Of a DNA stretch of 64,000 nt, positions 1 to 64,000 are shown in pieces. The notes beneath the pieces were generated by a model that made no database searches, had not been told where the DNA came from, and was given only the letters and a program-made list of their open reading frames with translations. The position numbers and the translations under genes are program-made. The DNA is from Candidatus Spongiisociaceae bacterium (GTDB lineage: Bacteria > Actinomycetota > Acidimicrobiia > Spongiisociales > Spongiisociaceae): assembly GCA_965243835.1 (NCBI GenBank), contig OZ251578.1, positions 277,573 through 341,572 of the forward strand. The letters run 5' to 3'. The first letter of the stretch is position 1. The number at the start of each line of letters is the position of its first letter.

Positions 1-810
1 ACCGGTTCCTGCGCGATGGGACGACAGGTGGCCCCGGCGGTGGCCGGTCGGCTGGGCCGGTCGCTGTTGGAGTTGGGCGGCAACAACGCGATGATCGTGA
101 TGGACGACGCCGACCTGGATTTGGCGGTGCGGGCGGCCGTATTCGCGGCGGTGGGAACCGCCGGGCAACGATGCACCACCCTGCGCCGCCTGATCGTCCA
201 CTCCGATATCGCGGCGGACGTAACCGGACGGCTGGTCGAGGCTTACCGGAACATACCCATCGGCGACCCGTTGCGGGAGGGGATCCTGATGGGCCCGCTC
301 ATCTCCGACGAGGCGGTGGATGCCATGACAGCGGCCCTGGAAACCGCCCGCGGGCAGGGGGGCGAGATCCTGACCGGCGGCCAACGGGTGGCCATCGCGG
401 GCTTGGCCGACCGGTTCGTAACGCCCGCCCTGGTGCGCATCGGCCGGGACGCCCCCGTCTTGGCCGAGGAAACTTTCGCCCCCGTCCTGTATGTGACGGA
501 GGCACGCTCCTTGGAGGAGGCGATTGAGATCAACAACTCCGTCCCCCAGGGGCTGTCCTCGGCACTGTTCACCGATTCCCTGGCCGGGGCGGAGCGGTTT
601 CTGTCCCCCGAAGGTTCGGATTGCGGGCTGGCCAACATAAACGTCGGCACTTCCGGGGCGGAGATCGGCGGGGCCTTCGGAGGAGAGAAGGACACCGGCG
701 GCGGGAGGGAATCCGGTTCCGACGCCTGGAAAGCCTATATGCGCCGCCAGACCTGCACCGTCAGCCGGGGCGGGGAGTTGCCGTTGGCGCAGGGCATCGA
801 GTTCGGATGA
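1..810 (+). CDS. Aldehyde dehydrogenase family protein (ALDH7/piperideine-6-carboxylate dehydrogenase-like), 5' end outside window
   Basis: [10 protein letters not shown], catalytic [13 protein letters not shown]-terminal [29 protein letters not shown] typical of the ALDH7 subfamily; reading frame is open from nt 1. Confidence 0.8.
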
Positions 811-1478
811 CCGGGATGGACGAGTCCGCCGGCCACACCGCCCCCGATTCGGTGCACGAAAGCGGCACCGTCGCCGCCTGGAACGAACGTTATTCCACTC
901 GGGGGATGGTATGGGGCCGGGAGCCGAACCGGTTCGTAGCCGAGTTCGCGGCCGACCTGGAACCGCGCCGGGTGTTGGACCTGGGGTGCGGGCAGGGCCG
1001 CAACGCGGTGTGGCTGGCCGAACGGGGGCATCGTGTGACCGGGGTGGACCTGTCCGACGCGGGGATCGCCGACGCCCGCTCCCTGGCCGGGGAAGCGGGA
1101 GTGGAGGTTGATTTCCTGGTGGCGGATTTAGCAGGGGAGTGGACCCCGCCCGCCGGGGCCTTCGACCTGGTTCTGCTTTCCTATCTGCAACTTCCGCCGG
1201 AGAAACGGATACCGGTCCATGCTGAAGCGGCGCGGGCCCTGGCCCCGGGCGGGCAGTTGTTTCTGATCGCGCACCATAGCGACAACATCGAACGCGGGGT
1301 GGGCGGCCCGCCCTATCCGGAAGTGCTGTTCGACGAGGACCTTCTCGCCTCCGACTTCGCCGATCTGGAAATCCTGCGCAACGAGAAGGTTTTCCGACCG
1401 GTGGAGGGGCCGGACGGCGCGGTGCGCGACGCCCACGATGTTCTGTTCCTAGGCCGCAAACCGGTTCCGGCGGACTGA
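807..1478 (+). CDS. Class I SAM-dependent methyltransferase
   Basis: ATG overlaps the upstream stop (ATGA); motif [29 protein letters not shown]. Confidence 0.7.
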
Positions 1479-1653
1479 ACGGAGGCCGCCCGCTCCTCCC
1501 CGATTTTGGGGATGCGCCGCCGGGCGGCTAAAGTAAAGCGCAACGCCCCGCGTCCCCGGGAGTCGTCTTCCCGAGGACGGCGGGCGGCGAATTAAATAGG
1601 ACTTCGTCTTCGCCGGCGCTTACGGCGGGGCGCTAGTTGAAAAGGAGGACAAA

Positions 1654-2676
1654 TTGTCTTATCGGGCAATGTACATATGGTCGGACGGGACCGAGCCGAT
1701 GCCGTTGTTGCGCTCCAAGACCCACGTTTTCCCGGACGGGAAAGAGCCGGGCATCTGGGGTTTTGACGGGTCCAGCACCATGCAGGCCACCGGCGACGAT
1801 TCGGATGTGGTGTTGAACCCGGTGAAAGTGGTCCCGGACCCGTTGCGGGGCGGCGACGATGTATTGGTGCTCGCCGAATGCCTCAACACCGACAGTGAAA
1901 GGACGCCCCACCGGACCAACACCCGCGCCGCCTGCATGGCCGCCGCCGAGCGCTACCGCAGCCACGAGACCTGGTTCGGCATGGAGCAGGAGTACACGTT
2001 CTTCCAGGATGGCGGCCCGCTCGGTTTCCCGCGGCGGGGCTTTCCCGGACCGCAGGGTCCCTACTACTGCGGGGTGGGGGCCGGACGGGCGGCCGGTCGG
2101 GAAATCGTGGACAAGCACAGCCAGGCCTGCATGGACATCGGGTTGGCCCTCGTCGGCACCAACGCCGAAGTGCTGGTCGGACAGTGGGAGTTTCAGGTCG
2201 GCCCGTTGCCTTTGGAGGAAATGGCCGACCAGTTGACGCTGGCCCGGTGGCTTCTGTTGCGCATCGCCGAGGACTACGGCGTGGAGGTCAGTTTCGACGC
2301 CAAGCCGGTCCCGGGCGACTGGAACGGCGCCGGATGCCACACCAACTTCTCCACCCGGGAAATGCGGGAAAACTACGACGCCATCATCGAAGCCTGCGAG
2401 GCCCTCGGCCAGCCGGATCGGGTGACCCTGCACATCGCCAACTACGGGCACGGCATTGAGGACCGCCTGACCGGTCATCACGAAACCCAGCGCTACGACA
2501 CCTTCTCCTGGGGGGTGTCGGACCGGGGGGCTTCCATCCGCATTCCCTGGCATGTGCCCCACGAGGGCGGAGGATATGCGGAGGACCGCCGGCCCAACGC
2601 CAACTGCGACCCCTACCTGGTCACCCGGCTCATCACCGAGACGGTGTGCGAGGCCATCGAGGCGCAGGAGCAATAA
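1654..2676 (+). CDS. glnII: Glutamine synthetase type II (GSII)
   Basis: 340 aa; YIWSDGTEP...LRSKT...IWGFDGSST...FGMEQEYTFF matches eukaryote-like GSII of actinomycetes. Confidence 0.85.
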   Translation: MSYRAMYIWSDGTEPMPLLRSKTHVFPDGKEPGIWGFDGSSTMQATGDDSDVVLNPVKVVPDPLRGGDDVLVLAECLNTDSERTPHRTNTRAACMAAAERYRSHETWFGMEQEYTFFQDGGPLGFPRRGFPGPQGPYYCGVGAGRAAGREIVDKHSQACMDIGLALVGTNAEVLVGQWEFQVGPLPLEEMADQLTLARWLLLRIAEDYGVEVSFDAKPVPGDWNGAGCHTNFSTREMRENYDAIIEACEALGQPDRVTLHIANYGHGIEDRLTGHHETQRYDTFSWGVSDRGASIRIPWHVPHEGGGYAEDRRPNANCDPYLVTRLITETVCEAIEAQEQ

Positions 2677-2702
2677 GCGGCCAAGGGGGGAGGTGGGCGG
2701 AC

Positions 2703-2761
2703 GGGGGCTGGCTCGACAAGGGCCGGCCCCCATCTTTTAGGCCTCTTTAGGCCTTTTTTTG
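2703..2761 (+). terminator. Tandem GC hairpins, the second (aggcctctttaggcct) followed by a 7-T run; likely intrinsic terminator of glnII
   Basis: gggggctggc...gccggccccc then aggcc/ggcct stem and ttttttt, immediately after the glnII stop. Confidence 0.45.
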
Positions 2762-2796
2762 GGACTCTTAGGCGGGCGGCCCGGGCCGGAGGTCGC

Positions 2797-3450
2797 TCAG
2801 GTGCTTCCCTGCAGGATGATGTTGCGTATGTCGTCCGCCGCCAGATCGAACCCTTCGGCCTCGGCGCGGAACTTGAGCAGGGCGGTGCGCCGCAACTCCC
2901 CGGTGTCGGGGGCCCGCAGTCCCTGCAGGACTTCGCTGGCCGCGGCCGCGATCTGCAACGACGACTGCTGGGCGAATTGGTGGGCTTCGGTCAAGCCGGC
3001 CTGGGAGGCGGGGGGCGTGCGCAGGTCCACCGTTTGGCTGAACACCAAGGCGCGCGCTTCCAACTCTTCCATGGCGGTTTCGGTTTCCGAATAGGTGACA
3101 CCGCTTTCGTCCCGGTTGTCCCAGTCGGCGTTGGCCCGGTCCATATCCACCACCAGCTCGGCCAGGGTCTGCTGATCCTGGGTCAGGTTGTCCAGGTAGG
3201 TCTGCAGTTCGGCGGACAGCAGGGTGGTGGTGGTCGTGGACGGCTCTTCCACGGCCGGGTCTCCGGGGGCGGCGGTGGTAGCGGAGGGGGCGATGGTAGT
3301 GGTGGTGGAAGTAGTGGTGGAGGGGGGTTCGTCTTCGGGAATCTCGTCGGGGGAGAGACGTTGCACGAAAAACCAGGTGAAAGCGACCATGCCCAACACC
3401 ACAATCGGCAACACCCACCGTCCGGGTTTGGGATCAGGATTTCGGTACAT
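2797..3450 (-). CDS. Hypothetical membrane-anchored protein with Thr/Ser-rich linker
   Basis: N-terminal TM helix (WVLPIVVLGMVAFTWFF), PSTTTSTTTTIAPSATT low-complexity linker; no recognisable domain. Confidence 0.45.
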   Translation of the reverse strand: MYRNPDPKPGRWVLPIVVLGMVAFTWFFVQRLSPDEIPEDEPPSTTTSTTTTIAPSATTAAPGDPAVEEPSTTTTTLLSAELQTYLDNLTQDQQTLAELVVDMDRANADWDNRDESGVTYSETETAMEELEARALVFSQTVDLRTPPASQAGLTEAHQFAQQSSLQIAAAASEVLQGLRAPDTGELRRTALLKFRAEAEGFDLAADDIRNIILQGST

Positions 3451-3618
3451 CGCCTTTAACCATAGTGGGCAACTTGCGTCTAATCAGGATACCACTGAAA
3501 ACCGCAACCGCCGGTCAGCCTCCGCCTGCGTCCGAAACAAGAACGGCGGGAGCGGGACAGCAGCCCCGGCGCCTGTCCTTCCCGTTCCCTGTCGCCGGGG
3601 AATGATATTCTGAATTTT

Positions 3619-4860
3619 GTGCGACCAGAACTACGCCCGGTGACCAAGGAGCGAAGTAACCAGAACGGGTTTTCGCCGGACACGCAAAAGTGGCTGGCCG
3701 CGGCCCCGCGGGAGCGTCGCAAGCGATTGGGCCAATATATGACGCCCGCCCTGCTCCGGGACAGGCTCCTGGAACAGTGCGACCTTTTCGCCGGTATGCG
3801 GGTGCTGGATCCGGGGGCGGGGACCGGCGAATTCCTCAAATCGGTACTCGATCGCCAGCCGCAGGCGGAGGCGCATGGGTGGGATGTGGACCCGTCGGTT
3901 CTGTCGGTCGCGTGCGCCAACGCACCGGCGGCGCGCTTGGAGGAGCGCTCGGCGTTGGAGCCCTATCAGGGCGAGCCGTTTGACCTGGTGATCGGCAACC
4001 CCCCTTATTTTCAGTTCAACGCCCCCCGGGAAATCAGAACCTACTACGCCCGCGTGATTTCCGGCCGCGTAAATATTTTCTCCCTGTTTTTCCAAGCCGG
4101 TTTGGAGGCCCTCCGCCCCGGCGGGCAGTTGGCCTATGTAATACCCCCTTCTATGAACAACGGGGCCTACTTCGAGCGGTTGCGCGATTTTCTGATTGAG
4201 CATGCGGCGATCGAATTTTTGGAAATTCATCGCGACCAGGCGTTGTTCGACGGCGCCCAGACCCCGGTCCAGTTGCTCGTTCTCCGCAAGGGGGAGGCGG
4301 ACGCCGGCCGCCATGTGTTTATCAGGCGGAGCAGTCGCAACGGGTTTCGGCGCACCATTTTCTCGGAGCATCCGGCCGAGATGGAAGCTTCGTTTGCGGG
4401 TCGGAGCACCTTGTTCGATCTGGGGTATGAGGCCGTGACCGGTACCGTTGCCTGGAATCAACACAAGGCGGCCCTCCGCCGGGAGGAAGGGTCCGGGGTG
4501 GTGCCCTTGCTATGGGCGCACAACGTCCGGGACCAGGTTCGGTTGATGATGGACCACAAGCGGCCGCAGTTCATAACGAAGGATCGGCCCACCCTGTTCG
4601 GGCCCGCCATCGTGTCCAACCGCATCGTGGGGGCGGTCGGTTCCGCGGAGTTCAGGTGCGCGCTGGTGCCCGAAGGCATGGAGTTCGCAGCGGAGAATCA
4701 CATAAATGTAATTAGACGACATGGACAGTTTCCACCCAAGGCGACTTGGCGCGAGTTGCTGGATTCCCTGCAAGCCCCGCCGACGGCAACGCGGGTCGGC
4801 CTGCTCACCGGCAACACGCAGGTGTCGGCCACGGAACTGACACACCTTTTGCCTGTATGA
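3619..4860 (+). CDS. N6-adenine DNA methyltransferase (gamma-class; Eco57I/TaqI-like)
   Basis: GTG start; motif X GQYMTPALL, motif I VLDPGAGTGEF, motif IV VIGNPPYF. Confidence 0.8.
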   Translation: MRPELRPVTKERSNQNGFSPDTQKWLAAAPRERRKRLGQYMTPALLRDRLLEQCDLFAGMRVLDPGAGTGEFLKSVLDRQPQAEAHGWDVDPSVLSVACANAPAARLEERSALEPYQGEPFDLVIGNPPYFQFNAPREIRTYYARVISGRVNIFSLFFQAGLEALRPGGQLAYVIPPSMNNGAYFERLRDFLIEHAAIEFLEIHRDQALFDGAQTPVQLLVLRKGEADAGRHVFIRRSSRNGFRRTIFSEHPAEMEASFAGRSTLFDLGYEAVTGTVAWNQHKAALRREEGSGVVPLLWAHNVRDQVRLMMDHKRPQFITKDRPTLFGPAIVSNRIVGAVGSAEFRCALVPEGMEFAAENHINVIRRHGQFPPKATWRELLDSLQAPPTATRVGLLTGNTQVSATELTHLLPV

Positions 4861-4873
4861 GAAGCAAGGCTCG

Positions 4874-5752
4874 TTATCGGTCGATCCACAGATGGAAGCA
4901 GGCCGTCCTTACCCAGTGTTTAGCCGCAACACGCCCTTCCTTGCCCTGGTATGAGTTCTTATAGTTCGGGTAGATACGAACGGTGCGGTTGGACGAGATC
5001 CCCCGCACCCTGGCCTGCGCTCTGGGTATCCGAGATCCGCGGTTGGCGCCGGCTTTTCGAAAAATATAGTCGACGATGATGACTTCGTCTGCTTCAAAAG
5101 GGTTGGTTACCTTGACCCATCCCTTGCGCCAGTCGGCGTGCAACACGGTAGGCGCCGGCCATTCGGATTCCGGCTGTCCCAGAAGAGGGACTACCGCGCT
5201 TTTCTGCGTTATCCCATGGGCTACCGCGCGGGCGTAGTGCGCTACACGGTCGGGAGCGGGTTTTTCAACCGTGAGACGCTCCCGGAAATAATCGTACAGC
5301 CGCTCCACCGTACGTTCCTGCGAAGCCCGAACCCCCGCGAAGTCGCCGGCCAGCGCCATGCGACGGCGTTCCTGCATGGGGGCCGCCATGATGGAGTGGA
5401 GTTCCGTTTCATCTTCCATCATCCAGGCCACGGTTGAAATGCCCAGGTTGGCGTCCGTGACCTTTCCCGTCTTGAGCTCGATTTCCCTGTCGGAGCCGAC
5501 GACGGCCAGGTCCGAGCCTTTGATGTTGAGGTCGCTGGTACGGAAATTCGCATCCACTCCGAACATTTCCGCCAGCGTCTGACAAGCCCGTCGGATCCAC
5601 AAGCCCATCTCCTCCGGGGTTTTCCCCTTGAACAGGCCGGGACGGCGCTGGTCGGGCAGACAGGCGAGCCTGGGAACCAGGCCTTGCACGCAGTAGACGG
5701 GCACGGTCATTGCCTGATTGATCAGCCGTTCGAATTCGTCGAAGTTCGGCAT
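4874..5752 (-). CDS. Hypothetical protein convergent with the methyltransferase; candidate Type II restriction endonuclease
   Basis: Convergent, 13 nt from the MTase stop; possible PD-(D/E)XK arrangement GSDLAVVGSDREIELKTGK; no other recognisable domain. Confidence 0.35.
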   Translation of the reverse strand: MPNFDEFERLINQAMTVPVYCVQGLVPRLACLPDQRRPGLFKGKTPEEMGLWIRRACQTLAEMFGVDANFRTSDLNIKGSDLAVVGSDREIELKTGKVTDANLGISTVAWMMEDETELHSIMAAPMQERRRMALAGDFAGVRASQERTVERLYDYFRERLTVEKPAPDRVAHYARAVAHGITQKSAVVPLLGQPESEWPAPTVLHADWRKGWVKVTNPFEADEVIIVDYIFRKAGANRGSRIPRAQARVRGISSNRTVRIYPNYKNSYQGKEGRVAAKHWVRTACFHLWIDR

Positions 5753-5897
5753 AATGACCTCCTGACCTGGGCTTTTGCCGGTTTAGGGCCGGTTGGAAAA
5801 TAGGCGAAACAAGCTACTTGTCTTGGATCTTTTAATGGGGTATGTTGGTTAATGCGGGACAAACGAGCGAGGACGGGGGTGGAAACGGAGGACGGCG

Positions 5898-6719
5898 ATG
5901 TCCGCTTCTAGTTCACCCGAAGCCGGGGATGTGGTCACCGAGCACATCCCCTGGGAACAACTTACCATCCAACCGCCCAAGGACCGCAGGATGCTGTGGT
6001 ACGGGATCGCCGCCGGGGTGCTGGTGGTGGGCCTGCTGGCGGTGGTCATTTCCCGACTGGGCTCGTCGGGGGAGATGCAGCCGGTCATGCCGGCGGCCGC
6101 TCCCGCAGCGGCGGTTGCGCAACCGGCTCCGCCCCCGGCGGCTCCGGACCCGCTGGCGGTCGCCCCGGCGGCGGCCCCCGCTCCGGTTCCGGTGGCGGCT
6201 CCGCTCGCGGAACGGTCCCTGCTGTCGGAGGCCGACTTGATGGCCTCCGGCGGGGATGTTTCCCTGCGGTCGGCGGCGGCCGGCGCCGAATGGTTCGTGC
6301 TGGAGTTCTTCACCCTGGACCCGTCCGAGCCGTGGTTGGAGCGGGTAACCGCGGCTTCCGGGATGAGCATTCCCGCCGCGGCCGCCCCCGTCCCGCCCGG
6401 GGAGGAAACCGTCTCCTATGTGGAGTGGACCCGGGCCCGCTCGGTGGAGCAGATCGGCGCGGACCGCTTCCGGGTGTCGGTGTTGATGAGACGGATGGTC
6501 GCGCGGGACGGGTTGGTCTATCGCCGGCTCCCCGCGGAAGAAGCGGTGGTGGAAATGACTTTGGAGCCGGACGGCGCGGCGCGGGCGGCCTCCTTGCCCG
6601 TTCTGGGCCGCCCGGCGGCGTCGGCGCCCCGGGCACTGTCCCCGGAAACCATCGTGCGCCGTACGGACGAAACCGGCGTGGACTGGCCCGCTTCCGTCTT
6701 GGCGGCCGCCATGAGTTGA
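5898..6719 (+). CDS. Hypothetical Ala/Pro-rich membrane-anchored protein
   Basis: TM segment WYGIAAGVLVVGLLAVVI followed by a PAAAPAAAVAQPAPPPAAP linker; no domain recognised. Confidence 0.45.
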   Translation: MSASSSPEAGDVVTEHIPWEQLTIQPPKDRRMLWYGIAAGVLVVGLLAVVISRLGSSGEMQPVMPAAAPAAAVAQPAPPPAAPDPLAVAPAAAPAPVPVAAPLAERSLLSEADLMASGGDVSLRSAAAGAEWFVLEFFTLDPSEPWLERVTAASGMSIPAAAAPVPPGEETVSYVEWTRARSVEQIGADRFRVSVLMRRMVARDGLVYRRLPAEEAVVEMTLEPDGAARAASLPVLGRPAASAPRALSPETIVRRTDETGVDWPASVLAAAMS

Positions 6720-6751
6720 ACGCGACCTGCGCCGGCCGGCGACCCGCGCTT

Positions 6752-7009
6752 TCAGTCCGGGTAACGGGTTTCCAGGATGGAGCGGGCCCGGGGGATGATG
6801 GCCGCCCAATCGGCGTCGTCGGTTTTGGAGACGGTGAAGAAATCGGCGGTCAGGAACACGCTCGTCACTCCCTCCACGGCCAGCAACTCCGCGGCCGCCG
6901 GGTGCTCCGCGGTCGCGGCGTCCGTGTAGGAGGCCGGGCCCCCCACCGGTCGGCCGATCGTGAATTTACAGGCGTTGGGGTTGGGAGTGGGCTGGGCGTC
7001 GACCGTCAT
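6752..7009 (-). CDS. Nfu/NifU N-terminal domain-like scaffold protein (short)
   Basis: MTVDAQPTPNPNACKFTIGRPV...EGVTSVFLTADFFTVSK resembles Nfu_N; only the 3' 258 nt of a long spurious ORF is coding. Confidence 0.55.
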   Translation of the reverse strand: MTVDAQPTPNPNACKFTIGRPVGGPASYTDAATAEHPAAAELLAVEGVTSVFLTADFFTVSKTDDADWAAIIPRARSILETRYPD

Positions 7010-7120
7010 TTTCTTCTCCTCGGCGTCCCGTCGCTCCTTCCGACGCGACCGGTTCCTCCATCGTACCAGACCGCTCCTTCCCCCGCCGGAGGACGGGCTG
7101 GAGGGCGGCCGGAGGGCGTT

Positions 7121-8575
7121 ATGTCCGCCGCGGGTATTACCATCAACCCTATGTTGCGGATGTTGGAGTCGGAACTGCGGGGCATTCTGGGCGATGACCG
7201 GGTGCTGTCGGACCCGTTGGAGCGGTACGTGTTCGGCAAAGACGCCGGAATCGACCGGGGCGACCCCAGCCTGGTGGTGTTCCCGCACAACACCGGAGAG
7301 GTGGCCGCCGTCGTCAAATCCGCCAAAAAGCACGGGACGGCGGTGATCCCCCGCGGGGCGGGCACCGGCCTGGCGGGAGGAACGGTGCCCACCGGCCCGT
7401 CCGTGTTGCTGGTGGTCACCCGGATGAACCGGATCGGCGAAGTGTCGACGGAGGACCGGTGCGTATGGGTGCAGCCGGGGGTGGTCAACCTGGATTTGAC
7501 CAGGCACGTCACCCCCTTCGGGTTCCATTTCGCCCCCGACCCGTCCTCGCAGTCGGCATGCACCATCGGCGGCAACGTAGCCAACAATTCCGGCGGGCCG
7601 CATTGCCTGGCCGAAGGCACCACCGTCAATCACGTCTTGGCGATGGAGGTGGTCGTTTCCGACGGCGAGGTGATTACCGTGGGCGGAGCCGCCCCCGACC
7701 CGCCCGGCCTGGATTTGCGGGCCGCCCTGGTCGGATCCGAGGGGACGTTGGGGATCGTAACCGACGTGCTGGTCAAACTCACTCCCAACCCCCCGCAGGT
7801 GGGCACCCTGCTTTTGGCCTTCGAGCGGGTGACCGAGGCGGCGGCCACGGTGTCGGAGGTGATCGCCGCCGGGGTGGTGCCCGCCGCCTTGGAGATGATG
7901 GACCAGGCGATGGTGGAGGCGGTGGAACGGTTCGCCCGGGCCGGGTTCCCCACCGAGGCGGGGGCGGTGCTGATCGCCGAAGTGACCGGCCATCCCACGG
8001 CGGTGGAGGCCGAGTCCCTGCTCATCCGGCGCACCGCGGAGCGGAACGGGGCGTTCATCGTGCGGACGGCGGCCGATGAAGCCGAACGGGAGGACATTTG
8101 GCGGGGGCGGAAAGCGGCTTTCGGGGCCATCGCCCAGATGAAACCCGACTATTACCTGCATGACACGGTGGTTCCCCGCACCCGGTTGGCGGAGGCCATC
8201 GCCGGCGTCTACGAGATTTCCCGCCGGCATGACATCCCCATGCTGAACGTGTTTCACGCCGGGGACGGCAACCTGCATCCGCTGATGACTTTCGACGCCT
8301 CCGAGCCGGGGGTGCGGGAGCGGGTGGCGGCGGCCGGCAAAGACCTGATCGAGATGTGCGTGAAACTGGGCGGCGCGCTGTCCGGGGAACACGGGATCGG
8401 AGTGGAGAAACGGGACTTTATGCCGCTGGTGTTCACCGAAACCGACCTGGACGCGCAGGCCCGCATCCGGGAGGCTTTCGACCCGGACGGCCGGCTCAAC
8501 CCCAACAAGATCCTCCCCGAAGGCTCCCGCTGTTTTGATTTCGGCCGTCCGCCCCCCGAGGGCGCCTGGGTGTGA
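7121..8575 (+). CDS. glcD: Glycolate oxidase subunit GlcD (FAD-linked oxidase)
   Basis: FAD-binding PCMH domain (VIPRGAGTGLAGG), C-terminal GEHGIGVEKRDFM. Confidence 0.85.
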   Translation: MSAAGITINPMLRMLESELRGILGDDRVLSDPLERYVFGKDAGIDRGDPSLVVFPHNTGEVAAVVKSAKKHGTAVIPRGAGTGLAGGTVPTGPSVLLVVTRMNRIGEVSTEDRCVWVQPGVVNLDLTRHVTPFGFHFAPDPSSQSACTIGGNVANNSGGPHCLAEGTTVNHVLAMEVVVSDGEVITVGGAAPDPPGLDLRAALVGSEGTLGIVTDVLVKLTPNPPQVGTLLLAFERVTEAAATVSEVIAAGVVPAALEMMDQAMVEAVERFARAGFPTEAGAVLIAEVTGHPTAVEAESLLIRRTAERNGAFIVRTAADEAEREDIWRGRKAAFGAIAQMKPDYYLHDTVVPRTRLAEAIAGVYEISRRHDIPMLNVFHAGDGNLHPLMTFDASEPGVRERVAAAGKDLIEMCVKLGGALSGEHGIGVEKRDFMPLVFTETDLDAQARIREAFDPDGRLNPNKILPEGSRCFDFGRPPPEGAWV

Positions 8576-9657
8576 CGGCCGCGCCGGAGGCCGGGCGGGG
8601 CCCGTCCCATCCGCCGCGGGCGGTCCCGGAGACCGCCGAGGAGGCGGCCCGCTTGCTGGCCGACGCCTCCGCCGCCGGAACCCGGGTCCGGTTGCGGGGG
8701 GGCGGGACCGGGCAGGGCATCGGCTACCCGTTTCAGCCGGATTTAACGGTGTCCGCCGCCGGTTTGCGGCGGATCGTCGCCTGGGAGCCGGAGGACCTGA
8801 CGGTGGTAGTGGAGGCGGGCATGCCCATCCGGGAGTTGGAGGAAACCCTGGCGGAACGGGGCCAGACGGCGGTTCTGACCGAACGCCCCGGGGAGGGCAC
8901 GGTGGGAGGGGCTTTGGCGGCCGGGCGGTCGGGGTGGCGCCGGTTCCGCTACGGCCCGCTCCGGGACCGGGCTTTGGAAGTCACGTTGGCCACCGGGGAC
9001 GGGCGGCTGGTCACCGGCGGGGGGCGGCTGGTGAAAAACGTCACCGGCTACGACCTGCCCCGGCTGGCGGTGGGTTCGCTGGGTTCGCTGGGAATGATCG
9101 TCCGGGTCTGCCTGAAATTGTGGCCGTTGCCCCCGGCCCGGGCCACCGTGCGCGTCTCCTCCGCCGAGGAGGCTTTGGCCAAGTCCTACCGCCCGCTGGC
9201 CGTTTTGGAAACCGAACGGGGGGCTTCCGTGTTCCTGACGGGCACCCCGGAGGAAGTGGAGGGCCAGTCGGCCGCCCTGGGGGGAGACTCCTCCGCCGGC
9301 TGGGACTGGCCCGACCCGCCCGCCGGTCCGGTCCGGTTTTCGGTGCGCACCCCCCCTTCCCGGTTGCGGTCGGTCGCGGCCCGGTTGCGCTCCGCCGGTT
9401 TGTCCTATGCGGCGCAGTTCGGGGTGGGGGAGGCGACCGCGGCCGGGGAAGCCGACCCCGATTTCCTGAACGGCCTGCGCTCCCGGGCCGAAGCCGACGG
9501 CGGGAGCCTGGTGTTGTGGGACGCCCCCGCCGCGGTGCGGGAAGAGGTCGACCCGTGGGGAACCCCGCCCGCCTCGCTTCCCGTCCAACGGAAACTGGTT
9601 TCCCTGTTCGACCCGGAGCGGGTGGTTAATCCGGGCATCCTGCCGGGGCGTTTGTAA
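8572..9657 (+). CDS. glcE: Glycolate oxidase FAD-binding subunit GlcE
   Basis: GTGA overlap with the glcD stop; VRLRGGGTGQGIGYP, LVKNVTGYDL. Confidence 0.8.
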   Translation: MTAAPEAGRGPSHPPRAVPETAEEAARLLADASAAGTRVRLRGGGTGQGIGYPFQPDLTVSAAGLRRIVAWEPEDLTVVVEAGMPIRELEETLAERGQTAVLTERPGEGTVGGALAAGRSGWRRFRYGPLRDRALEVTLATGDGRLVTGGGRLVKNVTGYDLPRLAVGSLGSLGMIVRVCLKLWPLPPARATVRVSSAEEALAKSYRPLAVLETERGASVFLTGTPEEVEGQSAALGGDSSAGWDWPDPPAGPVRFSVRTPPSRLRSVAARLRSAGLSYAAQFGVGEATAAGEADPDFLNGLRSRAEADGGSLVLWDAPAAVREEVDPWGTPPASLPVQRKLVSLFDPERVVNPGILPGRL

Positions 9658-10874
9658 TGGGCTGGGTGACCGAACACGCCCCCCTGTGGGAGGATCTGAA
9701 CGGGTGCATCCAATGCGGCCTGTGCCTGCCGGTCTGCCCCACTTTCCGACTCACCGGCCAGGAAACCGCCTCCCCCCGGGGCCGGTTGACGGCCATGTCG
9801 GCCGTGGCGTTGGGGATGCCCGTGGACGACCGGTTCGCCGGAATGATGGGATTGTGCCTGCAGTGCCGGGCGTGCGAAACCGCCTGTCCGTCGTTCGTCC
9901 CGTTCGGCCGGGCGATGGAGGGGGCCCGGGCGGAGGTTGCGGCCCAGGCGCCGGGGGCGGGGCGGCGGGTGCGCCGTCTGGTCACCACCCGCTTGTTGCG
10001 CAGCCGCCGCGCCCTGCGTTCTCTCACCCTGCTGGCGGGAGCGGCCCGCCGCACCGGCCTGCACCGGCTGGCCCCCCGAACCATACGGGCTTCCATAACC
10101 GGTTTGCGCCCTCCGCCGCGGCGTCCTCGCCCGGAGCTGGCCCGCCCCGCGGCGGGGCGGTCGCGGGGCCGGGCGGCCCTGCTGACCGGGTGCGTGATGG
10201 ACGTTTGGTTTCCCGAGGTGCACGAGGCGGCGGCGGATTTGCTGGCCCGGGCCGGCTACGAGGTGATCGTCCCCCCCGACCAGACTTGTTGCGGGGCCCT
10301 GGCCGCCCACGACGGCTGGGCGGACGAAGCCCGGCGGATGGCGGCGGTCAACCGGGAGGCTTTCCGGGAAGCCGACCTGGTGGTGGCCGACGCCGCCGGG
10401 TGCGGGGCCCATTTGAAGGAATACGGACATTGGACGGAAGGCGGAGAGGAGTTGGCGGCCAAGACGGCGGACATCACCGAGGTGGTGGCGGAGGCGATCG
10501 CCGACGGGCGGTTGCCCCGGTTGCCGGAGGGGGGGAGGGAGGCGGCGGTGCAGGACCCGTGCCATCTGCGCCACGCGCAACGCATCGTCGACCAGCCCCG
10601 GGCGGTGCTGGCCGCGGCCGGTTTGCGTCCGGTGGAGATCGACCCGGGCGGGCAGTGTTGCGGAGCGGCCGGCCTGTACTCCGCGTTGGAACCGGAGATG
10701 TCGGCCATGCTGGGCCGGGCCAAGGCCGACCAGGTGCGGGTCAGCGGGGCGGACACGGTGGCTTCCGCCAACCCGGGATGCGAAATCCAGTTGCGGACTT
10801 TCCTGGGCCGGGAGGCGAGGGTGGCCCATCCGGTGGAGTTGTACCGGGAGGCGTTGGCGGAGGCGGGCCGGTGA
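9657..10874 (+). CDS. glcF: Glycolate oxidase iron-sulfur subunit GlcF
   Basis: Two 4Fe-4S motifs (CIQCGLCLPVCP, CLQCRACETACP) and CCG cysteine-rich domains; 1-nt overlap with glcE. Confidence 0.85.
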   Translation: MGWVTEHAPLWEDLNGCIQCGLCLPVCPTFRLTGQETASPRGRLTAMSAVALGMPVDDRFAGMMGLCLQCRACETACPSFVPFGRAMEGARAEVAAQAPGAGRRVRRLVTTRLLRSRRALRSLTLLAGAARRTGLHRLAPRTIRASITGLRPPPRRPRPELARPAAGRSRGRAALLTGCVMDVWFPEVHEAAADLLARAGYEVIVPPDQTCCGALAAHDGWADEARRMAAVNREAFREADLVVADAAGCGAHLKEYGHWTEGGEELAAKTADITEVVAEAIADGRLPRLPEGGREAAVQDPCHLRHAQRIVDQPRAVLAAAGLRPVEIDPGGQCCGAAGLYSALEPEMSAMLGRAKADQVRVSGADTVASANPGCEIQLRTFLGREARVAHPVELYREALAEAGR

Positions 10875-11506
10875 GCGGGTTGCGGGACGGCTGGTCCCGT
10901 CTGCGGTCGGGGGAGGGGATGCCCGGTTTCCTGCAAGCCGGTTCGGAGTTCCGCCGCTGGGCGGGGCTGTCCCTGCGTTCGCTGCGCACCGTGTGGGGGG
11001 TGGGGTTGGCGGTGGCGGGGACGGCGGTGACCGGAGCCGGGCTGGGCTTGTTGCTGCACGGGACCGGGGTGCGGACGTTGGACATGGCCCGGCCGGATTC
11101 CGAGGCCCTGTCGTCTGGGTTGGTGACCGCCCTCATCGGGACTTTTTTGCTGGGGCTGGCGGTGGAAAGCGGCCTGCGGGTCTTGGAGGACGCGCCCGGT
11201 GTCAAGGCCTGGGAGTCGGCGTTGGCGGCGGCGGCGGGCCTGGTGGCCTTCGTTCCGGTGACGTGGCTGTTGGCCGGGTTCGCCGACCGCCTGGTCGTCT
11301 TCTCCGACCTGTTCGGTTTAATCCCGGAGCAGCTTTTCCTGGTGGGGCGGAGCGGCGTTTCGGCGGCTCTGGCGGCGGGGGTTCCGCTGATGTGGCTGTT
11401 GCGGCATTTCGCCTCCCCCCGCTGGCGGGAGCACGCCCCGGCCCTGCTGTACGCGGCCTGGCTGACCGGTTTCATCTGGCTGTACCGCCCCCTCCTCCCC
11501 GCCTGA
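10871..11506 (+). CDS. Hypothetical polytopic membrane protein
   Basis: GTG start overlapping the glcF stop; several hydrophobic helices; its 3' end is the template for a degenerate copy at 11888-12015. Confidence 0.5.
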   Translation: MSGLRDGWSRLRSGEGMPGFLQAGSEFRRWAGLSLRSLRTVWGVGLAVAGTAVTGAGLGLLLHGTGVRTLDMARPDSEALSSGLVTALIGTFLLGLAVESGLRVLEDAPGVKAWESALAAAAGLVAFVPVTWLLAGFADRLVVFSDLFGLIPEQLFLVGRSGVSAALAAGVPLMWLLRHFASPRWREHAPALLYAAWLTGFIWLYRPLLPA

Positions 11507-11530
11507 CCGCCCATCCCGCGTAACGCCCCG

Positions 11531-11600
11531 CATAGAAACGACCCGCCCCCGGAGGGACGGGCCGTTTTAACCATAGGCATGCCTATGGCGCAGTTCTGAC
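11531..11600. repeat. R1 bipartite palindromic repeat (hairpin aaacgacccgcccc..gggacgggccgttt plus perfect palindrome ccataggcatgcctatgg)
   Basis: Three copies in this intergenic region (R1-R3). Confidence 0.8.
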
Positions 11601-11727
11601 GAGAAAGTATAGACGCCCGAAGGAACCCGTCAAGCCCTTCCCGCGTCGTCGGCAGTCGCGGGTGGAGCGGCAACGTCTGTTGCGGGTTACGACAGCGATG
11701 GGACAAGTGCCGGGGGCAGGCCCCCGT

Positions 11728-11796
11728 CATAGAAATGACCCGCCCCCGAAGGGACGGGTCATTCTGCCATGAGCGTACCCATGGCTGTGATGCGAC
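11728..11796. repeat. R2 copy of the same bipartite palindromic repeat (more diverged)
   Basis: catagaaatgacccgcccccgaagggacgggtcatt...gccatgagcgtacccatggc. Confidence 0.7.
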
Positions 11797-11887
11797 ATAC
11801 AAGTATACATGACCGCGACAACCCCGTCAATTCGGTTTCTCCGCTATCGACGTAACGGTGGGCGACGCCTGCTGCCGCAGGACGGGG

Positions 11888-12015
11888 GATTCCGTTGAGG
11901 CGGTTGTTGCGGCGCTTCGCCTCTCCCCGCTGGCAGGAGCGCGCCCCTGCGTCGCCGCCTGCGGGACGGCTGTCCGGTTTCATCCGGGCGTACCGCCCCC
12001 TCCTCCCCGCCTGGG
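11888..12015 (+). pseudogene. Degenerate (~80% identical) duplicate of the last ~125 nt of the upstream membrane-protein gene (11380-11506)
   Basis: gttgcggcgcttcgcctctccccgctggcaggagc...ccggtttcatccgggcgtaccgccccctcctccccgcctgg against the original gttgcggcatttcgcctccccccgctggcgggagc...ccggtttcatctggctgtaccgccccctcctccccgcctga. Confidence 0.7.
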
Positions 12016-12089
12016 CCTCCGGTCCCGCATACGCCCGGCCCGGGTTTATCATGACGGCTACGGCATAACCGCTGGGGTCCGGTTCCCGA

Positions 12090-12159
12090 CATAGAAACGA
12101 CCCGCCCCCGGAGGGACGGGCCGTTTTAACCATAGGTATACCTATGGCGCAGTTCTGAC
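12090..12159. repeat. R3 copy of the bipartite palindromic repeat; its tail supplies the RBS of the NYN gene
   Basis: Same hairpin; the second palindrome ccataggtatacctatgg carries compensatory changes relative to R1. Confidence 0.8.
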
Positions 12160-12171
12160 AAAGGAGTATAG

Positions 12172-12834
12172 GTGTCTGAAAACCATCTGTCAAATCGGTC
12201 ACGCGTATTCGGCTATGTGGATGGCTACAACGTCTACTACGGATTGCTGAGCAAAGGCTGGAAAAGGTTCTACTGGCTTGATTTACGGGCTTTGTTCACC
12301 ACTCTCTTGCTTCCGGGCGATGAGCTGGTTGCTGTCAAGTATTTCACCGCTAGAGGGCGAGGCCCCCAAGACTCCAACCGTCGCCAAGCTATTTACTTAG
12401 GGGCTCTCTCCTCGTCAGGCGGAGTGGAGATAATCAGCGGCCGGTTCGCCAGGCGGACGCGTAAGCACTGTTCCTACTGCGGGAATTATCTTCAGTGCCT
12501 GAAGTGCGAACGCAGCGACAGGCGGAACCAGGAAAAAACGACCGATGTCGCTATCGGCGTTAATTTGGTTGCGGATGCGCACGAAGGGCTGTACGACAAG
12601 GCCTTTCTGATGACCGGCGACAGCGACCTCATACCGGCGGTCAAGCATGTGGTGGACAGGTTGGGTAAAAGGGTGGTCGTTACCCCGCCGCCCGGACGAA
12701 GATCTGATCACCTGAATGAGGTGGGCTCCGGGGTGGCGTACTTTTCCGTCGGGGCCTTTAGGCGATCCCAGTTGCCGGAAGTGGTGATGGGGAGCGGGGG
12801 GCGGGAGTATCGGCGACCCGCCGCGTGGAGATGA
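12172..12834 (+). CDS. NYN/LabA-like (PIN-fold) nuclease domain protein with central zinc ribbon
   Basis: GTG start with aaggag RBS; FGYVDGYNVYY and TDVAIGVNLVADAHEGLYDKAFLMTGDSDLIPAV (NYN); CSYCGNYLQCLKCE. Confidence 0.7.
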   Translation: MSENHLSNRSRVFGYVDGYNVYYGLLSKGWKRFYWLDLRALFTTLLLPGDELVAVKYFTARGRGPQDSNRRQAIYLGALSSSGGVEIISGRFARRTRKHCSYCGNYLQCLKCERSDRRNQEKTTDVAIGVNLVADAHEGLYDKAFLMTGDSDLIPAVKHVVDRLGKRVVVTPPPGRRSDHLNEVGSGVAYFSVGAFRRSQLPEVVMGSGGREYRRPAAWR

Positions 12835-12844
12835 CGACGCCGGG

Positions 12845-14611
12845 TTACATCCGGTCGGGAATTTCGATGCCCAGCAGGTCCAGCAACAGTTCCAGGGCGC
12901 GGCGGACGACGGCGACCAGGGTAAGCCAAGAGGCCCGCCGGTGCGGGTCGGGTTCGGTGAGGATGTGGCAGGATTCGTAGAAGGAACTGAACCCGGCGGC
13001 CAGTTGGTATGCGTATTCGGCCAGCTGGTTGGGTGCCCGCAACTCCTCCGCCCGTTCCAGGGCTTCCGGCAGGGCCAGCAGATGCAACCACAGGCGCCGT
13101 TCCGGGCCGGCGTCGGGGGCGATGACCGGGCCGGGGGACAGGTCGCGCTCCCCGGCTTTGGCGAGGATGGAGGCCATCCGCACCGCCGCCATCTGCAGGT
13201 AGGGGCCGGTTTTGCCTTCCAGGGAGGTGAACCGTTTCGGTTGGAACACGTAGTTGGAGGTCCGGTTGTTGATCAGGTCCCCGAATTTGAGGGCGGCCAA
13301 GCCCACCTGCCGGGAGATGCGGTCCCGTTCCGCGTCCGGGTAGTCGGCGGCCAGGTCCGATTCGTCCAGTCGCCGGCGGGCTTCTTCGGCCACCAGCCGG
13401 ATCAGATCCTGCAAGGCCAGCACCTCCCCGGCCCGGGTTTTGTAGGGTTTGCCGTCTTTGCCGTTCATCGTCCCGAACGGGATGTGCTCCATCCGGGCGC
13501 GGGGGGCGATGCCGGTGCGCCGGGCGGCCCGGAACACCTGGGTGAAATGGTAGGACTGGCGGGCGTCCACCACGTACAGGATCAGGTCGGCCTCCAGCTC
13601 CTCGACCCGCATCCCAATGGCGGCCAGGTCGGTGGTGGAGTACAGGTAAGCCCCGCGCGAGGTGCGGACGACCAGCGGCGCGATTTCGGTTTTGTCGTCT
13701 TCTTCGGCTACTTCTACGACCACCGCCCCCTCCGACTCGCGGGCGACCCCGGCGGCGAGGGCGCCTTCCACCAGGGGGGCGAGGCGGTCCCGCACATCGC
13801 TTTCCCCATGCCACAAATCGAATTCCACTCCCAGGTCGGCGAAGTCCCGCTTTTGGGAGCGGCGGGAAACGGTCACGAAATGGTTCCACAGGGCTAGGTA
13901 GCCGGGGCGTCCCGCCTGCAGTTCGCCGGTGGCCCGGCGGGCGGCATCGGCGGTTTCCTCGTCGCGCTCGGCTTGGGCGGCGATCTGCGGATACCATTCC
14001 TGCAGGTCGGCCAGCGCGACCGGGGGTTCCTCCGGGTAGGGGCCGGAGCGGTCGGGGTCGAAGTAGGGGAGGTCGGGGAGGCGCCGTTGGGCGGCCACGA
14101 TCAGCATTCCCATCTGCAGGCCCCAGTCCCCGAAGTGGGCGTCCCCCCACACCCGGTGGCCGCGGAACCGGAGCAGGCGCTTCAGGCTGTCGCCGATGAT
14201 GGTGGAGCGCAAATGTCCGACATGCATGGCTTTGGCCACATTGGGCCCGGCGTAATCCACCACGATGTTGAGGGGATTTTCCACCGGCGGCGCCCCCGCC
14301 CGTTGCGGGTCGGCGGCCACCCGGTTCGCATATTCGGCCAAGGCGCGGTCGGTGAGGGAGAGGTTGATGAACCCGGGCCCCGCTACCGAGGCCTCGGCCA
14401 GCCGCGGGTCATCGGCGAGGCGGGCCGCCGCCTGTTCCGCCACCTCCCGGGGATTGCGCCCCCCGGATTTGGCGGCGGGCAGGGCCCCGTTGCATTGGAA
14501 CTGCCCCAAGTCCGGCCGGTTGGACGCCACTACCAACCCGTACCCGGGGTCGAACCCCAAGTCGGCGAAGGCGTTCCCCAGCAGGGCGGAGAGGTCGGAC
14601 AGCACGCTCAT
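12845..14611 (-). CDS. argS: Arginine--tRNA ligase
   Basis: 588 aa; class I aaRS HIGH-like motif (PNVAKAMHVGHLRST) and DALR anticodon-binding C-terminus. Confidence 0.9.
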   Translation of the reverse strand: MSVLSDLSALLGNAFADLGFDPGYGLVVASNRPDLGQFQCNGALPAAKSGGRNPREVAEQAAARLADDPRLAEASVAGPGFINLSLTDRALAEYANRVAADPQRAGAPPVENPLNIVVDYAGPNVAKAMHVGHLRSTIIGDSLKRLLRFRGHRVWGDAHFGDWGLQMGMLIVAAQRRLPDLPYFDPDRSGPYPEEPPVALADLQEWYPQIAAQAERDEETADAARRATGELQAGRPGYLALWNHFVTVSRRSQKRDFADLGVEFDLWHGESDVRDRLAPLVEGALAAGVARESEGAVVVEVAEEDDKTEIAPLVVRTSRGAYLYSTTDLAAIGMRVEELEADLILYVVDARQSYHFTQVFRAARRTGIAPRARMEHIPFGTMNGKDGKPYKTRAGEVLALQDLIRLVAEEARRRLDESDLAADYPDAERDRISRQVGLAALKFGDLINNRTSNYVFQPKRFTSLEGKTGPYLQMAAVRMASILAKAGERDLSPGPVIAPDAGPERRLWLHLLALPEALERAEELRAPNQLAEYAYQLAAGFSSFYESCHILTEPDPHRRASWLTLVAVVRRALELLLDLLGIEIPDRM

Positions 14612-14694
14612 GGCCTCCCAGCCTAAACCACCCGCCCGCCTACCGGGACCGCTATACTTTTAACCCTTGGTAACCGCCCAACAGGAACAGGCAG

Positions 14695-16686
14695 ATGCCG
14701 CTACGTGAAACCCTGGACAACATCCGCAACGGACCCACCCCCGGCAACGAGGAGTCGGCCAAGATGTGGATTCTGGTTCCCATCCTTCAGGATTTGGGTT
14801 GGCAACCGTTTGATATCCAGTGGGAATATCAGGTGGGCCGGAGCAAAGGAAGGGTGGATGCCGCCCTAACTGGGCCAAAGGGAGTTACGGCTTTCATCGA
14901 AGCCAAAGCCCCCGGCAACCGTTTGGACGATCACGTCGAGCAGGTTTTGGGATACGCGTTCCAGGAGGGGGCGAACATCTGCGCGCTGACCACCGGCCTG
15001 GAGTGGTGGTTGTACCTGCCCGCCGAGACGGACTACAACTTCGACGAACGCCGTTTCGCCGAGTTGCGTCTCAAGGACGACCCGGTGGAACAACTGGCCA
15101 CCGATTTCGTCGCCTTCCTAGGCAAGGAAACATTATTAGACGGAGAAGCCGAGAAAAAGGCCAAGCAAGTCCTAAAAGCCCGCCGCGAGGCCGAACACTT
15201 GGACAAGGAGGTCCCCGGCATCTGGCGCGAAATGCTGGTAACCCCCGACGAAGAGCTGATAGAGCTGGTAAGCAAACGCGTCTACGAAAAAACTAACCTC
15301 CGCCCCACCTCTCAACAGGTAAACTTCGCCCTCACAGGCCGCCTTTCCCCACCCTCTACCAGCCCACGACGACCCGTTGACCCCCCAAATAAAGAGATTA
15401 AACCACCAACCAGCACGCCAGGACCTACGGCGATTCGATTGTGGGGAGAGACACAATCAGTTAAAAGCAATGCGGATATTCTTAGATGCGTTATTGATGG
15501 TCTTCTCGAACGAGGTGAGACTGAGTTTGAGAATATACCTGGAATAGGCGGTATCACTCGTACTCCTTATCAGCCCAAAATGAAGGATTATTATCAAGTG
15601 GGCTCCACCGGCATTTACTTTGTTACAGGAAAGGGCAGAGCCGTTATTGAAGATACTTATCGGCTATTAGAACACTTTGATTATACCCGTTCAGATTTAG
15701 AAATTATATATGGCAAGATGCCTCCACCAAATGGTATGAAATTGTGGGGAAAATACTATCAAGTTAAATCTTGGATTAGCATTTTGGATATTGTAGTAGA
15801 TTCTCTCTATGAACGCCATGGACACAATTTTGAACCTGGACTCGAGCTTCGTAATCAAAGAGGACCTTATATTTCTCGGGAATCTTCAGATATAGAAAGG
15901 CCCCGTCAGGTAGGCGCAAAGGATCTCTATTTGGATCGTAACATCGGACATTTGGAGGTTAAAGAACGCGCCAAAGAATTGCTTGAGGCTTTTGGATACA
16001 AAGCTTCTGATCTAGAAATTATAGAGAAAGAAAAAGCAAGCGGCTTTGAGTTCTTGGGTAAATACCATGAGGTGAAGCACAATTATCAAGTGCTGGTTGG
16101 TGTCGCCGAAGTTCTCTTCGAACAGCATGGTAACGATTTTGAAGGGGCCCTTGATTTGAAAGGTATATTACGTAAACCTGAGAGTGTCTCTCCTAAAAAT
16201 TATCGCGAAGTGGGCTCTTCGGGTATTTTTGTGAGATTGCCGGACGCTAAATTTTTTTCTAGGTCTTATCAATTGGTAGAATACTTTGGGTATAAAGCCA
16301 GTGCTTTAAGAATTGATACTACAACAGGTTCAGTAAATTATTCTACATTAGATATATCCAGAAGCAAGAGATATGTAAAGCCGGTTCGTATTAGACTGTT
16401 TGACGAGTACCATAAAGTCAAACTATGGAAAGAGATAATAATGCGGCTTGCGGATGTGCTTTATAGACGGCATCGCTCTGATTTTGATCGTGTGTTGGGT
16501 TTAGGGACTGAAAAGAACCCTTATGCTTCTCGCCTTTCTGTAGTGTTGGAGTCAGCGTATGAAGTTGGTAATTCGGGTATTTATATCGAAACAGGGCTAA
16601 GTTCCGATAATGTCAAAAGGCGCTCCAAGAAATTGTTAGAAGAATTCGGATACAAACCCGAAGAGTTAGAAATACTGTTTGATTAG
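14695..16686 (+). CDS. HsdR_N-like (PD-(D/E)XK) nuclease domain protein with Pro/Thr linker and four tandem copies of a novel ~85-aa module
   Basis: N-terminus EYQVGRSKGRVDAALTG...AFIEAKAPG...ALTTGLEWWLY matches the Type I R-subunit N-terminal fold. Four repeats carry (W/F)G.Y..VK......LY.RH..dFe then Y.VGsSGIY....LLE.FGY...L.I. The repeat region is about 40% GC. Confidence 0.75.
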   Translation: MPLRETLDNIRNGPTPGNEESAKMWILVPILQDLGWQPFDIQWEYQVGRSKGRVDAALTGPKGVTAFIEAKAPGNRLDDHVEQVLGYAFQEGANICALTTGLEWWLYLPAETDYNFDERRFAELRLKDDPVEQLATDFVAFLGKETLLDGEAEKKAKQVLKARREAEHLDKEVPGIWREMLVTPDEELIELVSKRVYEKTNLRPTSQQVNFALTGRLSPPSTSPRRPVDPPNKEIKPPTSTPGPTAIRLWGETQSVKSNADILRCVIDGLLERGETEFENIPGIGGITRTPYQPKMKDYYQVGSTGIYFVTGKGRAVIEDTYRLLEHFDYTRSDLEIIYGKMPPPNGMKLWGKYYQVKSWISILDIVVDSLYERHGHNFEPGLELRNQRGPYISRESSDIERPRQVGAKDLYLDRNIGHLEVKERAKELLEAFGYKASDLEIIEKEKASGFEFLGKYHEVKHNYQVLVGVAEVLFEQHGNDFEGALDLKGILRKPESVSPKNYREVGSSGIFVRLPDAKFFSRSYQLVEYFGYKASALRIDTTTGSVNYSTLDISRSKRYVKPVRIRLFDEYHKVKLWKEIIMRLADVLYRRHRSDFDRVLGLGTEKNPYASRLSVVLESAYEVGNSGIYIETGLSSDNVKRRSKKLLEEFGYKPEELEILFD

Positions 16687-16701
16687 AAAGGAAGGAACAG
16701 T

Positions 16702-18960
16702 ATGTCTGGCTTGATTGACGTTAAATTGATAGACGGTACGGCGCGTACTATACGTGAGCTGTTTACCGGGCGTAAGTACGGGATAGAGTACTACCAGCGT
16801 GAATACACTTGGACGGAGTCCAATGTGGTGGAGTTGCTTGATGACCTAACCACTCGTTTTCTGGATGAATATACGGAAGGCGATGAGCGTCATAAGGTCG
16901 CCTCTTACCGTTATTATTTCCTGGGACCAATAGTTACCAACCTATCCGAAGAAGGGATACGTTACTTGGTGGATGGACAGCAACGCCTTACTACCCTAAC
17001 CTTATTGTTGATTTGTCTAGATCATATGTCTAAAGATGAGGATGGGGTGGAAAGTTTGGAACAGTTAGTTTATTCGCAAAAGTTCGGTTCACGCACATTT
17101 AACATAAACGTAGACGAGCGTGAAGAAGTGATGGCTACTATTCTGGATGGTTCTTCCTCTTTTGATACGGAGGACAAGTCGATATCGGTTCGCAATATAT
17201 GGGAGAGATATCAGAATGTAGTGGATCATTTTCCTGAAGAACTCAAAGGAGAATCATTAGTGTTTTTTATTGATTGGTTACTGGAACGGGTGGTACTAGT
17301 CGAGATAGGCACCACCGACCAGGATATGGCATTAGAGGTTTTTGAAACAATGAACGACCGGGGTTTGCGTTTATCCAATACCGATATGTTGAAAGCTTTT
17401 CTACTGAGCAAACTTGACGACCGTCAGCGAATTGAAAAGACGAACGAGCTATGGCGTAATCGTATAACGGAGCTGGCAGATTTAGATAAGAATGCTGACT
17501 CGGATTTTCTGAAGCATTGGTTACGCGGGCATTACGCCGATTCAATCCGGGAACAGAAACGGGGTGCTACTCCACGCGACTTCGATATAATTGGTACCGC
17601 GTATCATAAATGGGTGCGCGATAATTGTGAAAGAATAGGGTTGTATAATTCTAGTGATTTCATGGGTTTTGCCTATCAAGACTTTGACCGAATGAGCAAT
17701 AGATACAAGCAACTTCTGCAGGCTAGCTGGGAAATGACCCCTGGTTTGGAGCACTTATTTTACAACGCCACAGTGGGAATAACACTCCAATACTTGCCTA
17801 TTATAGCGGCTTTAACTCCCGATGATGATGAAGAAATTTTTCGATCAAAAACTCGTCTTATATCTGCTTATATTGACTTGTGGATGGCGAGGCTTATGGT
17901 TAACTATCGTAACTATGGATATTCAACTATTTTACATAGAATGTTTCGATTGAGTAAAGAACTCCGTAATCGAGAATTGCATGAAGTTCAAGAAATATTG
18001 GCGAATTGGGTAGCTGGCTTACCAGATTCCTTTGAGGGCGTTATGCATTTTCGGCTTCACGGTCAGAATCGTTGGCGCATTAAATACTTGTTGTCACGGA
18101 TGACAGCTTGGGTTGAGGCGAATTGCGACGGTAGCGGTCAGTTTGTTGATTATATGGATTCACAACGCCAAAGCCCTTATGAGGTGGAACATATTTGGGC
18201 TAATAAATACGCTCGACATATAGATGAGTTTGACAGCCCGGATGACTTCGATCGTAGTAGAAATCGTTTTGGTGCTTTAGTGCTTTTACCGAAGAGTTTC
18301 AACGCCAGCTATGGTGATAAGCCTTATTCAGAAAAGGTAGAACATTATTACGGTCAGAATTTATTGGCACGGTCGCTTCACCCTAGAACCTACGAGAATA
18401 ATCCTTCTTTTAAAGGATTTATAGCGAAGACAGGGTTGCCTTTTAAACCTTATCCCGATTCTTTTACAAAGGATAATATAGAAGAGAGACAGGATTTGTA
18501 TCGTCAGATTTGTGAGCAGATTTGGGATCCGGACACCTTGGGTTTGGGCGGAGGCGCATCACAATCAATCCCTAAAAGTACTAACCCTAAAATGACTAAA
18601 AGAAATATGTCTACATATGACATTTTGGGATTGGAGTTGTTTGGTGAATATTATCAGGCGGAACATAAATACCCAAAATACCAAGTACTACAAATTGTTG
18701 CTGATGAAGTCTACAAGAGGCACCGTGATGATTTTCATCGGGCGTTGGAGATCGGCGGCTTTGTAAGTGAGCCTTCTCCTCAAAACCCTGATGAATATTA
18801 TAAGATAGGGTCATCGGGAGTATATGTTCTTGCCGCCTCGGGGCTTTTTGATAAGTCGTATAAACTATTGGACCTTTTTGGTTACCAACGGGGGGCTCTT
18901 AGAATTGACACTTCGGAAGGGCCCATCAACCCTTCAACTTATGAGGTGGATGATGAGTAG
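16702..18960 (+). CDS. DUF262/DUF1524 (GmrSD/BrxU-like) Type IV restriction-type protein with one C-terminal copy of the shared module
   Basis: DUF262 hallmark YLVDGQQRLTTLTLLL; DUF1524 His-Me motif YEVEHIWANKYARH; C-terminal LGLELFGEYYQAEHKYPKYQVLQIVADEVYKRHRDDF...YYKIGSSGVYVL...LLDLFGYQRGALRI; RBS gaaaggaagg 7 nt upstream. Confidence 0.8.
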   Translation: MSGLIDVKLIDGTARTIRELFTGRKYGIEYYQREYTWTESNVVELLDDLTTRFLDEYTEGDERHKVASYRYYFLGPIVTNLSEEGIRYLVDGQQRLTTLTLLLICLDHMSKDEDGVESLEQLVYSQKFGSRTFNINVDEREEVMATILDGSSSFDTEDKSISVRNIWERYQNVVDHFPEELKGESLVFFIDWLLERVVLVEIGTTDQDMALEVFETMNDRGLRLSNTDMLKAFLLSKLDDRQRIEKTNELWRNRITELADLDKNADSDFLKHWLRGHYADSIREQKRGATPRDFDIIGTAYHKWVRDNCERIGLYNSSDFMGFAYQDFDRMSNRYKQLLQASWEMTPGLEHLFYNATVGITLQYLPIIAALTPDDDEEIFRSKTRLISAYIDLWMARLMVNYRNYGYSTILHRMFRLSKELRNRELHEVQEILANWVAGLPDSFEGVMHFRLHGQNRWRIKYLLSRMTAWVEANCDGSGQFVDYMDSQRQSPYEVEHIWANKYARHIDEFDSPDDFDRSRNRFGALVLLPKSFNASYGDKPYSEKVEHYYGQNLLARSLHPRTYENNPSFKGFIAKTGLPFKPYPDSFTKDNIEERQDLYRQICEQIWDPDTLGLGGGASQSIPKSTNPKMTKRNMSTYDILGLELFGEYYQAEHKYPKYQVLQIVADEVYKRHRDDFHRALEIGGFVSEPSPQNPDEYYKIGSSGVYVLAASGLFDKSYKLLDLFGYQRGALRIDTSEGPINPSTYEVDDE

Positions 18961-20626
18961 TTTTTTGGTTAAGGGGCCGGCTCAACTGAGCGGGCACTTT
19001 CAGCCGGTGGGGAACAAGAATGCGGCCCTGCCGATTATCGCCGCCTGTTTGCTGGCGGAGGGGCCGGTTACTTTGCGCAACGTGCCGATGATCGGGGATG
19101 TGGAGTCGCTACTGGCCATCCTGGAGGAAATGGGGGCCGCGGTGGACCGCCGGGGAGGGGGAACCATCCGCATCGACGCCCGCAATGTGGACTCGCCTGC
19201 GGTTTCGGCGGAGCTGGCGGGGGCGATTCGGGCCTCCATCCTGCTCGCCGGACCACTCTTGGCCCGGTTCGGGCAGGTGACAATTCCGCCTCCCGGCGGG
19301 GACGTCATCGGGCGTCGTCGCATCGACACGCATGTGCGGGGGCTGACCGCCATCGGCGCCCGCTACAAATACGAGGGCGGGCATTCTTTCACCGCCGACT
19401 CCCTCACCGGCGCCGACGTGTTCTTGGACGAGCCGTCGGTCACCGCCACCGAAAACCTGATAATGGCCGCTTCCAAAGCATGGGGCACCACCGTCATCCA
19501 GAACGCCGCCTGCGAACCGCACATCCAGGACCTGTGTCATTTCCTGAACTCGCTGGGGGCGCGCATCACCGGCATCGGCAGCAACATTCTCACCATCGAG
19601 GGGGCGGATTCGCTGAGCGGCGGCGAGCACGACATCGTTCCCGACCATATTGAGATCGGAAGCATGATCGTGTTGGCCGCCGTAACCGGTTCCGAAATAA
19701 CCATCGGCGGGATACGCTCCGGTGAGATCAGGCCCATCAACCTGGCTTGGCAACGGCTGGGCATCGATTACCACCTGCAAGCGGACGGCTCCGCCCTGGT
19801 CTGCGCCCATCAGAACCTCACCGTGTCCCCCGACTTGGGCGGCGCGGTGCCCAAAATAGAGGACGGGCCGTGGCCGTCCTTCCCGGCCGACCTGACCAGC
19901 ATCGCGGTGGTGGCCGCCACCCAGGCCACCGGTTCCATAATGATCCACGAGAAAATGTTCGAGTCGCGAATGTTCTTCGTGGACCGGCTGATCGGGATGG
20001 GGGCCCGCATCGTGCTGTGCGACCCGCACCGGGTGATGGTGCTCGGCCCCACCCCCTTGCATGCCAGCCCGGTGGCCAGCCCCGACATCCGGGCCGGGAT
20101 GGCCCTGCTCATCGCCGCCCTGGCCGCCGAAGGCCAAAGTCGCATCGATAACGTGGAACAGATCGAACGGGGCTACGAAGCCCTCGACAGCCGACTCACC
20201 GCCCTAGGAGCCCAAATCGAACGCCTCGACGGGTTGGAAAGCACCAGATCGGCGGTAGCCAAAAAACCGAAAACCAGGAAACGTTCCCAAACCCCTCCTC
20301 CTGCGGGTCTGCAAATACTAGGCCGCGAATTGCAACCGACGTCTTGGGCGGATGCAGTCCGGGAGACTGTTCGAGAGATGCTCGCCCGCCACCCCGATAT
20401 TTACCAGGAGACTATGTTGGGCCTCCCACGGTGGATTGATAGTAGTGGCGATAGCCGTCTCGCCTATCCGCTAGAATCCAGGCCGCCACACAGATACGGC
20501 ACAGTTATCGGCGGAGTAAGAGTATTTGATAATTACAACGCAATAGGAGCGAAAGAGGCTGTTGACATTGTTTTAAACGGATTTGGCTACCAAGCCGACG
20601 CCGTTCGCGAATGGACTTTGACATAG
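18950..20626 (+). CDS. murA: UDP-N-acetylglucosamine 1-carboxyvinyltransferase (MurA) homolog with ~130-aa C-terminal extension carrying the shared module
   Basis: [40 protein letters not shown] and a full two-lobe MurA/EPSPS core. Asp replaces the catalytic Cys ([15 protein letters not shown]). Tail ...[30 protein letters not shown]...[12 protein letters not shown]...[17 protein letters not shown]. The ATG overlaps the upstream gene by 11 nt. Confidence 0.85.
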
Positions 20627-20638
20627 GGGCCCCGCTGG

Positions 20639-20700
20639 GGTACAGTTTTTGTGAATGCTCCCCGCCGTCTGGGGCCAACCTGGACTGGCGGGGCTTATTT
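20639..20700. repeat. X1 repeat: hairpin gctccccgcc...ggcggggc with T-rich tail, directly after the murA stop
   Basis: A second copy (X2) lies at 20897-20960; could act as the murA terminator. Confidence 0.55.
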
Positions 20701-20721
20701 ATGGATAGGTGATATCCGATG

Positions 20722-20815
20722 CCTGCTGTAGGGAAACGATCACCGACCGGTTGACGCAGAACATTCGAATGCAACGGTTCAATCGCCAGCCGCACCCCCG
20801 CCGCCGTTGCCTCCT
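20722..20815 (-). pseudogene. Degenerate (~85% identical) duplicate of an internal segment (22575-22670) of the sugar-phosphate isomerase gene
   Basis: cctgctgtagggaaacgatcaccgaccggttgacgcagaacat... against cttgccgcagggaaacgatcaccgaccggtcggcgcagaacat...; the minus-strand translation retains RLAIEPLH. Confidence 0.7.
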
Positions 20816-20896
20816 CCTCCGCCTAAGTGCTCACCCTGTGGCGGAGCCGCGCGAAGCCGTTCGTCAATAGACGATTTGACAGGGGGTCCCGGTGGT

Positions 20897-20960
20897 GTAT
20901 AGTTTCTGTTAATGCTCCCCGCTGTCCGGGTCCTTGGGGCCTGAACTGGCGGGGATTTAG
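20897..20960. repeat. X2 repeat (second copy of the X1 hairpin element)
   Basis: gtatagtttctgttaatgctccccgctgtccgggtccttggggcctgaactggcggggattt. Confidence 0.55.
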
Positions 20961-21137
20961 TTATAGGGGCTTTGCGTTGAGGGGGAGTGAGGGTGAGGGT
21001 AAGTTCCGGTTGGGTTTGCCGGTGTAGAGGAGCACTTGGGTTCTGTCGTTACGGAATCCGAAGGCTCCGCCACCCCCTCCACCCCCACTATCTCCACCTC
21101 CCCCGAGTGTTCCACCCAGACGACGCGGCGTGTTGGT

Positions 21138-21950
21138 TTACAGGTTGGGAGGGACGGTAGTCATTTTATTCAAGGTTTCCTTGTCTAAATCGATAATGTT
21201 ATCCGCTAGTTTAGAAAGCTCACGGGACACACTATTCCGGTTGGGAGTAGCAACCGATACTCGAGTTCCCATATTTTGGGCGACACGTACAGCCTCCGTA
21301 AAGTCCCCATCTCCCGCAATGAGCACCGCCTTATCAATCTTTCCTTGTTGCGCCAACATCACCAAATCCAACACTAGCAAGGTATCCACTCCTTTCTGTT
21401 TGTGTTCTGGCTCGAAAGCCCCATTTTTTTCTAACTCGTTTATGAATTGAATTGGATCCTGCCCTAAATCGGACACCATTTTATTGAGGGTAGCTCTTAG
21501 ATCGCGTTCGTTTTTAGGTCTTATTTCAACTATACGTCCCAGTCGGAGTTCAAAGTCAGGGATCTGCACTAATTCAGACAGGATTTTTCGTTGAAATTTT
21601 GCTGATTTGTGGTAAGCGGGATAAGCACCATCATACCAATAGGTTTTATGAAGGTGTCCTTCGATGCCTCTGCACCAATCTGCAATCTCTTTGGTATTCA
21701 TTTGTATTCGCGTTTTGGGTATTGAATTACCGGAGAAATTTTTGCCTTCCGCTCGTAAATATCCAACATCTATAAAAACGGCATAACGAGAAGATGGTTC
21801 GTTTTGTTCGGCTGTCGTTGTGTTTTCTAGGAGTTTGAAAAAATACGTCTTGGTTTCGCCGATTTTTGCTCGTCTTTCGAGCTTGAGTGTTTCTTCTGGG
21901 TTGTCGGCGATGTCATAGTTTCCTGTATTTATTTTATTGTTTTCTTTCAT
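21138..21950 (-). CDS. NYN/LabA-like (PIN-fold) nuclease domain protein
   Basis: RYAVFIDVGYL...GVDTLLVLDLVMLAQQGKIDKAVLIAGDGDFTEAVRVAQNMGTRVSVA. Start chosen at MKENNK because of the gggagaag RBS; the ORF is open up to 22148. AT-rich. Confidence 0.65.
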   Translation of the reverse strand: MKENNKINTGNYDIADNPEETLKLERRAKIGETKTYFFKLLENTTTAEQNEPSSRYAVFIDVGYLRAEGKNFSGNSIPKTRIQMNTKEIADWCRGIEGHLHKTYWYDGAYPAYHKSAKFQRKILSELVQIPDFELRLGRIVEIRPKNERDLRATLNKMVSDLGQDPIQFINELEKNGAFEPEHKQKGVDTLLVLDLVMLAQQGKIDKAVLIAGDGDFTEAVRVAQNMGTRVSVATPNRNSVSRELSKLADNIIDLDKETLNKMTTVPPNL

Positions 21951-22231
21951 TTTTCTTTCTTCTCCCGTATCGGGTGGATTCCGCTTGTGTGCGGGTATCC
22001 CTTGTAATTTACCTAAAGGGGGGTAAGTTTCGGCTTTGTAAAATATTTCTAGGTGTTTGACAAAAAATCCCATAGGAAGCCCCAACGATGTCCCATAGGG
22101 GACCGTTGCTACCCCCTCTAGGGAAATCCAGTTTAGGGCAACGCCCAATATTTGTCAAACGGGCATCTACCTGGGCTTTTGCCAGGGGCAGGAGCGGGGT
22201 TCGTTGGACGGCGGCCCGTTCAGGGGGACGG

Positions 22232-23086
22232 TTATAGGTGGGGGGCTACCAGGGAGTTGTAGCGTTCTGTCATTTTTTTCAGGACCTGGGGGCCGGGTTG
22301 GTTCCAGATTTCCCGGTTGAAGATTTCCACTTCCACCGGGCCGGTGTAGCCGGCGGCGGCTACCGCTTGGGTGAAGCGGGCGAAATCGATCACGCCGTCG
22401 CCCATCATTCCCCGGCCTAGCAGCACATCGGGCAACGGGTCCAGCCAGTCGCATACCTGGTAGGAAAAAATCCTCCGTCCCGCCCGGTCGATCTGCTCCC
22501 ATGCCTGCGGGTCCCACCACATATTGAAAGTATCCACCGTTACCCCCACCGTCTCCTCGGGAAAGCCTTCGGCTATGTCCAGCGCTTGCCGCAGGGAAAC
22601 GATCACCGACCGGTCGGCGCAGAACATGGGGTGCAATGGTTCGATCGCCAGCCGCACCCCCGCCTCCCTCGCCGTTGGGACCACCGCCGCGATCCCCTCC
22701 TCCACCTGCCGTCGGGAAGCCTCCAAACCCGCCCCCTTGACCCCTCCGCACACCAGCACTATCACTTCGCACCCCACGGCCGCCGACTCCTCCACCACTC
22801 GCCGGTTCTCCTCCACCGCCCGCCGCCGACCGTCGGCGGAGTCGGCGGTGAAAAACCCTCCCCGGCAGTAGGTGGACACCCGCAGGCCGGCCTCCCGCAC
22901 CATGCGCCCCGCCGCCTCCGCACCGCCCGCGGCCCGCACCTGCTCCCGCCACAAGCCGATCCATCCGATGCTGGCCCGCACGCACCCGGCCGCCGCCTCC
23001 TCTACGCTCCAGTATTCGGTGGTTTTCTGGTTGAGGCTGAGCCGGCCCCCCCGGCCATCCCGCCCCGACCGTTCCGGCCCGGGCAT
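22232..23086 (-). CDS. Sugar phosphate isomerase/epimerase (xylose isomerase-like TIM barrel)
   Basis: AGVRLAIEPLH...TVGVTVDTFNMWWD; the start overlaps the upstream stop (ATGA). Confidence 0.75.
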   Translation of the reverse strand: MPGPERSGRDGRGGRLSLNQKTTEYWSVEEAAAGCVRASIGWIGLWREQVRAAGGAEAAGRMVREAGLRVSTYCRGGFFTADSADGRRRAVEENRRVVEESAAVGCEVIVLVCGGVKGAGLEASRRQVEEGIAAVVPTAREAGVRLAIEPLHPMFCADRSVIVSLRQALDIAEGFPEETVGVTVDTFNMWWDPQAWEQIDRAGRRIFSYQVCDWLDPLPDVLLGRGMMGDGVIDFARFTQAVAAAGYTGPVEVEIFNREIWNQPGPQVLKKMTERYNSLVAPHL

Positions 23087-24237
23087 CAAACTACTCCGGC
23101 GCAGGCCAGCACCGGGCGCATGCGACGGGCGGCCGCCTCCGGGTCGGACAGGACCCCGGCCGCATCCGCCAACCGCACCAGCTCGGCCAGGTGAATAATG
23201 GAACGGGCCCCCTCCTGTCCGTCCAGCATCCGGAAATGATCCTGGTGGCCGTTCAGATAGGCCAAAAACACCAACCCGGTTTTGTAATGAAACGTGGGGG
23301 GTTGGAAAATGTGGCGGGACAGGGGCACGGTGGGGGCCAGAATCCGGTGAAACTCTTCCGCATCCCCCCGGTCCAAGGCCGCCAAAGCCGCCGCCGCCGC
23401 GGGCGCGATAGCGTCGAAAATCCCCAGCAGGGCGTCGCTGTGACCCATGTCGTCGCCCGCAATCAGGTTGGGGAAGTTGAAGTCGTCCCCGGTGTAGCAA
23501 CGAACCCTCTCCGGCAGGCGCCGCCGGAACTCCACCTCCAACTCTTCGTCCAGCATGGACACTTTCACCCCCTCCACCGCCCGGGCATTGTCCGCGACGA
23601 TCGCAACCAGCGCCTCCATGGCCCGTTGCGGGTCGGCCCAACCCCAGTATCCTTGCAACGCCGGGTCGAACATCGGCCCCAGCCAATGCAGGATCACCGG
23701 CCGGTCCGCCTCCCCCAGCACCCGCTGATACACCCGGGCGTAATCCTCCGGCCCGCGCGCGCAGGCCGCCACCGCCCGGCTGGCCATCATCACCGCCGTC
23801 CCTCCCCGTTCCTGCACGAAAGCCAACTGCTCCAGATAGGCCGCCGTCGCCGCCTCCAGCGACCACCGCCCCTCCTCCAGTTCGTCGGTGTTGATTCCGC
23901 ACACCGCCCATCCCCCCTCCGCCCGCGCCTCAGCCAGGCACCGGTCGATCAGGATGCGCACCGCCCCCGCAGGCAGGCCCGTTCCCCGCTGGGCGGTGTC
24001 CATCGCCTCCGCCACCCCCAACCCGGCGGACCACAGAAAACGGCGATAGGACAGGGTGGCCTCCCAGTCCACGGCCCCCGTCCCCACCGGGTCGCCCCGC
24101 GGGTCGGCCGCCACATGGGCGGCCGCCAACGCCGCCCGCGACCGGGGAGGCCCGGCCGGGGCCGCGATTGGAGCGGCCCGGCCCAGGCGGTAGGTTTCCA
24201 CCGTCCCCTCCCGGGTGGGAAGGGGCAACTCGGTCAC
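23086..24237 (-). CDS. DUF993-like (DapA-like TIM-barrel) family protein
   Basis: GTGA overlap with the upstream gene; sits in a Gfo/Idh/MocA - DUF993 - xylose isomerase-like cluster; assignment from overall similarity only. Confidence 0.45.
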   Translation of the reverse strand: MTELPLPTREGTVETYRLGRAAPIAAPAGPPRSRAALAAAHVAADPRGDPVGTGAVDWEATLSYRRFLWSAGLGVAEAMDTAQRGTGLPAGAVRILIDRCLAEARAEGGWAVCGINTDELEEGRWSLEAATAAYLEQLAFVQERGGTAVMMASRAVAACARGPEDYARVYQRVLGEADRPVILHWLGPMFDPALQGYWGWADPQRAMEALVAIVADNARAVEGVKVSMLDEELEVEFRRRLPERVRCYTGDDFNFPNLIAGDDMGHSDALLGIFDAIAPAAAAALAALDRGDAEEFHRILAPTVPLSRHIFQPPTFHYKTGLVFLAYLNGHQDHFRMLDGQEGARSIIHLAELVRLADAAGVLSDPEAAARRMRPVLACAGVV

Positions 24238-25379
24238 GGCCGCACTTCGGCCAGGTCCGCCCAGCGCCGCTCCCGCCAGGAAAGCAGGGCCGCCTCCACC
24301 AGTTCCAAACCCCGCACCGCCCCGGCGAAAGTCCAGGGAAAAGGCTCCCCGGCCGCTACGTAACGCAGGAACGCCTCCCACTGCAGTTTGAAACCGTTGT
24401 CGGACGGCGGTTGCTCCACGGCCGTCCATCCCGCCCGGAAATCAATCGGGTTGGGAACATCCGGGTTCCACACCGGGCGGGGAGCGGCGGCCCGGTCCTG
24501 CCGGCGGCACTCGCGCAGGCCGGCCACCGCCGAGCCGTCCACGCCGTCCACTTGGAACATCGCCAAATCGTCCCGGTAGACCCTGGTCGTCCAGGAAGAG
24601 TTGATCTGGACCACCGCCCCCTCCCGCAACCGCATAATGGCGTAGGCGGCGTCGTCGGCGGTGGCCGGATAGGCCACCCCGTCTTCGTAACGGACGGGAA
24701 TGTGGGTTTGCCCCAGCGCGCACACCGACTCGATTTCCCCGAACAGGTCCTCCACCACGTACTGCCAGTGCGGAAACATGTCCAGGATGATGGAACCCCC
24801 CTCCTCGGCCCGGTAGTTCCAAGCGGGGCGTTGCGCCTCTCCGTCCAACCCTTCGTTTACCCAGTAGCCGAAATCGACCCGCACCGACAGGATGCGGCCG
24901 AAAAACCCCTGATCCAGCAGGGTGCGCAACCCCCGCAACCCGGGCAGGAACAACTTGTCGGCCACGATCCCGTGTTTGACCTCCTCCCGCTCGGCCCGGG
25001 CCAGCAGGCGCCGGGCGTCGGCGGCCGACTCCGCCAAAGGCTTCTCGCAGTAGACGGCTTTGCCCGCCTCCAAGGCCGCCTCCACCGCCTCCGCCCGCCG
25101 GTTGGTGGACTGCGCGTCGAAGTAGATTTCCACCTCCGGGTCGTCCAGGACTTCCCGCACATCGCAGGTCCACAGCTCCACATCGTGGGCGGCGGCCACC
25201 GCGGCCACCTTCTCCGGGTTGCGGCCCACCAGCACCGGCTCCGGAATGAGGCGGGAGCCGTCGGGCAGGGCGACCCCGCCCTGGTCGCGCAGGGGGATGA
25301 GGGAGCGGGCCAGGTGCTGGTTGCGCCCCATCCGCCCGGTGACCCCGTTCATGGCGATGCGGATGATCCGGTCTACCAT
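24234..25379 (-). CDS. Gfo/Idh/MocA family oxidoreductase
   Basis: N-terminal Rossmann IAMNGVTGRMG, EKPLAESAADARRL. Confidence 0.8.
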   Translation of the reverse strand: MVDRIIRIAMNGVTGRMGRNQHLARSLIPLRDQGGVALPDGSRLIPEPVLVGRNPEKVAAVAAAHDVELWTCDVREVLDDPEVEIYFDAQSTNRRAEAVEAALEAGKAVYCEKPLAESAADARRLLARAEREEVKHGIVADKLFLPGLRGLRTLLDQGFFGRILSVRVDFGYWVNEGLDGEAQRPAWNYRAEEGGSIILDMFPHWQYVVEDLFGEIESVCALGQTHIPVRYEDGVAYPATADDAAYAIMRLREGAVVQINSSWTTRVYRDDLAMFQVDGVDGSAVAGLRECRRQDRAAAPRPVWNPDVPNPIDFRAGWTAVEQPPSDNGFKLQWEAFLRYVAAGEPFPWTFAGAVRGLELVEAALLSWRERRWADLAEVRP

Positions 25380-25394
25380 CAGCCGTCCCCCGGT

Positions 25395-26459
25395 TTAGTC
25401 CCAGTCCAGCCAGGAGGGGAGCCGGTTCCGCTCCCGCAACGTGCCCACGATCCCGGACGGGAAAAACAGCAAAATCAACACCATCAAGGCCCCGGTGATG
25501 GCCAGGTTGATCTCCGAACCCCCGAACCACGTAAGCGAAATTTCGTCGAATGCTACGATCAGGATGGCCCCGATGACCGGTCCGGCCACCGCTCCCCGCC
25601 CGCCCACGATGGCCATCAGCACCATGCGGGCCGCCATGGCGATGATCAGGAAAATTACCGGCCGCAGGTAGGCGATCGAATACCCCCACAAGGCCCCCGC
25701 CACTCCGGGGAAGAAGGCGCTCAGGGCGAAGGCCATCAGCTTGTAACGCCGGGTGTTGATGCCCGACACTTCCGCTTTGACCTCGTCGGCGGCGATGGCC
25801 CGCAACGCCAAACCGAACTTGGAATGGGCCACCCGGTAGCCGAGGGCCACCGCCCCGACGGCCGCGGCCAGCATCGCATAGTAGAAAGGGACTTTTATCC
25901 AGGTCACGTCCAGCGGAACAAGGGGCAGGCTCACGCCGTTGGACCCGCCCAGGTAACTCCAGTTGTCCATCAGCAGGGTCACCACCAGCAACAGGGCGAT
26001 GGTGGAAATGATAAAAGACGGCCCCCGCGTCCGGTACGTGATCAGCCCGGCCACCACCCCCAGGCCCATGGCCACCGCCCCGGCCAGCAAAGCGGTGGCG
26101 AACGGGGACCAGCCGAACTCCAAAAGCAACATGCCGGAAACGTAACCGCCCACTCCCCAGAACACGTTGTGTCCCAGGGAGATGTAGCCGGTGTATCCCC
26201 CCAGGATGTTCCAGCTGGAGGTCAAGGCGATCCACATAAACGCCACCGTCCCCAACTGCAGCACGTAGTTGTAGGAGTCCATGCCCCGCCACAGCGGCAG
26301 GATTACGGATACGGCGATCGCCGTCCACAGCACCGTCCGGCGCAACGCCCCCGAGGGGCGCCGGCCTTCCTTGGGCGGCGGGGCGGCGGGGGAGGGGCCC
26401 CCGGTCGTTTCCTCCTCCTGTTGCGCGGTCGCGGGGGAGAGGGGGCGTTCTCCGGTCAT
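25395..26459 (-). CDS. Branched-chain amino acid ABC transporter permease (LivM-like)
   Basis: Ten or so TM helices with LivM-type conserved blocks; start set at MTGERP. Confidence 0.8.
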   Translation of the reverse strand: MTGERPLSPATAQQEEETTGGPSPAAPPPKEGRRPSGALRRTVLWTAIAVSVILPLWRGMDSYNYVLQLGTVAFMWIALTSSWNILGGYTGYISLGHNVFWGVGGYVSGMLLLEFGWSPFATALLAGAVAMGLGVVAGLITYRTRGPSFIISTIALLLVVTLLMDNWSYLGGSNGVSLPLVPLDVTWIKVPFYYAMLAAAVGAVALGYRVAHSKFGLALRAIAADEVKAEVSGINTRRYKLMAFALSAFFPGVAGALWGYSIAYLRPVIFLIIAMAARMVLMAIVGGRGAVAGPVIGAILIVAFDEISLTWFGGSEINLAITGALMVLILLFFPSGIVGTLRERNRLPSWLDWD

Positions 26460-27328
26460 ATCCGCACCTTTTTGCCGAACAGCCCGTGCGGGCGGATGAG
26501 CAACACGATGAACAGCACCCCGAAGAACGTGATGGGGGCCCACACCGGCCCGATGGTGTCGCTCACGAAGGAGGAAATGACCGCCAGCCCCAACGCCCCG
26601 ATCACCGCCCCTTTCAGACTGCCCAAACCGCCCAGCACGATCAGGGAGAGCAGGATGGCGATCCACTGCCAGTGCCGGGAGGGGAAGAAGGGGAATATGA
26701 AACTCACCAACGCCCCGGCCGCGCCCGCCACCGCCATCCCGATGCCGAAGGCGATGGTGGACACCCGGCGCACATCCACCCCCACGATCTGGGCCGCGTC
26801 CCGGTTTTGCATGGTGGCCCGCACCCCGTACCCGAGGCGGGTGAATTTGAGAAACAGCCACAGACCGGTGAGCAACAGGGAGCTGGTCAGCAGGGCGTAG
26901 AACTGGCCAGCGGGGATGAACAGGTCTCCCAAGGTGAACGCCTCCCGGGCGTAGGAGGTGTTGACGGTGCGGAAAATGCCGGTGAAGAAATAGGACATCA
27001 GGCCTTCCAGGACGAACGCCAGCCCGAAGGTGAGCAACACGGTCATTTCCGGGAACTTGGGGGAGCCTTCGATGCGGGGGAAAAGCAGGCGGTAGAGGCC
27101 CGCTCCCAGCAGGAAAAACAGGGGCAGGGCGGCCAGCATGGACAGCAACGGATCCACCCCCCAGCCCGCGAACAGGTAATAGCTGAAATAGGCGGCCAGC
27201 ACCACGAAGGCGGCGTGCGACAGGTTGACCACCCGCATCACCCCGAAGAGCAGGGTCAAGCCGGAGGCCATCAGCGCGTACACGCCCCCCAGCAATATCC
27301 CCAGAATCAGAACCTGAACGTAATGCAT
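26456..27328 (-). CDS. Branched-chain amino acid ABC transporter permease (LivH-like)
   Basis: MHYVQVLILGILLGGVYALMASGLTLLFGV. Confidence 0.8.
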   Translation of the reverse strand: MHYVQVLILGILLGGVYALMASGLTLLFGVMRVVNLSHAAFVVLAAYFSYYLFAGWGVDPLLSMLAALPLFFLLGAGLYRLLFPRIEGSPKFPEMTVLLTFGLAFVLEGLMSYFFTGIFRTVNTSYAREAFTLGDLFIPAGQFYALLTSSLLLTGLWLFLKFTRLGYGVRATMQNRDAAQIVGVDVRRVSTIAFGIGMAVAGAAGALVSFIFPFFPSRHWQWIAILLSLIVLGGLGSLKGAVIGALGLAVISSFVSDTIGPVWAPITFFGVLFIVLLIRPHGLFGKKVRI

Positions 27329-28080
27329 TACGACTCCGTCGCCGGGCCCGCCGGGGCGGCCAGCGACCCCAGGTAGAGGTCCCGGAGGCGCGGGTCGTCC
27401 AGTATCCGGTCGGAGGGCCCCTCGAACCGTTTGGTGCCCAAATCCAGCACAAAGGCCCGGTCGGTCGCCTCCAAACCTTTTTTGACGTTCTGCTCCACCA
27501 ACACCACCGTGATGCCCATCTCCGAGACCAATCGGCGGATGGCGTCGAACACCACCGCGTTGATCTGCGGGGCCAGCCCCAGGCTGGGTTCGTCGATCAT
27601 CATCAGTTTCGGTTCGATCATAAGGGCCCGGGCCAGGGCCAGAATCTGCTGTTCCCCGCCGGACATGGTTTGCGCCAGTTGCGAGGAACGTTCCGCCAAC
27701 CGGGGGAACATGGCAAAGGCCCGCTCCGTCCGATCCTCGATGAGTCGGCGATCGCGTACCAGGTATCCGCCCATTACCAGGTTTTCCTTGACGGTCATCT
27801 CCGGAAACAATGTTCGGTCCTGGGGGACGAAACAAACTCCGGCCCGCAACACCCGGTCCGGGCGCAACCCGCCGATGGGTTGGTCGGCGAAGGTGATGGT
27901 TCCGTCCCGGGGGGCCAGCAAGCCGGCCACCGTTTTCAGCAAGGTGGATTTGCCGGCCCCGTTGGGCCCGATTATGCAGTAGGCGCCTCCCTCTTCCATG
28001 CTCATCGACACGTCGGTGAGGATGTCCGGCCCCGGCCCGTATCCGGCCCGCACCCCGGAAATTTCCAGCAACGCCATCAC
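27328..28080 (-). CDS. ABC transporter ATP-binding protein (LivF-like)
   Basis: Walker A GPNGAGKST, signature LSGGEQQ, Walker B LMMIDEPS. Confidence 0.85.
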   Translation of the reverse strand: MMALLEISGVRAGYGPGPDILTDVSMSMEEGGAYCIIGPNGAGKSTLLKTVAGLLAPRDGTITFADQPIGGLRPDRVLRAGVCFVPQDRTLFPEMTVKENLVMGGYLVRDRRLIEDRTERAFAMFPRLAERSSQLAQTMSGGEQQILALARALMIEPKLMMIDEPSLGLAPQINAVVFDAIRRLVSEMGITVVLVEQNVKKGLEATDRAFVLDLGTKRFEGPSDRILDDPRLRDLYLGSLAAPAGPATES

Positions 28081-28811
28081 CCTTCTCCCAGGTAGGCGTC
28101 CAGCACCCGCCGGTCTTCCCGCACCGCCTGCGGCTCGTCTTGGATCACCACCTGTCCGTGGGCCATCACCACGATGGATTGGCCCAAGCGCATCACCAAA
28201 TCCATATTGTGCTCCACGATCAGAAAAGTGGTTCCTTGACGGTTCAGTTCCTGAATGCGGTCCATTATCCGCTCCAGCAGGGCCGGGTTGACGCCTCCGG
28301 CCGGTTCGTCCAGCAACACCATTTTCGGTTCGGACATCAAAATGGAAGCCAGTTCCAGCAGTTTGCGCTGGCCGTAGGAAAGCCGTTTGGCGGGTTCCTC
28401 GGCCAGACGTTCGATGCCGACGAACGTCAGGATGTCCATGGCCCGCCCCCGTTCCGCGGAGCGCATGCGCCCGCCCAGCAGGCTGGAGAGGTTGTTGGGC
28501 ACGGTGGAGGCCATCATATTTTCCAGCACGGTCATTTCCCGCAACTCCCGGGTGATTTGAAAGGTGCGCCCCATGCCCTGCTTGGCGATCTTGTGGGCCA
28601 TCAATCCGGTGATGTCCCGCCCTTCGAAGAGGACCCGCCCCGAGTCGGGAACCACCACCCCGGAGATGACGTCGAAGGCGGTGGTTTTGCCCGCCCCGTT
28701 GGGGCCGATGAGGGCCGTTATGGACCCGGCGGCCACCGAGAAGGACGCCCGGTCGACCGCCACCAACCCGCCGTAGGTTTTGGTGAGGTCGCGGATTTCC
28801 AGCAAGGCCAT
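28077..28811 (-). CDS. ABC transporter ATP-binding protein (LivG-like)
   Basis: Walker A GPNGAGKTT, signature SYGQRK, Walker B LLDEPAGG. Confidence 0.85.
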   Translation of the reverse strand: MALLEIRDLTKTYGGLVAVDRASFSVAAGSITALIGPNGAGKTTAFDVISGVVVPDSGRVLFEGRDITGLMAHKIAKQGMGRTFQITRELREMTVLENMMASTVPNNLSSLLGGRMRSAERGRAMDILTFVGIERLAEEPAKRLSYGQRKLLELASILMSEPKMVLLDEPAGGVNPALLERIMDRIQELNRQGTTFLIVEHNMDLVMRLGQSIVVMAHGQVVIQDEPQAVREDRRVLDAYLGEG

Positions 28812-28924
28812 CGGGGGTGATTCCGGTCAGGGAGCTCGGCGCCCCCTCAGCGCATCCCGGCGCGGCGGGCGGGGGAGGGGTCCGTTGTCACCGGGCCCCT
28901 CCCCGTCCTGACGCGTATGCCGGT

Positions 28925-30253
28925 TTACCAGTCCGGCTTGGGGTACTGCAGGTCGGTGGTTCCGGGGAACTCGCCTACCGGATACACGAACTCCAACTCT
29001 CCGTCTTGCCACTGGTTGACCAGGAAGCTGCGGGCCAAGGGCAGGCCCCGGTCGTCCCAGGAGAAGTCCCCCATAATGGTGGACACCGGGTTCTCCGGGG
29101 TGCGGGCGTGCAACCACTGCGACATGGCGGCGTTGTCGGGTCCCCCCGCGCCTTCTATGGCCTGGGCCATTCCCTGGCACACCGCAAACGGGATGGCTTC
29201 GTCCTCGTCCGGGGCTTTGCCGAAGTCTTCGGTGAAACCGTCGATGAAGTCCTGGTTGGTGTAGGTCTGACCGGCCAGGGAGCCGGAGAAGTTGGCCAAG
29301 GGGCTCCACACGGAGTGGATGACGATCCCGTTGGCGGTATCGCCCAGCGCGTCGTAGAACTCGGACTGGGCCCCCTGCGACATATACACCAGCGGAATCT
29401 GCGCGCCCACCGTTTGCAGGGCCTGCGCCAGCGAGATGGCTTCGTCGGGGGAGGCGGTGGCCGCCGCCAAAAAGTCCGGGTTGGCGGCGCTGATGGAGTT
29501 GGCCAGGGTCAGCCAGTCGGTGTACCCCACCGGCCACACCTCGTCGAAAACCAGTTCCATGCCCATATCGGTCAGATATCCGGGGGCCAGGGGGTAGGTC
29601 TCGTCCGAGCCGGGGATGCTCACGTCGCCGCCCATAAAGCCGTTGGCGATGGCCCCGGCGAAGAAGTCATCGGCGGCCACCACCGCGGCCCGCACCGGAG
29701 CGTTCTCGATGAGGCCCGACCCGGTGTAGTAGCCCACCAGGTCCACGATGGAGGAGCCGGTCAACTCGGCCGGCAACTGCTGGAAGTAGAACAGGTTCTG
29801 GTAGCCGCGGGCGTAGAGCCGCATGGCCCCGCTGGAGGGAACCGGGTAGACGTAGCCGTTCTGCTCGGCGACAGTGGAGGCCGGGAAGCCGAGCAGGCTG
29901 GAGAAGGTGCCCAGCAAGGCGTCCACGTTTTCCACGTTGATGAAGCGCTCGGTTTGGGTGACCGTTACTTCGGTGTCGCTGCGGTTGTCCTCCAACAGCA
30001 ACTCCACCGGACGGCCCAGGATTCCGCCCCGCTCGTTCAACTCGGCCACGCAGAACCGGTAACCGTCGGCGTGCTTGGAGCCGGGAATGGAGAACTCCCC
30101 GGTCAGGGGCAACGAAGCTCCCAGCACGATCGGGTCCGGCTCCTCCATAACGGGGGCGGCGGTGGTGGTAGTCGGGTCGGAGCCCGAATCGCCGCAGGCG
30201 GCCGCCGCCAGCGCCAATACCGCAATCAACGTTGTCCATTTCCAAGTTTTCAT
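28925..30253 (-). CDS. ABC transporter substrate-binding lipoprotein (LivK/Leu-Ile-Val binding family)
   Basis: Signal peptide with lipobox LAAAACG; ggagg RBS before MKTWKW; periplasmic binding protein type I fold. Confidence 0.8.
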   Translation of the reverse strand: MKTWKWTTLIAVLALAAAACGDSGSDPTTTTAAPVMEEPDPIVLGASLPLTGEFSIPGSKHADGYRFCVAELNERGGILGRPVELLLEDNRSDTEVTVTQTERFINVENVDALLGTFSSLLGFPASTVAEQNGYVYPVPSSGAMRLYARGYQNLFYFQQLPAELTGSSIVDLVGYYTGSGLIENAPVRAAVVAADDFFAGAIANGFMGGDVSIPGSDETYPLAPGYLTDMGMELVFDEVWPVGYTDWLTLANSISAANPDFLAAATASPDEAISLAQALQTVGAQIPLVYMSQGAQSEFYDALGDTANGIVIHSVWSPLANFSGSLAGQTYTNQDFIDGFTEDFGKAPDEDEAIPFAVCQGMAQAIEGAGGPDNAAMSQWLHARTPENPVSTIMGDFSWDDRGLPLARSFLVNQWQDGELEFVYPVGEFPGTTDLQYPKPDW

Positions 30254-30310
30254 CGTAACCTCCATGGTTATTGCCCGTCGCCGAGCCTTGGTCCGGGATT
30301 TGAGCCCATT

Positions 30311-30330
30311 ATACAAACGATTGCGAAAGG
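30311..30330. promoter_or_regulatory. Candidate LacI-family operator (tACAAACGATTGcg), site 1
   Basis: AA-N-CG-N-TT near-palindrome; same 12-mer recurs at 35106, 37375 and 38449. Confidence 0.4.
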
Positions 30331-30399
30331 GGCAAACGCCTGCTAAGGGGCGCGTCCAATTAATCGGCCATGTTAAAGGCCATGTTAAATAGGACCGTT

Positions 30400-31572
30400 T
30401 TATCGGGCGGGGCGCCGGGTTTCCGGCACCAGCGCCGCCGTTCCCCAGAATACCAGCAAAGTGAAAATCAGCAACGGGGCGGCGGCCGCCTCCCGTCCCC
30501 AGTTTTCGAACAGGGCGGCCGTTATAACCGGAGCGGCCAGAAAAGCGGCGTCGCCGGTGAGACGGTACGCCCCCAGGCGCCGTCCCAGTTTACCGTCCCC
30601 TTCGCTCAGGTCGGCCAGCGCCGCGTTGCCCACGTTCACGGCCACCGAACCCAGGGTGAGGAAAATGATGGCCGCCCACCAACCGGTGGGACCCCGCAAC
30701 CAGCCGAAGGCGGCCACGCCCAGCGCCTGCAGCCCCAGTCCGGGCAGCAAAGCCGCCTTGCGGCCCACCCGGTCGGCCGCATGTCCGGCGGCCAGGGCGG
30801 CCAGGAAGCGGATGGCCCCGCCCGCCCCGATGGCCAGGCCCACCGCGCCCGGCCCCCATCCCAGCTCCCCGTCTCCCACCAGCGGGATCAGGGTTTGAAT
30901 CAGGGCCCCGAAAACCGCGAACTGCGCGGCCGGGATCAGGTAGAGGACCGCCAAGGCCCGGGGGCGCGCCCGGACGGCGGATGAGGCCTCCCCGGAGGGG
31001 TCGGAGCCGAGCCGCACTCCCTTTCCCGAAAACAGATAGAAGAGGCCCATGGCCGCCGCCAGCCCCGCCCCGGCCGCGAACGCCCCCCGCCACCCCAGGA
31101 GGGAACCCAGCCCTCCCCCCGCCGCCGGGCCCGCCGCCTGTCCGGCCAGCATGGCCCCCGCGAACAGGGAAAGGGAGAGGCCGCGCCGGGCGCGGGGGAC
31201 GGCCGCGAAGGCGGCGGTGGCGGTGGTTATGGTCAAGGTGGACCCCGCCCCCATCACCAGGGCCGCCCCGTAGAGAAGCCCCGGGCCGGGGGCGAGGGCC
31301 GCGGCCAGGCCCCCCGCGGCCACTATGGCGGCCGCAACCATCATCAACCGGTCCGAGCGGCGATGTTCGATGGCCCATCCGGCGGGGAGGTCGGCCAGCA
31401 GGCGCCCCAGCGCGAACACCGACAGCAGACCGCCCAGCCCGGTGGCCGATATTTCCAGGTCCCGCCCGATGCCGGGCAGAAGGGGAGGGCGGAAGAAAGC
31501 GGCCGCGGTCAGGACGAACACGCCTAAGCCCACCCCGACCAGGGGCCCCCGTCCCCGGAGGGGGGAGGTCAA
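30400..31572 (-). CDS. MFS transporter
   Basis: 12 predicted TM helices; typical MFS loop 2-3 motif GRLLADLPAGW. Confidence 0.75.
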   Translation of the reverse strand: MTSPLRGRGPLVGVGLGVFVLTAAAFFRPPLLPGIGRDLEISATGLGGLLSVFALGRLLADLPAGWAIEHRRSDRLMMVAAAIVAAGGLAAALAPGPGLLYGAALVMGAGSTLTITTATAAFAAVPRARRGLSLSLFAGAMLAGQAAGPAAGGGLGSLLGWRGAFAAGAGLAAAMGLFYLFSGKGVRLGSDPSGEASSAVRARPRALAVLYLIPAAQFAVFGALIQTLIPLVGDGELGWGPGAVGLAIGAGGAIRFLAALAAGHAADRVGRKAALLPGLGLQALGVAAFGWLRGPTGWWAAIIFLTLGSVAVNVGNAALADLSEGDGKLGRRLGAYRLTGDAAFLAAPVITAALFENWGREAAAAPLLIFTLLVFWGTAALVPETRRPAR

Positions 31573-32591
31573 GGCCGGGCCGGAGCGGTGGAGGAGCGGA
31601 CTTCCAAAGTGGGCCGGAGGCGCACCGAGGAGACGGGGCGGGACTCGTCGGCCATCAGGGACAGCAGGGCCTCCCCCGCCGCGCCCCCCATCTCCCGGTA
31701 GGGAACGCGCACCGCCGTCATAGGGGGTTGCATCATTTCCAGCAGGGGCATGTCGTTGTAGCCGGTGACGGAAATGTCCCGCCCCGGTTCACGGCCCAGG
31801 GCCCGGATGGCCCGGTAGCATCCCAGCCCCAGCAGATCGTTGCCGGCCACGATGGCGGTCAGGTCGGGACGGCGCCCCAGCAAGGCCAAGCCCGCCCGGT
31901 AGCCGGGTTCCACCTGGAACCAGTCGGCTTCCTCCACCCGTCCCGGATCCGCCTCCAGCCCCTCGGCTTCCATCCACTCCAAAAAGGCCCGCCGGCGGGC
32001 CCAACCGGTGGACAGCCAGGACGGCCCCGCGATATGCCCGATGCGGCGATGTCCCAGTTCGGCCAGGTGCCGCACCGCCAAACCTACGCCCATGCGGTCG
32101 TCTCCCGCGATGGACGGGACGGACTCATCGTCCACCGTCCGGTTGACCAACACCACCGGAACCCCGCGTCCGGCGACGGCCGTCACCGAGGGATCGCGGC
32201 GGCTGACGGCGGCCACTAGCAGGCCGTCCGCCTGCCGGTCCAACATGGCCCTGATCACCGACTCGGCCTCCTGCTCCCCGTAGTCGGAGTTGCCGATCAG
32301 GGTCGAATATCCGCTTTCCGCCAACACCGCCTCCGCCCCGGCGATGATGGGTCCGAACAGCGGGTTCTCGATGTCGGGGATGACCATCCCCACCGACATG
32401 GTGCGGTTGGTGCGCAACCCCCGGGCCAGCGGGTGGGGGCGGTAGCCGAGGGCCCGGGCCGCTTCCAACACCCGCTTTTGGGTCTGCGGTTTGACCGCCG
32501 CCGCGGTGCGGGGGTTGAGAGCGCGGGAAACGGTGGAGGCATGCACTCCGGTTTTCCGGGCGATGTCCTGGAGGGTGGCGCGGCCGGTCAC
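31569..32591 (-). CDS. LacI family transcriptional regulator
   Basis: N-terminal HTH ATLQDIARKTGVHASTVSRALN; periplasmic-binding-like C-terminus. Confidence 0.85.
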   Translation of the reverse strand: MTGRATLQDIARKTGVHASTVSRALNPRTAAAVKPQTQKRVLEAARALGYRPHPLARGLRTNRTMSVGMVIPDIENPLFGPIIAGAEAVLAESGYSTLIGNSDYGEQEAESVIRAMLDRQADGLLVAAVSRRDPSVTAVAGRGVPVVLVNRTVDDESVPSIAGDDRMGVGLAVRHLAELGHRRIGHIAGPSWLSTGWARRRAFLEWMEAEGLEADPGRVEEADWFQVEPGYRAGLALLGRRPDLTAIVAGNDLLGLGCYRAIRALGREPGRDISVTGYNDMPLLEMMQPPMTAVRVPYREMGGAAGEALLSLMADESRPVSSVRLRPTLEVRSSTAPARP

Positions 32592-32642
32592 GGCCTTAGA
32601 GAATAACGACCGGGGCGGCCGTCCGGCGCGATACGGGTTCGG

Positions 32643-34217
32643 TCATTTTCGGTCCGCCAGGACGGCTTCCAGGGACAGGCCCAAGTCGGAGAGGAGCACC
32701 CGGGCCGCGTTGCGGCCGGGGGCGGCCGAGACGGAACCGCCGGGGTGGGTGGTGGCCCCCGTCTGGTAGAGGCCGGGGAGGGGAGTGCGGTGTCCTGCCC
32801 ATCCCGGAGCGGGCCGCAGGAGCCCGGACTGGGAGGGGTCCATGTCCCCGCCGTGACAGGAACCGTGCCAGTTGTGGGCGTTCATCCGTTCCAGGTCCAG
32901 CGGGCTTTTTACATGGGAGGCCAGAATGCGCTGGTCGGGGAAGGCGGCGTAACGGCGCAGATGCTCCAGGTGGGCCCGGGCCGTCTCCTCTTTTATTTCG
33001 TCCCAATGCCGGGGACCCTCGGCCAGCCGGTAGGGATGAAACCCCACCACCTTCAATGTGTGGCGTCCCGCCGGGGCCCGGTCGGGGTCGGTCACGGTGG
33101 GGCACAGCACCAGCAAGGGCGGGTCGTCCGTGGCCGCCCGCCCGGCGCGGAAATCGTCGGCGATGCGCAACAGCCGCTCCGCGGAGTGGGGGAGGCCCGC
33201 GGCCAGCGGAGCCAGCCCGGACCGGTCGAAGAGAGCCGGGGCGTTGGTGGCGTAGTGGGCGGCGAACATGGCCACTCCCGGTTGCCAGGCGCGCACCGCT
33301 TCCCGGAAATCGGCGTCCCACACCGCGGCGGGGGCCATTTCCGCCAAGTGCTTGATGTGAATGCCGGACAGCACCGCCCGCCGCGCCCGCAATCGCTCCC
33401 CTCCCTCCAACTCCACCCCCGCGCACCGCCCCCCTTCCCGGAGCAGGCCGGTCACCGCCCGCCCGGTGCGGATGACCCCGCCCCCGTCTTCGATCACCCG
33501 GGCCAAAGACAAAGGGAGGGCGGCCGATCCGCCCCGGGGGATGATCCAGGAGTTGGCCTGCCGTCCGTAGGGCAGGGAGAAAGCCAAGCGGGCGGTGCCC
33601 GCCCGTTGCGGGGGTTGCATGGTCATAAAGGCCATCCACAGCAGCGCCGCCCGGGAGGAAGGGTGCCGGAACCGTTCCTCGATGACTTGCAGGGCGGAGC
33701 GATGCCGCAACCGGCGCCAGCGGGCTCCCAGGGGATGGTCGGTCAACCGCTGGTCCAGGTCCGGCCCCCAGCCGAGGGGGGTGTGGTCGAAGGCGGAAAA
33801 CACCCCTTTGATGCGGTCGTATTCCTCGATCAGCGACCGGTAGCCGTCCCCGTCGGAGGGGGACAGGCGGGCGAACTCGGCGCAGGTGGCTTCCAGGTCC
33901 CGCCAGATGGTGATCGAGGTTCCGTCCGGGAAGGGGAGGTGGACCACCGGGTCCGGTTTCAGATATTCCAGGCCGTGTTCCCGCAGTCCCAGTTCATCGT
34001 TGCGCAACATGGGGTTGGATTGAATGATGTTGTGGGCGGTGGAGCAGGTGTCGTGCCGGAAGCCGGGCAGGGTCAGTTCCTCGGAGGCGGTGTCGCCGCC
34101 CACCGTCTCCCGGGCTTCCACCACCGTCACCGACAGCCCGGCCCGCACCAGGTAGGCGGCGGCCGCCAGGTTGTTGTGGCCCGCTCCGGCCACCGCCACG
34201 TCGCAATCGAAACTCAT
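32643..34217 (-). CDS. Phytoene desaturase-family NAD(P)/FAD-dependent oxidoreductase
   Basis: N-terminal DVAVAGAGHNNLAAAAYLVRAGLSVTVVE; C-terminal GLYQTGATTHPGGSVSAAPGRNAA. Confidence 0.75.
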   Translation of the reverse strand: MSFDCDVAVAGAGHNNLAAAAYLVRAGLSVTVVEARETVGGDTASEELTLPGFRHDTCSTAHNIIQSNPMLRNDELGLREHGLEYLKPDPVVHLPFPDGTSITIWRDLEATCAEFARLSPSDGDGYRSLIEEYDRIKGVFSAFDHTPLGWGPDLDQRLTDHPLGARWRRLRHRSALQVIEERFRHPSSRAALLWMAFMTMQPPQRAGTARLAFSLPYGRQANSWIIPRGGSAALPLSLARVIEDGGGVIRTGRAVTGLLREGGRCAGVELEGGERLRARRAVLSGIHIKHLAEMAPAAVWDADFREAVRAWQPGVAMFAAHYATNAPALFDRSGLAPLAAGLPHSAERLLRIADDFRAGRAATDDPPLLVLCPTVTDPDRAPAGRHTLKVVGFHPYRLAEGPRHWDEIKEETARAHLEHLRRYAAFPDQRILASHVKSPLDLERMNAHNWHGSCHGGDMDPSQSGLLRPAPGWAGHRTPLPGLYQTGATTHPGGSVSAAPGRNAARVLLSDLGLSLEAVLADRK

Positions 34218-35095
34218 CAGGTTCCGGAGAGGACGACCAGCAAGGACCCGCCCAACACGGCCGTTGCGCCGCCTATCAGCGGCGGGGAGGGCCGTTCCCG
34301 GGCCCCTCCCACCAACAAGGGGGCGGCGATGATCACGGTGGGGACGGCCAGCTGGTTCAAGGTGACCCCCACCGCCACCGTCACGATGTCAAAGGCTATC
34401 CACTGCACGGCGATGCAGAAGGAGACCAGGGCCCCGCCGGTCATCACCCACCGCCAGGCGGCTTTGGGGATGGGTCCGCCCGCCCGCCGGGAGCGGGTGG
34501 CCCCCAGCGCGATGCCGTAGGCCAGGGTGGAGGAAATAATTCCGATGGTCACGCCCAGCAGGGGGGAGTCCAAACCCTCCAGGCCGCGGCGGATGAACAG
34601 GGGGCTGGCGGCCCAGGTGAGGGCGGTGGCCACCGCGAACCAGGGCACCGCGCGCAGGGAAAGCGCGCCTCTGTTCCGCAACGACAGGACCGCCAGTCCC
34701 GTCACCACCAGCGACAACCCGGCCAGCATCACCAGGGTGAGCGGTTCGCCCAGGACCAGGGCGGCCAGGACGGCCCCCAGCAGGGGCGCGGAACCGGCCA
34801 CCGCCCCGGTGACGGCCGCCCCCGCTTTCTGCTGGCTGAGGGACAGGCAAGTCCACCCGACGAAGAAATGCACCAGGCCCGCCCCGGCGTAATACAGGTA
34901 AGAGACCAGGGGGGCGGAAGCCAGCAGGGCCAAGTCCTCGGCCGCGGCCACCCACGTGATCAACGCCGCCGCCGCCGTCGCCTGCACGATGAAAATCGCC
35001 CGGTAGGCGTCCAGTTGCTGGTTGGCCCGCCGGTTCACCGCCTGGAAAATCCCGAACCCGACGCCGGCCAGGGAGGCGTAGATGACTCCGGTCAT
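34217..35095 (-). CDS. EamA/DMT family transporter
   Basis: Ten TM helices, duplicated EamA halves. Confidence 0.75.
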   Translation of the reverse strand: MTGVIYASLAGVGFGIFQAVNRRANQQLDAYRAIFIVQATAAAALITWVAAAEDLALLASAPLVSYLYYAGAGLVHFFVGWTCLSLSQQKAGAAVTGAVAGSAPLLGAVLAALVLGEPLTLVMLAGLSLVVTGLAVLSLRNRGALSLRAVPWFAVATALTWAASPLFIRRGLEGLDSPLLGVTIGIISSTLAYGIALGATRSRRAGGPIPKAAWRWVMTGGALVSFCIAVQWIAFDIVTVAVGVTLNQLAVPTVIIAAPLLVGGARERPSPPLIGGATAVLGGSLLVVLSGT

Positions 35096-37347
35096 TCGCT
35101 CATCATACAATCGTTTGTAAAGCGGGCGGCCTCCTGTATGGCCCGCCACACCCGAAACGGGGTGAGCGGCGGGTCCAGCTGGCGCACCCCCAGCGGCCAC
35201 AGGGCGTCCGCCGTTGCGTTGAGAACTGCCGCAGGCAATCCGATGCACCCCGACTCCCCGGCTCCTTTCGCCCCCAACGGATTGGAAGGGGCCGGGGAGG
35301 AGAAGCGCCGGGTGGCAAAGGAGGGGACCTCGACGGCGGTGGGAAGGGGATAGTCCATGAAAGTGGAGGTGAGCGGTTGCCCGTCCGCGTCGTAGCGGAA
35401 CTCCTCGCACAGGGCCTCTCCCAGGCCTTGGGCCAGGGAGCCGTGCGCCTGCCCTTCCACGATCATCGGGTCCAGCACGGTTCCGCAATCGTCCACCGCC
35501 GCCGCCCGCACCAGCCGCACCTCCCCGGTGGCCGCCTCCGCCTCCACCTCCGCTACGTGCACGCCGTAGGGAAAGGTCTGCGCCCCCGCCGAGAAGCGCT
35601 CTTCCGCGGCCAGCGGCCCGGAGCGGGCCGTTTCCCACAGGGAAACCCCCGTCCCGGGGGCCCCCGCTACCCGGAACATTCCCTCCCGGTAGCGGAGGTC
35701 GGCGGGGTCCGCTTCCAGCATCCCCGCCGCCCGCCGGCGGGCTTCCTCCAGGACCCGGCGGGCGGCCCGCACCGCGGCCGAGGCCCCCAGCTGCGCGGAG
35801 CGGGAGGCGAAGGAGCCGGTCCCCTCCGCCACCAGGGCGGTGTCCCCGGCGATGACGCGCACCGGCCCGGTCTCGAAAATGCCGGAGGCCAGGTTGCTCC
35901 ACACCCGGGCGTGCCCTTGGCCGGAGTCTGCGGAACCGGTGCGCACCGTTATCTCCCGGCGCCGGGGGTCGACTTCCACCCGGGCGTATTCGTCGGAACG
36001 GGGGTCTCCGCCCGCCCGCTCTATAAAAGCCCCCACCCCCGCCCCTATCCAAGGTTGGCCCGGGCGGCGGCGGGCTTGGCGGCGGCGCAGGTCGGGCAGG
36101 TTCAGGAACTCCGCCGCCCGGCGCAAGGCCCGCGGGTAGTCGCCCGAGTCGTACCGGGCGCCTGCCGGGGCGGTCATCGGCAACCGGCGGGGCGGGATCA
36201 TGTTGCGCAGGCGCACCGCCACCGGGTCCAGGCCCAGGCGGCGGGCGAAGACGTCCACGGCCCGCTCCAAGGCCAGGGCCGCCTCCGGCCGCCCCGCCCC
36301 CCGGTAGGAGCCGGTGGGGGCGGTGTTGGTGACCACCGTCGTAGTTTCCACCTCCAGGCGCGGTATGTCGTAGAGGCCGGTGGCCACCAGACGGGAAAAA
36401 CGCGGGATCTGCGATCCGTTGTGGGGGTAGGCCCCCACCTCGGCCAGGATCTCGAGGCGGAGCCGGCGCAGGCGGCCGTCGGCGTCCCCCTCCAGAGCGA
36501 CCCGGTAGCGCTGGGCGCGTCCGTGGGTTCCGATCAGAAACTGCTCCCGGCGGGAGGCCGCCCACAGCACGGGGCGGTCCAGGCGGAGGGCGGCGGCCGC
36601 CGTCGTCAGGTATTCGGGAAAGAGCATCCCTTTCATGCCGAAGGCCCCGCCCACGTCGGGGACCGTCACCCGGATCCGGTCCGGTTCCATTCCCAGTCCG
36701 GCGGCCAGTTGCCCCCGCAACCGGTGCGGAGCCTGGTGTCCGCACCAGACGCGCAAACCGTCCCCGTCGGGGCGGGCCAGGATGGAGACCGGTTCGATGG
36801 GGGAGGGGGCCAGCCGCTGTCCGCCGATTTCCACGGTTACCCGGACCGCGGTCGGGCCGGGATCCTCCCCCGCCTCCAGGCATTCGGTCGCAACCACATT
36901 TCCCCCCGCGAACAGGGGCGGTCCCCCGGCCGCCCGCCGGGGGTCGGTCACCGCGGGGAGTTCCTCCAGGTCCGGCCACACCAATCCGGCGGCGTCTTCG
37001 GCCGCGGGCGCGGTGCGGGCGATGGCCACCGCCAGCGGGTCCCCCACGAAACGGGCCCGTTCCCGCACCAGGGGCGGACGGGTCATGGCCGGGGCGGGGG
37101 GTCCGCGTCCGGTGTTGCCGGGGATGTCCGCCAAGTCCAGGTCGGCGGCCCCGAAGACGGCCACCGTGCCGGGGAGGGCGACGGCCTCGGCTACGTCGAG
37201 GGAGCGGAGCAGGGCGTGGGGCAGGGGGCTGCGAACGAACCAGGCATGCAGGGTGGAGGAGTCGGCCAGGTCCGCTACGTAGCGGCCGGCCCCGGTCACC
37301 AGCCGCTCGTCGCCGGGTCGGCGATTGTTTCCGAATGAGTCGGCCAC
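35092..37347 (-). CDS. Xanthine dehydrogenase family molybdopterin-binding subunit (aldehyde oxidase/CO-DH large-subunit-like)
   Basis: 751 aa; GGAFGMKG, TGSYRGAG, AGESGCIG motifs. Confidence 0.85.
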   Translation of the reverse strand: MADSFGNNRRPGDERLVTGAGRYVADLADSSTLHAWFVRSPLPHALLRSLDVAEAVALPGTVAVFGAADLDLADIPGNTGRGPPAPAMTRPPLVRERARFVGDPLAVAIARTAPAAEDAAGLVWPDLEELPAVTDPRRAAGGPPLFAGGNVVATECLEAGEDPGPTAVRVTVEIGGQRLAPSPIEPVSILARPDGDGLRVWCGHQAPHRLRGQLAAGLGMEPDRIRVTVPDVGGAFGMKGMLFPEYLTTAAAALRLDRPVLWAASRREQFLIGTHGRAQRYRVALEGDADGRLRRLRLEILAEVGAYPHNGSQIPRFSRLVATGLYDIPRLEVETTTVVTNTAPTGSYRGAGRPEAALALERAVDVFARRLGLDPVAVRLRNMIPPRRLPMTAPAGARYDSGDYPRALRRAAEFLNLPDLRRRQARRRPGQPWIGAGVGAFIERAGGDPRSDEYARVEVDPRRREITVRTGSADSGQGHARVWSNLASGIFETGPVRVIAGDTALVAEGTGSFASRSAQLGASAAVRAARRVLEEARRRAAGMLEADPADLRYREGMFRVAGAPGTGVSLWETARSGPLAAEERFSAGAQTFPYGVHVAEVEAEAATGEVRLVRAAAVDDCGTVLDPMIVEGQAHGSLAQGLGEALCEEFRYDADGQPLTSTFMDYPLPTAVEVPSFATRRFSSPAPSNPLGAKGAGESGCIGLPAAVLNATADALWPLGVRQLDPPLTPFRVWRAIQEAARFTNDCMMSE
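35106..35124. promoter_or_regulatory. Candidate LacI-family operator, site 2 (tacaatcgtttgta, near-perfect palindrome)
   Basis: Immediately upstream of the EamA gene start. Confidence 0.4.
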
Positions 37348-37374
37348 TAGTCGGCCAAACTATCACAAACCGCG

Positions 37375-37394
37375 TCGCAAACGATTGCGCTGCG
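37375..37394. promoter_or_regulatory. Candidate LacI-family operator, site 3 (cgcaaacgattgcg)
   Basis: In the divergent promoter region between the Mo-enzyme and amidohydrolase genes. Confidence 0.4.
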
Positions 37395-37422
37395 GGGGCG
37401 CGGGGCCGGTTACGCTTGCGGA

Positions 37423-38421
37423 GTGATAATCGACGTGCACGCCCATTGCGTCCCTCCCGCTTTTTGGGAATGGTTGCGGGACAACGCCTCCCGGATGGGG
37501 ATGCGCCGGGAGGCGGACGGGGGCCTGCGCCTGCCCGGCGGGACGGCCGTCGGGCGGCCCCTGCCGGAACTGTCGGACTTGCCGGCCCGGTTGCGGGCTA
37601 TGGACCGCATGGGGATCGACCTCCAACTGCTGTCGGGCTGGATCGACCTGACCGCCTATCAGCTGGCCCCCCGCGAAGGGGAGGAATACGCCCGGGCCCA
37701 CAACCGGGCGTTGGCGGAGGAGGCCGCCCGTCGCCCCGACCGCTTGCGCGCCCTGGCCACCGTCCCCCTGCAGTCCCCGGACGCGGCGGCGGTCGCGTTG
37801 CGGGAGGCGATGGAGGAGATGGGCATGCGGGGAGCGCAGATCGCCACCACCGTGGCCGGAAAACGTTTGGATCGGGCCGGACTGGACCCTTTCTGGGCGG
37901 AGGCCGACCGGCTGGGGGCGGTGATTTTCCTGCATCCCCTGCATCCGTTGGCGGGCGTGGACCTGGAGGGGTATTTTCTGGAAAATGCGGTGGGGCGTCC
38001 GGCCGCCACCGCGGTGGCCGCCGCCGGCCTGATTATGTCGGGGACGGCGGAGCGTTATCCGGGAATCCGTTTCCTGCTGGCCCACGGCGGGGGTTTTCTT
38101 CCCTATCAGATGGGGCGCCTGGACCGGGCCTTCGCGGTCCGGCCCGACTTGGCGGCGGCCCGCATCCCCCGCCCGCCCGGTTATTACCTGCGGCGAATGT
38201 ACGCGGACACGGTACTGCACAACCCGTCGGTGCTGTCTTTTTTGGCGGAAACCCTGGGTCCGGGACGGGTTTTGTTGGGGAGCGACTATCCGTTTGCGAT
38301 GGGCCAGTCCGATCCGGCGGGAGCGGTGCGGGCGGCGGCTAGACTGCGGGACGCGGATCGCAGGGCGATCCTGGGGGAGAGCGCCGCCCGGCTCTTCAAA
38401 CTGGGCGACCACCGCCGATAG
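37423..38421 (+). CDS. Amidohydrolase-2 family protein (ACMSD-like metal-dependent hydrolase)
   Basis: GTG start; IIDVHAHCVPP metal-binding start, ...LAHGGG. Confidence 0.8.
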   Translation: MIIDVHAHCVPPAFWEWLRDNASRMGMRREADGGLRLPGGTAVGRPLPELSDLPARLRAMDRMGIDLQLLSGWIDLTAYQLAPREGEEYARAHNRALAEEAARRPDRLRALATVPLQSPDAAAVALREAMEEMGMRGAQIATTVAGKRLDRAGLDPFWAEADRLGAVIFLHPLHPLAGVDLEGYFLENAVGRPAATAVAAAGLIMSGTAERYPGIRFLLAHGGGFLPYQMGRLDRAFAVRPDLAAARIPRPPGYYLRRMYADTVLHNPSVLSFLAETLGPGRVLLGSDYPFAMGQSDPAGAVRAAARLRDADRRAILGESAARLFKLGDHRR

Positions 38422-38448
38422 CCCGCCCCGCCGGGCCCGGCGCCGAAA

Positions 38449-38469
38449 AAGCAAACGATTGCGAAAAGA
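38449..38469. promoter_or_regulatory. Candidate LacI-family operator, site 4 (agcaaacgattgcg)
   Basis: 10-30 nt upstream of the 38478 start. Confidence 0.4.
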
Positions 38470-38477
38470 GGAAGACC

Positions 38478-39413
38478 ATGCCCGAAAACGGATTCAACCA
38501 CCGGGTTGGCTGGATAGGCACCGGGCGAATGGGGTTCGCCTTGGCCAACCGGTTGCTGGACGCCGGCGCCGACTTGTGGGTTTACAACCGCACCCGTTCC
38601 AAAGCGGAGCCGTTGGCGGACAAAGGGGCGGTCATCGTCGACTCCCCGGACGGGTTGGCGGGGCGGGACATCGTGTTCACGATGGTGGCCGGGCCGGCCG
38701 ATGTGCTGGAGGTGACCCTGGGGTCCGGGGGGGTGCTGACCGCTTCCTCCGGTCGGCCCCGGGTGGTGGTGGACTCCACCACCATCGATCCCGCCAGTTC
38801 CCGGGAGTTGCGGGAGCGGGCGGCGGCGGCGGGAACCGAAGTGCTGGCCGCCCCGGTGTCGGGCAATCCGAAAGTGGTGGAGTCGGGGGGGATGACCGCG
38901 GTGGTGTCCGGCTCTGCGCAGGCCTGGGAAACCGCCCGCCCCTATCTGGAATGCCTGGGACGCAAGGTCACCTACGTGGGGGAGGGCGACTCGGCCCGTT
39001 TGGTCAAGATTTGCCACAACCTGATGCTGGGGGTGGTTGCCCAGTCCATGGCCGAAATCACCATGTTGGCCGAGGCGGCCGGGGTGTCCCGGGCCGACTT
39101 TCTGGAGTTCCTGAACGACAGCGTGATGGGTTCCGCATTCACCCGCTACAAGACCCCCGCCTTCGTGAACCTGGACTACGAGCCCACCTTTACCTGGCAT
39201 CTGCTGCGCAAAGACTTCGAACTGGGGTTGGCCGCCGGACGGGAGATGAACGTCCCGTTGCCGGTGTCCTCCCTGGTGCATCAAATGGTGATAGACGGCA
39301 TCGGACGCGGCTTCGGCGACCGGGACTTCGCGGCCTTGCTGAGCCGCCTGGCGGAGGGGTCGGGCCGGAATTTGCAACCGGAGGACCTCCAAGTTTCGGA
39401 CGGGTTGGGTTGA
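38478..39413 (+). CDS. NAD(P)-dependent oxidoreductase (3-hydroxyisobutyrate/6-phosphogluconate dehydrogenase NAD-binding family)
   Basis: VGWIGTGRMGFALANRLLDAGADLWVYNRT. Confidence 0.8.
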   Translation: MPENGFNHRVGWIGTGRMGFALANRLLDAGADLWVYNRTRSKAEPLADKGAVIVDSPDGLAGRDIVFTMVAGPADVLEVTLGSGGVLTASSGRPRVVVDSTTIDPASSRELRERAAAAGTEVLAAPVSGNPKVVESGGMTAVVSGSAQAWETARPYLECLGRKVTYVGEGDSARLVKICHNLMLGVVAQSMAEITMLAEAAGVSRADFLEFLNDSVMGSAFTRYKTPAFVNLDYEPTFTWHLLRKDFELGLAAGREMNVPLPVSSLVHQMVIDGIGRGFGDRDFAALLSRLAEGSGRNLQPEDLQVSDGLG

Positions 39414-39414
39414 G

Positions 39415-40890
39415 ATGACCGCCGCCTTGGGGCAAGCGGCCCTGACCCGGCTTCGGGAGGCGGGCCGGGACCGGATGCTGATCGGGGGGGAATGGACGCC
39501 CGCTTCCGACCGCGCGCAACTGGAGGTGCTGGACCCGGCCACCGCCCGCCCGGTGGCCGTCGTCCCCAACGGGTCGACCGACGACGCCCGGGCGGCGGTG
39601 GACGCGGCCGCGCAGGCCCTGCCGTCGTGGGCGCGCACCCCTCCCCGCCGCCGGGCCGGGATTCTGCGCCGTTGTTTTGAGTTGATGACGGACCGGGCCG
39701 ACGAACTAGCCGCCCTCATCGTGTTGGAAATGGGCAAAACTTTTGCCGAATCCCGGGGGGAAGTCGCCTACGCGGCCGAGTTTTTCCGGTGGTTTTCGGA
39801 GGAGGCGGTGCGGGCGGAGGGGTCCCTGTCCATCGCCCCCGCCGGGGACAAGCGCATTATGGCCATCGGACAGCCGAGCGGGGTGTGCCTGCTGATTACC
39901 CCGTGGAACTTCCCGGCCGCGATGGCGACCCGCAAGCTGGCCCCGGCCTTGGCCGCCGGATGCTCCGTCATTCTGAAACCGGCCTCCGACACGCCCCTCA
40001 CCGCCTTGGCGGTGGCCGGTTTGATGGAAGAAGCGGGGGTTCCGCCGGGGGTGGTGAACGTTCTGCCCTCCAACCGTTCGGCGGAGGCGGTTCCCGTCAT
40101 CCTGCGCGACCCGCGCGTGCGCAAGTTGTCCTTCACCGGCTCCACCGAAGTGGGGCGCATTCTGCTGGAGCAAGCGGCCGAAAACATCGTTTCCGCCTCC
40201 ATGGAGTTGGGCGGCAACTCCCCTTTTCTGGTGTTGGAGGACGCGGACGTAGCGGCGGCGGTGGAGGGGGCGATGGTCGCCAAGATGCGCAACGGCGGCC
40301 AGTCGTGCATAGCCGCCAACCGGTTTTACGCGCACGCCGCGGTAGCGGACGAGTTCGCCCGGATGTTCAGCGCCGCCATGAGCCGGATGCGGGTCGGTCC
40401 GGGAATGGAAGAGGGAGTGGACCTGGGTCCGCTCATCAACCGCCGGGCGCAACGGGACATGGAGGAGACGGTGGCCGCCGCCCGGGATTCGGGTTCCCGC
40501 CTGCTCACCGGCGGGGCCGCCCCCGACCGGGAAGGGTTCTTCTTCGCGCCCACCGTTTTGCACCAAACGCCCGCCGACTCGCCGGTTCTGGACAACGAGA
40601 TTTTCGGTCCCGTAGCCCCCATCACCGTCTTTGAAAGCGAGGAGCGGGCCATCGCCTTGGCCAACGACGCCGTGCACGGGTTGGCCGCCTATGTGTACAG
40701 CTCCGACCTGTCCCGGGCCTTGCGGACGGCCGAAGCCCTGGAGTCGGGGATGGTGGGGATCAACCGGGGGCTGATTTCCGATCCGGCCGCCCCCTTCGGA
40801 GGGGTGAAGCAGAGCGGACTGGGACGGGAAGGCGGGCACGAGGGAATGAAAGAGTTCCAAGAAATCAAATACATAGCCGTCGACTGGTAA
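39415..40890 (+). CDS. NAD(P)-dependent aldehyde dehydrogenase (succinate-semialdehyde dehydrogenase-like)
   Basis: MELGGNSPFLV, catalytic NGGQSCIAANRFY. Confidence 0.85.
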   Translation: MTAALGQAALTRLREAGRDRMLIGGEWTPASDRAQLEVLDPATARPVAVVPNGSTDDARAAVDAAAQALPSWARTPPRRRAGILRRCFELMTDRADELAALIVLEMGKTFAESRGEVAYAAEFFRWFSEEAVRAEGSLSIAPAGDKRIMAIGQPSGVCLLITPWNFPAAMATRKLAPALAAGCSVILKPASDTPLTALAVAGLMEEAGVPPGVVNVLPSNRSAEAVPVILRDPRVRKLSFTGSTEVGRILLEQAAENIVSASMELGGNSPFLVLEDADVAAAVEGAMVAKMRNGGQSCIAANRFYAHAAVADEFARMFSAAMSRMRVGPGMEEGVDLGPLINRRAQRDMEETVAAARDSGSRLLTGGAAPDREGFFFAPTVLHQTPADSPVLDNEIFGPVAPITVFESEERAIALANDAVHGLAAYVYSSDLSRALRTAEALESGMVGINRGLISDPAAPFGGVKQSGLGREGGHEGMKEFQEIKYIAVDW

Positions 40891-40976
40891 CCCCGTCCGA
40901 CGCCGGAGCCCGATGGTTCGGGAGGGCGGGGGCGACCCGGGGCGGGGTAGCGGGGCGGGGGTTGTAATATGGGGGT

Positions 40977-41840
40977 ATGAACAACCTGAAGACGGTGGCT
41001 CTGCTGAGCTTCATGAGCGCCTTGGTGTGGCTGTTGGGGATCGCCCTGTTCCGGGGGGTGACGGGGATCGTCATCGGACTGGCGCTGGCGGTGGGTATCA
41101 ACCTGGTCGTCTACTTCTTCTCCGACAAGTTGGCCTTGCGGGCCAGCAAGGCCCGGCCGCTGGAGGAGCATGAGGCCCCCGGCCTTTACTCCACCGTCCG
41201 CCACCTGGCCGCCCTCGCCGAAATGCCGATGCCGTCCCTGCACATCATCGACTCCCCCCAGCCCAACGCCTTCGCCACCGGGCGCCACCCCCGCCATGCG
41301 GCGGTGGCGGTCACCACCGGCATCCTGGAGGTTATGACGCAGGACGAGCTGGAGGGGGTGCTGGCCCACGAACTGTCCCATGTCCGCAACCGGGACATCC
41401 TCATTTCCTCCATCGCGGCCATGCTGGCCGCCGCCCTGACCATCTTCGCCCGCATGGCTTTCTGGTTCGGAGGCGGCCGGGATCGCAACGCCCTCAACCT
41501 GATCCTGACCATCGCGGCCCTGATTCTGGCCCCGGTGGCGGGCGTCATTATCCGCATGGCCATCTCCCGGGCCCGGGAATATCAGGCGGACGCCACCGGA
41601 GCCGAGATGACCGGGCAACCGCTCAGCCTGGCCCGGGCTTTGGACAAGATCGGATCGGCCACCAAACGGACGCCGCTGGAGGTCAATCCCACGGTCAGCC
41701 CCCTGTTCATCGACGACCCTTTGAAAGCCTTCGGACGCCGGGACGGCCGGCGCCCGGGGACCTTTGGGAAAATGTTCGCCACCCATCCGCCGATCGAGGA
41801 TCGCATCCGCCGCCTGGAGGAGATGTATTACCGCCACTGA
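40977..41840 (+). CDS. htpX: Zinc metalloprotease HtpX (M48)
   Basis: HELSHVRNRD zinc motif, N-terminal TM helices. Confidence 0.85.
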   Translation: MNNLKTVALLSFMSALVWLLGIALFRGVTGIVIGLALAVGINLVVYFFSDKLALRASKARPLEEHEAPGLYSTVRHLAALAEMPMPSLHIIDSPQPNAFATGRHPRHAAVAVTTGILEVMTQDELEGVLAHELSHVRNRDILISSIAAMLAAALTIFARMAFWFGGGRDRNALNLILTIAALILAPVAGVIIRMAISRAREYQADATGAEMTGQPLSLARALDKIGSATKRTPLEVNPTVSPLFIDDPLKAFGRRDGRRPGTFGKMFATHPPIEDRIRRLEEMYYRH

Positions 41841-41917
41841 ACCGCGGCGGTTGGTTTCCCAAACCTTTCGCCTGCGGCTAGTATTCGCAAACCGCCCGCG
41901 CCGGGCGGCGCCTCGGA

Positions 41918-42001
41918 GCCGGGATGCCCGAGCGGCCAAAGGGAGCAGACTGTAAATCTGCCGGCTAAGCCTACGGAGGTTCGAATCCTTCTCCCGGCAC
42001 C
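41918..42001 (+). tRNA. tRNA-Tyr (GTA)
   Basis: Acceptor gccggga/tcccggc, anticodon loop actgtaaatc, long variable arm, TPsiC ggttcgaatcc. Confidence 0.8.
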
Positions 42002-42049
42002 GACCAGAACCGGACCGAACCCGGAACTGGTATCCTGACAAGACCCATC

Positions 42050-42123
42050 GCCCCCTTAGCTCAGTTGGCCAGAGCGCCTCCATGGTAAGGAGGAGGTCTC
42101 CGGTTCGAATCCGGAAGGGGGCT
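42050..42123 (+). tRNA. tRNA-Thr (GGT)
   Basis: Acceptor gccccct/agggggc, anticodon loop atggtaa. Confidence 0.8.
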
Positions 42124-42144
42124 CGACGGCCTTGGGCCGCAGGC

Positions 42145-42218
42145 GGCGGCGTAGCTCAGTCGGTAAGAGCGCTCGACTCATAATCGAGAGGTCGGCAGTT
42201 CAAGTCTGCCCGCCGCTA
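42145..42218 (+). tRNA. tRNA-Met (CAT), elongator type (could be tRNA-Ile2/lysidine)
   Basis: D arm gctcagtcggtaagagc, anticodon loop ctcataa, T arm ggcagttcaagtctgcc; anticodon stem lacks the initiator 3xGC signature. Confidence 0.7.
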
Positions 42219-42297
42219 CAATCAACCCGAATCAACCCGACCAACCCGTAAAACACCCGGTCAACCGGACCGCAAAGACGCAAAGGAGGAGCAAACG

Positions 42298-43488
42298 ATG
42301 GCTAAGGCGAGGTTTGAGCGTTCGAAGCCGCATGTGAATGTGGGGACGATGGGTCATATTGATCATGGGAAGACGACGTTGACGGCGGCGGTGACGCGGG
42401 TGTTGGCGGAGCGGGTGGGGGGTGTGAATGTTTTTTCGGCGTTTGAGGATATTGATAAGGCGCCGGAGGAGCGGGAGCGGGGGATTACGATTTCGATTGC
42501 GCATGTGGAGTATGAGACGGCTTTGCGTCATTATGCGCATGTGGATATGCCGGGGCATGCGGATTATATTAAGAATATGATTACGGGGGCGGCGCAGGTG
42601 GATGGGGCGGTGTTGGTGGTGTCGGCGGCGGATGGGCCGATGCCGCAGACGCGGGAGCATGTGTTGTTGGCGCGGCAGGTGGGGGTGCCGTGTGTGGTGG
42701 TGGCGTTGAATAAGGTGGATTTGGTGGATGATGGGGAGTTGTTGGATTTGGTGGAGTTGGAGGTGCGGGAGTTGTTGGGGGAGTATGGGTTTGATGGGGA
42801 TGGGGCGCCGGTGGTGCGGGTGTCGGCCCTGTTGGCGTTGGAGGGTGATGAGGGGGCGGGGGATGGGGTGATGGAGCTTTTGGGGGCGGTGGATGGGTTT
42901 GTGCCGGTGCCGGAGCGGCCGGTGGATTTGCCGTTTTTGATGCCGATTGAGGATGTGTTTTCGATTACGGGGCGGGGGACGGTGGTGACGGGGAAGGTGG
43001 AGTCGGGGGTGTTGCGGGTGGGGGGGGATGTGGAGGTGGTGGGGATTAGGGAGACGCGGCGGTCGGTGGCGACGGGGGTGGAGATGTTTCGGAAGTTGTT
43101 GGATGAGGGGAGGGCGGGGGATAATGTGGGTGTGTTGCTGAGGGGGGTGGGGAAGGATGAGGTGGAGCGGGGGCAGGTGTTGGCGGCTCCGGGGTCGATT
43201 ACGCCGCATACGGTGTTTGATGCGCAGGTGTATGTGTTGACTAGGGAGGAGGGGGGTCGGCATAATCCGTTTTTCGGGGGTTATCAGCCGCAGTTTTATT
43301 TCCGGACGACGGACGTGACGGGTCGGGTGGAGTTGCCGGGGGGGGTGGAGATGGTGATGCCGGGGGATAACACGGTGATGACCGTCACCCTGGGTTCCCC
43401 GATCGCGATGGACGAGGGGCTGCGGTTCGCCATCCGGGAAGGCGGACGCACCGTCGGCGCCGGCACCGTCACCAAAATCCACAAATAG
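42298..43488 (+). CDS. tuf: Elongation factor Tu, with highly anomalous G/T-only third-position codon usage over the first ~360 codons
   Basis: G1 [11 protein letters not shown]3 DMPGHADY, G4 NKVD; aaggagga RBS; codon anomaly described in findings. Confidence 0.85.
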
Positions 43489-43515
43489 GATCATCCGCCG
43501 ACCAAGGGAGGCGTA

Positions 43516-43695
43516 ATGGCTAAAAAAGGCAATCGCATCAAAATCACCCTGGAATGCACCGAGGCCAAGGCGGAGGGCAGGCCCCCGTCCCGGTACATCA
43601 CCACCAAGAACCGCAACAACACGCAGGGGCGGTTGGAGCTCCGCAAATACAATCCGTTCCTGCGCCGGCACACCCTGCACCGCGAGATCCGTTAG
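43516..43695 (+). CDS. rpmG: 50S ribosomal protein L33
   Basis: [59 protein letters not shown]; aagggagg RBS; not in the supplied ORF track because it is under 60 aa. Confidence 0.85.
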
Positions 43696-43739
43696 GCCGC
43701 CGGCCCGCGCCGGACGGGTTGCGCAAGGCGGGCGGAACG

Positions 43740-44612
43740 GTGAGTTCCCTGGAATCCCTGGCGGGGCGTTCCTATGGGCCCTTTCGGTTGCGGCTGGCGG
43801 CCGAGAAGGTAGCCGAATACGTGCACGCCACGGGCGATGAACCGGAGCGCTGGACCGAATACGCCCCGCCCTCCTATGCGGGAGCGGTTCTGTTTACGGC
43901 CGCCCCCTCCTTTCTGAACGATCCGCAGGCGGCCGCCGCCGCCCGGTTGCTCATCCACGGCGAGCAGACTTTCCGCTGGCCCGCCCCTTGGCGGGTCGAT
44001 GCGCGGGTCGTCGCCCGGGGGCGGGTGGAGCGCATCCGGGAACGGGGGGGAGTGGCTTTCGCCACATTTGTGATGGAGGCCTCCGACGAGGCGGGGCGGC
44101 CGGTGCTGTCTTCCAAATCGGTGTTTTTGATGTCGGGGGAGCGCCCCCCCGGGGGAGAGGCCCCGGAGCGCCCGCCGCCCACCCCCGAAGCCCGGCGGGA
44201 AACCGCCCTCCCCGTTCCGGGTCCGGTTCCCGAGGCGGGAGGTTCCTTTCCGCCTTTGCCCAAGTCGGCCAGCCGGGCCGACCTGGTGCGCTACGCGGCC
44301 GCGGCCGCCGATTTCAACCCGGTGCATTGGGATCACCGCCGGGCGGTGGAGTCGGGGGTGGGCGGGGTGATCTGCCACGGCCTGCTGTTGGCGGCCTGGG
44401 CGACGCAACCCGCCGTGGCCGCCGTCCGCCGCCCCGACCCGCTGGCCGAGGCCCGATTTCGGTTCCGGGCCCCGTTGCCCCCCGACGTCCAAGCCCGGGT
44501 GGAGGCGGCGGTTGCGGAACGCTCCGGGGGGTCGGCGACGGTGAAATCAACCGTGGCGTCGGGGTCGGAAGAGAACGTGTCCGCTTCCCTGCACCTGCGG
44601 GAGGATCTATGA
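43740..44612 (+). CDS. Fused double hotdog (MaoC-like) (3R)-hydroxyacyl-ACP dehydratase, HadA/HadB-like
   Basis: GTG start; C-terminal hydratase motif DFNPVHWDHRRA...GGVICHG; position between rpmG and tRNA-Trp matches mycobacterial hadABC. Confidence 0.7.
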   Translation: MSSLESLAGRSYGPFRLRLAAEKVAEYVHATGDEPERWTEYAPPSYAGAVLFTAAPSFLNDPQAAAAARLLIHGEQTFRWPAPWRVDARVVARGRVERIRERGGVAFATFVMEASDEAGRPVLSSKSVFLMSGERPPGGEAPERPPPTPEARRETALPVPGPVPEAGGSFPPLPKSASRADLVRYAAAAADFNPVHWDHRRAVESGVGGVICHGLLLAAWATQPAVAAVRRPDPLAEARFRFRAPLPPDVQARVEAAVAERSGGSATVKSTVASGSEENVSASLHLREDL

Positions 44613-44708
44613 CGGGTTCGGGCGGCGGGGTTGCGGTAGGGTGGCGGTGATGAACGCGCGCGCCGCATCCGGGACGGGGGAGAACGCGCCGCCCTGCGGG
44701 AGGGGCCG

Positions 44709-45284
44709 GTGACCGCGCCTGGTAACCCGGCCCCCGACCGGCGGGTCAAAACGGACATCAGCCGCTTGGTAGAGCGCTCTCGGCAGGGCGACGGGGCGGC
44801 CTTCAGCGAGTTGGTTCGCATACATCAACCGGAGGTTTACACTTTGGCCGTTCGTTTGACGGGCGACCGCACTTTGGCGGCGGACGTAACCCAGGAGGCG
44901 ATGGTGCGCGCGTGGCGTTCCATCGGCCGCTTCCGCGGGGAGGCGGCTTTCTCCACCTGGCTGTACCGGATCACCGCCAATACGGCTTGGACCTGGAAAG
45001 GACGGGCCGCTCGGCATGCCGGGGCGGAGCTGGACCAGGCTCCCCCCCGGTTGCTCGCCGACCGGAGCCGCGACCCGGAAGCGGCCGGGGAACGGGCCGA
45101 GTTGCGGGCCCGGTTGGATCGGGCCCTGGGCCAGTTGCCCGCCGCGCAGCGGAGCATGGTGATTCTCAAAGACGTATACGGATGGTCGCATAAGGAGATC
45201 GCCGACGCGTTGTCCATTTCGGTGACGGCGGCCAAGGTGCGGTTGCACCGCGCTCATCTCAAACTGCGGGAACTGCTGAGGTGA
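44709..45284 (+). CDS. ECF-type RNA polymerase sigma factor
   Basis: Region 2 FSELVRIHQPEVYTLAVRLTGDRTLAADVTQEAMVRAW, region 4 SMVILKDVYGWSHKEIADALSISVTAAKVRLHRA. Confidence 0.8.
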   Translation: MTAPGNPAPDRRVKTDISRLVERSRQGDGAAFSELVRIHQPEVYTLAVRLTGDRTLAADVTQEAMVRAWRSIGRFRGEAAFSTWLYRITANTAWTWKGRAARHAGAELDQAPPRLLADRSRDPEAAGERAELRARLDRALGQLPAAQRSMVILKDVYGWSHKEIADALSISVTAAKVRLHRAHLKLRELLR

Positions 45285-45288
45285 GACA

Positions 45289-45702
45289 ATGACCGGCTCC
45301 CGCGCCTGGACCGCCCGCCTCGCCCGCTCCCGCCCGGGACGGGAACTGGCGCGCCGCGGCCGGTGCGCGGCGGCGTCCGCCCTCCTCTATTCGGTGGAGT
45401 CGGGGGAGCGCGCCTTCCCCGCCCCGTTGCGCCGTCACTTTCGGTCCTGCCTGTCCTGTCAGGCGGCGGCCGGTCGGCAACGGCGGGCGCTGAGCCTGTT
45501 GCGGTCGTTGCGGGAAGTCGTCGAGCCGCTCCCTCCCGGTTGGTCCGCCGTTCCCTTTCCGTCCGCGGTGCGGGTCCCCTCCTTTGCGGAAACCCTTTCT
45601 CGCCGGAGTCGGGCGGCGATGGTTTCCACGGTGTCGGTGGTGTCGGTGGCGGCGGTGGGGGCGGCCTGGGCCGGGATCAAAGCCCGCGCCCAGACCGGCT
45701 GA
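45289..45702 (+). CDS. Zinc-finger anti-sigma factor (HxxxCxxC) with C-terminal TM helix
   Basis: HFRSCLSC motif; TM MVSTVSVVSVAAVGAAWAGI; ATG 4 nt after the sigma gene stop. Confidence 0.65.
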   Translation: MTGSRAWTARLARSRPGRELARRGRCAAASALLYSVESGERAFPAPLRRHFRSCLSCQAAAGRQRRALSLLRSLREVVEPLPPGWSAVPFPSAVRVPSFAETLSRRSRAAMVSTVSVVSVAAVGAAWAGIKARAQTG

Positions 45703-45747
45703 CCCGCCCCGGTTTCCATCCGCGGGCTCTCCCCATCGCGCATTGTC

Positions 45748-45778
45748 CGGCCATCGGTTTAGACAGCGGAGGGCATCT
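45748..45778 (+). promoter_or_regulatory. Sigma-70-like promoter upstream of tRNA-Trp/secE (-35 ttagac, 18-nt spacer, -10 tataat)
   Basis: ggtttagacagcggagggcatctcgtatataatggg, about 25 nt before the tRNA. Confidence 0.45.
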
Positions 45779-45801
45779 CGTATATAATGGGGGTCCGGCC
45801 G

Positions 45802-45877
45802 AGGGGCGTAGCTCGAAATTGGTTAGAGCGCCGGTCTCCAAAACCGGAGGTTGGGGGTTCGAGTCCCTCCGCCCCTG
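45802..45877 (+). tRNA. tRNA-Trp (CCA)
   Basis: Acceptor aggggcg/cgcccct, anticodon loop ctccaaa. Confidence 0.85.
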
Positions 45878-45907
45878 CCCCGCTAAAACACCCGACAGGA
45901 AGAAAAA

Positions 45908-46222
45908 ATGAACCGCGAGATGAGACGACTCGCCGAGCGCGAGGAACGCCGCAAAGGCGGGCGCGAAGAGCGCGGCCGCCGGTCGCCCACGACCGGGTCC
46001 GGTGCTCCCGCCGGCGAGAAACAAAATATATTTAAACGGTTGCTCGGGTTCCTGCGCGAGGTACGGGTGGAACTTATGCGGGTGGCTTGGCCGAGCCGCA
46101 AGCAGATGGTCGCTTTTACCACCGTTACCCTTATCACCTCCGCCGCCCTTACCGGGTTCGTTTTCCTGCTGGACATCGCCTTCGGGCGGGTGGTGATCAC
46201 CTTTATCCGGACGTTGACGTAA
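45908..46222 (+). CDS. secE: Preprotein translocase subunit SecE
   Basis: Basic N-terminus, single C-terminal TM helix, conserved position before nusG. Confidence 0.85.
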   Translation: MNREMRRLAEREERRKGGREERGRRSPTTGSGAPAGEKQNIFKRLLGFLREVRVELMRVAWPSRKQMVAFTTVTLITSAALTGFVFLLDIAFGRVVITFIRTLT

Positions 46223-47229
46223 TGAGCGCGTCCGAGCGCTCCCCCGACCTTGAGGTCGAAACCGTCGAGGAAGATTCTTCTTCGGTCGGCACCTTGGGGG
46301 CCGCTTTCCTGCAGGCCGGGTTCGGCGCCGACGGCACCATGCTCCCGCCGGAGGAACTCCCCGAAATACCCGAGGAGGAGGCTCCGGCAGCGGAGGAGGG
46401 AGCCGAGGGCTCGCTGGACGATGAACTGCCGGAGTGGGCCAGGCGAAGTGCCCCCGAACCCGATGAAGACCCCGATCCGTGGGGGTTGACATCTGCCGCG
46501 CAGGCGGTCGCGCCTGCGGCCTTGGACGACGCGGAGGCGACCGGTCCCCCGCCCGGCTCGGAGGAGGCTTGGTCCTTCAGCGAGGGAGTGGCGGCCCGGT
46601 CGGAGAGGACGGAGGGCGTCGCCCCCCCCGCGGTTGTCGAGCCGGAGCCGGAGCCGGCGGAAGCCGGGGAGGAGGACCCGACCAGTCCCTTCGACCTGCC
46701 CGGCGACTGGTTTGTGATCAACTCCTACTCCGGGCATGAGAAAAAGGTGAAAGCCAACCTGTCCACCCGCACCACCACCATGCATATGGAAGATCGCATC
46801 TTCGACGTGGTCATCCCCACCGAGAAGGTGGTGGAAATCAAAGGGGGGCGCAAGGAGGAAGTGGAACGCAAAATGTTCCCCGGTTACCTCTTGGTGCGGA
46901 TGTATATGGACGACGATTCCTGGCTGATGGTGCGGAATACGCCGGGGGTGACCGCTTTCGTGGGCAGCGGAACCAAGCCGGTTCCCCTTTCCCGCCGGGA
47001 AGTGGAGCGGTTTCTGGGTCTCAAAAAAGAAGCCTCCAAGAAGCCGCCCCGGTTCAAGCCCGCCTGGGAGATCGGGGAGACGGTGCGGGTGGTGGCCGGT
47101 CCCTTCGCCGACTTCAACGGGATCGTGGAGGACATCAACGTCGATCAACAGAAGGTGACCGTTCTGGTGGAAATTTTCGGCCGGGATACCCCGACCGAGC
47201 TCGGGTTCGAGGACATTCAGAAGCAGTGA
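46222..47229 (+). CDS. nusG: Transcription termination/antitermination factor NusG, with long acidic Pro/Glu-rich N-terminal extension
   Basis: TAATG overlap with secE; NGN domain WFVINSYSGHEKKV, C-terminal KOW ETVRVVAGPFADFNGIVEDIN. Confidence 0.85.
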   Translation: MSASERSPDLEVETVEEDSSSVGTLGAAFLQAGFGADGTMLPPEELPEIPEEEAPAAEEGAEGSLDDELPEWARRSAPEPDEDPDPWGLTSAAQAVAPAALDDAEATGPPPGSEEAWSFSEGVAARSERTEGVAPPAVVEPEPEPAEAGEEDPTSPFDLPGDWFVINSYSGHEKKVKANLSTRTTTMHMEDRIFDVVIPTEKVVEIKGGRKEEVERKMFPGYLLVRMYMDDDSWLMVRNTPGVTAFVGSGTKPVPLSRREVERFLGLKKEASKKPPRFKPAWEIGETVRVVAGPFADFNGIVEDINVDQQKVTVLVEIFGRDTPTELGFEDIQKQ

Positions 47230-47238
47230 GGACTGATA

Positions 47239-47667
47239 ATGGGTAGAAAAACGGTAACCGCCATTCTGAAACTGCAGATACCGGCCGGGGAGGCCAGTCC
47301 GGCCCCTCCGGTTGGGCCGGCCTTGGGTCAGTACGGGGTGAACATTATGGAGTTCGTCAAGGCGTACAACGACGCCACTGCCGGCCAGGCGGGCACCATT
47401 ATCCCCGCCGAGATCACCATCTACGGCGACCATTCGTTCACTTTCATCACCAAAACCCCCCCGGCGGCGGTGTTGCTCCGGCAAGCGGCCCGGATCGAGA
47501 AAGGCTCCGCCGAGCCGCATGTCGACAAGGTGGCGACGGTAACCAGGGAGCAGTTGCGCGGCATCGCCGAAACCAAACTGCCCGATCTGAACACCGACGA
47601 TGTGGAAAGCGCCATGAAGATCGTGGCCGGAACCGCCCGTTCCATGGGAATAGAAGTCGAGAGCTAG
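47239..47667 (+). CDS. rplK: 50S ribosomal protein L11
   Basis: [31 protein letters not shown]. Confidence 0.9.
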
Positions 47668-47723
47668 GTCTCGCAAGTTGGGAGAGCCGCCGCCGGCGGT
47701 TCGCACGGACCAAGGAGGAAAAG

Positions 47724-48431
47724 ATGGCCCGTTCGGGTAAAAGATACAACGCGGCGCGGGCGTCCTACGACAAGTACGCCGCCTATCAGCCGGAGCAGGC
47801 GGTGGAGTTGGTCAAGCAGATGGCCACCGCCTCCTTCGACGAGACGGTGGAGGCCGCTTACCGGTTGGGGATCGACGCCCGCCAGGCCGATCAGGGGTTG
47901 CGGGGCACGGTCAGTTTGCCGCACGGCACCGGCAAGACGGTGCGGGTGGCGGTGTTCGCCTCCGGCGAACGTCAGAATGAAGCCGAGCAGGCCGGGGCCG
48001 AGGTGGTGGGCGGCGAGGAGTTGGTGGAGTCCATCGCCGGCGGCGGGGAGTTGGCTTTCGACGTGGCCATCGCCACCCCCGACATGATGCCCAAAGTAGG
48101 CAAGTTGGGGAAGGTGCTGGGCCCGCGCGGCCTGATGCCCAACCCCAAGTCCGGCACCGTGACCATGGAGGTGGGCCGGACTGTGGAAGAGTTCAAGGGG
48201 GGCCGGATCGAATACCGCAACGACCGGTTGGGAAACGTGGCCGCCCCCATCGGCCGGGCCTCTTTCGAGGCGCGCTCCCTGTTCGAGAACCTGGCGGCCC
48301 TGACCGCCGAGATCCTGCGGGCCAAACCGCCTTCCGCCAAAGGGGCCTACGTGCGCAACCTGTCCCTGTCCTCCACCATGGGCCCCGGCGTCAAAGTGGA
48401 CGTCTCCCGCCTGGACCGCCTAACGGCCTAA
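47724..48431 (+). CDS. rplA: 50S ribosomal protein L1
   Basis: aaggagga RBS; [18 protein letters not shown]. Confidence 0.9.
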
Positions 48432-48483
48432 CCCGCCCCCGGCCGGGGCGCGGGCTGGGCCCGTACGACTTGCGGGCGGGGGG

Positions 48484-49692
48484 TCAGATGCCGGGGGAAC
48501 CGGAGGCGGGGGAACCGGGTTCGGGGCCGGTGGCCGCGGGCAGGGAGGCCGCCGACCAGTCCGACCACGATCCGGGGTAGAGCATCGGTTCCGGGTAGCC
48601 GGCCATGCGCAAGGCCAGAATGTTGTGGCAGGCGGTCACCCCGCTGCCGCAGGAACTGACAATCGGGCGCTCCGGGTCCAACCCCAGGTCGGCGAACCGG
48701 GCAGCCAGGTCGTCCGGGCTTTTGAACACCCCTTCTTCGGTCAGGTTGCCGGCGTAGGGCGCGGAGAGGGCGGTGGGGATGTGTCCGGCGACGGGATCCA
48801 CCGTTTCTTCCTCCCCCCGGTAACGTTCCGCCTCCCGGGCGTCGATAACCTGCACCGCTCCCAGCCGGGACAGCAGTTCGTCGCGGTCGATGACGGAGGT
48901 GGGGTCGGAGGCCGCCTCGTAAACGACCGGCTCCGGGGAGGGTGTAACCCCGGTGGTCAGATAGCCTTCCGCCGTCCAGCGGGCGAAGCCTCCGTCCAAC
49001 ACGCTCACCCGCCCATGGCCGAGGTTGCGCAACATCCACCACAGCCGGGCGGCGATGGCTCCCGGTCCCTGGTCGTAGACCACGACATGATGGCGGGGCC
49101 CGATTCCGCACGAGCCGAGGAGGGCCGCAAACTCGTTCCGGTCGGGGAGCGGATGACGCCCCGGCCCCTCCGCCGCCGACAAGTGTTTTTCCACATCCAG
49201 GAATACGGCTCCCGGCAGGTGGGACTCATCGTATTCCCGTCGGCCTTGCTCGACATCGGCCAGGTACCAGCGGGTGTCCACGATCCGCACCGCGCGGTCG
49301 GTCAGACGGGAGGCCAGCCATTCGCAGGAGACGATCGGTTGCTCCGCGGCTCCGCACCCCACCCGTTGCACGATTTTACGGGTGGCGTCGGCGGTGGTTT
49401 TAGCGGTGGTTTTAGCGGCCGTTTTGACCGTGGAGCCGGTGGCCCCCGCCAACGTTCCCAGGGCCTGGCCGGCTCCGGCCCGCACCTGCGGGTCGCGCAC
49501 CGTCTTCGACAGAGCCGAACCCAGGTGCCGGGTGGCGGATTTGAACTCGTCCCAGGCGTCCTTCACCTCGCCGCTTTCTTCGTCCGGGCCGCCGGTGAAA
49601 TGGGCCCCCAGACGGGAACCCAAGTCGGAGAACTTTTCGTTGACCTCCCGCCAAGTGGGCTCGGCGGGGCCCTCTCCTCTAACATCTTCCAT
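48484..49692 (-). CDS. Sulfurtransferase (tandem rhodanese domains, SseA-like) with ~110-aa N-terminal extension
   Basis: Two rhodanese domains, active-site CGSGVTAC. Confidence 0.8.
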   Translation of the reverse strand: MEDVRGEGPAEPTWREVNEKFSDLGSRLGAHFTGGPDEESGEVKDAWDEFKSATRHLGSALSKTVRDPQVRAGAGQALGTLAGATGSTVKTAAKTTAKTTADATRKIVQRVGCGAAEQPIVSCEWLASRLTDRAVRIVDTRWYLADVEQGRREYDESHLPGAVFLDVEKHLSAAEGPGRHPLPDRNEFAALLGSCGIGPRHHVVVYDQGPGAIAARLWWMLRNLGHGRVSVLDGGFARWTAEGYLTTGVTPSPEPVVYEAASDPTSVIDRDELLSRLGAVQVIDAREAERYRGEEETVDPVAGHIPTALSAPYAGNLTEEGVFKSPDDLAARFADLGLDPERPIVSSCGSGVTACHNILALRMAGYPEPMLYPGSWSDWSAASLPAATGPEPGSPASGSPGI

Positions 49693-49693
49693 T

Positions 49694-50569
49694 ATGAAAC
49701 TCCATCTGCTCGATGCTACCTATGAGTTGTTTCGGGCCTATTTCGGGTTTCCGTCCCGGCAGGCTCCCGACGGCTCCGAAGTCGGGGCCGTATACGGCAT
49801 TTTAGATACCACCCTGAGACTACTCGGACAACGGGACGTAACCCATTTGGGGGCGGCCACGGACCAGGTGATCGAGTCGTTCCGCAACCGGATGTTCGAC
49901 GGCTACAAAACGGGGGAGGGGGTGGAGCCGGAGCTCTTGGCGCAGTTTCCGCTGGCCGAGGAGGCGTTGCGGGCCTTGGGGGTGACGGTGTGGGCCATGC
50001 GGGAGTTCGAAGCGGACGACGCCCTGGCCACCGCCGCCCTGCGCTGGTCCGGGGATGTGGAGCAGGTGGTGATTCTCAGCCCGGACAAGGACCTGATGCA
50101 GTGCGTGGTGGGCGACCGGGTGGTGTCCTACAACCGGCGGGAGCGCAAGCTCTACGACGAGGCGGGGGTGGTGGAGAAGTTCGGGGTTCCGCCGGTGTCG
50201 ATCCCCGACTACCTGGCCCTGGTGGGGGACAGCGCCGACGGGGTGCCGGGAATAGCCGGGTGGGGGGCCAAATCCACCGCCGCGGTGCTGGCCCGCTACG
50301 GCAAGCTGGAACGAATCCCGACCGAGGCGGCCCGGTGGGAGGCGACGGTGCGGGGGGCGGCCCGCCTGTCGGCCAATCTGGAGGCGGACCGGGAGCGCGC
50401 CCTGCTCTACCGGAGATTGACCCGCCTGCGCCGGGACGTCCCCCTGGACGAGTCGCTGTCGGACCTGCAGTGGCGGGGGGCCCGCCCCCGGGAGTTCACC
50501 GCCCTGTGCGACCGCCTCGGCTTCCCCAACCTGGCCCGCCGCCCCCATCGCTGGCTCCCCGACTCCTAG
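49694..50569 (+). CDS. 5'-3' exonuclease (FEN/Pol I N-terminal domain family)
   Basis: LLDATYELFRAYFG, EADDALAT, H3TH LVGDSADGVPGIAGWGAKSTAAVL. Confidence 0.75.
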   Translation: MKLHLLDATYELFRAYFGFPSRQAPDGSEVGAVYGILDTTLRLLGQRDVTHLGAATDQVIESFRNRMFDGYKTGEGVEPELLAQFPLAEEALRALGVTVWAMREFEADDALATAALRWSGDVEQVVILSPDKDLMQCVVGDRVVSYNRRERKLYDEAGVVEKFGVPPVSIPDYLALVGDSADGVPGIAGWGAKSTAAVLARYGKLERIPTEAARWEATVRGAARLSANLEADRERALLYRRLTRLRRDVPLDESLSDLQWRGARPREFTALCDRLGFPNLARRPHRWLPDS

Positions 50570-51110
50570 CCCAGCCGTTGGCAAAAGGTTCGGTCTCGGG
50601 CGGAATCGGGGAGGCCGCCCGCGTTCGGCGGCAGATTTTGACCAAGGCGATGACGGGCAGGCTCACCATTACGGCCACCGTCGCCAACGCGATCCAGCCA
50701 TGGTTACGCAACAGAAAGGCCGCCCCCAGGCAGGAAAGGGTAAGAATGAAGGAAGTTATCATTCCCGCCGTCTCGGTGCGGAACGCGGATTTGACGTCTT
50801 TGAACTCTTTGCCCCTCCGCTGGTTGCCGATTTGCTCGGACAGGTCGAACAATTGACGAGCCGTGCCCGGTGATTGCTCCTCCGCTTTGCCCAGAGCCTG
50901 CGGGGATAGAACAGGGCCGGGAATTGCCAGTTCGGTCCAGGCTTGGGACATGTCGCCGAACACCATTTGCCAGTCCCGTTCCCAAGCCTTCCCCGGTTGC
51001 GACGCCGACCCGTTATTTCCGCCGTCGATGCCGCCCAACAGGTCGTAGCAACGCACCACCCCGCGCCAGAATGAGGGAGGGGAGGCAAACAGGCGGTTGG
51101 CGAGGGTCAT
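50496..51110 (-). CDS. Hypothetical membrane protein (start uncertain; overlaps the 3' end of the exonuclease gene)
   Basis: Two TM helices (ITSFILTLSCLGAAFLL, IALATVAVMVSLPVIAL); no domain recognised. Confidence 0.3.
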   Translation of the reverse strand: MTLANRLFASPPSFWRGVVRCYDLLGGIDGGNNGSASQPGKAWERDWQMVFGDMSQAWTELAIPGPVLSPQALGKAEEQSPGTARQLFDLSEQIGNQRRGKEFKDVKSAFRTETAGMITSFILTLSCLGAAFLLRNHGWIALATVAVMVSLPVIALVKICRRTRAASPIPPETEPFANGWARSRGASDGGGGPGWGSRGGRTGR

Positions 51111-51144
51111 GGTTAGCTCCTTGGCGAAGATTGCCGTAGGGAGG

Positions 51145-51591
51145 TTAGCGGCGGGAGCGGGCTTGGGTTACCAGGGTGAGGAACTCGGGCACCGGGTAGC
51201 GGCCTATGGCCTCGCCGATCACCTCCAAGGGCAGGTGCTCCAGTTTGCGGAACCGGATGCAACTTTTGCCCATGTCCAGCCGCTTGCCGGTGGCCCGGTA
51301 GGCGTCCAGGAAACTTTCCCGGGCCTGGTCGTCGGCGTACACCCCGGTCAGGTAGACGGCCATGTGATTCTTCTGGGAGGCCAAAGCGGCGTACATCAGC
51401 GGCTGGCCGTTGTAGGTGTCGGGCTGGACGGCCAGCGGCACCTCGTAGGCGATCATCCCCCAGCGCATCGCCTCCTCGTAGCCCTCCGGCAGGTTGGACA
51501 GGATAACGTCCCGCACCGTCCCGATCGCCGCCCGCCGCTCCTCCGGCAACCCGGCCAGATATTCGTCCACCGTGGCCGCGTCCGAACGCAT
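51145..51591 (-). CDS. DUF1801 (YdhG-like) domain protein
   Basis: TVDEYLAGLPEERRAAIGTVRDVIL...GKSCIRFRKLEHLP. Confidence 0.55.
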   Translation of the reverse strand: MRSDAATVDEYLAGLPEERRAAIGTVRDVILSNLPEGYEEAMRWGMIAYEVPLAVQPDTYNGQPLMYAALASQKNHMAVYLTGVYADDQARESFLDAYRATGKRLDMGKSCIRFRKLEHLPLEVIGEAIGRYPVPEFLTLVTQARSRR

Positions 51592-51673
51592 GGCCCGCCT
51601 CCTTTCCGTTGGCTCCGCCGCCCCGCACGCTAGCAGGAGCGCCCGCCGCCCCGCCCTCCGCCGCCGGGCTGGT

Positions 51674-51702
51674 TTGACACCCCGTCCGGATGGTGTAACA
51701 TA
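51674..51702 (+). promoter_or_regulatory. Candidate promoter (-35 ttgaca, -10 taacat) driving the SAM riboswitch
   Basis: ggtttgacaccccgtccggatggtgtaacatag. Confidence 0.35.
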
Positions 51703-51713
51703 GACGGCACGAC

Positions 51714-51800
51714 GCGCTCATCCAGAGCGGTGGAGGGACAGGCCCTGCGAAACCGCGGCAACCGTATGACCGGTGCCAATGCCTGAACGATGAGATAAGC
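51714..51800 (+). promoter_or_regulatory. SAM-I (S-box) riboswitch aptamer
   Basis: ctcatccagagcggtggagggacaggccctgcgaaaccgcggcaaccgtatgaccggtgccaatgcctgaacgatgag matches the S-box consensus (P1 ctcatc/gatgag, GGTGGAGGGAC, GGCAACC, GGTGCCAAT). Confidence 0.7.
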
Positions 51801-51861
51801 CGACGGCGGTAACTCCGCTCGCGGCGCTTCGAGGAGCGCGTAGGACGAGAGGAGAAAAACG

Positions 51862-51966
51862 ATGGGAAACCAACCTCTCCCGACCGCCCCCCTGCGGGGC
51901 GGGGGATTCATGTGTTGTCCGGGCTCTCGGGTGATCCACCCGGGCGGCCCGCAACGTCGCTCGTAA
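51862..51966 (+). CDS. Small ORF (34 aa, MGNQPLPTAPLRGGGFMCCPGSRVIHPGGPQRRS) downstream of the riboswitch with a gaggag RBS; possibly a leader peptide
   Basis: RBS plus ATG only; no homology evidence. Confidence 0.2.
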   Translation: MGNQPLPTAPLRGGGFMCCPGSRVIHPGGPQRRS

Positions 51967-52077
51967 CGAACGCACCACCCGAGAGCAAACCCAAGCCCGC
52001 GGCGGCTTGGCGCGGCGTTCAGAAACCCACCTAAGGGGCCGGGCCCCTCGACCAACCCCGGGCGCGCCCCCTGTTTC

Positions 52078-52104
52078 ACAACTACGCAACTACGCAACTA
52101 CGCA
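52078..52104 (+). repeat. Tandem octamer repeat (caactacg x3) directly upstream of the OsmC-like gene RBS
   Basis: acaactacgcaactacgcaactacgcaa. Confidence 0.8.
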
Positions 52105-52119
52105 AAAGGAGATGATGGA

Positions 52120-52680
52120 ATGACTGTTACGGCAACCCCCGTGGCCAACGGGGTCAACGTGGAAGCCCTGCTGGGGGCCCGGGACGCCCTGGGCGAGACC
52201 CCGGAGGCGGGCCGGTTCACCTGGCGGGCCACCAACGAGTGGGTGCACGGAACCCACAGCCGCTCTTCGGTGGAAGGCTATTTCGGCCTGGGCGAGGAGC
52301 ACAACCACAAGGCGGCCTACGACTTCGAGGCCGATCATCCGCTGGTGTTCGCCGCCGAGGACAACGCGGCCACTCCGGTGGAAATCGTGCTGGTGGGGCT
52401 GGCCAGCTGCCTGACGGCCGGCGTTGCGGCGGTGGCCCAGAACCGGGAAATCCAGTTGCGGTCGGTGAAAGCCACCGTGGAAGGCGACATGGACATCGCC
52501 GGCATCCTGGGGGCCGACCCCGACGTCCGCAACGGGTTCAGCGACATCCGGGTTACCTACGACATCGACGCCGACGGCTCCCCGGAGGACATCCAAGCCT
52601 TGGTGGCCCAAAGCCAGAAGCGGTCGGCGGTGTTCGACATCGTCACCAACCCGACCAACGTGCGCGTCGCGGTCGCCTAG
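52120..52680 (+). CDS. OsmC/Ohr family peroxiredoxin-like protein
   Basis: aaaaggag RBS; LVGLASCLTAGVAAVA with conserved Cys, DIVTNPTNV. Confidence 0.8.
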   Translation: MTVTATPVANGVNVEALLGARDALGETPEAGRFTWRATNEWVHGTHSRSSVEGYFGLGEEHNHKAAYDFEADHPLVFAAEDNAATPVEIVLVGLASCLTAGVAAVAQNREIQLRSVKATVEGDMDIAGILGADPDVRNGFSDIRVTYDIDADGSPEDIQALVAQSQKRSAVFDIVTNPTNVRVAVA

Positions 52681-52687
52681 CCGGACT

Positions 52688-53941
52688 ATGCGCGTCGACG
52701 CGGTCGTAATCGGGGCCGGGCACGCCGGCTTGGCGGTGAGCCGCCTCCTCACCGCCCGCTCCATCGAGCATGTGGTGCTGGAGCGGGGGGAGGTGGCCCA
52801 GTCCTGGCGCACCCAGCGCTGGGATTCGTTGCGGTTGCTCACCCCCAACTGGCTGACCCGCCTGCCCGGTTTGGAATACGACGGCGACGACCCGGACGGG
52901 TTTATGACCATGCCGGAGGTGATCGACTTCATCGACCGCTACGCCCTGCTGGCCGACGCCCCGGTGCGCACCAACACCCGGGTTACCGCCCTGCGCCCCG
53001 CCGACGACGGCTTCCGGGTGGCGACCGACCGGGGGGAGTGGACCTGCCGGACGGCGGTGCTGGCCACCGGCGGGTTCAACCTCCCCCGGGTGCCGCCGCT
53101 GGTGGCGGGGTTTCCCAACTCCATCGACTCGGTTACCCCCTACGATTACCGCCGCCCGTCCGACTTGGCGGAGGGGGGCGTGCTGGTGGTGGGGGCGTCG
53201 GCTACCGGCATCCAACTGGCCGAAGAGATTCACGCCTCCGGGCGGCCGGTCACGTTGGCGGTGGGGGAGCATGTGCGGATGGTGCGCACCTACCGGGGCA
53301 AGGACATCCAATGGTGGATGTTGCGCACCGGCCGGCTGGACGAACGATACGACCAAGTGGAGGACCTGGCCCGGGCCCGGCGGGTCCCCTCCCCGCAGTT
53401 GATCGGTTCCCCGGAGCGGCGCACCCTGGACTTGAACGGCCTCGCCGACCAAGGGGTGCGGCTGGCGGGCCGTCTGGCCGGAGTCTCGGGGTCCACCCTG
53501 CAGTTCTCCGGGTCGTTGCGCAACAAATGCCAACTGGCCGACCTGAAACTGGGGCGGTTGCTGGACGAGTTCGACGAATGGGCCCGGCACGCCGGGCGCA
53601 ACGGGGAGTTCGGCCCCGCCCGCCGCCCGGAGCCGACCCGGGTGGAGGACTCGCCTTTGCTGACCCTGGACTTGTCCCGCGGAGAGATAAAAACGGTGCT
53701 GTGGGCCACCGGCTTCGATCCGGACTATTCCTGGTTGGAGGTCCCGGTCCTGGACCGCAAAGGCCGGTTGCGCCACCAGGGCGGGGTGGTGACCGACTGG
53801 CCCGGGATGTACCGGATCGGGTTGAACTTCCTGCGCCGCCGCAAGTCCAGTTTCATCCACGGCGCGGGAGACGACGCCCGCGACCTGGTGGACCACTTGG
53901 AGCGCCACCTGCGCCGCCGGGTCCCGGCCGGAGTGTGCTGA
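52688..53941 (+). CDS. FAD-dependent oxidoreductase (flavin monooxygenase-like)
   Basis: VDAVVIGAGHAGLAVSRLL, second dinucleotide motif VLVVGASATGIQLAEEI. Confidence 0.7.
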   Translation: MRVDAVVIGAGHAGLAVSRLLTARSIEHVVLERGEVAQSWRTQRWDSLRLLTPNWLTRLPGLEYDGDDPDGFMTMPEVIDFIDRYALLADAPVRTNTRVTALRPADDGFRVATDRGEWTCRTAVLATGGFNLPRVPPLVAGFPNSIDSVTPYDYRRPSDLAEGGVLVVGASATGIQLAEEIHASGRPVTLAVGEHVRMVRTYRGKDIQWWMLRTGRLDERYDQVEDLARARRVPSPQLIGSPERRTLDLNGLADQGVRLAGRLAGVSGSTLQFSGSLRNKCQLADLKLGRLLDEFDEWARHAGRNGEFGPARRPEPTRVEDSPLLTLDLSRGEIKTVLWATGFDPDYSWLEVPVLDRKGRLRHQGGVVTDWPGMYRIGLNFLRRRKSSFIHGAGDDARDLVDHLERHLRRRVPAGVC

Positions 53942-54107
53942 AACCGACTCCCGGGGGGCCGCCGCAGACAGGACGGCGCCCCTCCCTCATTTCCGAAGAG
54001 CCCCTGAACCGCTAGTTGGCCGTTTGCCACGGGTAAAATGTCACAGGGGCGGGTTATGTTGAAAGCAGGTTACGGGAAATACCCGTGGACCTCCCGGGAA
54101 AGGAGGC

Positions 54108-57086
54108 ATGATGGCCCAGGCGGGAGCGAGGACGGCGGAGATGGCCGGCAGGGTTATCTCCGGGCAAGCCGAGGACGACATCAGAGCCGCCCTGCGCAAC
54201 CTGTTAGAAGAGATGGGCGCCGCACGCGCCGCGCAACTTTCGTTCGCCGGCGGCGATGAAGCGGATATGGTGATTGAGGAGTGGTCCGTCGTCATCGAGA
54301 CCAAAAGCAAGGGCATTAGCGACTTCTCGGCTCCGGGTAGCGGAAGCCGCGTCGGGGAAACCGCTTTTGATCAACTGGGCCGTTATCATGGTCATTTGGA
54401 TGGCCTTCCCGAATACACGCAACAAAAGGGTAGTTGGCTAGGTGTTATTACCAACGGCAGACGGTGGTCGACGCGGATCTGGTCGGATCAGGGCGCGGTG
54501 GAGCTGGCAAGCGATCGGGAGTTTCTGCCGGGAAACGAAGCCGCCTTGATAGAATGGTTGTCTAACTTGTTGATAGAAAGGCGAAAGTATCAACCTTTCC
54601 CATCGGATCCGGGTGAAGTATTTAATCCTTTTGCCAACGAACTTTTGATGATGACCCAGACGGACTGGCCTAATTCTCAAAAGAAATCCTATGCTACGCA
54701 AAAGGATTTGTGGCTGGAAATACTTGAAGGATCAGGTATGGGGGTAGTTACCGACGAGGAAGCTTTGTTTCGCCGTCATTGTTTTCTAGTATCGCTAGCG
54801 CGAGCGGTGGAAGCGTCTATGGAGAAGGACCCTCCCCCTGTTCTTGATTCAAATAGGATGGTGGGATTTTCATCTTGGGTGGCAGAAACGAATGATGGTA
54901 GAGAGTGGTTGGATAAAATGTACAAACAAGTGCTTTCTTATGATTGGCAGAATACAGGTCGTGACGCTTTACGTGAAGTGTATGAAACAACCGTAGACAA
55001 AAGAAACCGGCACGCGTTTGGAGAATACTATACCCCTGGTTGGGTGGCGGCTATGGTGGTAGAGCGGGTATTGGATGATGACTGGCTCAGCCGCTGTTTA
55101 ACGGCCGGTGAGAGCCCTCAGCCCGGCTACGGTGTTCTGGATCCCGCTTGTGGTTCCGGCACCTTTTTGTATCATGCGGCCAAAAGAATATACTCTTATT
55201 TGAACACCGCACCGGACGCATCCCGGCTACTGGATGTACAGAAGGCGGATATTGTGGCTAATCTGGTTGTGGGAATAGATATTCATCCGGTTGCAGTGGA
55301 GTTGGCGAAGATTACGTTGCTCACGGCCTTTCCGCCCGGGGTTTCACCTCGCAGGGGAAAAGACGCCCTGAGGGTTTTCCAAGGGGATGCGTTGCTGGCT
55401 GATTGGCAGACGCATGCCCTGTTTCGTAATCCCGAGTTGGAAGGCGAATTATATGAGTTTGAATCACCTCAAGGAAGAGAATATTTTATACCTCGCTTTT
55501 TTGCCCTCCGGCCTGAATTTGGGCAACAGATTAAGACGATGTTGGATGCTGTTATTCGCGGCGATCATCTTCCCCGGCATTTGTTGGAAGGTGACGAAAG
55601 TTTGGATCAGTTGTTATTGGAAAGTTATGATACTCTAAAAACTCTCGTACAAGTAGAGCAAAATGGGGTTTGGGCGTGGCGTATTTTCAATTCCGTATCT
55701 CCGCTACTGCTCTCCTTAACCAAGGTAGATAGAATTGTGGCTAACCCACCGTGGGTGGTAATGTCTTCTATACAAGATCGCCGGAAAAGGGTTTGCGAAA
55801 GCCTGCTTAAAGATCATCAACTTTGGCCTGGAAAGAATTTGGCCGCTAAAACCAATCTGGCGGCTCTTTTCGTATTCCGTACGGCAGTCGAATATTTACA
55901 CTATAAACGAAAAGGAAATTTCGCCTGCGGTTGGGTACTTCCCTGGGGATCTTTGCAAGGTGAAAACTGGGGGTTTTTGCGAGAGAAGATTAGTCCCGAA
56001 ACACTAGATTTGGGCGATGTCAAACAGCCTCCTTTTACTGGTGATGTGTCCTGTGTTTGGTTTGAAGGATCTGCTATAACCGATGATAAATTAAATAAGA
56101 TAGCTAATAACGTTTCCGGCCAAATTGTGTCGCGCGATGCCGACGATTGGAGTTTAGCCCAAACCAGACTCAGAATTTCAACAGCTGAAATACCCCGCCA
56201 AGAAACTTCCGGCTACTACGACGGGAAAAAATCATTGTTTAGGCAAGGTGCCTCCCTTGTACCTCATACCCTGGTCAAGATACAAGAATCTCGGACGTCG
56301 CCATCCGGAAACGACCGTTTGTTAATTACAACGGCCGCCAGCGTAAAAGGTGTCTGGGCCAATATCTCTCCTCATAAAGACCAAGAGATTCCAAAAAGAT
56401 GGTCCAAGGAAACCGCGGGGGGAGAACACCTGCTTCCCTTCGTATTAAGGATGCCCTTTGATAGATTCGTCATCCCTGTTAACTCTACGGGGAAGAATCT
56501 AATGTCGGAATCAGCATCATTGCAAGAAGAATATTGGTGGAACGCCAACAAGGATTATTCCGAAAATGCGGGGGGCGGACAGAGCACTCCTAGAACTTTA
56601 TATTCCCAAATAGATCATCATCAAAAATTGTCTTCTCAATTATCAAGGAAAGATGGTTGGGTAGTAACCTACAATAAATCTGGTTCTAGATTAAGGTCCG
56701 CCCGTACTAATAAACGCCGTTTAATACTTATGGATCAGCTTTATTGGTATACGTGCGACTCCGAGGAGGAGTCTGGATACCTGGTTAGTTTGATGAACTC
56801 TGATTACCTACAGGTACATTTTAGATACGCAAAAACCTCCTGGCGTGATTTTCATACCAACCCCTGGAAAAAGGTGCCGATACCAAAGTACGACCCTGGC
56901 GACGCTACTCACCGAAAACTGGCGAATCTGTGTTTGGATGCCGAAAGTATCGCCATGGGATTTCTCCGGAGTAGCACCGCCCGGGGCTTGGGGCAGCCGG
57001 CAACTTCCAAATTGATAAGAGCCGAGATCGTCGAAAACGGCCTGATGGCGGCAATAGACAACCAGGTCGAAAAAATAATTCCCTAA
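54108..57086 (+). CDS. Type IIG/IIL-like fused restriction endonuclease - N6-adenine DNA methyltransferase (MmeI-like architecture)
   Basis: N-terminal HsdR_N/Mrr-like PD-(D/E)XK (GGDEADMVIEEWSVVIETKSKG...GVITNGRRWSTRIW). MTase motif X EYYTPGWV, motif I VLDPACGSGTFLY, motif IV IVANPPWV. Long C-terminal putative specificity region. About 45% GC after a GC-rich first 300 nt. Confidence 0.7.
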   Translation: MMAQAGARTAEMAGRVISGQAEDDIRAALRNLLEEMGAARAAQLSFAGGDEADMVIEEWSVVIETKSKGISDFSAPGSGSRVGETAFDQLGRYHGHLDGLPEYTQQKGSWLGVITNGRRWSTRIWSDQGAVELASDREFLPGNEAALIEWLSNLLIERRKYQPFPSDPGEVFNPFANELLMMTQTDWPNSQKKSYATQKDLWLEILEGSGMGVVTDEEALFRRHCFLVSLARAVEASMEKDPPPVLDSNRMVGFSSWVAETNDGREWLDKMYKQVLSYDWQNTGRDALREVYETTVDKRNRHAFGEYYTPGWVAAMVVERVLDDDWLSRCLTAGESPQPGYGVLDPACGSGTFLYHAAKRIYSYLNTAPDASRLLDVQKADIVANLVVGIDIHPVAVELAKITLLTAFPPGVSPRRGKDALRVFQGDALLADWQTHALFRNPELEGELYEFESPQGREYFIPRFFALRPEFGQQIKTMLDAVIRGDHLPRHLLEGDESLDQLLLESYDTLKTLVQVEQNGVWAWRIFNSVSPLLLSLTKVDRIVANPPWVVMSSIQDRRKRVCESLLKDHQLWPGKNLAAKTNLAALFVFRTAVEYLHYKRKGNFACGWVLPWGSLQGENWGFLREKISPETLDLGDVKQPPFTGDVSCVWFEGSAITDDKLNKIANNVSGQIVSRDADDWSLAQTRLRISTAEIPRQETSGYYDGKKSLFRQGASLVPHTLVKIQESRTSPSGNDRLLITTAASVKGVWANISPHKDQEIPKRWSKETAGGEHLLPFVLRMPFDRFVIPVNSTGKNLMSESASLQEEYWWNANKDYSENAGGGQSTPRTLYSQIDHHQKLSSQLSRKDGWVVTYNKSGSRLRSARTNKRRLILMDQLYWYTCDSEEESGYLVSLMNSDYLQVHFRYAKTSWRDFHTNPWKKVPIPKYDPGDATHRKLANLCLDAESIAMGFLRSSTARGLGQPATSKLIRAEIVENGLMAAIDNQVEKIIP

Positions 57087-57105
57087 GACCGGTTGCCGGA
57101 AGAGG

Positions 57106-57663
57106 TCATGGAGGGCTTGGCGGGCGGCTCCGACTCCGCACATTCCGCGCACGCCGGGCCCGGGCGGGGCCCAGGGCCCCGGCGGCGATGTCCCCGCCCC
57201 GGTAGTTGGGGTTGTATTCCTCCAGGTCGGCGGGGGTCAGCACATTGCGGGCCAGCATCGCGTCGCCGAAGCCGGGCGCGTACCGCTCGATTTGCCCCTC
57301 GATCAGTTCCCACATCGCAGGACCCTCCCGGGACTCATCGCGATACCCGTTGGGAACCTGGGCGTACGCCCAGGTGGTGTGGCGCCCCGGCGGGGCCCGG
57401 CCGGGATCGAATAGGCTTTGCTGGCCGACCAGAACGAAGGGATGCCGCGCCGCCCGCCCCGCGGCTACGGAGCGCAGGGCGGCGTCTACCTCCCCGGCTT
57501 CGCCTCCCAGATGCACCACCCCCGCCCGATGGCATTCGGGAGCGGTCCACGGGATGGGCGCGGCCAAGGCGTAGTCCGCTTTGTAGCAAGAGGGTGACAA
57601 CGTTGCCGTTTTGCCGCCTCCCGCTCCTAGTTCAACACGAGGATGGGCGCCAGGTCCAGGCAA
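57106..57663 (-). pseudogene. Remnant (C-terminal ~185 aa) of a phytoene desaturase-family FAD oxidoreductase, lacking the N-terminal FAD-binding domain and with a corrupted 3' end
   Basis: DPGRAPPGRHTTWAYAQVP...IERYAPGFGDAMLARNVLTPADLEEYNPNYRGGDI matches the C-terminal block of the intact paralog at 32643-34217; no Rossmann N-terminus upstream. Confidence 0.45.
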
Positions 57664-57750
57664 ATAGGGGCGGCCGGTGGGACTCCGGGGGGTCCTGTTA
57701 TGCGACCACCCCCGTGTTCGCGCGGAACGGGTTGCCGGTTGAGCCCGGTC

Positions 57751-58836
57751 TCAGGCGACATCGGCGGCGGATGTTGCGACGGGCGGGTTCCGGCGGTCCG
57801 CCAGCCGGGGCGTAGCCTGCGGTGAAGGAGGCGGGTCGGCGCGCAATGCGGACACCGCATTCACCTTGCGTTGCAACACGTTGGTGCGGGTGGAGGTTAG
57901 AGCTCCAAAAGACTTGTTCAAGGCGTTCAAGTCTTTTTCCACTTTGTTCGCCGCTACAATGTAGAGGTCCCATTGTTGTTCAAATTCGGATACCGCCTTG
58001 ATAATTTCCTGTCCGTGGGCCACCATCTGGAACGCGTCCATAACACTGCGGATCATCATCAGAATCGGAAACAGGTTGGCGGGTGAACACAAAACTACCT
58101 TGCGGGTTTCCGTGTATCGCACCAGGGAATTCTTCTGTTGCAAGATGATGCCCCACACCGATTCCACCGGGATGAACAGCAACGTGAACCCCACCCCGTC
58201 CTCATCTTGAACGTATCCCCGCTTTGTTATCGTTTTGACATGGCGATCTACATCAGACATAAACCGTTTTAGATGTTGATCCGCCTCCGGTTTGGTTTCG
58301 GCTTCCGCGTAGCGGCGGTAGTTGTCCAGCGGGAATTTGACATCCATATGCAACACCTTACCCTCCGGTAGCAGGAAAGTGAAGTCGGGCTTTGTACCGT
58401 TGGCTATTTTTGCCTGCTTGCGGTAGTTGACCTCTTCCATCATCCCCGCCGCCCGGATTACGTCCTCCGCCATCCGCTCCCCCCAGAGTCCCCGGTTTCG
58501 GGAATCATCCAGCAGGTTCTGCAACTGGCCGGTAGCGGCGGTCAGGGCGTCGTTGCTTTTGGCCACCTCCGACAGCCGTTCCCCGGTTTTCCCGCCTTGT
58601 TCCGCCAAGTCTTTCATCAGGCCTTGCACCTTGTCCAGCGATTCGCGCATCTGTTCGCGAACCCCTTCCAGGCCGGTCGTCAGGCCGGCGCTCAAAGCCG
58701 CCAGCGGGTCCGGGGCCGGGATCGCCTCCGCCGCTTCCCTCCGCCGGTTGCGTTTCCGCAGGGCGCTTGCCGTCCACCAAACCGCCGGCGCAACCAGCAG
58801 GATAAAGAGCGCAATGCCGATAATGGTGGCATCCAT
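57751..58836 (-). CDS. rmuC: DNA recombination protein RmuC
   Basis: N-terminal TM helix, coiled-coil, C-terminal RmuC block (LLFIPVESVWG...VVLCSPANLFPILMMI). Confidence 0.8.
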   Translation of the reverse strand: MDATIIGIALFILLVAPAVWWTASALRKRNRRREAAEAIPAPDPLAALSAGLTTGLEGVREQMRESLDKVQGLMKDLAEQGGKTGERLSEVAKSNDALTAATGQLQNLLDDSRNRGLWGERMAEDVIRAAGMMEEVNYRKQAKIANGTKPDFTFLLPEGKVLHMDVKFPLDNYRRYAEAETKPEADQHLKRFMSDVDRHVKTITKRGYVQDEDGVGFTLLFIPVESVWGIILQQKNSLVRYTETRKVVLCSPANLFPILMMIRSVMDAFQMVAHGQEIIKAVSEFEQQWDLYIVAANKVEKDLNALNKSFGALTSTRTNVLQRKVNAVSALRADPPPSPQATPRLADRRNPPVATSAADVA

Positions 58837-59087
58837 AGTTGCATCCTCCTTTGCCAATCGGGGCATGTATTGCCGATGTAAGGCAGTGTAAAGAGGGGGT
58901 GTGACAAACGGACGGCTATTCCCGTAACAGCCCCCGTTCCATGGAGGTGACATCCCTTTCAGGTTTCATCACCGGGGCGGCTGTGCACTTAGGGACGATT
59001 TAGCGGAGCTCCGATTACCTAGGAGGGAGACGATCGCGGCCGCGTGGGTGCTGGATGATGTGGATGCGGCCCGGCCCGGCGCGCCGA

Positions 59088-59729
59088 TTACCCTAGGAGG
59101 GCGACGATCGCGGCGCCCAATATTAGGGCCGCCGCCATTAGAACCGTTAAGCCAAACACGGATAGGCATCCCCGTTTGGGGGAACCGGTTTGGTATTGAT
59201 AGCCTGGTCGCTCCCGTTTCGAATACTGTGATGTCGTGCTTTCGGATTCCAAATACCCTTTGATGCGGTCTGCGGCGGAGGAGGCTTTGGAATGTATTTC
59301 CTCCAACGCCGCGAGCAGATTGGGCGTTTCCCGGTCGGCGGTTGCCGCCATCATCTCAAAGTTATGACGCATTCCCTGCTTGGTAAGGTTGGCCGACCCC
59401 AACAAGACGGCGCTTTTTGTCCGACCCTTGACAATCCAAGCCTTAGCGTGGGCGATAGATTCCCCGCCCGCCGTGTTTTTGCTGTACCAGTTCAATACAT
59501 TGACATCCCGGCGGTCAAGGAACTCCAAGGCTGTTTCATTGTCTTCTTCCGTAGCCTTGTCGAAACGGAACCGTTTGGCTTCACCGATAATCAGCGTTAC
59601 GGGCCGGCCGATGGTGCGCTTATGCAACCAGGCCAACCCCCAGACGCTGGTGTATCCGGTCAGAACAAACAGGCGGCCATGCGGATGCTCATCCAGGAAC
59701 TTGATGATGCGGTCTTCAGCGTTGGGCAT
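59088..59729 (-). CDS. Phospholipase D-like (single HKD motif) nuclease-family protein with C-terminal TM anchor
   Basis: HKD motif HAKAWIVKGRTKSAVLLGSANLT; C-terminal LSVFGLTVLMAAALILGAAIVALLG. Confidence 0.6.
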   Translation of the reverse strand: MPNAEDRIIKFLDEHPHGRLFVLTGYTSVWGLAWLHKRTIGRPVTLIIGEAKRFRFDKATEEDNETALEFLDRRDVNVLNWYSKNTAGGESIAHAKAWIVKGRTKSAVLLGSANLTKQGMRHNFEMMAATADRETPNLLAALEEIHSKASSAADRIKGYLESESTTSQYSKRERPGYQYQTGSPKRGCLSVFGLTVLMAAALILGAAIVALLG

Positions 59730-59764
59730 ATGGCGTCCTTTCGGTTAGGGGAGTCGGGGAGATT

Positions 59765-60538
59765 TTAGCGGGCGGTCCAGCCGCCGTCCACGGGCAACAC
59801 CGTTCCGGTGATGTAACTGGCGGCGTCGGAGGCGAGGAACAAGGCCGCCCCTTGGATTTCACATAGCTCCCCCCACCGTTTCAAGGCCACATCCTGGTTT
59901 ATAACCCGCACTGCGTGCGGGGTGTGTTGATGGTCGATGTTGAGGGCGGTGAGGAAGGGGCCGGGGGCGATGGCGTTGACCAGTACGCCGGCGTCCGCCC
60001 ATTCCATGGCCAGGGCCCGGGTGAGTTGGATGATCGCCCCTTTGCTGGTGGTGTAGGCGGTGCGGTCGGCCACTCCCACCAGTCCGAAAGTGGAGGAAAT
60101 GTTTACGACCCTCCCCTGGCCGGATTTTTTGAGGTGCGGGGCGGCGGCTTTGCACATCGCCCACGCCCCGGTCAGGTTGACCGCCATGGAACGTTCAAAA
60201 TCGGCTCGGCTGATTTCGTCTATGGGGCCGCGCACGATGATGCCCGCGTTGTTGACCAGAATGTCAAGGCCGCCCAGTTCGTCCGCCGTCCGGGCGACCG
60301 CCCGGGTTGCGTCCTCGTCCAAACTCACATCTCCCGGAATGGCGATGACCGTCCCGCCGGTGGTTTCCCCGATCCGCCGGGCGGTGTCGCTCAGGGTTTG
60401 CGGGTTGCGGCTCATCACGGCCACGGACGCCCCCGCCCAAGACAGGGCTTCGGCGATCGCCTCCCCCAACCCTTGAGACCCCCCGGTAACCAAAGCCGCC
60501 CGCCCCGTCAGCCGAAACATTTCAAGAGGATTTTCCAA
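59765..60538 (-). CDS. SDR family oxidoreductase
   Basis: TGGSQGLGEAIAEAL, NNAG, catalytic YTTSKGA. Confidence 0.85.
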   Translation of the reverse strand: MENPLEMFRLTGRAALVTGGSQGLGEAIAEALSWAGASVAVMSRNPQTLSDTARRIGETTGGTVIAIPGDVSLDEDATRAVARTADELGGLDILVNNAGIIVRGPIDEISRADFERSMAVNLTGAWAMCKAAAPHLKKSGQGRVVNISSTFGLVGVADRTAYTTSKGAIIQLTRALAMEWADAGVLVNAIAPGPFLTALNIDHQHTPHAVRVINQDVALKRWGELCEIQGAALFLASDAASYITGTVLPVDGGWTAR

Positions 60539-60682
60539 ACCCGCCTCCCATTGCGATACGCCGTAGGCCGAACTCTACCCATTCCTGCCGCGTTTCCATA
60601 TAAGTATGGCAATTACCCAAACGCCAAGTAAGCCGCCGCCCCCCACAGGAACACAAAGAGGCGATGAACGAGAGCCCAAAGG

Positions 60683-63600
60683 GCCGCAATGAGGGAGGGG
60701 CGAATTCGCCCCTCGTAGGTACGATTATTTTTGGATATGGCATTCACCCGTTTCTGCCGCAATGAGGGAGGGGCGAATTCGCCCCTCGTAGGCCGGCGAT
60801 CCAGTCCGGGTTGGCGGCGGCGGCGGTGCCGCAATGAGGGAGGGGCGAATTCGCCCCTCGTAGGCCGAAGCCGAACGCCGATAATGACCCCCCAACGCCA
60901 GCCGCAATGAGGGAGGGGCGAATTCGCCCCTCGTAGCCAACCATAAGTTTTTGGTGTTGTCCTGGTCTTCCGGGCCGCAATGAGGGAGGGGCGAATTCGC
61001 CCCTCGTAGGGTAGACCCAAGACGCCGCCGCTACATCGTATACGAGCCGCAATGAGGGAGGGGCGAATTCGCCCCTCGTAGAACCGGTTCCCCGGGGTTC
61101 GCCGCCGGCGCGGGTCGGCCGCAATGAGGGAGGGGCGAATTCGCCCCTCGTAGGAATCTCGTCCGTGTCCGGTTCCACCGGGATCACCTGCCGCAATGAG
61201 GGAGGGGCGAATTCGCCCCTCGTAGCCTTACGAACTGCGTGAAATGGCCGAGCGGGGGAAGCCGCAATGAGGGAGGGGCGAATTCGCCCCTCGTAGTCGG
61301 GAATGCTCTTTCCGGCTCGTTCGGCTTCTTCCACGCCGCAATGAGGGAGGGGCGAATTCGCCCCTCGTAGCGCCCCCCCCGGCCTATCCCGCCCGAACCC
61401 CTACCCGGCCGCAATGAGGGAGGGGCGAATTCGCCCCTCGTAGTGCCATCATTGACGTGTTTGTCAACAAGGTAGAAATCAAGCCGCAATGAGGGAGGGG
61501 CGAATTCGCCCCTCGTAGTCCGCCCGTTAGAGGCTTCTACGCCGGCTTCTATCGCGCCGCAATGAGGGAGGGGCGAATTCGCCCCTCGTAGCCACAAGAA
61601 ATCACCCAACACCTGCCCCACACTTCCGGCCGCAATGAGGGAGGGGCGAATTCGCCCCTCGTAGCCGCCGGACGGGGGGGTGGTAGATTCTTGGTTGTCA
61701 TGCCGCAATGAGGGAGGGGCGAATTCGCCCCTCGTAGGGCCGGGTTTTATGATGTGTCTCCATAGCCAGAAGGCGCCGCAATGAGGGAGGGGCGAATTCG
61801 CCCCTCGTAGGGGGCATTGGGGGACGGCTTCTAGCCGATGGGGGACTGCCGCAATGAGGGAGGGGCGAATTCGCCCCTCGTAGGGATTTGCCGAGGCCTC
61901 CCCTAACCGGATACCAGCCGCCGCAATGAGGGAGGGGCGAATTCGCCCCTCGTAGCCTCCTCCGCGGCCTCTGCGGTAGGCCTGCGGGAGCGGGCCGCAA
62001 TGAGGGAGGGGCGAATTCGCCCCTCGTAGCCGGCGCATCAGCTCTGGGAAGGTGTCCGCCCTCGTGCCGCAATGAGGGAGGGGCGAATTCGCCCCTCGTA
62101 GGAAGACCCCATCACCTTCACCTGCCCATCCACAACCCGCCGCAATGAGGGAGGGGCGAATTCGCCCCTCGTAGTCTATAGGCTCAGCAATGAAGTTGTT
62201 AGTTCCTACGCAGCCGCAATGAGGGAGGGGCGAATTCGCCCCTCGTAGTAAGAAACCTCGTTCCCTTCCCCGCCGATAATATAGGGCCGCAATGAGGGAG
62301 GGGCGAATTCGCCCCTCGTAGACCCGGACGATCCGGGCGGGGGCAACCCTCCCCCGGTGCCGCAATGAGGGAGGGGCGAATTCGCCCCTCGTAGGCGGGC
62401 GGTAAAGCGAGCGGTGAGGGCTCCACGAACAAGCCGCAATGAGGGAGGGGCGAATTCGCCCCTCGTAGCTCCGCGTAATCCTTCGCGGCCGAATCGCATA
62501 GACGAGCCGCAATGAGGGAGGGGCGAATTCGCCCCTCGTAGAGACACTGGCCGGATTACCATCGCTGGCCTGGGCGGTGCCGCAATGAGGGAGGGGCGAA
62601 TTCGCCCCTCGTAGTGGCCTGATGGCCTGGCGATCTCGCCGATGTCGGCCTGCCGCAATGAGGGAGGGGCGAATTCGCCCCTCGTAGACGGGCGGGTAAG
62701 TTGCGTGATATTGGCTCTTTCGTTGCCGCAATGAGGGAGGGGCGAATTCGCCCCTCGTAGGCAAACCGGCTCCCCCCGGCGCCAACCAGTGAAAGGGCCG
62801 CAATGAGGGAGGGGCGAATTCGCCCCTCGTAGATTTGCGGGGCAAGCCACTCCGCCGCCGTGTCCGGGCTGCCGCAATGAGGGAGGGGCGAATTCGCCCC
62901 TCGTAGGGCCCCGATACACTGTCCGCCAGCTGCTCCTGGAGCCGGCCGCAATGAGGGAGGGGCGAATTCGCCCCTCGTAGGGTGGGGGCTTTGCCGGGGG
63001 AACAAATGGGACTATTCGGGCCGCAATGAGGGAGGGGCGAATTCGCCCCTCGTAGCGCCATCACCGCCATCACCGACCTACTCACCACCCTGCCGCAATG
63101 AGGGAGGGGCGAATTCGCCCCTCGTAGACGCCCTGGCCGAGAGCGCAGTGTCCTTGATGCCCGCGCCGCAATGAGGGAGGGGCGAATTCGCCCCTCGTAG
63201 GTTTTATAGTTCATTCTTGGCCTTCGTTCTTATCCAGGCCGCAATGAGGGAGGGGCGAATTCGCCCCTCGTAGGGGCTTGTCCGTCTTCGTCTATCGTCC
63301 CTTCCGGGTAGCCGCAATGAGGGAGGGGCGAATTCGCCCCTCGTAGGAGCAGAAGCGGAGGGGGCTGGGGGGGAGGGGGAGACGCCGCAATGAGGGAGGG
63401 GCGAATTCGCCCCTCGTAGTCACCGCCCCGCCAATCACCGCCCCCCGCCACCGCCCGCCGCAATGAGGGAGGGGCGAATTCGCCCCTCGTAGGCGCTGGA
63501 GCGAGGGAAGCGTATCCGGCCTCATATCCGGCCGCAATGAGGGAGGGGCGAATTCGCCCCTCGTAGTTCCGGGTCGGCGGCGACCCGGCGGGCGGCTTGG

Positions 63601-64000
63601 TCGCCGCAATGAGGGAGGGGCGAATTCGCCCCTCGTAGGGGTGGATCAGCCGCTGAACGAGTTGCTGGTGGACAGGCCGCAATGAGGGAGGGGCGAATTC
63701 GCCCCTCGTAGTCGGGGAGCATTGCGCTCCCCCCTCATTGAAGCGGTGCCGCAATGAGGGAGGGGCGAATTCGCCCCTCGTAGAACACATCCCCCGACAA
63801 CCCATACTCCTGGCTAACGTGCCGCAATGAGGGAGGGGCGAATTCGCCCCTCGTAGACGTCCTTTCTTGTTAGGGTTTTATTCCCCTCCGTTGGCCGCAA
63901 TGAGGGAGGGGCGAATTCGCCCCTCGTAGTAGGACCACCCTCGTTGCCGGGCCGCCTGGTTAGCGAGCCGCAATGAGGGAGGGGCGAATTCGCCCCTCGT
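60683..64000. CRISPR. CRISPR array: 36-bp repeat GCCGCAATGAGGGAGGGGCGAATTCGCCCCTCGTAG, 46 repeats (last truncated by the window end), 45 spacers of 34-41 bp
   Basis: Repeat starts located by eye at 60683, 60756, 60828, 60901, 60974 ... 63967, period about 73 bp; the repeat contains a perfect 16-nt palindrome GGGGCGAATTCGCCCC; no cas genes in the window. Confidence 0.95.

What the first reader, a model, noticed from the sequence alone, without database searches (positions are those of the whole stretch)
11506..12834. NYN-domain gene preceded by three palindromic repeats and a degenerate copy of the neighbouring gene's 3' end
Downstream of the membrane-protein gene (stop 11506) lie repeat R1, then R2, then an ~80%-identical copy of that gene's last ~125 nt (11888-12015, still translating to ...RFASPRW.ER..A...G...GFIRAYRPLLPA), then R3. 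The tail of R3 provides the RBS and GTG of a NYN/PIN-like gene with a zinc ribbon. The pattern, a host-gene 3' fragment plus a repeat reiterated, ending in a nuclease-domain gene, resembles repeated insertion and duplication at a hotspot. It could be a serial insertion site or a capture mechanism, though no integrase is present.
Basis: seen in the sequence. Interest (0 to 1): 0.55.

Follow-up and report, generated by a model that had tools for sequence, protein, structure and literature searches.

The report
Duplicated small-RNA partner of NYN RNase
The three "palindromic repeats" are three copies of a small RNA gene that accompanies this type of NYN ribonuclease gene in many bacterial lineages and occurs alone in some phages, which points to an undescribed RNA-controlled toxin or defence module; the copied gene fragment is debris from local tandem duplication.

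Summary
11885-12013 is an 81%-identical copy of the membrane gene's last 129 nt, and R1, R2 and R3 are related. The "serial insertion/capture" reading does not hold. Everything between the repeats is a decayed copy of local DNA (membrane-gene 3' end, NYN 5' end), so this is tandem segmental duplication. Relatives show independent versions of it.

Each R is a minus-strand transcription unit: a near-consensus sigma-70 promoter (TTGACA-17-TATACT), two hairpins, the second followed by UUUCU. G.U wobbles mark the minus strand as the RNA strand.

The NYN protein is a full-length match to PADLOC HEC-09. In 78 of 80 distant HEC-09-like loci (33-47% identity, GC 29-68%), a homologous sRNA of about 60 nt lies next to the gene. 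Covariation is strong (12 of 14 pairs in the seed set and in a held-out set), and Rfam 15 has no match. The sRNA is usually on the opposite strand. In 7-8 loci it is on the same strand, in type III TA-like order, and in 2 loci it lies downstream. Copies without a nearby NYN gene occur in 17 viral contigs and in one cultured cyanophage.

Best reading: the sRNA is an RNA antitoxin or regulator of a NYN RNase. All evidence is computational.

The parts
10873..11506 (+). Membrane-protein gene (211 aa, no Pfam match). It is the neighbour whose last 129 nt (11377-11505) were co-duplicated.
   Evidence: ORF and sequence. No Pfam, NCBIfam or PADLOC match. Orthologue called in L014 at 9142-9768, 82% nt identity.
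11528..11633 (-). sRNA gene copy R1. -35 TTGACG at 11633..11628, 16-nt spacer, -10 TATACT at 11611..11606. Transcribed body is about 11597..11528: hairpin A CCAUAGG/CCUAUGG, then a 13-14-bp hairpin B followed by UUUCUAU.
   Evidence: Promoter scan. Minus-strand fold -42.6 kcal/mol, z -4.7, versus -30.3 on the plus strand. Family model R1 gives 16.6 bits, E 5e-4, in the local search. The body is 95.7% identical to R3 while its flanks are 62-67%.
11634..11690 (+). Decayed remnant of the NYN 5' coding region (unit 1), ending near codon 25-26.
   Evidence: Alignment A7. 62.5% identity to 12194-12255, with indels.
11691..11724 (+). Remnant of the spacer that precedes R (unit 2).
   Evidence: Repeat family D11, 11691-11763 versus 12053-12125, 77%. 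64.7% over the spacer part alone.
11725..11830 (-). sRNA gene copy R2, the most diverged. -35 TTGACG at 11830..11825, 17-nt spacer, -10 TATACT at 11807..11802. Body about 11793..11725. Both hairpins are kept through compensatory and G.U changes. The 5' tail differs from R1 and R3.
   Evidence: Promoter scan. Minus-strand fold -41.3 kcal/mol, z -5.6. Pair counts on A3. Model R1 gives only 7.1 bits, E 0.18, third-best hit in the region. Body is 74% identical to R3.
11831..11884 (+). Decayed remnant of the NYN 5' coding region (unit 2), joined at about 11884|11885 to the membrane-gene copy.
   Evidence: Alignment A7. 59% identity to the intact gene's 5' end.
11885..12013 (+). Degenerate copy of the membrane gene's last 129 nt. 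The stop codon is lost.
   Evidence: 81% identity, ungapped. The same junction-bearing copy is present in relatives L101, L102 and L103.
12014..12086 (+). Spacer between the gene-fragment copy and R3. No promoter-like site was found on either strand.
   Evidence: Does not align to the L014 spacer.
12087..12193 (-). sRNA gene copy R3, attached to the intact NYN gene. -35 TTGACA at 12193..12188 lies inside NYN codons 6-8. 17-nt spacer. -10 TATACT at 12170..12165 lies between the Shine-Dalgarno sequence and the GTG. Body is about 12158..12087.
   Evidence: Promoter scan, 11 of 12 matches. Minus-strand fold -38.8 kcal/mol, z -3.9. Model R1, built without this clade, gives 25.0 bits, E 2.5e-6 locally and E 0.001 in a 460-kb search.
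12172..12834 (+). NYN-domain RNase gene with a Zn-ribbon-like insertion (220 aa). Member of the PADLOC candidate defence family HEC-09.
   Evidence: Pfam NYN 2.7e-8. PADLOC HEC-09 1.2e-58 over 2-203 of 203. Catalytic D17, N20, E121, D125, D150 and D152 are invariant in A4. AF2 model pLDDT 86.5. Best PDB folds are 2qip (LabA-like) and MARF1 NYN.
12845..14611 (-). argS, convergent with NYN. It is the conserved right-hand anchor of the slot. Its 3' part is co-duplicated in relatives but not in this window.
   Evidence: ORF. Synteny in L012-L020. argS fragments inside the tandem units of L012, L015, L017 and L018.

Best explanation
R1, R2 and R3 are three copies of a small RNA gene of about 65 nt, transcribed from the minus strand, away from the NYN gene. 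Each copy has its own strong sigma-70 promoter, two hairpins and a terminator-like end.

This sRNA is the clade-specific form of a widespread, previously undescribed structured sRNA family. That family is the near-obligate genomic partner of HEC-09-type NYN ribonuclease genes.

The extra copies, the copy of the membrane gene's 3' end and the NYN 5' remnants come from tandem duplication and amplification of the segment spanning the NYN 5' region. The non-functional parts have since decayed. The transcribed sRNA body (at least R1) and the promoter hexamers were preserved.

Inferred mechanism: NYN plus sRNA is a two-part toxin-antitoxin-like or defence module. The abundant sRNA keeps the RNase in check, mainly through the RNA itself, by recognition of its conserved hairpin-A loop and linker by the protein (type III-like). 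In the common opposite-strand layout, as in this window, a second layer is likely: the sRNA promoter sits on the NYN ribosome-binding site and start codon and fires against incoming transcription, giving promoter occlusion, collision and antisense pairing with the leader. Extra sRNA genes raise the antidote dose. Phages that carry the sRNA alone may use it as a decoy.

Shown computationally: gene anatomy, family membership, linkage, covariation and duplication history. Inferred: expression, toxicity, neutralisation and RNA-protein binding.
For: **Anatomy**
- The only three promoter-like sites in 11300-12900 are on the minus strand, one per R (11/12, 10/12 and 10/12 matches; 0.5 expected by chance). 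The orthologous site in L014 has the same feature.
- Minus-strand folds are 8-12 kcal/mol better than plus-strand folds.
- In 13 copies from this clade, 247 of 247 pair cells are standard on the minus strand. 25 of them are G.U, which would be A.C on the plus strand.

**Family**
- The protein is HEC-09.
- In 80 distant loci, a minus-strand promoter is enriched just upstream of the gene: 35 hits in three 20-nt bins against a background of 0-1 per bin.
- A covariance model built from 51 of these sRNAs, none from the window clade, finds the sRNA in 78 of 80 loci and nowhere else in 460 kb. It also hits R3, R1 and all orthologous copies.
- Covariation in the seed set: 96.8% of cells paired, 12 of 14 pairs with double changes, 0 of 500 shuffles as good, slid controls at most 47% paired.
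- Covariation in 43 held-out sequences: 95.9% paired, 12 of 14 pairs.

**Independence from orientation**
- 68 loci have the sRNA upstream on the opposite strand, 7-8 upstream on the same strand, and 2 downstream.
- In same-strand loci the SD and start codon follow the sRNA terminator within 2-18 nt. There is no excess sRNA/mRNA complementarity (z +0.3 to +1.6).
- The hairpin-A loop (NAGYA) and the linker are conserved across GC 29-68%.

**Selection on the extra copies**
- The R1 body is 95.7% identical to R3, while the adjoining sequence is 62-67% and the gene-fragment copy is 81%.
- The pseudo-units in L012, L015, L017 and L103 all keep promoter and hairpins while NYN, argS and membrane pieces carry deletions.
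- Tandem sRNA doublets also occur in L033, L037 and L055/L063/L066.

**TA or defence context**
- A HepT/MNT pair occupies the same slot in L104.
- A GmrSD/HEC-06-like gene lies beyond argS.

**Copies without NYN**
- Full-length sRNA copies (up to 77 bits) occur in 17 viral contigs with no NYN homologue in the fetched DNA and no shared neighbour within 1.5 kb.
- One copy lies in Dolichospermum phage Dfl-JY45.
Against: - No expression, toxicity or binding data exist. HEC-09 gave no protection against the phages tested in E. coli.
- No promoter for NYN itself was found on the plus strand in the window or in relatives. How NYN is transcribed, and whether its mRNA overlaps the sRNA, is therefore unknown.
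- In the window clade the sRNA is at the detection limit of the family model (25, 16.6 and 7.1 bits). Its hairpin-A loop and linker differ from the family consensus, so homology rests on architecture, partial sequence and position. R2 may be a decaying pseudogene.
- The high identity of R1 and R3 could reflect gene conversion rather than selection.
- The seed sequences were picked with a hairpin filter, which biases the seed pair counts. The held-out set and the clade alignment are free of that filter, but the held-out set was aligned to the model.
- More distant NYN homologues show no detectable sRNA: 77 of 80 viral-contig loci and a 3.5-kb E. coli plasmid.
- The 80 loci analysed are the top-scoring subset of at least 565 relatives.
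Confidence: 0.6

Rival explanations
1. Pure antisense (type I-like) regulator. The sRNA acts only by base-pairing with the NYN leader and by transcriptional interference. It has no protein contact. The same-strand, downstream and phage copies are derived or non-functional exceptions.
For: 68 of 80 loci and every copy in the window clade have the sRNA on the strand opposite to NYN, within about 20-60 nt of the start codon. In the window, the -10 and -35 hexamers straddle the NYN start codon, and the sRNA 5' end abuts the SD. This layout resembles SymE/SymR. Tandem duplication is typical of chromosomal type I loci (own knowledge).
Against: A cis-antisense RNA needs no conserved structure, loop or linker sequence across phyla, yet these are conserved. 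7-8 loci and a Streptomyces plasmid have the sRNA on the same strand with no complementarity to the NYN translation start region. Copies without NYN persist in phages. No NYN promoter upstream of the sRNA has been found that would create overlap.
Confidence: 0.2
2. Recognition-motif model. The two-hairpin RNA is primarily a phage or mobile-element RNA feature that the NYN RNase recognises and cleaves. The host-encoded copy next to the gene serves as a bait, a specificity template or a competitive substrate, not as a classical antitoxin.
For: Full-length copies sit in intergenic positions of 17 viral contigs and one cultured phage. They have no NYN gene in the fetched DNA, no shared neighbour within 1.5 kb, and only some have recognisable promoters. 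The conserved loop and linker suggest protein recognition.
Against: Only 19 exact-pattern hits were found in 2.9 million viral contigs. The host copies have strong dedicated promoters and terminators, which implies high constitutive expression. That fits an inhibitor better than a target.
Confidence: 0.1
3. Serial insertion or capture hotspot. R copies are ends or attachment sites of a mobile element or cassette system that repeatedly inserted next to the membrane gene, each time duplicating the target's 3' end.
For: The slot is variable among relatives, with NYN+sRNA in some and HepT/MNT in another. A neighbour-gene fragment is duplicated. A second NYN-domain gene elsewhere in the window also lies in a 2-kb insertion that carries a neighbour-gene fragment.
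Against: The DNA between R copies is entirely paralogous local sequence, with no cargo. Relatives show whole-segment tandem units with one repeated junction. R has promoter plus terminator anatomy and belongs with the NYN gene in 78 of 80 unrelated contexts. The only three R copies in the 64-kb window are at this locus. No recombinase domain appeared among the genes annotated in the relatives' loci or in the window ORFs that were scanned. The window was not scanned exhaustively.
Confidence: 0.03
4. No dedicated RNA. R is a bidirectional terminator or REP-like DNA palindrome shared by the convergent flanking operons, and the promoter-like hexamers are fortuitous.
For: On the plus strand hairpin B is followed by GUUUUAA, so it could also stop read-through from the membrane-gene operon.
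Against: TTGACA/TATACT-type hexamers with 16-17-nt spacing are kept in all 13 clade copies despite 60-67% identity around them. A similar promoter is enriched in distant loci. The G.U versus A.C asymmetry is 25:0. Hairpin A is not needed for termination, yet it covaries.
Confidence: 0.03

Closest known systems
Type III toxin-antitoxin systems (ToxIN, CptIN, TenpIN)
   Same: An RNase gene is paired with an adjacent gene for a small structured RNA that is made in excess. In 7-8 family loci and on a Streptomyces plasmid the order is promoter, RNA, terminator, RNase ORF, as in toxI-toxN. Multiple copies of the RNA recur. Phages that carry the RNA alone recall the pseudo-ToxI escape phages (own knowledge).
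   Different: The protein has a NYN (PIN-like) fold, not the ToxN/AbiQ fold. The RNA is a discrete two-hairpin transcript of about 60 nt, not an array of 34-36-nt repeats processed by the toxin. In most loci, including this window, the RNA gene is on the opposite strand. Binding and neutralisation are untested.
Type I toxin-antitoxin loci with nuclease toxins or tandem repeats (SymE/SymR; ldr/rdl, ibs/sib, zor/orz, dinQ/agrAB)
   Same: The sRNA gene lies opposite the 5' end of the protein gene, and its promoter lies inside or next to the start of the ORF, as for SymR (own knowledge). Local tandem duplication yields several sRNA copies, some diverged.
   Different: The protein is a 220-aa soluble RNase, not a small hydrophobic peptide. 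The sRNA has a phylum-spanning conserved structure and loop sequence. Its orientation is not fixed across the family, and no complementarity exists in same-strand loci.
HEC-09 (PADLOC candidate defence family; Payne et al., bioRxiv 10.1101/2024.01.29.577857)
   Same: The window protein is a full-length, high-scoring member (E 1.2e-58). It is a MARF1-like NYN RNase with a Zn-ribbon and conserved aspartates.
   Different: HEC-09 is described as a single-gene candidate that gave no defence in the tests reported. Literature searches found no paper mentioning an RNA partner. Here the gene is not embedded in an Hma system but sits beside argS.
HepT/MntA (HEPN/MNT) toxin-antitoxin pair
   Same: It occupies exactly the same membrane-gene|argS slot in a relative (L104) and also encodes an RNase toxin. 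It is a positional analogue, which suggests functional equivalence.
   Different: The antitoxin is a protein (a nucleotidyltransferase). There is no sequence or structural relation to NYN or to the sRNA.

Membership tests
HEC-09 / NYN (PF01936) RNases | Full-length match to the family profile | tested here: met
   PADLOC PDLC04163 HEC-09, E 1.2e-58, profile positions 2-203 of 203. Pfam NYN, E 2.7e-8, above the gathering score.
HEC-09 / NYN (PF01936) RNases | NYN/PIN-like fold with conserved acidic catalytic residues | tested here: met
   D17, N20, E121, D125 and D150 are invariant and D152 is nearly invariant across 28 homologues. AF2 pLDDT 86.5. Foldseek top hits are 2qip and MARF1 NYN, probability 1.00.
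HEC-09 / NYN (PF01936) RNases | Anti-phage activity | not testable with these tools
   The only published test found no protection against the phages tried.
Type III toxin-antitoxin | Gene for a structured RNA immediately adjacent to the toxin gene, conserved together | tested here: met
   sRNA found in 78 of 80 distant loci and in all clade members. There are no model hits elsewhere in 460 kb.
Type III toxin-antitoxin | RNA gene upstream on the same strand, separated from the toxin ORF by a terminator | tested here: not met
   In the window, and in 68 of 80 loci, the RNA is on the opposite strand. The feature is met only in 7-8 loci and in the Streptomyces plasmid.
Type III toxin-antitoxin | Antitoxin is an array of short tandem repeats cut by the toxin | tested here: not met
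   The RNA is a single two-hairpin transcript of about 60 nt with its own promoter. Multiplicity arises from duplication of whole genes.
Type III toxin-antitoxin | RNA binds and inhibits the toxin protein; the toxin is growth-inhibitory | not testable with these tools
   Inferred only, from the conserved loop and linker and from independence of orientation.
Type I toxin-antitoxin | Antisense RNA overlaps the toxin mRNA | tested here: inconclusive
   The sRNA gene is opposite and abuts the SD, and its promoter covers the start codon. No NYN transcription start could be located.
Type I toxin-antitoxin | Mechanism depends on complementarity, so orientation or complementarity is always kept | tested here: not met
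   Same-strand loci lack complementarity (z +0.3 to +1.6). Copies without a nearby NYN gene occur in phages.
Type I toxin-antitoxin | Small hydrophobic toxin peptide | tested here: not met
   The protein is a 220-aa soluble NYN RNase. Nuclease exceptions such as SymE and RalR exist (own knowledge).
Site-specific insertion array (integron-like, or serial island insertion) | Repeats bound foreign cassettes or cargo | tested here: not met
   All inter-repeat DNA is paralogous to adjacent local sequence.
Site-specific insertion array (integron-like, or serial island insertion) | Recombinase or integrase nearby | tested here: inconclusive
   No recombinase domain is listed among the called genes of the relatives' loci or found in the window ORFs scanned. 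The window was not scanned exhaustively.
REP / MITE-type dispersed repeats | Many dispersed copies in the genome | tested here: inconclusive
   The 64-kb window holds only the three copies at this locus. The rest of the genome was not available. The exact-pattern scan of reference genomes found only 11 scattered single hits in unrelated taxa.

The most novel reading that the evidence does not exclude
HEC-09-type NYN RNases and this two-hairpin sRNA form a new, widespread class of RNA-protein toxin-antitoxin or defence module. The sRNA binds and silences the RNase. Its genes are duplicated and retained as extra antidote while duplicated toxin genes decay. Phages have acquired the sRNA alone as an anti-defence decoy. 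The lack of phenotype in the published HEC-09 test would then need re-examination with attention to the RNA partner.
Probability: 0.4. Interest if true: 0.85.

Novelty: new variant of a known kind. Interest (0 to 1): 0.72.

Why it matters
HEC-09 is listed as a single-gene candidate defence system with no demonstrated activity. The analysis here shows that it almost always travels with a strongly promoted, structurally conserved small RNA. It does so in metagenomes of 29-68% GC and in named records from Deinococcota (Thermus), Actinomycetota (Streptomyces) and Chloroflexota. This turns HEC-09 into a two-component system with a testable logic of RNA antidote and RNase.

If confirmed, the result would:
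- add a new toxin fold and a new RNA family to the RNA-antitoxin systems;
- give a reason to re-examine the negative HEC-09 defence assay with the RNA partner in view;
- provide a second natural example of phages carrying an RNA antitoxin mimic.

The result also supplies a covariance model for annotating a currently unannotated RNA gene. It further explains a class of puzzling local repeat structures and assembly breaks next to these genes.

Tried and rejected
- **Exact-pattern scan of reference genomes** with the R hairpin core: only 11 scattered single hits in unrelated taxa.
- **Exact look-up of the window's NYN protein**: not on record, so the window's own contig could not be extended.
- **Rfam**: nothing above threshold in the window region. 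The sub-threshold istR and sbrA hits are terminator look-alikes. No match at E<=1 in 10 distant loci.
- **Plus-strand promoter for NYN**: none at 9/12 or better in the window or in L014. There is no positional enrichment in 68 loci.
- **Trans-complementarity** between the sRNA and the NYN start region in same-strand loci: none.
- **Conserved protein neighbour of the viral sRNA copies that lack NYN**: none in all-against-all BLASTP.
- **More distant NYN homologues**: 77 of 80 viral-contig loci at 27-35% identity, and the 3.5-kb E. coli/Serratia plasmids, show no model hit. The association may be limited to the HEC-09-like subfamily, or their RNAs may be too diverged to detect.
- **Anticodon-loop mimicry of hairpin A**: considered and dropped, because the common loop variant GUGAGUAGC lacks U33.
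- **IS200/IS605-type ends, attC sites and REP elements**: considered for R and rejected on anatomy and on the junction analysis.
- **Literature searches** for an RNA partner of NYN/HEC-09: nothing found. One 2026 preprint on ncRNA mining could not be opened, but term counts show it contains no 'NYN', 'LabA' or 'PIN domain'.


Full report
**1. Checking the observation**

- The membrane-protein ORF ends at 11506.
- 11377-11505 and 11885-12013 are 81% identical over 129 ungapped nt (D5). The copy still translates to a recognisable C-terminus, with the stop codon mutated.
- R1 (11526-11621) and R3 (12085-12180) are 88% identical. R2 is a more diverged third copy.
- R3's tail carries AAAGGAG and the GTG of a 220-aa protein with a Pfam NYN domain.

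R1 and R2 are each followed by about 55-60 nt of badly decayed NYN 5' coding sequence. R2 and R3 share upstream spacer sequence (D11).

The layout is therefore three degenerate tandem units:
- Unit 1: intact membrane gene, R1, NYN 5' remnant.
- Unit 2: spacer remnant, R2, NYN 5' remnant.
- Unit 3: membrane 3' copy, spacer, R3, intact NYN.

**2. What R is**

- RNA folding favours the minus strand by 8-12 kcal/mol in all three copies.
- A consensus scan of 11300-12900 found exactly three sigma-70-type sites, all on the minus strand and one per R (0.5 expected by chance):
  - R3: TTGACA-17-TATACT.
  - R2: TTGACG-17-TATACT.
  - R1: TTGACG-16-TATACT.
- In R3 the -35 hexamer lies in NYN codons 6-8, and the -10 hexamer lies between the SD and the GTG. 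Transcription runs away from NYN, through hairpin A (7 bp) and hairpin B (13-14 bp, then UUUCUAU).
- Each R is therefore a promoter-to-terminator unit for an RNA of about 65 nt.
- Thirteen distinct copies from this clade were collected by a sequence anchor, not by structure. All keep the hexamers and both hairpins. 247 of 247 pair cells are standard on the minus strand, and 25 of them are G.U, which would be A.C on the plus strand.

**3. Relatives and the origin of the repeats**

NYN lies next to argS in all close relatives (69-89% protein identity).
- L014, L019 and L020 have a single unit.
- L012/L013, L015, L017 and L018 carry two or three tandem units. Each is made of membrane 3' fragment, R, internally deleted NYN and argS 3' fragment.
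- These units share one junction, argS position 11541 joined to membrane position 9371 in L014 coordinates (sequence). This is the footprint of tandem duplication of a 2.2-kb segment, its amplification, and later deletions.
- L103 is about 85-90% identical in nucleotides to the window. It shares the window's membrane-copy junction but has two units instead of three. The window's duplication therefore predates that split.
- Several short-read contigs break exactly at this locus.

In every pseudo-unit the sRNA promoter and hairpins survive while the protein-coding pieces are broken. In the window the R1 body is 95.7% identical to R3, against 62-67% for the adjoining sequence and 81% for the gene-fragment copy.

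Nothing foreign lies between the repeats, so the 'serial insertion/capture' idea is not supported. The slot itself is variable, however. A genome whose ArgS is 71% identical has a HepT/MNT toxin-antitoxin pair between the same two genes. The other side of argS carries variable GmrSD/HSDR_N-type genes.

**4. The protein**

- It is a full-length member of PADLOC family HEC-09 (E 1.2e-58).
- The NYN acidic residues are invariant.
- The AF2 model is confident (pLDDT 86.5). Its best structural matches are the LabA-like protein 2qip and the MARF1 NYN domains.
- HEC-09 was proposed as an Hma-embedded candidate defence RNase. It gave no protection in the published assay.

**5. The sRNA is family-wide**

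I fetched 80 metagenomic loci encoding homologues with 33-47% identity and GC of 29-68%.
- A promoter on the strand opposite to the gene is sharply enriched just upstream of it: 35 hits at 10/12 or better in three 20-nt bins, against a background of 0-1 per bin.
- Reading the sequences showed a common design:
  - promoter;
  - 5' tail AAC(A/C)(G/C)C;
  - hairpin A, 8 bp, with loop NAGYA, most often GAUAGCAUC;
  - a 3-nt linker;
  - hairpin B, starting ACG...CGU;
  - a U-tract.
- An alignment of 51 such RNAs (A5) shows 96.8% of cells paired, 12 of 14 pairs with compensatory double changes, 0 of 500 shuffles as good, and slid controls at most 47% paired.
- A covariance model built from it, without any window-clade sequence, finds the RNA in 78 of 80 loci. 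One of the two misses is a contig cut 76 nt upstream of the anchor codon. There are no hits elsewhere in 460 kb.
- The same model hits R3 (25 bits), R1 (16.6 bits) and all orthologous clade copies (19.5-27 bits). In a local search R3, R1 and R2 are the top three hits.
- Forty-three sequences not used for the model show the same covariation: 95.9% paired and 12 of 14 pairs.
- Rfam 15 has no match at E<=1.
- Literature searches found no report of an RNA partner for NYN or HEC-09.

**6. Orientation and copy number**

- 68 loci have the sRNA upstream on the opposite strand.
- 7-8 loci have it upstream on the same strand. There the SD and start codon follow the terminator within 2-18 nt, as in type III TA operons.
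- 2 loci have it downstream and convergent.
- In the same-strand loci the sRNA has no excess complementarity to the NYN translation start region.
- Tandem sRNA doublets occur in L033, L037 and L055/L063/L066.

**7. Examples in named organisms**

- Thermus oshimai JL-2 pTHEOS01: 62 bits, opposite strand, in a gap with no listed gene.
- A Streptomyces plasmid: 35 bits, same strand.

**8. Copies without NYN in phages**

- An exact-pattern scan of viral contigs for the hairpin-A/linker core gave 19 loci.
- 17 of them are model hits (16 full-length; up to 77 bits).
- None has a NYN homologue in the fetched DNA, and no protein neighbour is shared.
- One cultured phage, Dolichospermum phage Dfl-JY45, carries a copy in an unannotated gap (51.9 bits).
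- Conversely, only the three closest of 80 viral-contig NYN homologues have the sRNA.

**9. Interpretation**

Shown in silico:
- R1-R3 are copies of a promoter-to-terminator sRNA gene.
- That gene belongs to a conserved, covarying RNA family tightly linked to HEC-09-type NYN genes.
- The extra copies and gene fragments stem from tandem duplication followed by decay that spared the sRNA genes.

Inferred: the sRNA controls the RNase. The conserved structure, loop and linker, the independence from orientation, the lack of complementarity in same-strand loci and the phage copies all argue for action through the RNA itself (type III-like protein recognition) rather than antisense pairing alone.

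In the window's layout the sRNA promoter physically overlaps the NYN start. Promoter occlusion, collision or antisense effects are therefore a plausible second layer. Retention of orphan sRNA genes beside broken NYN copies, and a bona fide RNase TA pair in the same slot of a relative, fit toxin-antitoxin logic.

**10. Caveats**

- There are no expression or activity data.
- No NYN promoter was found.
- The window-clade sRNA is a divergent member near the model's detection limit, and R2 may be decaying.
- Gene conversion could explain the R1/R3 identity.
- Seed sequences were chosen with a hairpin filter.
- Model E-values are rough.
- The 80 loci are the top-scoring subset of at least 565 relatives.

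**11. Source organism**

The source organism is uncultured and high-GC. The nearest named ArgS homologues, at about 65% identity, are from Acidimicrobiia MAGs.

Noticed in passing
window 60650-64000 (runs off the end); also 51051-51082: Large CRISPR array with at least 46 copies of a repeat of about 37 nt (GCCGCAATGAGGGAGGGGCGAATTCGCCCCTCGTAG), period 72-75 nt. A degenerate repeat-like sequence lies about 10 kb upstream.
   Followed up: no
window 20228-22240: A second, distantly related NYN-domain gene (21138-22148, minus strand, 336 aa) sits in a 2-kb insertion between aroA and an AP-endonuclease-like gene. The insertion is absent from relatives L012 and L015. It also holds a 66-nt copy of an internal piece of the neighbouring gene (20733-20798).
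   Followed up: partly
window 20618-20705 and 20876-20965 (+): Two roughly 85%-identical units, each with a near-consensus promoter (TTGACA-17-TACAGT and TTGACA-16-TATAGT) followed by a long hairpin and a U-rich tail. They are convergent with the second NYN-domain gene. The theme is the same as at the main locus, but the sequence is unrelated to the sRNA family model.
   Followed up: partly
window 14695-18960: Between argS and aroA lie an unknown 663-aa gene (weak HSDR_N similarity) and a GmrSD/HEC-06-like gene (16702-18960). This interval differs in gene content among close relatives, as in a defence-island slot.
   Followed up: partly
L104 7796-8382: In a genome whose ArgS is 71% identical, the membrane-gene|argS slot holds a HepT-like/MNT toxin-antitoxin pair instead of NYN plus sRNA.
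   Followed up: partly
L012 1-7121: In the L012/L013 genomes a gene for a 4455-aa protein with no Pfam match ends just upstream of the tandem pseudo-units. An intact membrane gene is not seen there.
   Followed up: no
L101 1-2030: In this 3.5-kb contig the glcF-like gene upstream of the NYN locus is inverted relative to the window. This is either a real inversion at the repeat or an assembly chimera.
   Followed up: no
L205 (E. coli/Serratia 3461-bp plasmids, e.g. NZ_CP091696.1): Tiny plasmids found in several Enterobacteriaceae carry a NYN-domain gene together with a VbhA-family antitoxin gene and an HTH gene. The sRNA model gives no hit there.
   Followed up: partly
window 51715-51796; 41918-42218; 45802-45877: SAM riboswitch and tRNA genes, found by the Rfam gathering-threshold scan.
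   Followed up: no

What the first reader, a model, noticed from the sequence alone, without database searches (positions are those of the whole stretch)
11531..12159. Bipartite palindromic repeat family (R1-R3) with compensatory base changes preserving the second palindrome
Each R copy has an imperfect 13-14-bp hairpin (aaacgacccgcccc / gggacgggccgttt) followed by a tight palindrome. R1 has ccataggc-at-gcctatgg. R3 has ccataggt-at-acctatgg, that is c-to-t on one arm and g-to-a on the other, which keeps the pairing. That covariation argues for selection on structure (a small RNA, terminator, or dimeric protein-binding site) rather than chance repetition.
Basis: seen in the sequence. Interest (0 to 1): 0.5.

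Follow-up and report, generated by a model that had tools for sequence, protein, structure and literature searches.

The report
Three small-RNA genes beside NYN nuclease
The three "bipartite palindromes" are three tandem copies of a small structured RNA gene read from the opposite strand, and they belong to a widespread, apparently undescribed RNA family that sits beside almost every gene of one NYN-type ribonuclease family (a candidate phage-defence nuclease), most likely as its RNA keeper.

Summary
Three copies (R1 11526-11602, R2 11723-11798, R3 12085-12161) each hold two hairpins, and no other copy exists in the 64-kb window. The functional strand is the minus strand. Each copy has its own sigma-70-like promoter (TTGACR-16/17-TATACT), a short single-stranded 5' end, hairpin A (the "tight palindrome"), a linker, and a terminator hairpin followed by UUUCUAU. 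All mismatches on the plus strand become G·U pairs on the minus strand. Real compensatory changes occur elsewhere in both stems. R3 sits 10-17 nt from the start codon of a NYN-domain gene (PADLOC HEC-09, E=1e-58). A model built only from distant homologues finds the same RNA next to NYN genes in 86 of 88 loci: 77 antisense, 8 sense, 1 downstream. In that alignment 16 of 17 base pairs covary. Rfam 15 and the searchable literature hold no match. Extra copies in four genomes keep the RNA but have lost the nuclease gene. Best reading: an RNA partner that restrains the NYN RNase, like a type III antitoxin. That mechanism is inferred, not shown. About 30 phage contigs carry the RNA without NYN.

The parts
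12090..12157 (-). R3 small RNA, about 67 nt. The predicted start is near 12157 and the predicted end lies in the U-tract at 12090-12097. It holds a 5' single strand AGAACUGCG, hairpin A at 12130-12147, the linker UUAAAA, and a terminator stem (12095-12108 pairing with 12113-12126, loop UCCG).
   Evidence: Model R1 scores 104.6 bits. The independent family model R2 scores 31.4 bits, E=1.3e-7, at 12089-12154. The minus-strand fold is -38.8 kcal/mol (z=-5.96) against -28 for the plus strand.
12165..12193 (-). Promoter of R3: -35 TTGACA at 12193-12188, a 17-nt spacer, and -10 TATACT at 12170-12165. The -10 box lies between the NYN Shine-Dalgarno sequence (AAGGAG, 12161-12166) and the GTG start at 12172. 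The -35 box lies in NYN codons 6-8.
   Evidence: The promoter scan gives 11 of 12 matches. The same hexamers are kept in all 14 copies of the close relatives.
11531..11598 (-). R1 small RNA. Hairpin A is at 11571-11588 and the terminator stem is 11536-11549 pairing with 11554-11567 (loop UCCG). The U-tract complement is at 11531-11538. The RNA runs convergent with the upstream membrane-protein gene, which ends at 11506, and its hairpin probably terminates that gene too.
   Evidence: Model R1 scores 102.1 bits and model R2 scores 26.7 bits, E=5.7e-6. The fold is -41.1 kcal/mol. R1 is 93.5% identical to R3, while the flanks are only 50-59% identical.
11606..11633 (-). Promoter of R1: TTGACG, a 16-nt spacer, then TATACT.
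   Evidence: The scan gives 10 of 12 matches. The hexamers are kept while the spacer has diverged from that of R3.
11727..11794 (-). R2 small RNA, a diverged paralogue. Hairpin A is at 11765-11784 (GCCAUGGG UACG CUCAUGGC). The terminator arms are 11734-11746 and 11751-11763 (loop UUCG). The 5' single strand has diverged to CGCAUCACAG.
   Evidence: Model R1 scores 92.1 bits and the fold is -39.1 kcal/mol. Every stem difference from R1 and R3 keeps pairing. The family model R2 does not detect it at E<=0.01.
11802..11830 (-). Promoter of R2: TTGACG, a 17-nt spacer, then TATACT.
   Evidence: The scan gives 10 of 12 matches.
12172..12834 (+). NYN-domain gene (220 aa, GTG start, with a CxxC...CxxC insert). 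It is the protein partner of the RNA family.
   Evidence: Pfam NYN E=2.7e-8. PADLOC HEC-09 E=1.2e-58, aligned end to end. The catalytic Asp and Asn columns are invariant across 16 homologues.
11603..11690 (+). Degenerate remnant of the NYN 5' end next to R1. There is no ORF.
   Evidence: Alignment of the three units. Identity to the true NYN 5' end is 59%.
11799..11880 (+). Degenerate remnant of the NYN 5' end next to R2. There is no ORF.
11883..12036 (+). Decayed duplicate of the 3' end of the upstream membrane-protein gene (the original is at 11376-11528). It shows that the array arose by tandem duplication.
   Evidence: Self-comparison gives 80% identity over 159 nt, matching repeat family D1.

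Best explanation
R1, R2 and R3 are three tandemly duplicated genes for a small RNA of about 65 nt, transcribed from the minus strand. Each gene has its own sigma-70-type promoter. Each RNA has a conserved single-stranded 5' end (AACNGCGCC), a 7-8-bp hairpin, a short linker and an intrinsic terminator. They are divergent members of a widespread RNA family that is the near-obligate genetic neighbour of one family of NYN-domain ribonuclease genes (PADLOC HEC-09, a candidate phage-defence effector). These points are shown by sequence evidence: the strand, the gene anatomy, the structure with covariation, the family membership and the linkage to NYN. The following is inferred. The RNA restrains the nuclease as an antitoxin-like partner. 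It most likely acts in trans on the protein, or on its expression, rather than only through cis-antisense pairing, because the RNA gene lies antisense, sense or downstream of NYN in different lineages. A strong RNA promoter set against an undetectable NYN promoter would keep the RNA in excess, and loss of the RNA (for example when a phage shuts off host transcription) would free the RNase. In this window only R3 is attached to an intact NYN gene. R1 and R2 are what remains of duplicated modules whose nuclease gene decayed while the RNA gene was kept. My confidence by step: small-RNA genes on the minus strand about 0.9, functional partnership with NYN about 0.85, inhibitory antitoxin-like role about 0.45.
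For: Strand and gene anatomy:
- The only three promoter-like sites in 10800-13000 lie on the minus strand, one per copy and at the same offset (3 found, 0.3 expected).
- Minus-strand RNA folds at -39 to -41 kcal/mol (z about -5.5 to -6), against -28 to -33 for the plus strand.
- Across 13 distinct close copies, 25 pair cells are G·U on the minus strand (A·C on the plus strand) and none go the other way. That gives 100% pairing on the minus strand and 90.5% on the plus strand.
- On the minus strand the loops are UCCG, UUCG, UACG and GCAA.

Selection:
- R1 and R3 are 93.5% identical in the RNA but 50-59% in the flanks.
- Between genomes the RNA is 80-90% identical, the NYN coding sequence 71-75%, and the adjacent non-coding DNA 45-54%.
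- Promoter hexamers are kept while the spacers diverge.

Family:
- Model R2, built from 16 distant sequences with none from this clade, hits R3 (E=1.3e-7) and R1 (E=5.7e-6) full-length on the minus strand.
- The same model finds the RNA in 86 of 88 NYN loci. The two exceptions have less than 62 nt of upstream sequence.
- In 93 distinct sequences, 96.9% of pair cells pair and 16 of 17 pairs show double changes. The covariation score is 0.613, against 0.205 in shuffles and at most 0.114 when partners are slid.
- An independent MAFFT plus RNAalifold run recovers both helices, with 14 of 19 pairs compensatory.
- A promoter scoring at least 9 of 12 is correctly placed upstream of 61 of 94 NYN-linked copies, against 2 of 469 random sites.

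Partnership not tied to antisense pairing:
- 77 loci are antisense-upstream (gap 16-131 nt).
- 8 are sense-upstream, with the terminator 14-30 nt before the NYN start.
- 1 is downstream.
- Flanking genes differ completely between loci.

Asymmetric decay:
- In the window, L005, L013 and L015, every extra module keeps an intact RNA and promoter but has a deleted or frameshifted NYN gene.
- Other loci carry two RNA copies per NYN gene.

Context:
- The NYN catalytic residues are conserved.
- A GmrSD gene, a type IIG-like restriction-modification gene and a CRISPR array lie in the same window.
Against: - There are no expression data, so the promoters, RNA ends and RNA size are predictions.
- NYN toxicity and any RNA-protein contact are untested. 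The one HEC-09 representative tested in E. coli gave no protection against the phages tried.
- No consistent NYN-sense promoter could be located, so overlapping transcription in the antisense loci cannot be excluded.
- More distant NYN homologues lack a detectable copy: L016 at 48% identity, and the E. coli 3.4-kb plasmids at 33%.
- About 30 viral contigs carry the RNA without NYN and without its own promoter, so the RNA may have a role that does not involve NYN.
- The close relatives come from one lineage, and alignments A4 and A7 were fitted to the models.
- R2 has lost the conserved 5' single strand and may be decaying.
Confidence: 0.6

Rival explanations
1. The RNA is a cis-antisense regulator, like a type I toxin-antitoxin pair or IS10 RNA-OUT. 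It would work only by pairing with the fully complementary 5' leader of the NYN mRNA, or by transcriptional interference, blocking translation or triggering cleavage.
For: In this clade the RNA promoter is embedded in the NYN start region and the RNA begins about 8 nt upstream of the Shine-Dalgarno sequence. Relatives have a perfectly conserved plus-strand TATAAT about 150 nt upstream of the NYN ATG, beyond the RNA terminator, which would make the leader fully complementary to the RNA. 77 of 86 loci are antisense.
Against: Eight loci carry the same RNA in sense orientation with its terminator 14-30 nt before NYN, and one carries it downstream. A cis-antisense pair needs no sequence conservation, yet the single-stranded 5' end, the hairpin apex and the linker are conserved across genomes with 38-71% GC. 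In most antisense loci the gap of about 63 nt is filled by the RNA's own promoter, and no NYN promoter beyond the RNA is evident. This reading could hold in this clade alongside the trans model.
Confidence: 0.2
2. The RNA is a positive cofactor, guide or sensor that the NYN nuclease needs to act, rather than an inhibitor. For example, it could give the nuclease target specificity or serve as a scaffold.
For: The linkage evidence is the same. The conserved single-stranded segments could serve recognition. The failure of a cloned HEC-09 to defend shows nothing either way.
Against: Extra modules keep the RNA and lose the nuclease, and never the reverse. That fits a harmless or protective RNA and a costly protein. 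The conserved single-stranded segments are short and nearly invariant, which does not suit a programmable guide. Phage-borne orphan copies are easier to explain as inhibitors.
Confidence: 0.12
3. Plus-strand or DNA-level reading, as in the first reader's alternatives. The first hairpin would simply be a terminator or attenuator in front of NYN, and the tight palindrome an operator for a dimeric DNA-binding protein.
For: The plus-strand hairpin is followed by UUUU, and R1 lies just after a convergent gene. R1 and R3 keep perfect dyad symmetry.
Against: 25 pair cells are G·U on the minus strand only and none on the plus strand only. The plus-strand folds are 6-13 kcal/mol weaker. R2 and most relatives lose DNA symmetry but keep RNA pairing. 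R2 and R3 have no upstream gene to terminate. Conserved promoters face the other way.
Confidence: 0.04
4. R1 and R2 are neutral relics of tandem duplication, and only R3 matters. The similarity of R1 to R3 would reflect recent duplication or gene conversion rather than selection.
For: The array clearly arose by duplication of a segment containing the end of the membrane-protein gene, the RNA and the start of NYN. R2 has lost the family's conserved 5' end and is missed by model R2.
Against: The flanks of R1 have decayed to 50-59% identity while the RNA stays at 93.5% and the promoter hexamers are intact. R2's changes in both stems are all pair-preserving. The same pattern of retained RNA and lost NYN recurs independently in L005, L013 and L015. 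Gene conversion confined to the RNA cannot be excluded.
Confidence: 0.15
5. The repeats are a dispersed repetitive or mobile element such as REP/BIME, a MITE, an integron attC site or a recombinase att site.
For: The copies are palindromic and lie in intergenic DNA. Metagenome contigs of relatives often break near the element.
Against: No copy exists elsewhere in the 64-kb window. Copies always sit at NYN loci. There are no target-site duplications and no transposase or integrase nearby. The clade-specific pattern is absent from JGI metagenomes and IMG/VR.
Confidence: 0.02

Closest known systems
Type III toxin-antitoxin systems (ToxIN, CptIN, TenpIN)
   Same: An RNase protein is paired with a small structured RNA gene, and the pair occurs in defence contexts. 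In 8 loci the order is promoter, RNA, terminator, nuclease gene, with only 14-30 nt between terminator and start codon. That is the ToxIN layout, in which terminator read-through sets the RNA-to-toxin ratio (my knowledge of ToxIN; for these loci). Some phages carry RNA copies, which recalls pseudo-ToxI of phage phiTE (my knowledge).
   Different: The nuclease fold is NYN (PIN-like), not ToxN-like. The RNA is a single two-hairpin unit with its own terminator, not a tandem array of 34-36-nt repeats processed by the toxin. 77 of 86 loci have the RNA divergent or antisense. RNA-protein binding and processing are untested.
Type I toxin-antitoxin SymE/SymR, and IS10 RNA-OUT/RNA-IN
   Same: In the window's clade the RNA promoter lies inside the 5' end of the protein gene and fires outward. 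The RNA would be complementary to the leader right up to the ribosome-binding site. SymE is one of the few type I toxins linked to RNA cleavage (my knowledge).
   Different: The toxin candidate is a 220-aa NYN enzyme, not a small membrane peptide. Orientation is not conserved across the family, and the RNA sequence is conserved beyond what cis pairing requires.
HEC-09 (Payne et al., bioRxiv 10.1101/2024.01.29.577857)
   Same: The NYN protein matches the HEC-09 model end to end at E=1.2e-58. The paper describes HEC-09 as a MARF1-like NYN putative RNase found embedded in defence systems.
   Different: The paper treats HEC-09 as a single-gene candidate, mentions no non-coding RNA and detected no defence. 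The RNA partner reported here is an addition.
Tandem small-RNA paralogues (for example PrrF1/PrrF2, OmrA/OmrB, LhrC1-5)
   Same: Several near-identical small-RNA genes lie head to tail, each with its own promoter and terminator (my knowledge of those examples; for this case).
   Different: Here the extra copies come from duplication of a whole RNA-nuclease module, followed by loss of the nuclease gene.
AbiF-like HEPN RNase with conserved upstream ncRNA
   Same: A defence RNase is coupled to a conserved structured ncRNA encoded next to it (my recollection of recent literature, not checked here).
   Different: The nuclease superfamily and the RNA differ. No sequence or structure relation was tested.

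Membership tests
Independent bacterial small-RNA gene | Own promoter correctly placed upstream of the RNA | tested here: met
   Sites scoring 10-11 of 12 to the sigma-70 consensus lie at the same offset in all three copies. The hexamers are kept in all 14 close copies. 61 of 94 family members score at least 9 of 12, against 2 of 469 random sites. These are sequence predictions only.
Independent bacterial small-RNA gene | Own intrinsic terminator on the same strand | tested here: met
   A GC-rich 14-bp stem with a UNCG or GNRA loop is followed by UUUCUAU(G), or GUUUCUUUUU in the wider family. The simple terminator scan missed it in the window because the tail is UUUCUAUG, but found it in L019, L020 and L022.
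Independent bacterial small-RNA gene | Structure supported by covariation | tested here: met
   16 of 17 pairs show double changes, and the covariation score is 0.613 against 0.205 in shuffles. Independent RNAalifold gives 14 of 19 pairs compensatory.
Independent bacterial small-RNA gene | Transcript of the predicted size detected | not testable with these tools
   No transcriptome data are available.
Any Rfam 15 family | Score at or above the family's gathering threshold | tested here: not met
   The best hits are istR at 22.5 bits and sbrA at 22.4 bits, each against a threshold of 45. Nothing was found in the window at gathering thresholds apart from tRNAs and a SAM riboswitch. Nothing was found at E<=1 in L019, L020 or L022 apart from tRNAs.
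Type III toxin-antitoxin | The toxin is an endoribonuclease protein | tested here: inconclusive
   The protein has a NYN domain with conserved acidic residues. Activity and toxicity were not tested.
Type III toxin-antitoxin | The antitoxin is a tandem array of short repeats upstream of the toxin, on the same strand and separated by a terminator | tested here: not met
   The RNA is a single two-hairpin unit. The same-strand layout occurs in only 8 of 86 loci, and 77 loci are antisense.
Type III toxin-antitoxin | The RNA binds and inhibits the toxin protein, and the toxin processes the RNA | not testable with these tools
   This needs biochemistry or a structure.
Type I toxin-antitoxin | The antisense RNA base-pairs with the toxin mRNA | tested here: inconclusive
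   Overlap is plausible in this clade. It is impossible as a general rule because of the sense and downstream arrangements. The NYN transcription start is unknown.
Type I toxin-antitoxin | The toxin is a small hydrophobic peptide | tested here: not met
   The partner is a 220-aa NYN enzyme.
REP/BIME or MITE repeats | Many dispersed copies in intergenic regions across the genome | tested here: not met
   Only the three adjacent copies occur in 64 kb, and copies elsewhere are tied to NYN loci. The whole source genome could not be scanned.
Dimeric-protein operator (DNA palindrome) | Dyad symmetry of the DNA is conserved among homologues | tested here: not met
   R2 and most relatives are asymmetric as DNA but still pair as RNA through G·U. 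The 5-nt loop in relatives breaks the centre of symmetry.
HEC-09 NYN protein family (PADLOC) | Full-length match to the family profile | tested here: met
   E=1.2e-58, covering residues 10-220 of the protein and positions 2-203 of the 203-position profile.

The most novel reading that the evidence does not exclude
The NYN (HEC-09) nuclease and this small RNA form a previously unrecognised class of RNA-protein toxin-antitoxin or abortive-infection module, spread across many bacterial phyla. The RNA would neutralise the RNase directly. Phages would carry promoter-less orphan copies of the RNA in their operons as decoys that keep the host nuclease switched off during infection.
Probability: 0.3. 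Interest if true: 0.85.

Novelty: new variant of a known kind. Interest (0 to 1): 0.72.

Why it matters
This analysis gives a candidate defence gene an RNA partner that explains its genetics. HEC-09 has so far been treated as a single-protein system with no demonstrated activity. The RNA is present in 86 of 88 loci and would have to be considered in any functional test. Cloning the gene with or without its upstream region, or in a host where the RNA promoter behaves differently, could decide whether the nuclease looks inert, toxic or protective. It also adds a well-supported structured RNA family that is absent from Rfam 15. If the antitoxin reading holds, RNA-antitoxin systems would extend to the NYN (PIN-like) nuclease fold with a non-repetitive RNA. 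The phage-borne orphan copies would then be a ready-made set of candidate anti-defence RNAs. For the window itself, the analysis shows that the 665-bp "intergenic" stretch between 11507 and 12171 is a small-RNA gene array, not junk.

Tried and rejected
- Scanning one genome per species for the terminator core returned only generic terminators in Methylobacterium, Micropruina, Acidimicrobiales and an Oscillospiraceae MAG. None had the second hairpin.
- An exact look-up of the window's own NYN protein found no contig on record, and cluster look-ups gave no organism names. The taxon of the window therefore stays unknown: about 70% GC, on a 3.18-Mb contig held by NCBI and ENA.
- A clade-specific RNA pattern gave 0 hits in JGI metagenomes and 0 in IMG/VR.
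- A small protein-coding reading was rejected. The minus-strand ORFs through the repeats are high-GC artefacts, and R2 has a stop straight after hairpin A (read from the sequence).
- L016, a 48%-identical NYN locus next to an integrase, has an antisense promoter-like site but no recognisable RNA.
- blastn of a family consensus against GenBank phages and complete E. coli genomes found nothing.
- E. coli, Serratia and Klebsiella 3.4-kb plasmids carry a 33%-identical NYN gene without a model R2 hit.
- A consensus scan for an NYN-sense promoter gave no consistent position.
- Pfam annotation of genes next to the viral orphan copies showed no common partner.
- Literature searches for NYN combined with RNA antitoxin, ncRNA, type III TA or RNA motif returned nothing relevant.
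Full report
**1. The observation**

The region 11500-12200 contains three copies of a roughly 75-nt unit.
- The GC-rich hairpin core occurs three times in the window (0.05 expected by chance) and the tight palindrome twice (0.02 expected).
- R1 and R3 are 96% identical over 75 nt.
- R2 is a diverged third copy.
- A covariance model built from the three copies finds no further copy on either strand of the 64-kb window.

So this is a local array, not a dispersed repeat.

**2. Which strand**

The promoter scan of 10800-13000 found exactly three sigma-70-like sites, all on the minus strand. There is one per copy, at the same offset: TTGACA-17-TATACT (12193 to 12165), TTGACG-17-TATACT (11830 to 11802) and TTGACG-16-TATACT (11633 to 11606). 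Only 0.3 sites were expected.

Read on the minus strand, each unit is a complete small gene:
- a promoter;
- a single-stranded 5' end (AGAACUGCG);
- the linker UUAAAA;
- a 14-bp GC-rich hairpin followed by UUUCUAUG.

Other evidence points the same way:
- The minus-strand RNAs fold at -38.8 to -41.1 kcal/mol (z about -5.5 to -6). The plus-strand versions reach only -28 to -33 kcal/mol.
- The two mismatches that made the first hairpin "imperfect" are A·C on the plus strand and G·U on the minus strand. The same holds for the mismatch in R2's palindrome.
- On the minus strand the loops are UCCG, UUCG and UACG (the UNCG type).
- No ORF is conserved through the copies. R2 has a stop directly after hairpin A.

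**3. Context in the window**

The array fills the gap between a membrane-protein gene ending at 11506 (downstream of glcDEF-like genes) and a 220-aa gene at 12172-12834.
- That gene encodes a NYN-domain protein (Pfam E=2.7e-8).
- It matches PADLOC family HEC-09 end to end (E=1.2e-58).
- argS follows on the opposite strand.
- The -10 box of R3 lies between the NYN Shine-Dalgarno sequence and its GTG start. The -35 box lies in NYN codons 6-8.

The array arose by tandem duplication:
- 11883-12036 is an 80%-identical decayed copy of the membrane gene's 3' end.
- The DNA to the right of R1 and R2 is a degenerate copy of the NYN 5' end.

The RNA portion has been preserved far better than its flanks. 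R1 and R3 are 93.5% identical in the RNA but 50-59% in the flanks, and the promoter hexamers survive while the spacers diverge.

**4. Close relatives**

NYN homologues at 68-89% identity were located on metagenome-assembled contigs.
- Every one has the element on the strand opposite NYN, ending about 10 nt from the start codon. Some have extra copies: L005 has three, and L013 and L015 have two each.
- In 13 distinct sequences, all 264 pair cells form standard pairs. Four pairs show changes on both sides, including U-A to C-G and A-U to G-C in hairpin A with U·G intermediates. The covariation score exceeds all 500 shuffles.
- 25 cells are G·U on the minus strand. None would be G·U on the plus strand.
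- Between genomes the RNA is more conserved (80-90%) than the NYN coding sequence (71-75%) or the adjacent non-coding DNA (45-54%).

In these relatives the loop of hairpin A is UAUAU, which destroys the central symmetry. It could pair only by leaving a 2-nt loop, which RNA does not form. Possible causes of the symmetric change are a hairpin-templated (template-switch) mutation, a preference for a self-complementary loop, or chance. I cannot tell which.

The extra copies in L005, L013 and L015 are duplications of a whole module: about 320 nt of upstream DNA, the RNA, NYN and the argS 3' end. In each, NYN has suffered internal deletions or frameshifts while the RNA and its promoter are intact.

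**5. The wider family**

More distant NYN homologues (40-42% identity) from unrelated contigs also carry a promoter, a two-hairpin RNA and a terminator just upstream on the opposite strand. I then retrieved 80 further NYN loci from JGI metagenomes, and almost all showed the same element by eye.

A second covariance model was built from 16 of these distant sequences only. Its results:
- It finds the RNA in 86 of 88 NYN loci. The two exceptions have less than 62 nt of upstream sequence.
- It also hits the window's R3 (31.4 bits, E=1.3e-7) and R1 (26.7 bits, E=5.7e-6), full-length on the minus strand. The window's clade is therefore a divergent branch of this family.
- L074 is intermediate in its linker and tail.

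Shared features are the 5' AACNNCNCC, an 8-bp hairpin, a linker ending in AC, the terminator and a GUUUCU tail. The hairpin apex is GAUAGCAUC in most members and GGUAUA(U)CC in this clade.

Structural support in the wider family:
- In 93 distinct sequences, 96.9% of pair cells pair and 16 of 17 pairs have double changes (308 cells).
- The covariation score is 0.613, against 0.205 in shuffles and at most 0.114 when the partners are slid.
- Because that alignment was fitted to the model, I repeated the test with MAFFT plus RNAalifold on 20 diverse members. Both helices were recovered, with compensatory changes in 14 of 19 pairs.
- A correctly placed promoter scoring at least 9 of 12 precedes 61 of 94 NYN-linked copies, against 2 of 469 random positions.

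A cultured example is Thermus oshimai JL-2 plasmid pTHEOS01.

**6. What the arrangement says about mechanism**

- 77 loci have the RNA antisense and upstream of NYN (gap 16-131 nt, median 63).
- 8 loci have it in sense orientation, with the terminator 14-30 nt before the NYN start codon.
- 1 locus has it downstream.
- Flanking genes and GC content differ completely between loci, so the RNA and NYN travel together as a two-gene module.

Because orientation is not conserved, cis-antisense pairing cannot be the general mechanism. The conserved single-stranded segments and apex also point to recognition in trans.

These facts fit an antitoxin-like RNA that restrains the RNase:
- The sense layout is that of type III toxin-antitoxin loci.
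- The RNA promoter is strong, while no consistent NYN promoter could be found.
- The NYN catalytic residues are conserved.
- Duplicated modules repeatedly keep the RNA and lose the nuclease.
- Defence genes lie nearby: GmrSD at 16702-18960, a type IIG-like methylase-nuclease at 54108-57086, and a CRISPR array from about 60.6 kb.

None of this is direct evidence. In the window's clade the promoter overlap with the NYN start, together with a conserved plus-strand TATAAT beyond the RNA terminator in relatives, makes an added antisense or transcriptional-interference effect plausible.

**7. Orphan copies in viral contigs**

A family pattern matched 45 IMG/VR contigs. About 30 were confirmed by a profile search, and only one (L129) has an adjacent NYN gene. 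In the other confirmed contigs:
- the element lies in intergenic DNA directly after an ORF and on the same strand;
- it lacks its own promoter (1 of 28 score at least 9 of 12);
- its neighbours are varied: NUMOD3 homing endonucleases, a small terminase subunit and structural genes.

This could mean phages use the RNA as a decoy against NYN nucleases, or that the motif has a role independent of NYN. I did not resolve this. The pattern-based retrieval is biased, and some "viral" contigs may be misclassified.

**8. Comparison with what is known**

- No Rfam 15 family reaches its threshold on the window or on the distant loci.
- The paper that defined HEC-09 describes a MARF1-like NYN putative RNase that gave no defence against the phages tested. 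It mentions no non-coding RNA.
- Full-text searches linking NYN with RNA antitoxins, ncRNAs or type III systems found nothing relevant.

The system resembles type III toxin-antitoxins in logic but fails their defining architecture of a repeat array on the same strand. It resembles type I pairs such as SymE/SymR in layout in this clade, but not across the family. I therefore rate it a new variant of a known kind. The anatomy and linkage are solid. The mechanism is inferred.

**9. Verdict**

There is a structured small RNA and a terminator, but on the other strand and with different covariation evidence. The finding is more interesting than first scored, because it leads to a broad, apparently unannotated RNA family partnered with a candidate defence nuclease.

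Noticed in passing
window 60650-64000 (runs to the window end): A CRISPR-like array. At least 46 units with a period of 72-75 nt share an invariant repeat of about 36 nt (GCCGCAATGAGGGAGGGGCGAATTCGCCCCTCGTAG) separated by unique spacers. It showed up first as periodic weak hits of the RNA model. The ORFs checked immediately upstream (59088-60538) are a PLD-like nuclease and a short-chain dehydrogenase, not Cas proteins.
   Followed up: partly
window 14695-22148: A low-GC stretch (41-57%, against about 70% elsewhere) lies downstream of argS. It holds an unannotated 663-aa protein with internal repeats (14695-16686), a GmrSD-type nuclease (16702-18960), aroA, and a second, unrelated NYN-domain protein of 336 aa (21138-22148, minus strand) with no RNA-model hit nearby. 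In relatives the slot between argS and aroA holds different genes (GmrSD, an HsdR_N-like gene, unknowns), so it looks like a variable defence hotspot.
   Followed up: partly
window 54108-59729: A further defence-like cluster in low-GC DNA. It holds a 992-aa N6-methylase/Eco57I-like (type IIG-like) protein, an RmuC-family protein (57751-58953, minus strand) and a PLD/NgoFVII-like nuclease (59088-59729, minus strand).
   Followed up: partly
window 51715-51796 (+); 41918-42218 and 45802-45877 (+): A SAM (S-box) riboswitch and four tRNA genes were found at Rfam gathering thresholds.
   Followed up: no
L104-L148 (IMG/VR contigs), e.g. L124:9744-9801, L119:2378-2434, L139:3046-3105: About 30 viral contigs carry the NYN-associated RNA motif without a NYN gene and without its own promoter, placed directly after ORFs like a 3'-UTR terminator module. 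Three copies (L104, L105, L135) sit just before what look like free-standing homing endonuclease genes; two of these have a Pfam NUMOD3 match and the third (L104) has none. These could be anti-defence decoys, or evidence of an NYN-independent role.
   Followed up: partly
L149:1384-1438 (-), about NC_019387.1:205816-205870: Thermus oshimai JL-2 plasmid pTHEOS01 carries a typical family member (55 bits) 63 nt upstream of, and antisense to, NYN gene WP_015065388.1, which lies just after a helicase-related gene. It is a cultured organism in which the RNA could be tested.
   Followed up: partly
L150 (E. coli plasmid pKMi006_5, 3461 bp) and similar Serratia, Klebsiella and Salmonella plasmids: Tiny 3.4-kb plasmids consist of little more than a NYN-domain gene (33% identical to P0019), a VbhA-family antitoxin gene and an HTH gene. 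The RNA model finds no hit, but the NYN upstream region holds several strong hairpins. This may be a different way of controlling the same kind of nuclease.
   Followed up: no
L005:3255-6919; L013:1-2973; L015:104-2719: In related genomes the whole module (upstream DNA, RNA, NYN and argS 3' end) is tandemly duplicated two or three times at 88-97% identity, and every extra NYN copy carries internal deletions. Metagenome contigs of this lineage often end at this locus, probably because the repeats break the assembly.
   Followed up: yes
L002:2060-2420 (Oscillospiraceae MAG): An unrelated genome shows the same kind of event: a tandem duplication of a gene's last 60 nt or so plus its terminator, 241 nt apart. 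It surfaced only because its terminator matches the generic GACCCGYCCC...GGGRCGGGTC pattern.
   Followed up: no
L007, L010, L011, L013, L015, L005 (about 150 nt upstream of each NYN ATG): A perfectly conserved plus-strand TATAAT is flanked by the inverted repeat GACCC...GGGTC (GACCCTATAATNNAGCGCAAGGGGTC), just beyond the RNA terminator. It may be the NYN promoter with an operator. The window and L008 lack it and have GGGTTTATCATG at a nearby position instead.
   Followed up: partly

Follow-up and report, generated by a model that had tools for sequence, protein, structure and literature searches.

The interval between argS and murA in a sponge-symbiont actinobacterium, whose nearest named genome is a Candidatus Spongiisociaceae MAG (Acidimicrobiia), is probably a hotspot of defence genes whose evolution proceeds by recombination at the level of domains. 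AT-rich SeqA-like modules have in all likelihood been joined there to a nuclease head, to a GmrSD nuclease and to MurA, so that base composition changes partway through a gene. The window is the whole 64,000-nucleotide stretch of DNA that we analysed; its relevant features are collected in Table 1. The argS-murA slot was also found in eight related metagenomic loci. As in genomic islands, its composition is atypical and it shows presence/absence polymorphism among the relatives. However, the region 14.6-20.7 kb contains neither an integrase nor a tRNA nor flanking att repeats; every gene called from argS to murA is otherwise assigned, and none of the direct repeats detected in 14000-21500 brackets the AT-rich block. 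In this the slot departs from a classical integrative genomic island. According to gene calls and Pfam, there is no methyltransferase gene between argS and murA; an Eco57I/N6_Mtase gene is located at 3619-4860, about 10 kb upstream, and a Type IIG enzyme at 54108. Two direct repeat copies of ~75 nt lie in the second variable slot (20626-20696 and 20883-20957), together with an NYN-domain gene that is AT-rich and on the minus strand (21138-22148). The related locus L001 lacks the block from ~20970 to 22230, and in other strains this place downstream of murA is taken by a PIN gene or by small ORFs.

Table 1. Features of the argS-murA slot and of other loci discussed in the text (positions in the window).
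Feature	Position	Strand	Description
argS (arginyl-tRNA synthetase)	12845..14611	-	Host gene to the left of the variable slot; GC3 0.86; Pfam context in relatives
N_A head, codons 1-215 of gene 14695	14695..15339	+	PD-(D/E)xK (HSDR_N-like) nuclease and helical region; GC3 0.72
Linker, codons 216-245	15340..15429	+	Pro/Ser/Thr/Lys-rich; holds the composition and divergence break (~nt 15364)
Modules M1 (15430-15732) and M2 (15733-16041)	15430..16041	+	Predicted SeqA-C-like reader modules; GC3 0.30-0.32
Deletion junction	16024..16032	+	781-bp in-frame deletion; alignment gap against L001
Modules M3 (16042-16383) and M4 (16384-16683)	16042..16683	+	Orthologous to gene B modules of relatives; GC3 0.35-0.38
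GmrSD core (GmrSD_N and GmrSD_C), gene 16702	16702..18615	+	AT-rich throughout; GC3 0.41
Module M5	18616..18957	+	GmrSD C-terminus; 56 bits with the module HMM
murA core (UDP-GlcNAc 1-carboxyvinyltransferase)	18950..20221	+	Host-like; GC3 0.82
MurA tail	20222..20623	+	Basic Pro-rich linker (20222-20302) and divergent module M6 (20303-20623); GC3 about 0.5
Second variable slot	20626..22230	.	Downstream of murA; repeats and NYN-domain gene
Type IIG-like nuclease-methyltransferase fusion	54108..57086	+	5' ~450 nt GC-richer; remainder GC3 about 0.45

GC3 change points inside genes were assessed by LLR, with 500 permutations per gene as the null. The host level in the window is 66-70% GC, with a GC3 of 0.86-0.91. 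In gene 14695-16686, GC3 falls from 0.72 to 0.34 at codon 223 (nt ~15364; LLR 43.3 against a permutation maximum of 8.9). The break in murA (18950-20626) is at nt ~20129 (about 20130-20220), where GC3 falls from 0.84 to 0.54 (LLR 25.5 against 8.4), and that in the Type IIG gene (54108-57086) at nt ~54357, from 0.78 to 0.47 (16.1 against 9.3). The controls argS (LLR 3.9), FAD oxidoreductase (2.4) and gene 16702 (4.3) have no break. When compared to 29 host-like ORFs in the window (median LLR 3.8, 95th percentile 16.8), gene 14695 lies far beyond the range and murA has the top value; the Type IIG gene is only at the upper edge. This confirms the within-gene mosaic composition stated in the original prediction, with strong discontinuities in gene 14695 and murA and a weaker one in the Type IIG gene. 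The estimates made there by eye also agree with the measured values for the AT-rich module region and gene 16702 (34-49% GC), for the murA core near host composition (GC3 0.82) and for the murA tail of intermediate GC (48-59%). The first ~600 nt of gene 14695 had been taken as host-like; it turned out that the first ~650 nt are intermediate (55-62% GC, GC3 0.72).

The related loci stem from metagenome assemblies, and chimeric assembly or the amino-acid composition of the domains might yield an apparent mosaic. Such an artefact is extremely improbable. The same steps recur in all the relatives and in at least eight independent assemblies from different samples, including the closed 2.77-Mb long-read chromosome OZ241841.1, so the mosaic does not come from assembly. 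None of the ORFs is disrupted, and their dN/dS does not exceed 0.35. Since the step is located at third codon positions, amino-acid usage cannot explain it, and other hosts encode the same domain at a GC3 of 0.6-0.8.

For the N_A head of gene 14695, the PF04313 match of the window protein is weak and short of the cutoff (E 0.009). Its homologues carry PF04313/PF13588, and the catalytic motif D55, E69, K71 (D...ExK) is invariant in 37 family sequences. At the linker, identity to L001 drops from 0.95 to 0.87-0.81. With the module HMM, M1 and M2 score 65 and 104 bits, and M3 and M4 score 74 and 107 bits. Window 12750-16024 aligns with L001 8054-11330, and window 16029-20702 with L001 12112-16756. 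Between these matches lies the 781-bp deletion, through which gene A (N_A-M1-M2) runs on in frame into the modules of its tandem paralogue B. The stop codon of A is gone, as are some 257 codons of the head of B, and a short AGAG-type microhomology is present at the junction. M3 and M4 have 84% and 76% amino-acid identity to the gene B modules of L001. The paralogous head of gene B, N_B, is itself AT-rich (GC3 0.40-0.45; 93-96% amino-acid identity between strains). GC richness is thus not inherent in the head domain.

The same N_A head (72-95% amino-acid identity, GC3 0.68-0.76) bears six module sets in eight related loci: M1-M2, M1-M2-M3-M4, M3-M4, M1'-M4-like, M1-M2x and M2 alone. All modules behind it have a GC3 of 0.25-0.44. 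The window carries N_A-M1-M2-M3-M4 / GmrSD-M5 / MurA-M6. In L001 and L005 the order is N_A-M1-M2 / N_B-M3-M4 / GmrSD-M5 / MurA-M6, and in L067 and L068 N_A-M1'-M4-like / N_B-M3-M4, followed by further genes. L070 has N_A-M3-M4 / GmrSD, L071 N_A-M2 / GmrSD / MurA, L003 N_A-M1-M2x / GmrSD / MurA, and L006 N_A-M1-M2x / MurA.

Gene 16702 belongs to the GmrSD family, with GmrSD_N (DUF262) at 111.3 bits (cutoff 33.2, E 8e-32) and GmrSD_C (DUF1524) at 37.8 bits (cutoff 23, E 2e-9). M5 is missing from the 611-618-aa GmrSD of L003, L070 and L071, and in other taxa a RAMA domain takes its C-terminal position (residues 620-721 in P0313); one GmrSD-RAMA homologue is located in an integrase/transposase island. 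GmrSD homologues with 50-66% identity are found in Acidimicrobiia, Bacteroidetes and Gammaproteobacteria MAGs, and the homologue in L073 (65% identical) has a GC3 of 0.84. There is an 11-nt overlap between the start of murA and the stop of the GmrSD gene. MurA scores 462.8 bits with TIGR01072 (cutoff 392.7, equivalog level). When MurA tails are left out of the module HMM, the tail of the window protein still matches it over the full length (13.9 bits, E 3e-6 in a single test), and the L001 tail passes E<=1e-4 with the module HMM. The tail is present in the window, L001, L005 and L068 and absent from L003, L006 and L071. Tailed or tailless, murA adjoins AP_endonuc_2/DUF993 in L001, L003, L005, L068 and L071; the downstream genes differ in L006. 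Across strains, the GC3 of MurA is 0.76-0.82 and that of its module tail 0.51-0.60. The tail probably arose via the same kind of stop-codon-removing deletion.

We compared the divergence of these parts between the window and L001. The GC-rich parts are 93-99% identical and diverge as the host does, with a dS of about 0.11-0.22; argS has 95% nucleotide identity and a dS of 0.114, the murA core 95-99%, 0.116 and a dN/dS of 0.06. The dS of N_A, 0.22 (dN/dS 0.11), is about twice that of host genes. The AT-rich parts are 62-91% identical. Their dS is 0.44-0.46 in M1 and M2 (dN/dS 0.15-0.18), 1.09 in M4, saturated in the N-terminal part of GmrSD and 0.32 in M5. The MurA tail has a nucleotide identity of 61-75% (97% in the core), a dS of 1.5 and a dN/dS of 0.19. 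Synonymous divergence of the AT-rich parts is thus 3-10 times that of the GC-rich parts, unevenly, and its jumps coincide with the GC3 steps. In all segments with unsaturated dS of the window-L001 and window-L005 comparisons, dN/dS is 0.05-0.35, except for the 30-codon linker (0.43-0.95). Since it is low, the excess divergence of the AT-rich parts is synonymous too, and purifying selection acts on the parts with estimable dS.

The GmrSD core has a dS to relatives from 0.4 to saturated, uneven along the gene; that of GmrSD_C is 0.41 against L001 and 2.1 against L005. Which segments have a high dS and which a low one varies by strain pair, and this points to a recombination mosaic. A locally faster synonymous clock could be an alternative source of the excess in M1 and M2, which is roughly constant (2.4-4 times) in two strain pairs; this counts against recombination as the best explanation. 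By pairwise dS, argS groups L001 with L067 and L005 with L068, whereas N_A groups L001 with L005 and L067 with L068, and N_B is star-like. The segment groupings thus conflict with that of argS. This bears out separate histories of the gene parts, with the qualification that the N_A head also departs from argS. With its intermediate GC3, its doubled dS and these discordant alleles, N_A is not simply a resident head, and it is itself exchanged between strains. The idea of module shuffling onto N-terminal domains therefore stands for gene 14695 and murA, given the alternative architectures, the presence or absence of the tail, the dS jumps and the conflicting groupings. It is not supported for a simply resident head, for a foreign origin or for the Type IIG gene.

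The Type IIG gene had been thought to repeat the pattern, with a foreign remainder on a conserved resident head. It scores 39.6 bits with N6_Mtase (cutoff 20.4); MmeI_Mtase (23.7 against 27) and Eco57I (20 against 25.3) stay below their cutoffs, and TaqI_C is weak. The Pfam search gave no HSDR_N match, and the sequence shows a D...ExK motif, 'DMVIEEWSVVIETKS'. Its GC3 break is real but weaker, and it is a gradient over ~450 nt rather than a step: GC3 is 0.80 in codons 1-50, 0.60-0.64 in codons 51-150 and then about 0.45. Insertion of whole genes as an island, with partial amelioration of the island edges and no domain swapping, is most relevant here, and we give it a little less than an even chance. 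The homologues of the gene are full length, with the N-terminal nuclease as an integral part of the family, and a homologue in L009 (50% identical) has no GC-rich 5' end. Against the close relative L008, dS is near the host level on either side of the GC boundary; the divergence step is at codon ~600, not at this boundary, and divergence is highest in the C-terminal third (codons ~600-992). AT-rich gene B and GmrSD are also slightly GC3-richer in their first 50-90 codons. However, in comparison with P0038 and P0039, identity is far lower over the N-terminal 150 aa (50-80%) than over the central methyltransferase (90-96%), which hints at a separate history of that segment. The full-length homologues, the step at codon ~600 and this variable head speak against a conserved resident head with a foreign remainder. 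In gene 14695 and murA, the alternative architectures and the tail that only some strains have exclude whole-gene insertion.

The module that is shared by these proteins has ~100 aa and stands singly or in tandem (1-4 copies) behind the PD-(D/E)xK head, GmrSD and MurA. The SeqA C-terminal fold reads hemimethylated G(m6A)TC; in E. coli and Vibrio this DNA-binding domain is PF03925 (structures 1LRR, 1IU3, 3FMT and 3SK7). The AF2 model of M4 has a pLDDT of 96.1. With this model, the top five PDB matches in Foldseek were all SeqA-C (probability 0.99-1.00, TM 0.66-0.70), with an rmsd of 2.1-2.6 A over about 90 residues and a sequence identity of 11-13%. When the module profile was searched against PDB, SeqA chains were the sole match (E 5e-4, profile positions 5-90 of 100), and in the HMM alignment the module motifs G-x-K-x-P-Y and V-G-S-S-G-I-Y-V lie opposite the GRTRVYF and TPYWVITNTN regions of SeqA. 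The module is therefore predicted to share a SeqA C-terminal-like fold. The window modules do not match Pfam SeqA (PF03925) even at E<=10, and four other family members reach its 25.5-bit whole-sequence cutoff (26-40 bits); the module is a distant relative and not a PF03925 member. The profile search gave 689 cluster representatives. The fusion partners in a sample of 20 (HSDR_N, Mrr_cat, GmrSD+HNH, RmuC, AAA_16 and DpnI_C) appear to follow a reader-plus-nuclease logic. Nucleases with an intact catalytic motif are present, namely the D55/E69/K71 head and GmrSD_N with GmrSD_C. The SeqA-like fold suggests that these proteins act as Type IV-like, modification-dependent restriction enzymes with the modules as putative methylated-DNA readers.

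In the mechanism we propose, the shuffled unit would be the SeqA-C-like module of roughly 100 aa. Unequal or illegitimate recombination between tandem paralogues would join or swap modules, always in or beside low-complexity linkers. In-frame deletions would take out a stop codon and the head of the next gene, and allelic replacement would draw on a divergent allele pool. The AT-rich compartment (GC3 0.25-0.45) would comprise the modules, gene B and GmrSD, and the GC-richer one the N_A head and murA; joins that cross compartments leave a composition step inside an ORF. We infer that the AT-rich compartment is ultimately foreign. The original prediction had called the module segments themselves foreign, which is not borne out: no AT-rich donor was found, and the AT-rich parts are at their own compositional equilibrium. 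All 57 GTDB loci with the family are in GC-rich genomes (median flank GC 0.57-0.72), the closest relatives outside the clade are merely 30-59% identical, viral searches gave no matches, and metagenome searches only distant ones. Polarised third-position changes number 29 AT-to-GC and 33 GC-to-AT in M1-M2, and 28 and 29 in N_B; they show no amelioration, that is, no drift of the AT-rich parts toward host GC. Such a drift would be expected after a recent import, unless alleles are continually re-imported.

The same data could mean that no foreign DNA was involved, which we consider unlikely but not negligible. The AT-rich modules, gene B and GmrSD would then be long-term residents that escape GC-biased gene conversion or codon-usage selection and have reached an AT-biased mutational equilibrium. 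The conserved N_A and murA would still be under the GC-raising force, and recombination would merely rearrange local paralogues. Besides the missing amelioration and the missing donor, phage or plasmid source, the allele pool seems to be confined to this clade. GC-to-AT fixation per GC site in the AT-rich parts is ~3.6-5 times that of argS (AT-to-GC per AT site, 0.6-1.1 times), and GC3 is still about 0.3 in every lineage, even though synonymous sites are saturated between the window and L003/L006. On the other hand, the composition changes abruptly, over a distance of about 100 nt, and does so at domain junctions. N_B is conserved and yet AT-rich, so hypervariability alone is insufficient for an escape from GC-biased conversion. 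GmrSD relatives are found across many phyla and in an integrase-bearing island, and family members in other GC-rich hosts mostly have GC-rich modules. Family members in the 57 GTDB species loci are mostly uniform in GC3, and a strong step is found in three only: L010, from this clade and on the same chromosome as L003, and the tandem-array loci L042 and L046. A step so rare is a product of history and not a requirement of the domain.

Known Type IV enzymes that combine a reader with a nuclease include DpnI-like winged-helix fusions, SRA-HNH, MspJI and GmrSD with accessory readers (RAMA). The window proteins, likened to them by sequence and predicted fold, would similarly have a nuclease (PD-(D/E)xK head or GmrSD_N and GmrSD_C) linked to a small methylated-DNA-reader fold. 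The module family is also found on Mrr_cat, HNH, RmuC and DpnI_C-containing proteins, and homologous GmrSD cores have RAMA in the C-terminal place that the module takes here. Iyer et al. 2016 (PMC4738411) noted SeqA-RAMA fusions in a restriction-modification context. The reader here differs in being a divergent SeqA-C-like module below the Pfam SeqA thresholds, in its tandem arrays of 1-4 and in its presence on the housekeeping enzyme MurA. Unlike SeqA, the window modules have no N-terminal oligomerisation domain, their context is probably defence and not replication control, and the host is an actinobacterium. Genomic islands of AT-rich DNA, acquired horizontally by GC-rich genomes and ameliorated over time, resemble the slot, which has AT-rich defence genes flanked by conserved housekeeping genes and presence/absence polymorphism; here, however, the boundaries are inside ORFs and amelioration is not detectable. 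TRD shuffling is known from half-swaps in Type I HsdS and from TRD exchange in the Type IIG/MmeI family. There too, conserved catalytic and variable recognition parts are swapped among paralogues or alleles, which gives mosaics with discordant histories, and the highly diverged C-terminal third of the window Type IIG gene is in line with it. In the argS-murA slot, by contrast, the exchanged units are autonomous modules (predicted readers) of varying number, the rearrangements include stop-codon-removing gene fusions, and a stable 40-point GC3 difference separates the halves of a single ORF.

The window, of otherwise about 66–70% GC, contains three low-GC patches. Breaks in composition within genes were located from profiles by codon position and a likelihood-ratio test for change points at third codon positions, with permutations. 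In gene 14695 the break lies at codon 223 (nt ~15364), where GC3 falls from 0.72 to 0.34, with a likelihood-ratio score (LLR) of 43 against a permutation maximum of 8.9. In murA, whose true start is at 18950, GC3 falls from 0.84 to 0.54 near nt 20130 (LLR 25.5), and in the Type IIG-like gene from 0.78 to 0.47 near nt 54357 (LLR 16). The test found no break in the host genes argS and FAD oxidoreductase or in the uniformly AT-rich gene 16702. The 29 host-like ORFs of the window used as reference have a median LLR of 3.8 and a 95th percentile of 16.8. Against them, gene 14695 and murA are clear outliers and the break in the Type IIG gene is marginal. The GC discontinuities inside genes put forward in the original prediction are thus borne out clearly by the third positions of gene 14695 and murA, as is the AT-richness of the module region past codon 223 and of gene 16702 throughout. 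The 5′ part of gene 14695 had been taken to be host-like; it turned out to be intermediate (55–62% GC; GC3 0.72 versus 0.86–0.91 in the host). Composition-based island callers would put boundaries inside such ORFs and overlook that these genes are chimeric.

Features in and around the variable interval and the Type IIG gene (window positions)
Feature	Position (nt)	Strand	Remark
Eco57I/N6_Mtase-type adenine methyltransferase gene	3619-4860		
Unannotated 292-aa ORF	4874-5752	minus	
Repeated segments	11527-12178		match L001 7392-8031
Second NYN-domain gene	12172-12834		GC ~0.60; adjoins argS 3′ end
argS	12845-14611	minus	
Gene 14695	14695-16686		
murA	18950-20626	plus	
MurA tail	20222-20623		
Second variable slot	20626-22230		downstream of murA
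Direct repeats, ~75 nt, two copies	20626-20696, 20883-20957		82-89% identical
Block	~20970-22230		without counterpart in L001
NYN-domain gene	21138-22148	minus	AT-rich
Region of unusually strong GC skew	42001-43000		skew 0.38 over 1 kb
396-aa ORF	42298-43488		overlapped by the GC-skew region
Type IIG gene	54108-57086		
RmuC-family gene	57751-58953		GC3 intermediate (0.66-0.70 with the next gene)
PLD/NgoFVII-like nuclease gene	59088-59729		

Gene 16702 encodes a GmrSD nuclease (GmrSD_N and GmrSD_C in Pfam), and the gene at 18950 is a bona fide murA (TIGR01072, 463 bits). The head of gene 14695 is a PD-(D/E)xK nuclease domain, in which D55, E69 and K71 are invariant among 37 sequences; its HSDR_N match is weak in the window protein and is recorded for homologues. 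Behind this head stand four copies of a module of about 100 aa (M1–M4). A fifth copy (M5) ends the GmrSD protein, and a divergent sixth (M6) lies in the MurA tail. A scan of the window modules against Pfam and NCBIfam returned no family. We built a module HMM from 241 modules, leaving out the MurA tails. M1–M5 score 56–107 bits against it, and the window MurA tail matches over its full length with 13.9 bits (E 3e-6, a single planned test); the MurA tail of L001, one of the related loci from other assemblies, passes E ≤ 1e-4. A PDB search with a 16-sequence module profile matched SeqA chains alone (E ~5e-4). The AlphaFold model of M4, made from a 16-sequence alignment, has a pLDDT of 96, and its top five Foldseek matches are SeqA C-terminal domains (TM 0.66–0.70); the single-sequence model of the full 663-aa protein was unusable (pLDDT 33.6). 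Several family members match Pfam SeqA directly. The module is, by its profile matches and predicted fold, a divergent SeqA C-terminal-like domain.

In SeqA itself, the C-terminal domain recognises hemimethylated G(m6A)TC. A search of 1.84 billion representatives with the module profile returned 689 module-bearing proteins; in most matches the module lies at the C-terminus. Its partners in a sample of 20 (Pfam) were HSDR_N, Mrr_cat, GmrSD_N with HNH, RmuC, AAA_16 and DUF7226 with DpnI_C, and MurA in one cluster. The reader-plus-nuclease architecture suggests that these proteins may be modification-dependent (Type IV) restriction enzymes, and the module family yields candidate methyl-adenine-dependent ones. 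An exact-sequence look-up of the gene 14695 product returned no record.

The closest relatives of the region are metagenomic contigs with the same argS to murA synteny; among named genomes the nearest is a MAG of Candidatus Spongiisociaceae (Acidimicrobiia, OZ241841.1). The content of the argS–murA slot differs in almost every strain.

Architecture of the argS–murA slot (N_A and N_B, nuclease heads of tandem paralogues A and B)
Locus	Architecture
Window	N_A-M1-M2-M3-M4, GmrSD-M5, MurA-M6
L001, L005	N_A-M1-M2, N_B-M3-M4, GmrSD-M5, MurA-M6
L067, L068	N_A-M1'-M4-like, N_B-M3-M4, GmrSD(-M5), (MurA-M6)
L070	N_A-M3-M4, GmrSD without M5
L071	N_A-M2, GmrSD, MurA without tail
L003	N_A-M1-M2x, GmrSD, MurA without tail
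L006	N_A-M1-M2x, MurA without tail

The GC3 of each part is stable over all these loci: 0.68–0.76 in N_A, 0.25–0.44 in every copy of M1–M4, 0.40–0.50 in M5, 0.40–0.45 in N_B, 0.36–0.42 in GmrSD, 0.76–0.82 in the murA core and 0.51–0.60 in M6. These architectures and per-part GC3 values indicate that the 663-aa window gene arose by in-frame fusion of tandem paralogues that are two separate genes in relatives (444 and 460 aa). Compared with L001, the window lacks 781 bp (window 16024–16032; L001 11331–12111) that take in the stop codon of A, the spacer and roughly 257 codons of the B head. The junction preserves the reading frame and shows AGAG-type microhomology. L070 carries an independent and different A/B fusion, in which the A head precedes the linker and modules of B. 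As a general rule, the equation of GC-rich heads with resident HsdR_N domains is ruled out, because N_B is AT-rich and the head of the Type IIG gene behaves differently.

Between the window and L001 the GC-rich parts are 93–99% identical, with dS of 0.114 in argS, 0.116 in the murA core and 0.22 in N_A. The AT-rich parts are 62–91% identical, and dS is 0.44–0.46 in M1 and M2, 1.09 in M4, 0.32 in M5 and 1.5 in the MurA tail; in GmrSD it is saturated in the N-terminal part and 0.41 in the C-terminal part. The divergence steps at nt ~15300–15450 and ~20220 coincide with the GC3 steps. In comparisons of the window with L001 and L005, dN/dS is 0.05–0.35 in all segments with estimable dS, except for a short 30-codon linker (0.43–0.95), which indicates purifying selection on all these parts. 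These ratios and the raised dS itself rule out positive selection as the driver of module divergence; because the excess extends to synonymous sites, positive selection alone is an insufficient explanation. Strain pairs differ in their dS pattern, and the C-terminal part of GmrSD reaches 2.1 against L005. Pairwise dS in argS groups L001 with L067 and L005 with L068, but in N_A the pairs are L001–L005 and L067–L068; N_B is star-like. The pair-specific patterns and conflicting groupings are evidence of a recombination mosaic with separate histories of the parts, and indicate that the whole slot exchanges alleles, the supposedly resident head included. Thus, the proposed shuffling of modules holds for gene 14695 and murA, and the resident status of the head does not. 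These data show recombinational module shuffling, and the mosaics of gene 14695 and murA reflect domain-level recombination at a defence hotspot.

Where the AT-rich parts come from is a separate matter. Amino-acid composition as the source of the mosaic is ruled out, because it is GC3 that carries the signal and GC-rich versions of the same domain exist elsewhere; an assembly artefact is rejected, because the same steps occur in at least eight independent assemblies. Most family members in 57 GTDB species loci have uniform GC3 (head–module difference ~0–0.1), so AT-richness is not intrinsic to the domain; this and the spread of GmrSD relatives described below speak for a foreign origin. Strong GC3 steps occur in 3 of the 57, namely L010 (on the same chromosome as L003, of this clade) and the tandem arrays L042 and L046. 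The nearest head and module neighbours outside the clade among these loci are 30–59% identical and always lie in GC-rich genomes. GmrSD cores at 50–66% identity were found in Bacteroidetes, Gammaproteobacteria and other Acidimicrobiia MAGs; one GmrSD homologue, GC-rich with a GC3 of 0.84, is located in an integrase/transposase island. In the place of M5, homologous cores often have a RAMA domain (PF18755; proteins P0313–P0360; L073 7001–9202), so the same nuclease scaffold bears one or the other of two different predicted m6A readers. Against a simple foreign origin, a search of genomes, viral contigs and JGI metagenomes found neither an AT-rich donor nor a mobile reservoir: GmrSD-M5 and the family alignment had no matches in IMG/VR, and in the JGI scans gene B had no match and the family had 7 distant loci.

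Polarised third-position changes, which also speak against a simple foreign origin, number 29 AT-to-GC and 33 GC-to-AT in M1–M2, and 28 and 29 in N_B, which places the AT-rich parts at their own equilibrium (implied GC3 0.30–0.40). Synonymous sites of M1 are saturated between the window and L003/L006, yet GC3 is ~0.3 in every lineage. One recent import in the course of amelioration is thereby excluded. What is left is either a continuing flux from an unsampled AT-rich allele pool or an in-situ escape from a GC-raising force. We regard it as likely, though not proven, that the AT-rich compartment is of foreign origin. Such compartments within single ORFs without amelioration are unusual, and their persistence despite saturation bears directly on the debate over how bacterial genomes stay GC-rich, with GC-biased gene conversion or selection set against gene flux.

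The MurA tail consists of a C-terminal linker, basic and Pro-rich as in the A and B genes, and the divergent SeqA-like module. It co-occurs with gene B and M5 in four loci with complete murA (the window, L001, L005 and L068) and is absent from L003, L006 and L071. The tails are 63–69% identical between strains whose MurA cores are 98–99% identical, and their dN/dS is 0.19–0.35. Its simplest origin would be a deletion that removed the stop codon, as in the window. An 11-nt overlap between the murA start and the GmrSD stop suggests that murA is co-transcribed with the defence genes. A MurA–reader fusion under purifying selection is unusual, and its rationale is not obvious. We consider it improbable that the AT-rich parts, rather than being imports on their way out, are a domain-scale compartment stably maintained in a 68%-GC genome and that the essential enzyme MurA, which stands in an operon-like arrangement with the nucleases, has been drawn into the defence module system through its tail. 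If true, this would link peptidoglycan synthesis to methylated-DNA sensing, for example as a guard or decoy, or by addiction-type coupling.

The Type IIG gene had been described in the same terms, with a GC-rich head and an AT-rich remainder. Its 5′ GC enrichment is real and is a gradient over ~450 nt without a step. Full-length homologues are 93%, 85%, 82% and ~50% identical, and all share a homologous N-terminal PD-ExK part; the ~50%-identical one, in another genome, has no GC-rich 5′ end. Against the syntenic relative L008, dS is near the host level on both sides of the GC boundary and rises only in the C-terminal third (0.25–0.34, codons ~600–992). In amino-acid comparisons with the homologues P0038 and P0039, divergence is strongest over the first 150 aa (50–80% identity versus 90–96% in the centre). 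Both comparisons speak against a foreign remainder on a conserved resident head. Together, the RmuC-family and PLD/NgoFVII-like genes downstream may be another defence islet; in a protein from elsewhere (P0212), RmuC is joined to the same kind of SeqA-like module.

In other strains the slot downstream of murA is occupied by a PIN gene or by small ORFs. Short C-terminal argS fragments (DALR_1) lie near argS in relatives (L003 5663–5872; L071 394–603 and 1523–1735); together with the repeated segments they look like footprints of repeated integration beside argS. The adenine methyltransferase gene and the 292-aa ORF lie in a 60%-GC patch ~10 kb upstream of the SeqA-like reader genes, which may be relevant to self/non-self methylation. 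In other Acidimicrobiia MAGs (L014, L024, L026, L042, L046), head-plus-module genes stand in tandem arrays of 2–4 paralogues with GC below that of the flanks, and in L042 and L046 the first array gene likewise passes from a GC-rich head to an AT-richer module. The HSDR_N-like plus SeqA-like family (L010–L066) occurs almost only in MAGs whose names point to sponge-symbiont origin (Acidimicrobiia, Longimicrobiales/Gemmatimonadota, Acidobacteriota, a gammaproteobacterium and Rhodothermales), which suggests that it is shared within the sponge microbiome.

The slot gives a base-pair-level view of defence-protein diversification in uncultured sponge symbionts, in which a single chromosomal hotspot gains, loses and duplicates reader modules and fuses them across gene borders. 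A SeqA-like reader family that has no Pfam model of its own and is deployed in tandem arrays is unusual. The system otherwise matches known themes, namely reader–nuclease Type IV enzymes, shuffling of R-M recognition domains and AT-rich islands, and is a variant of these.
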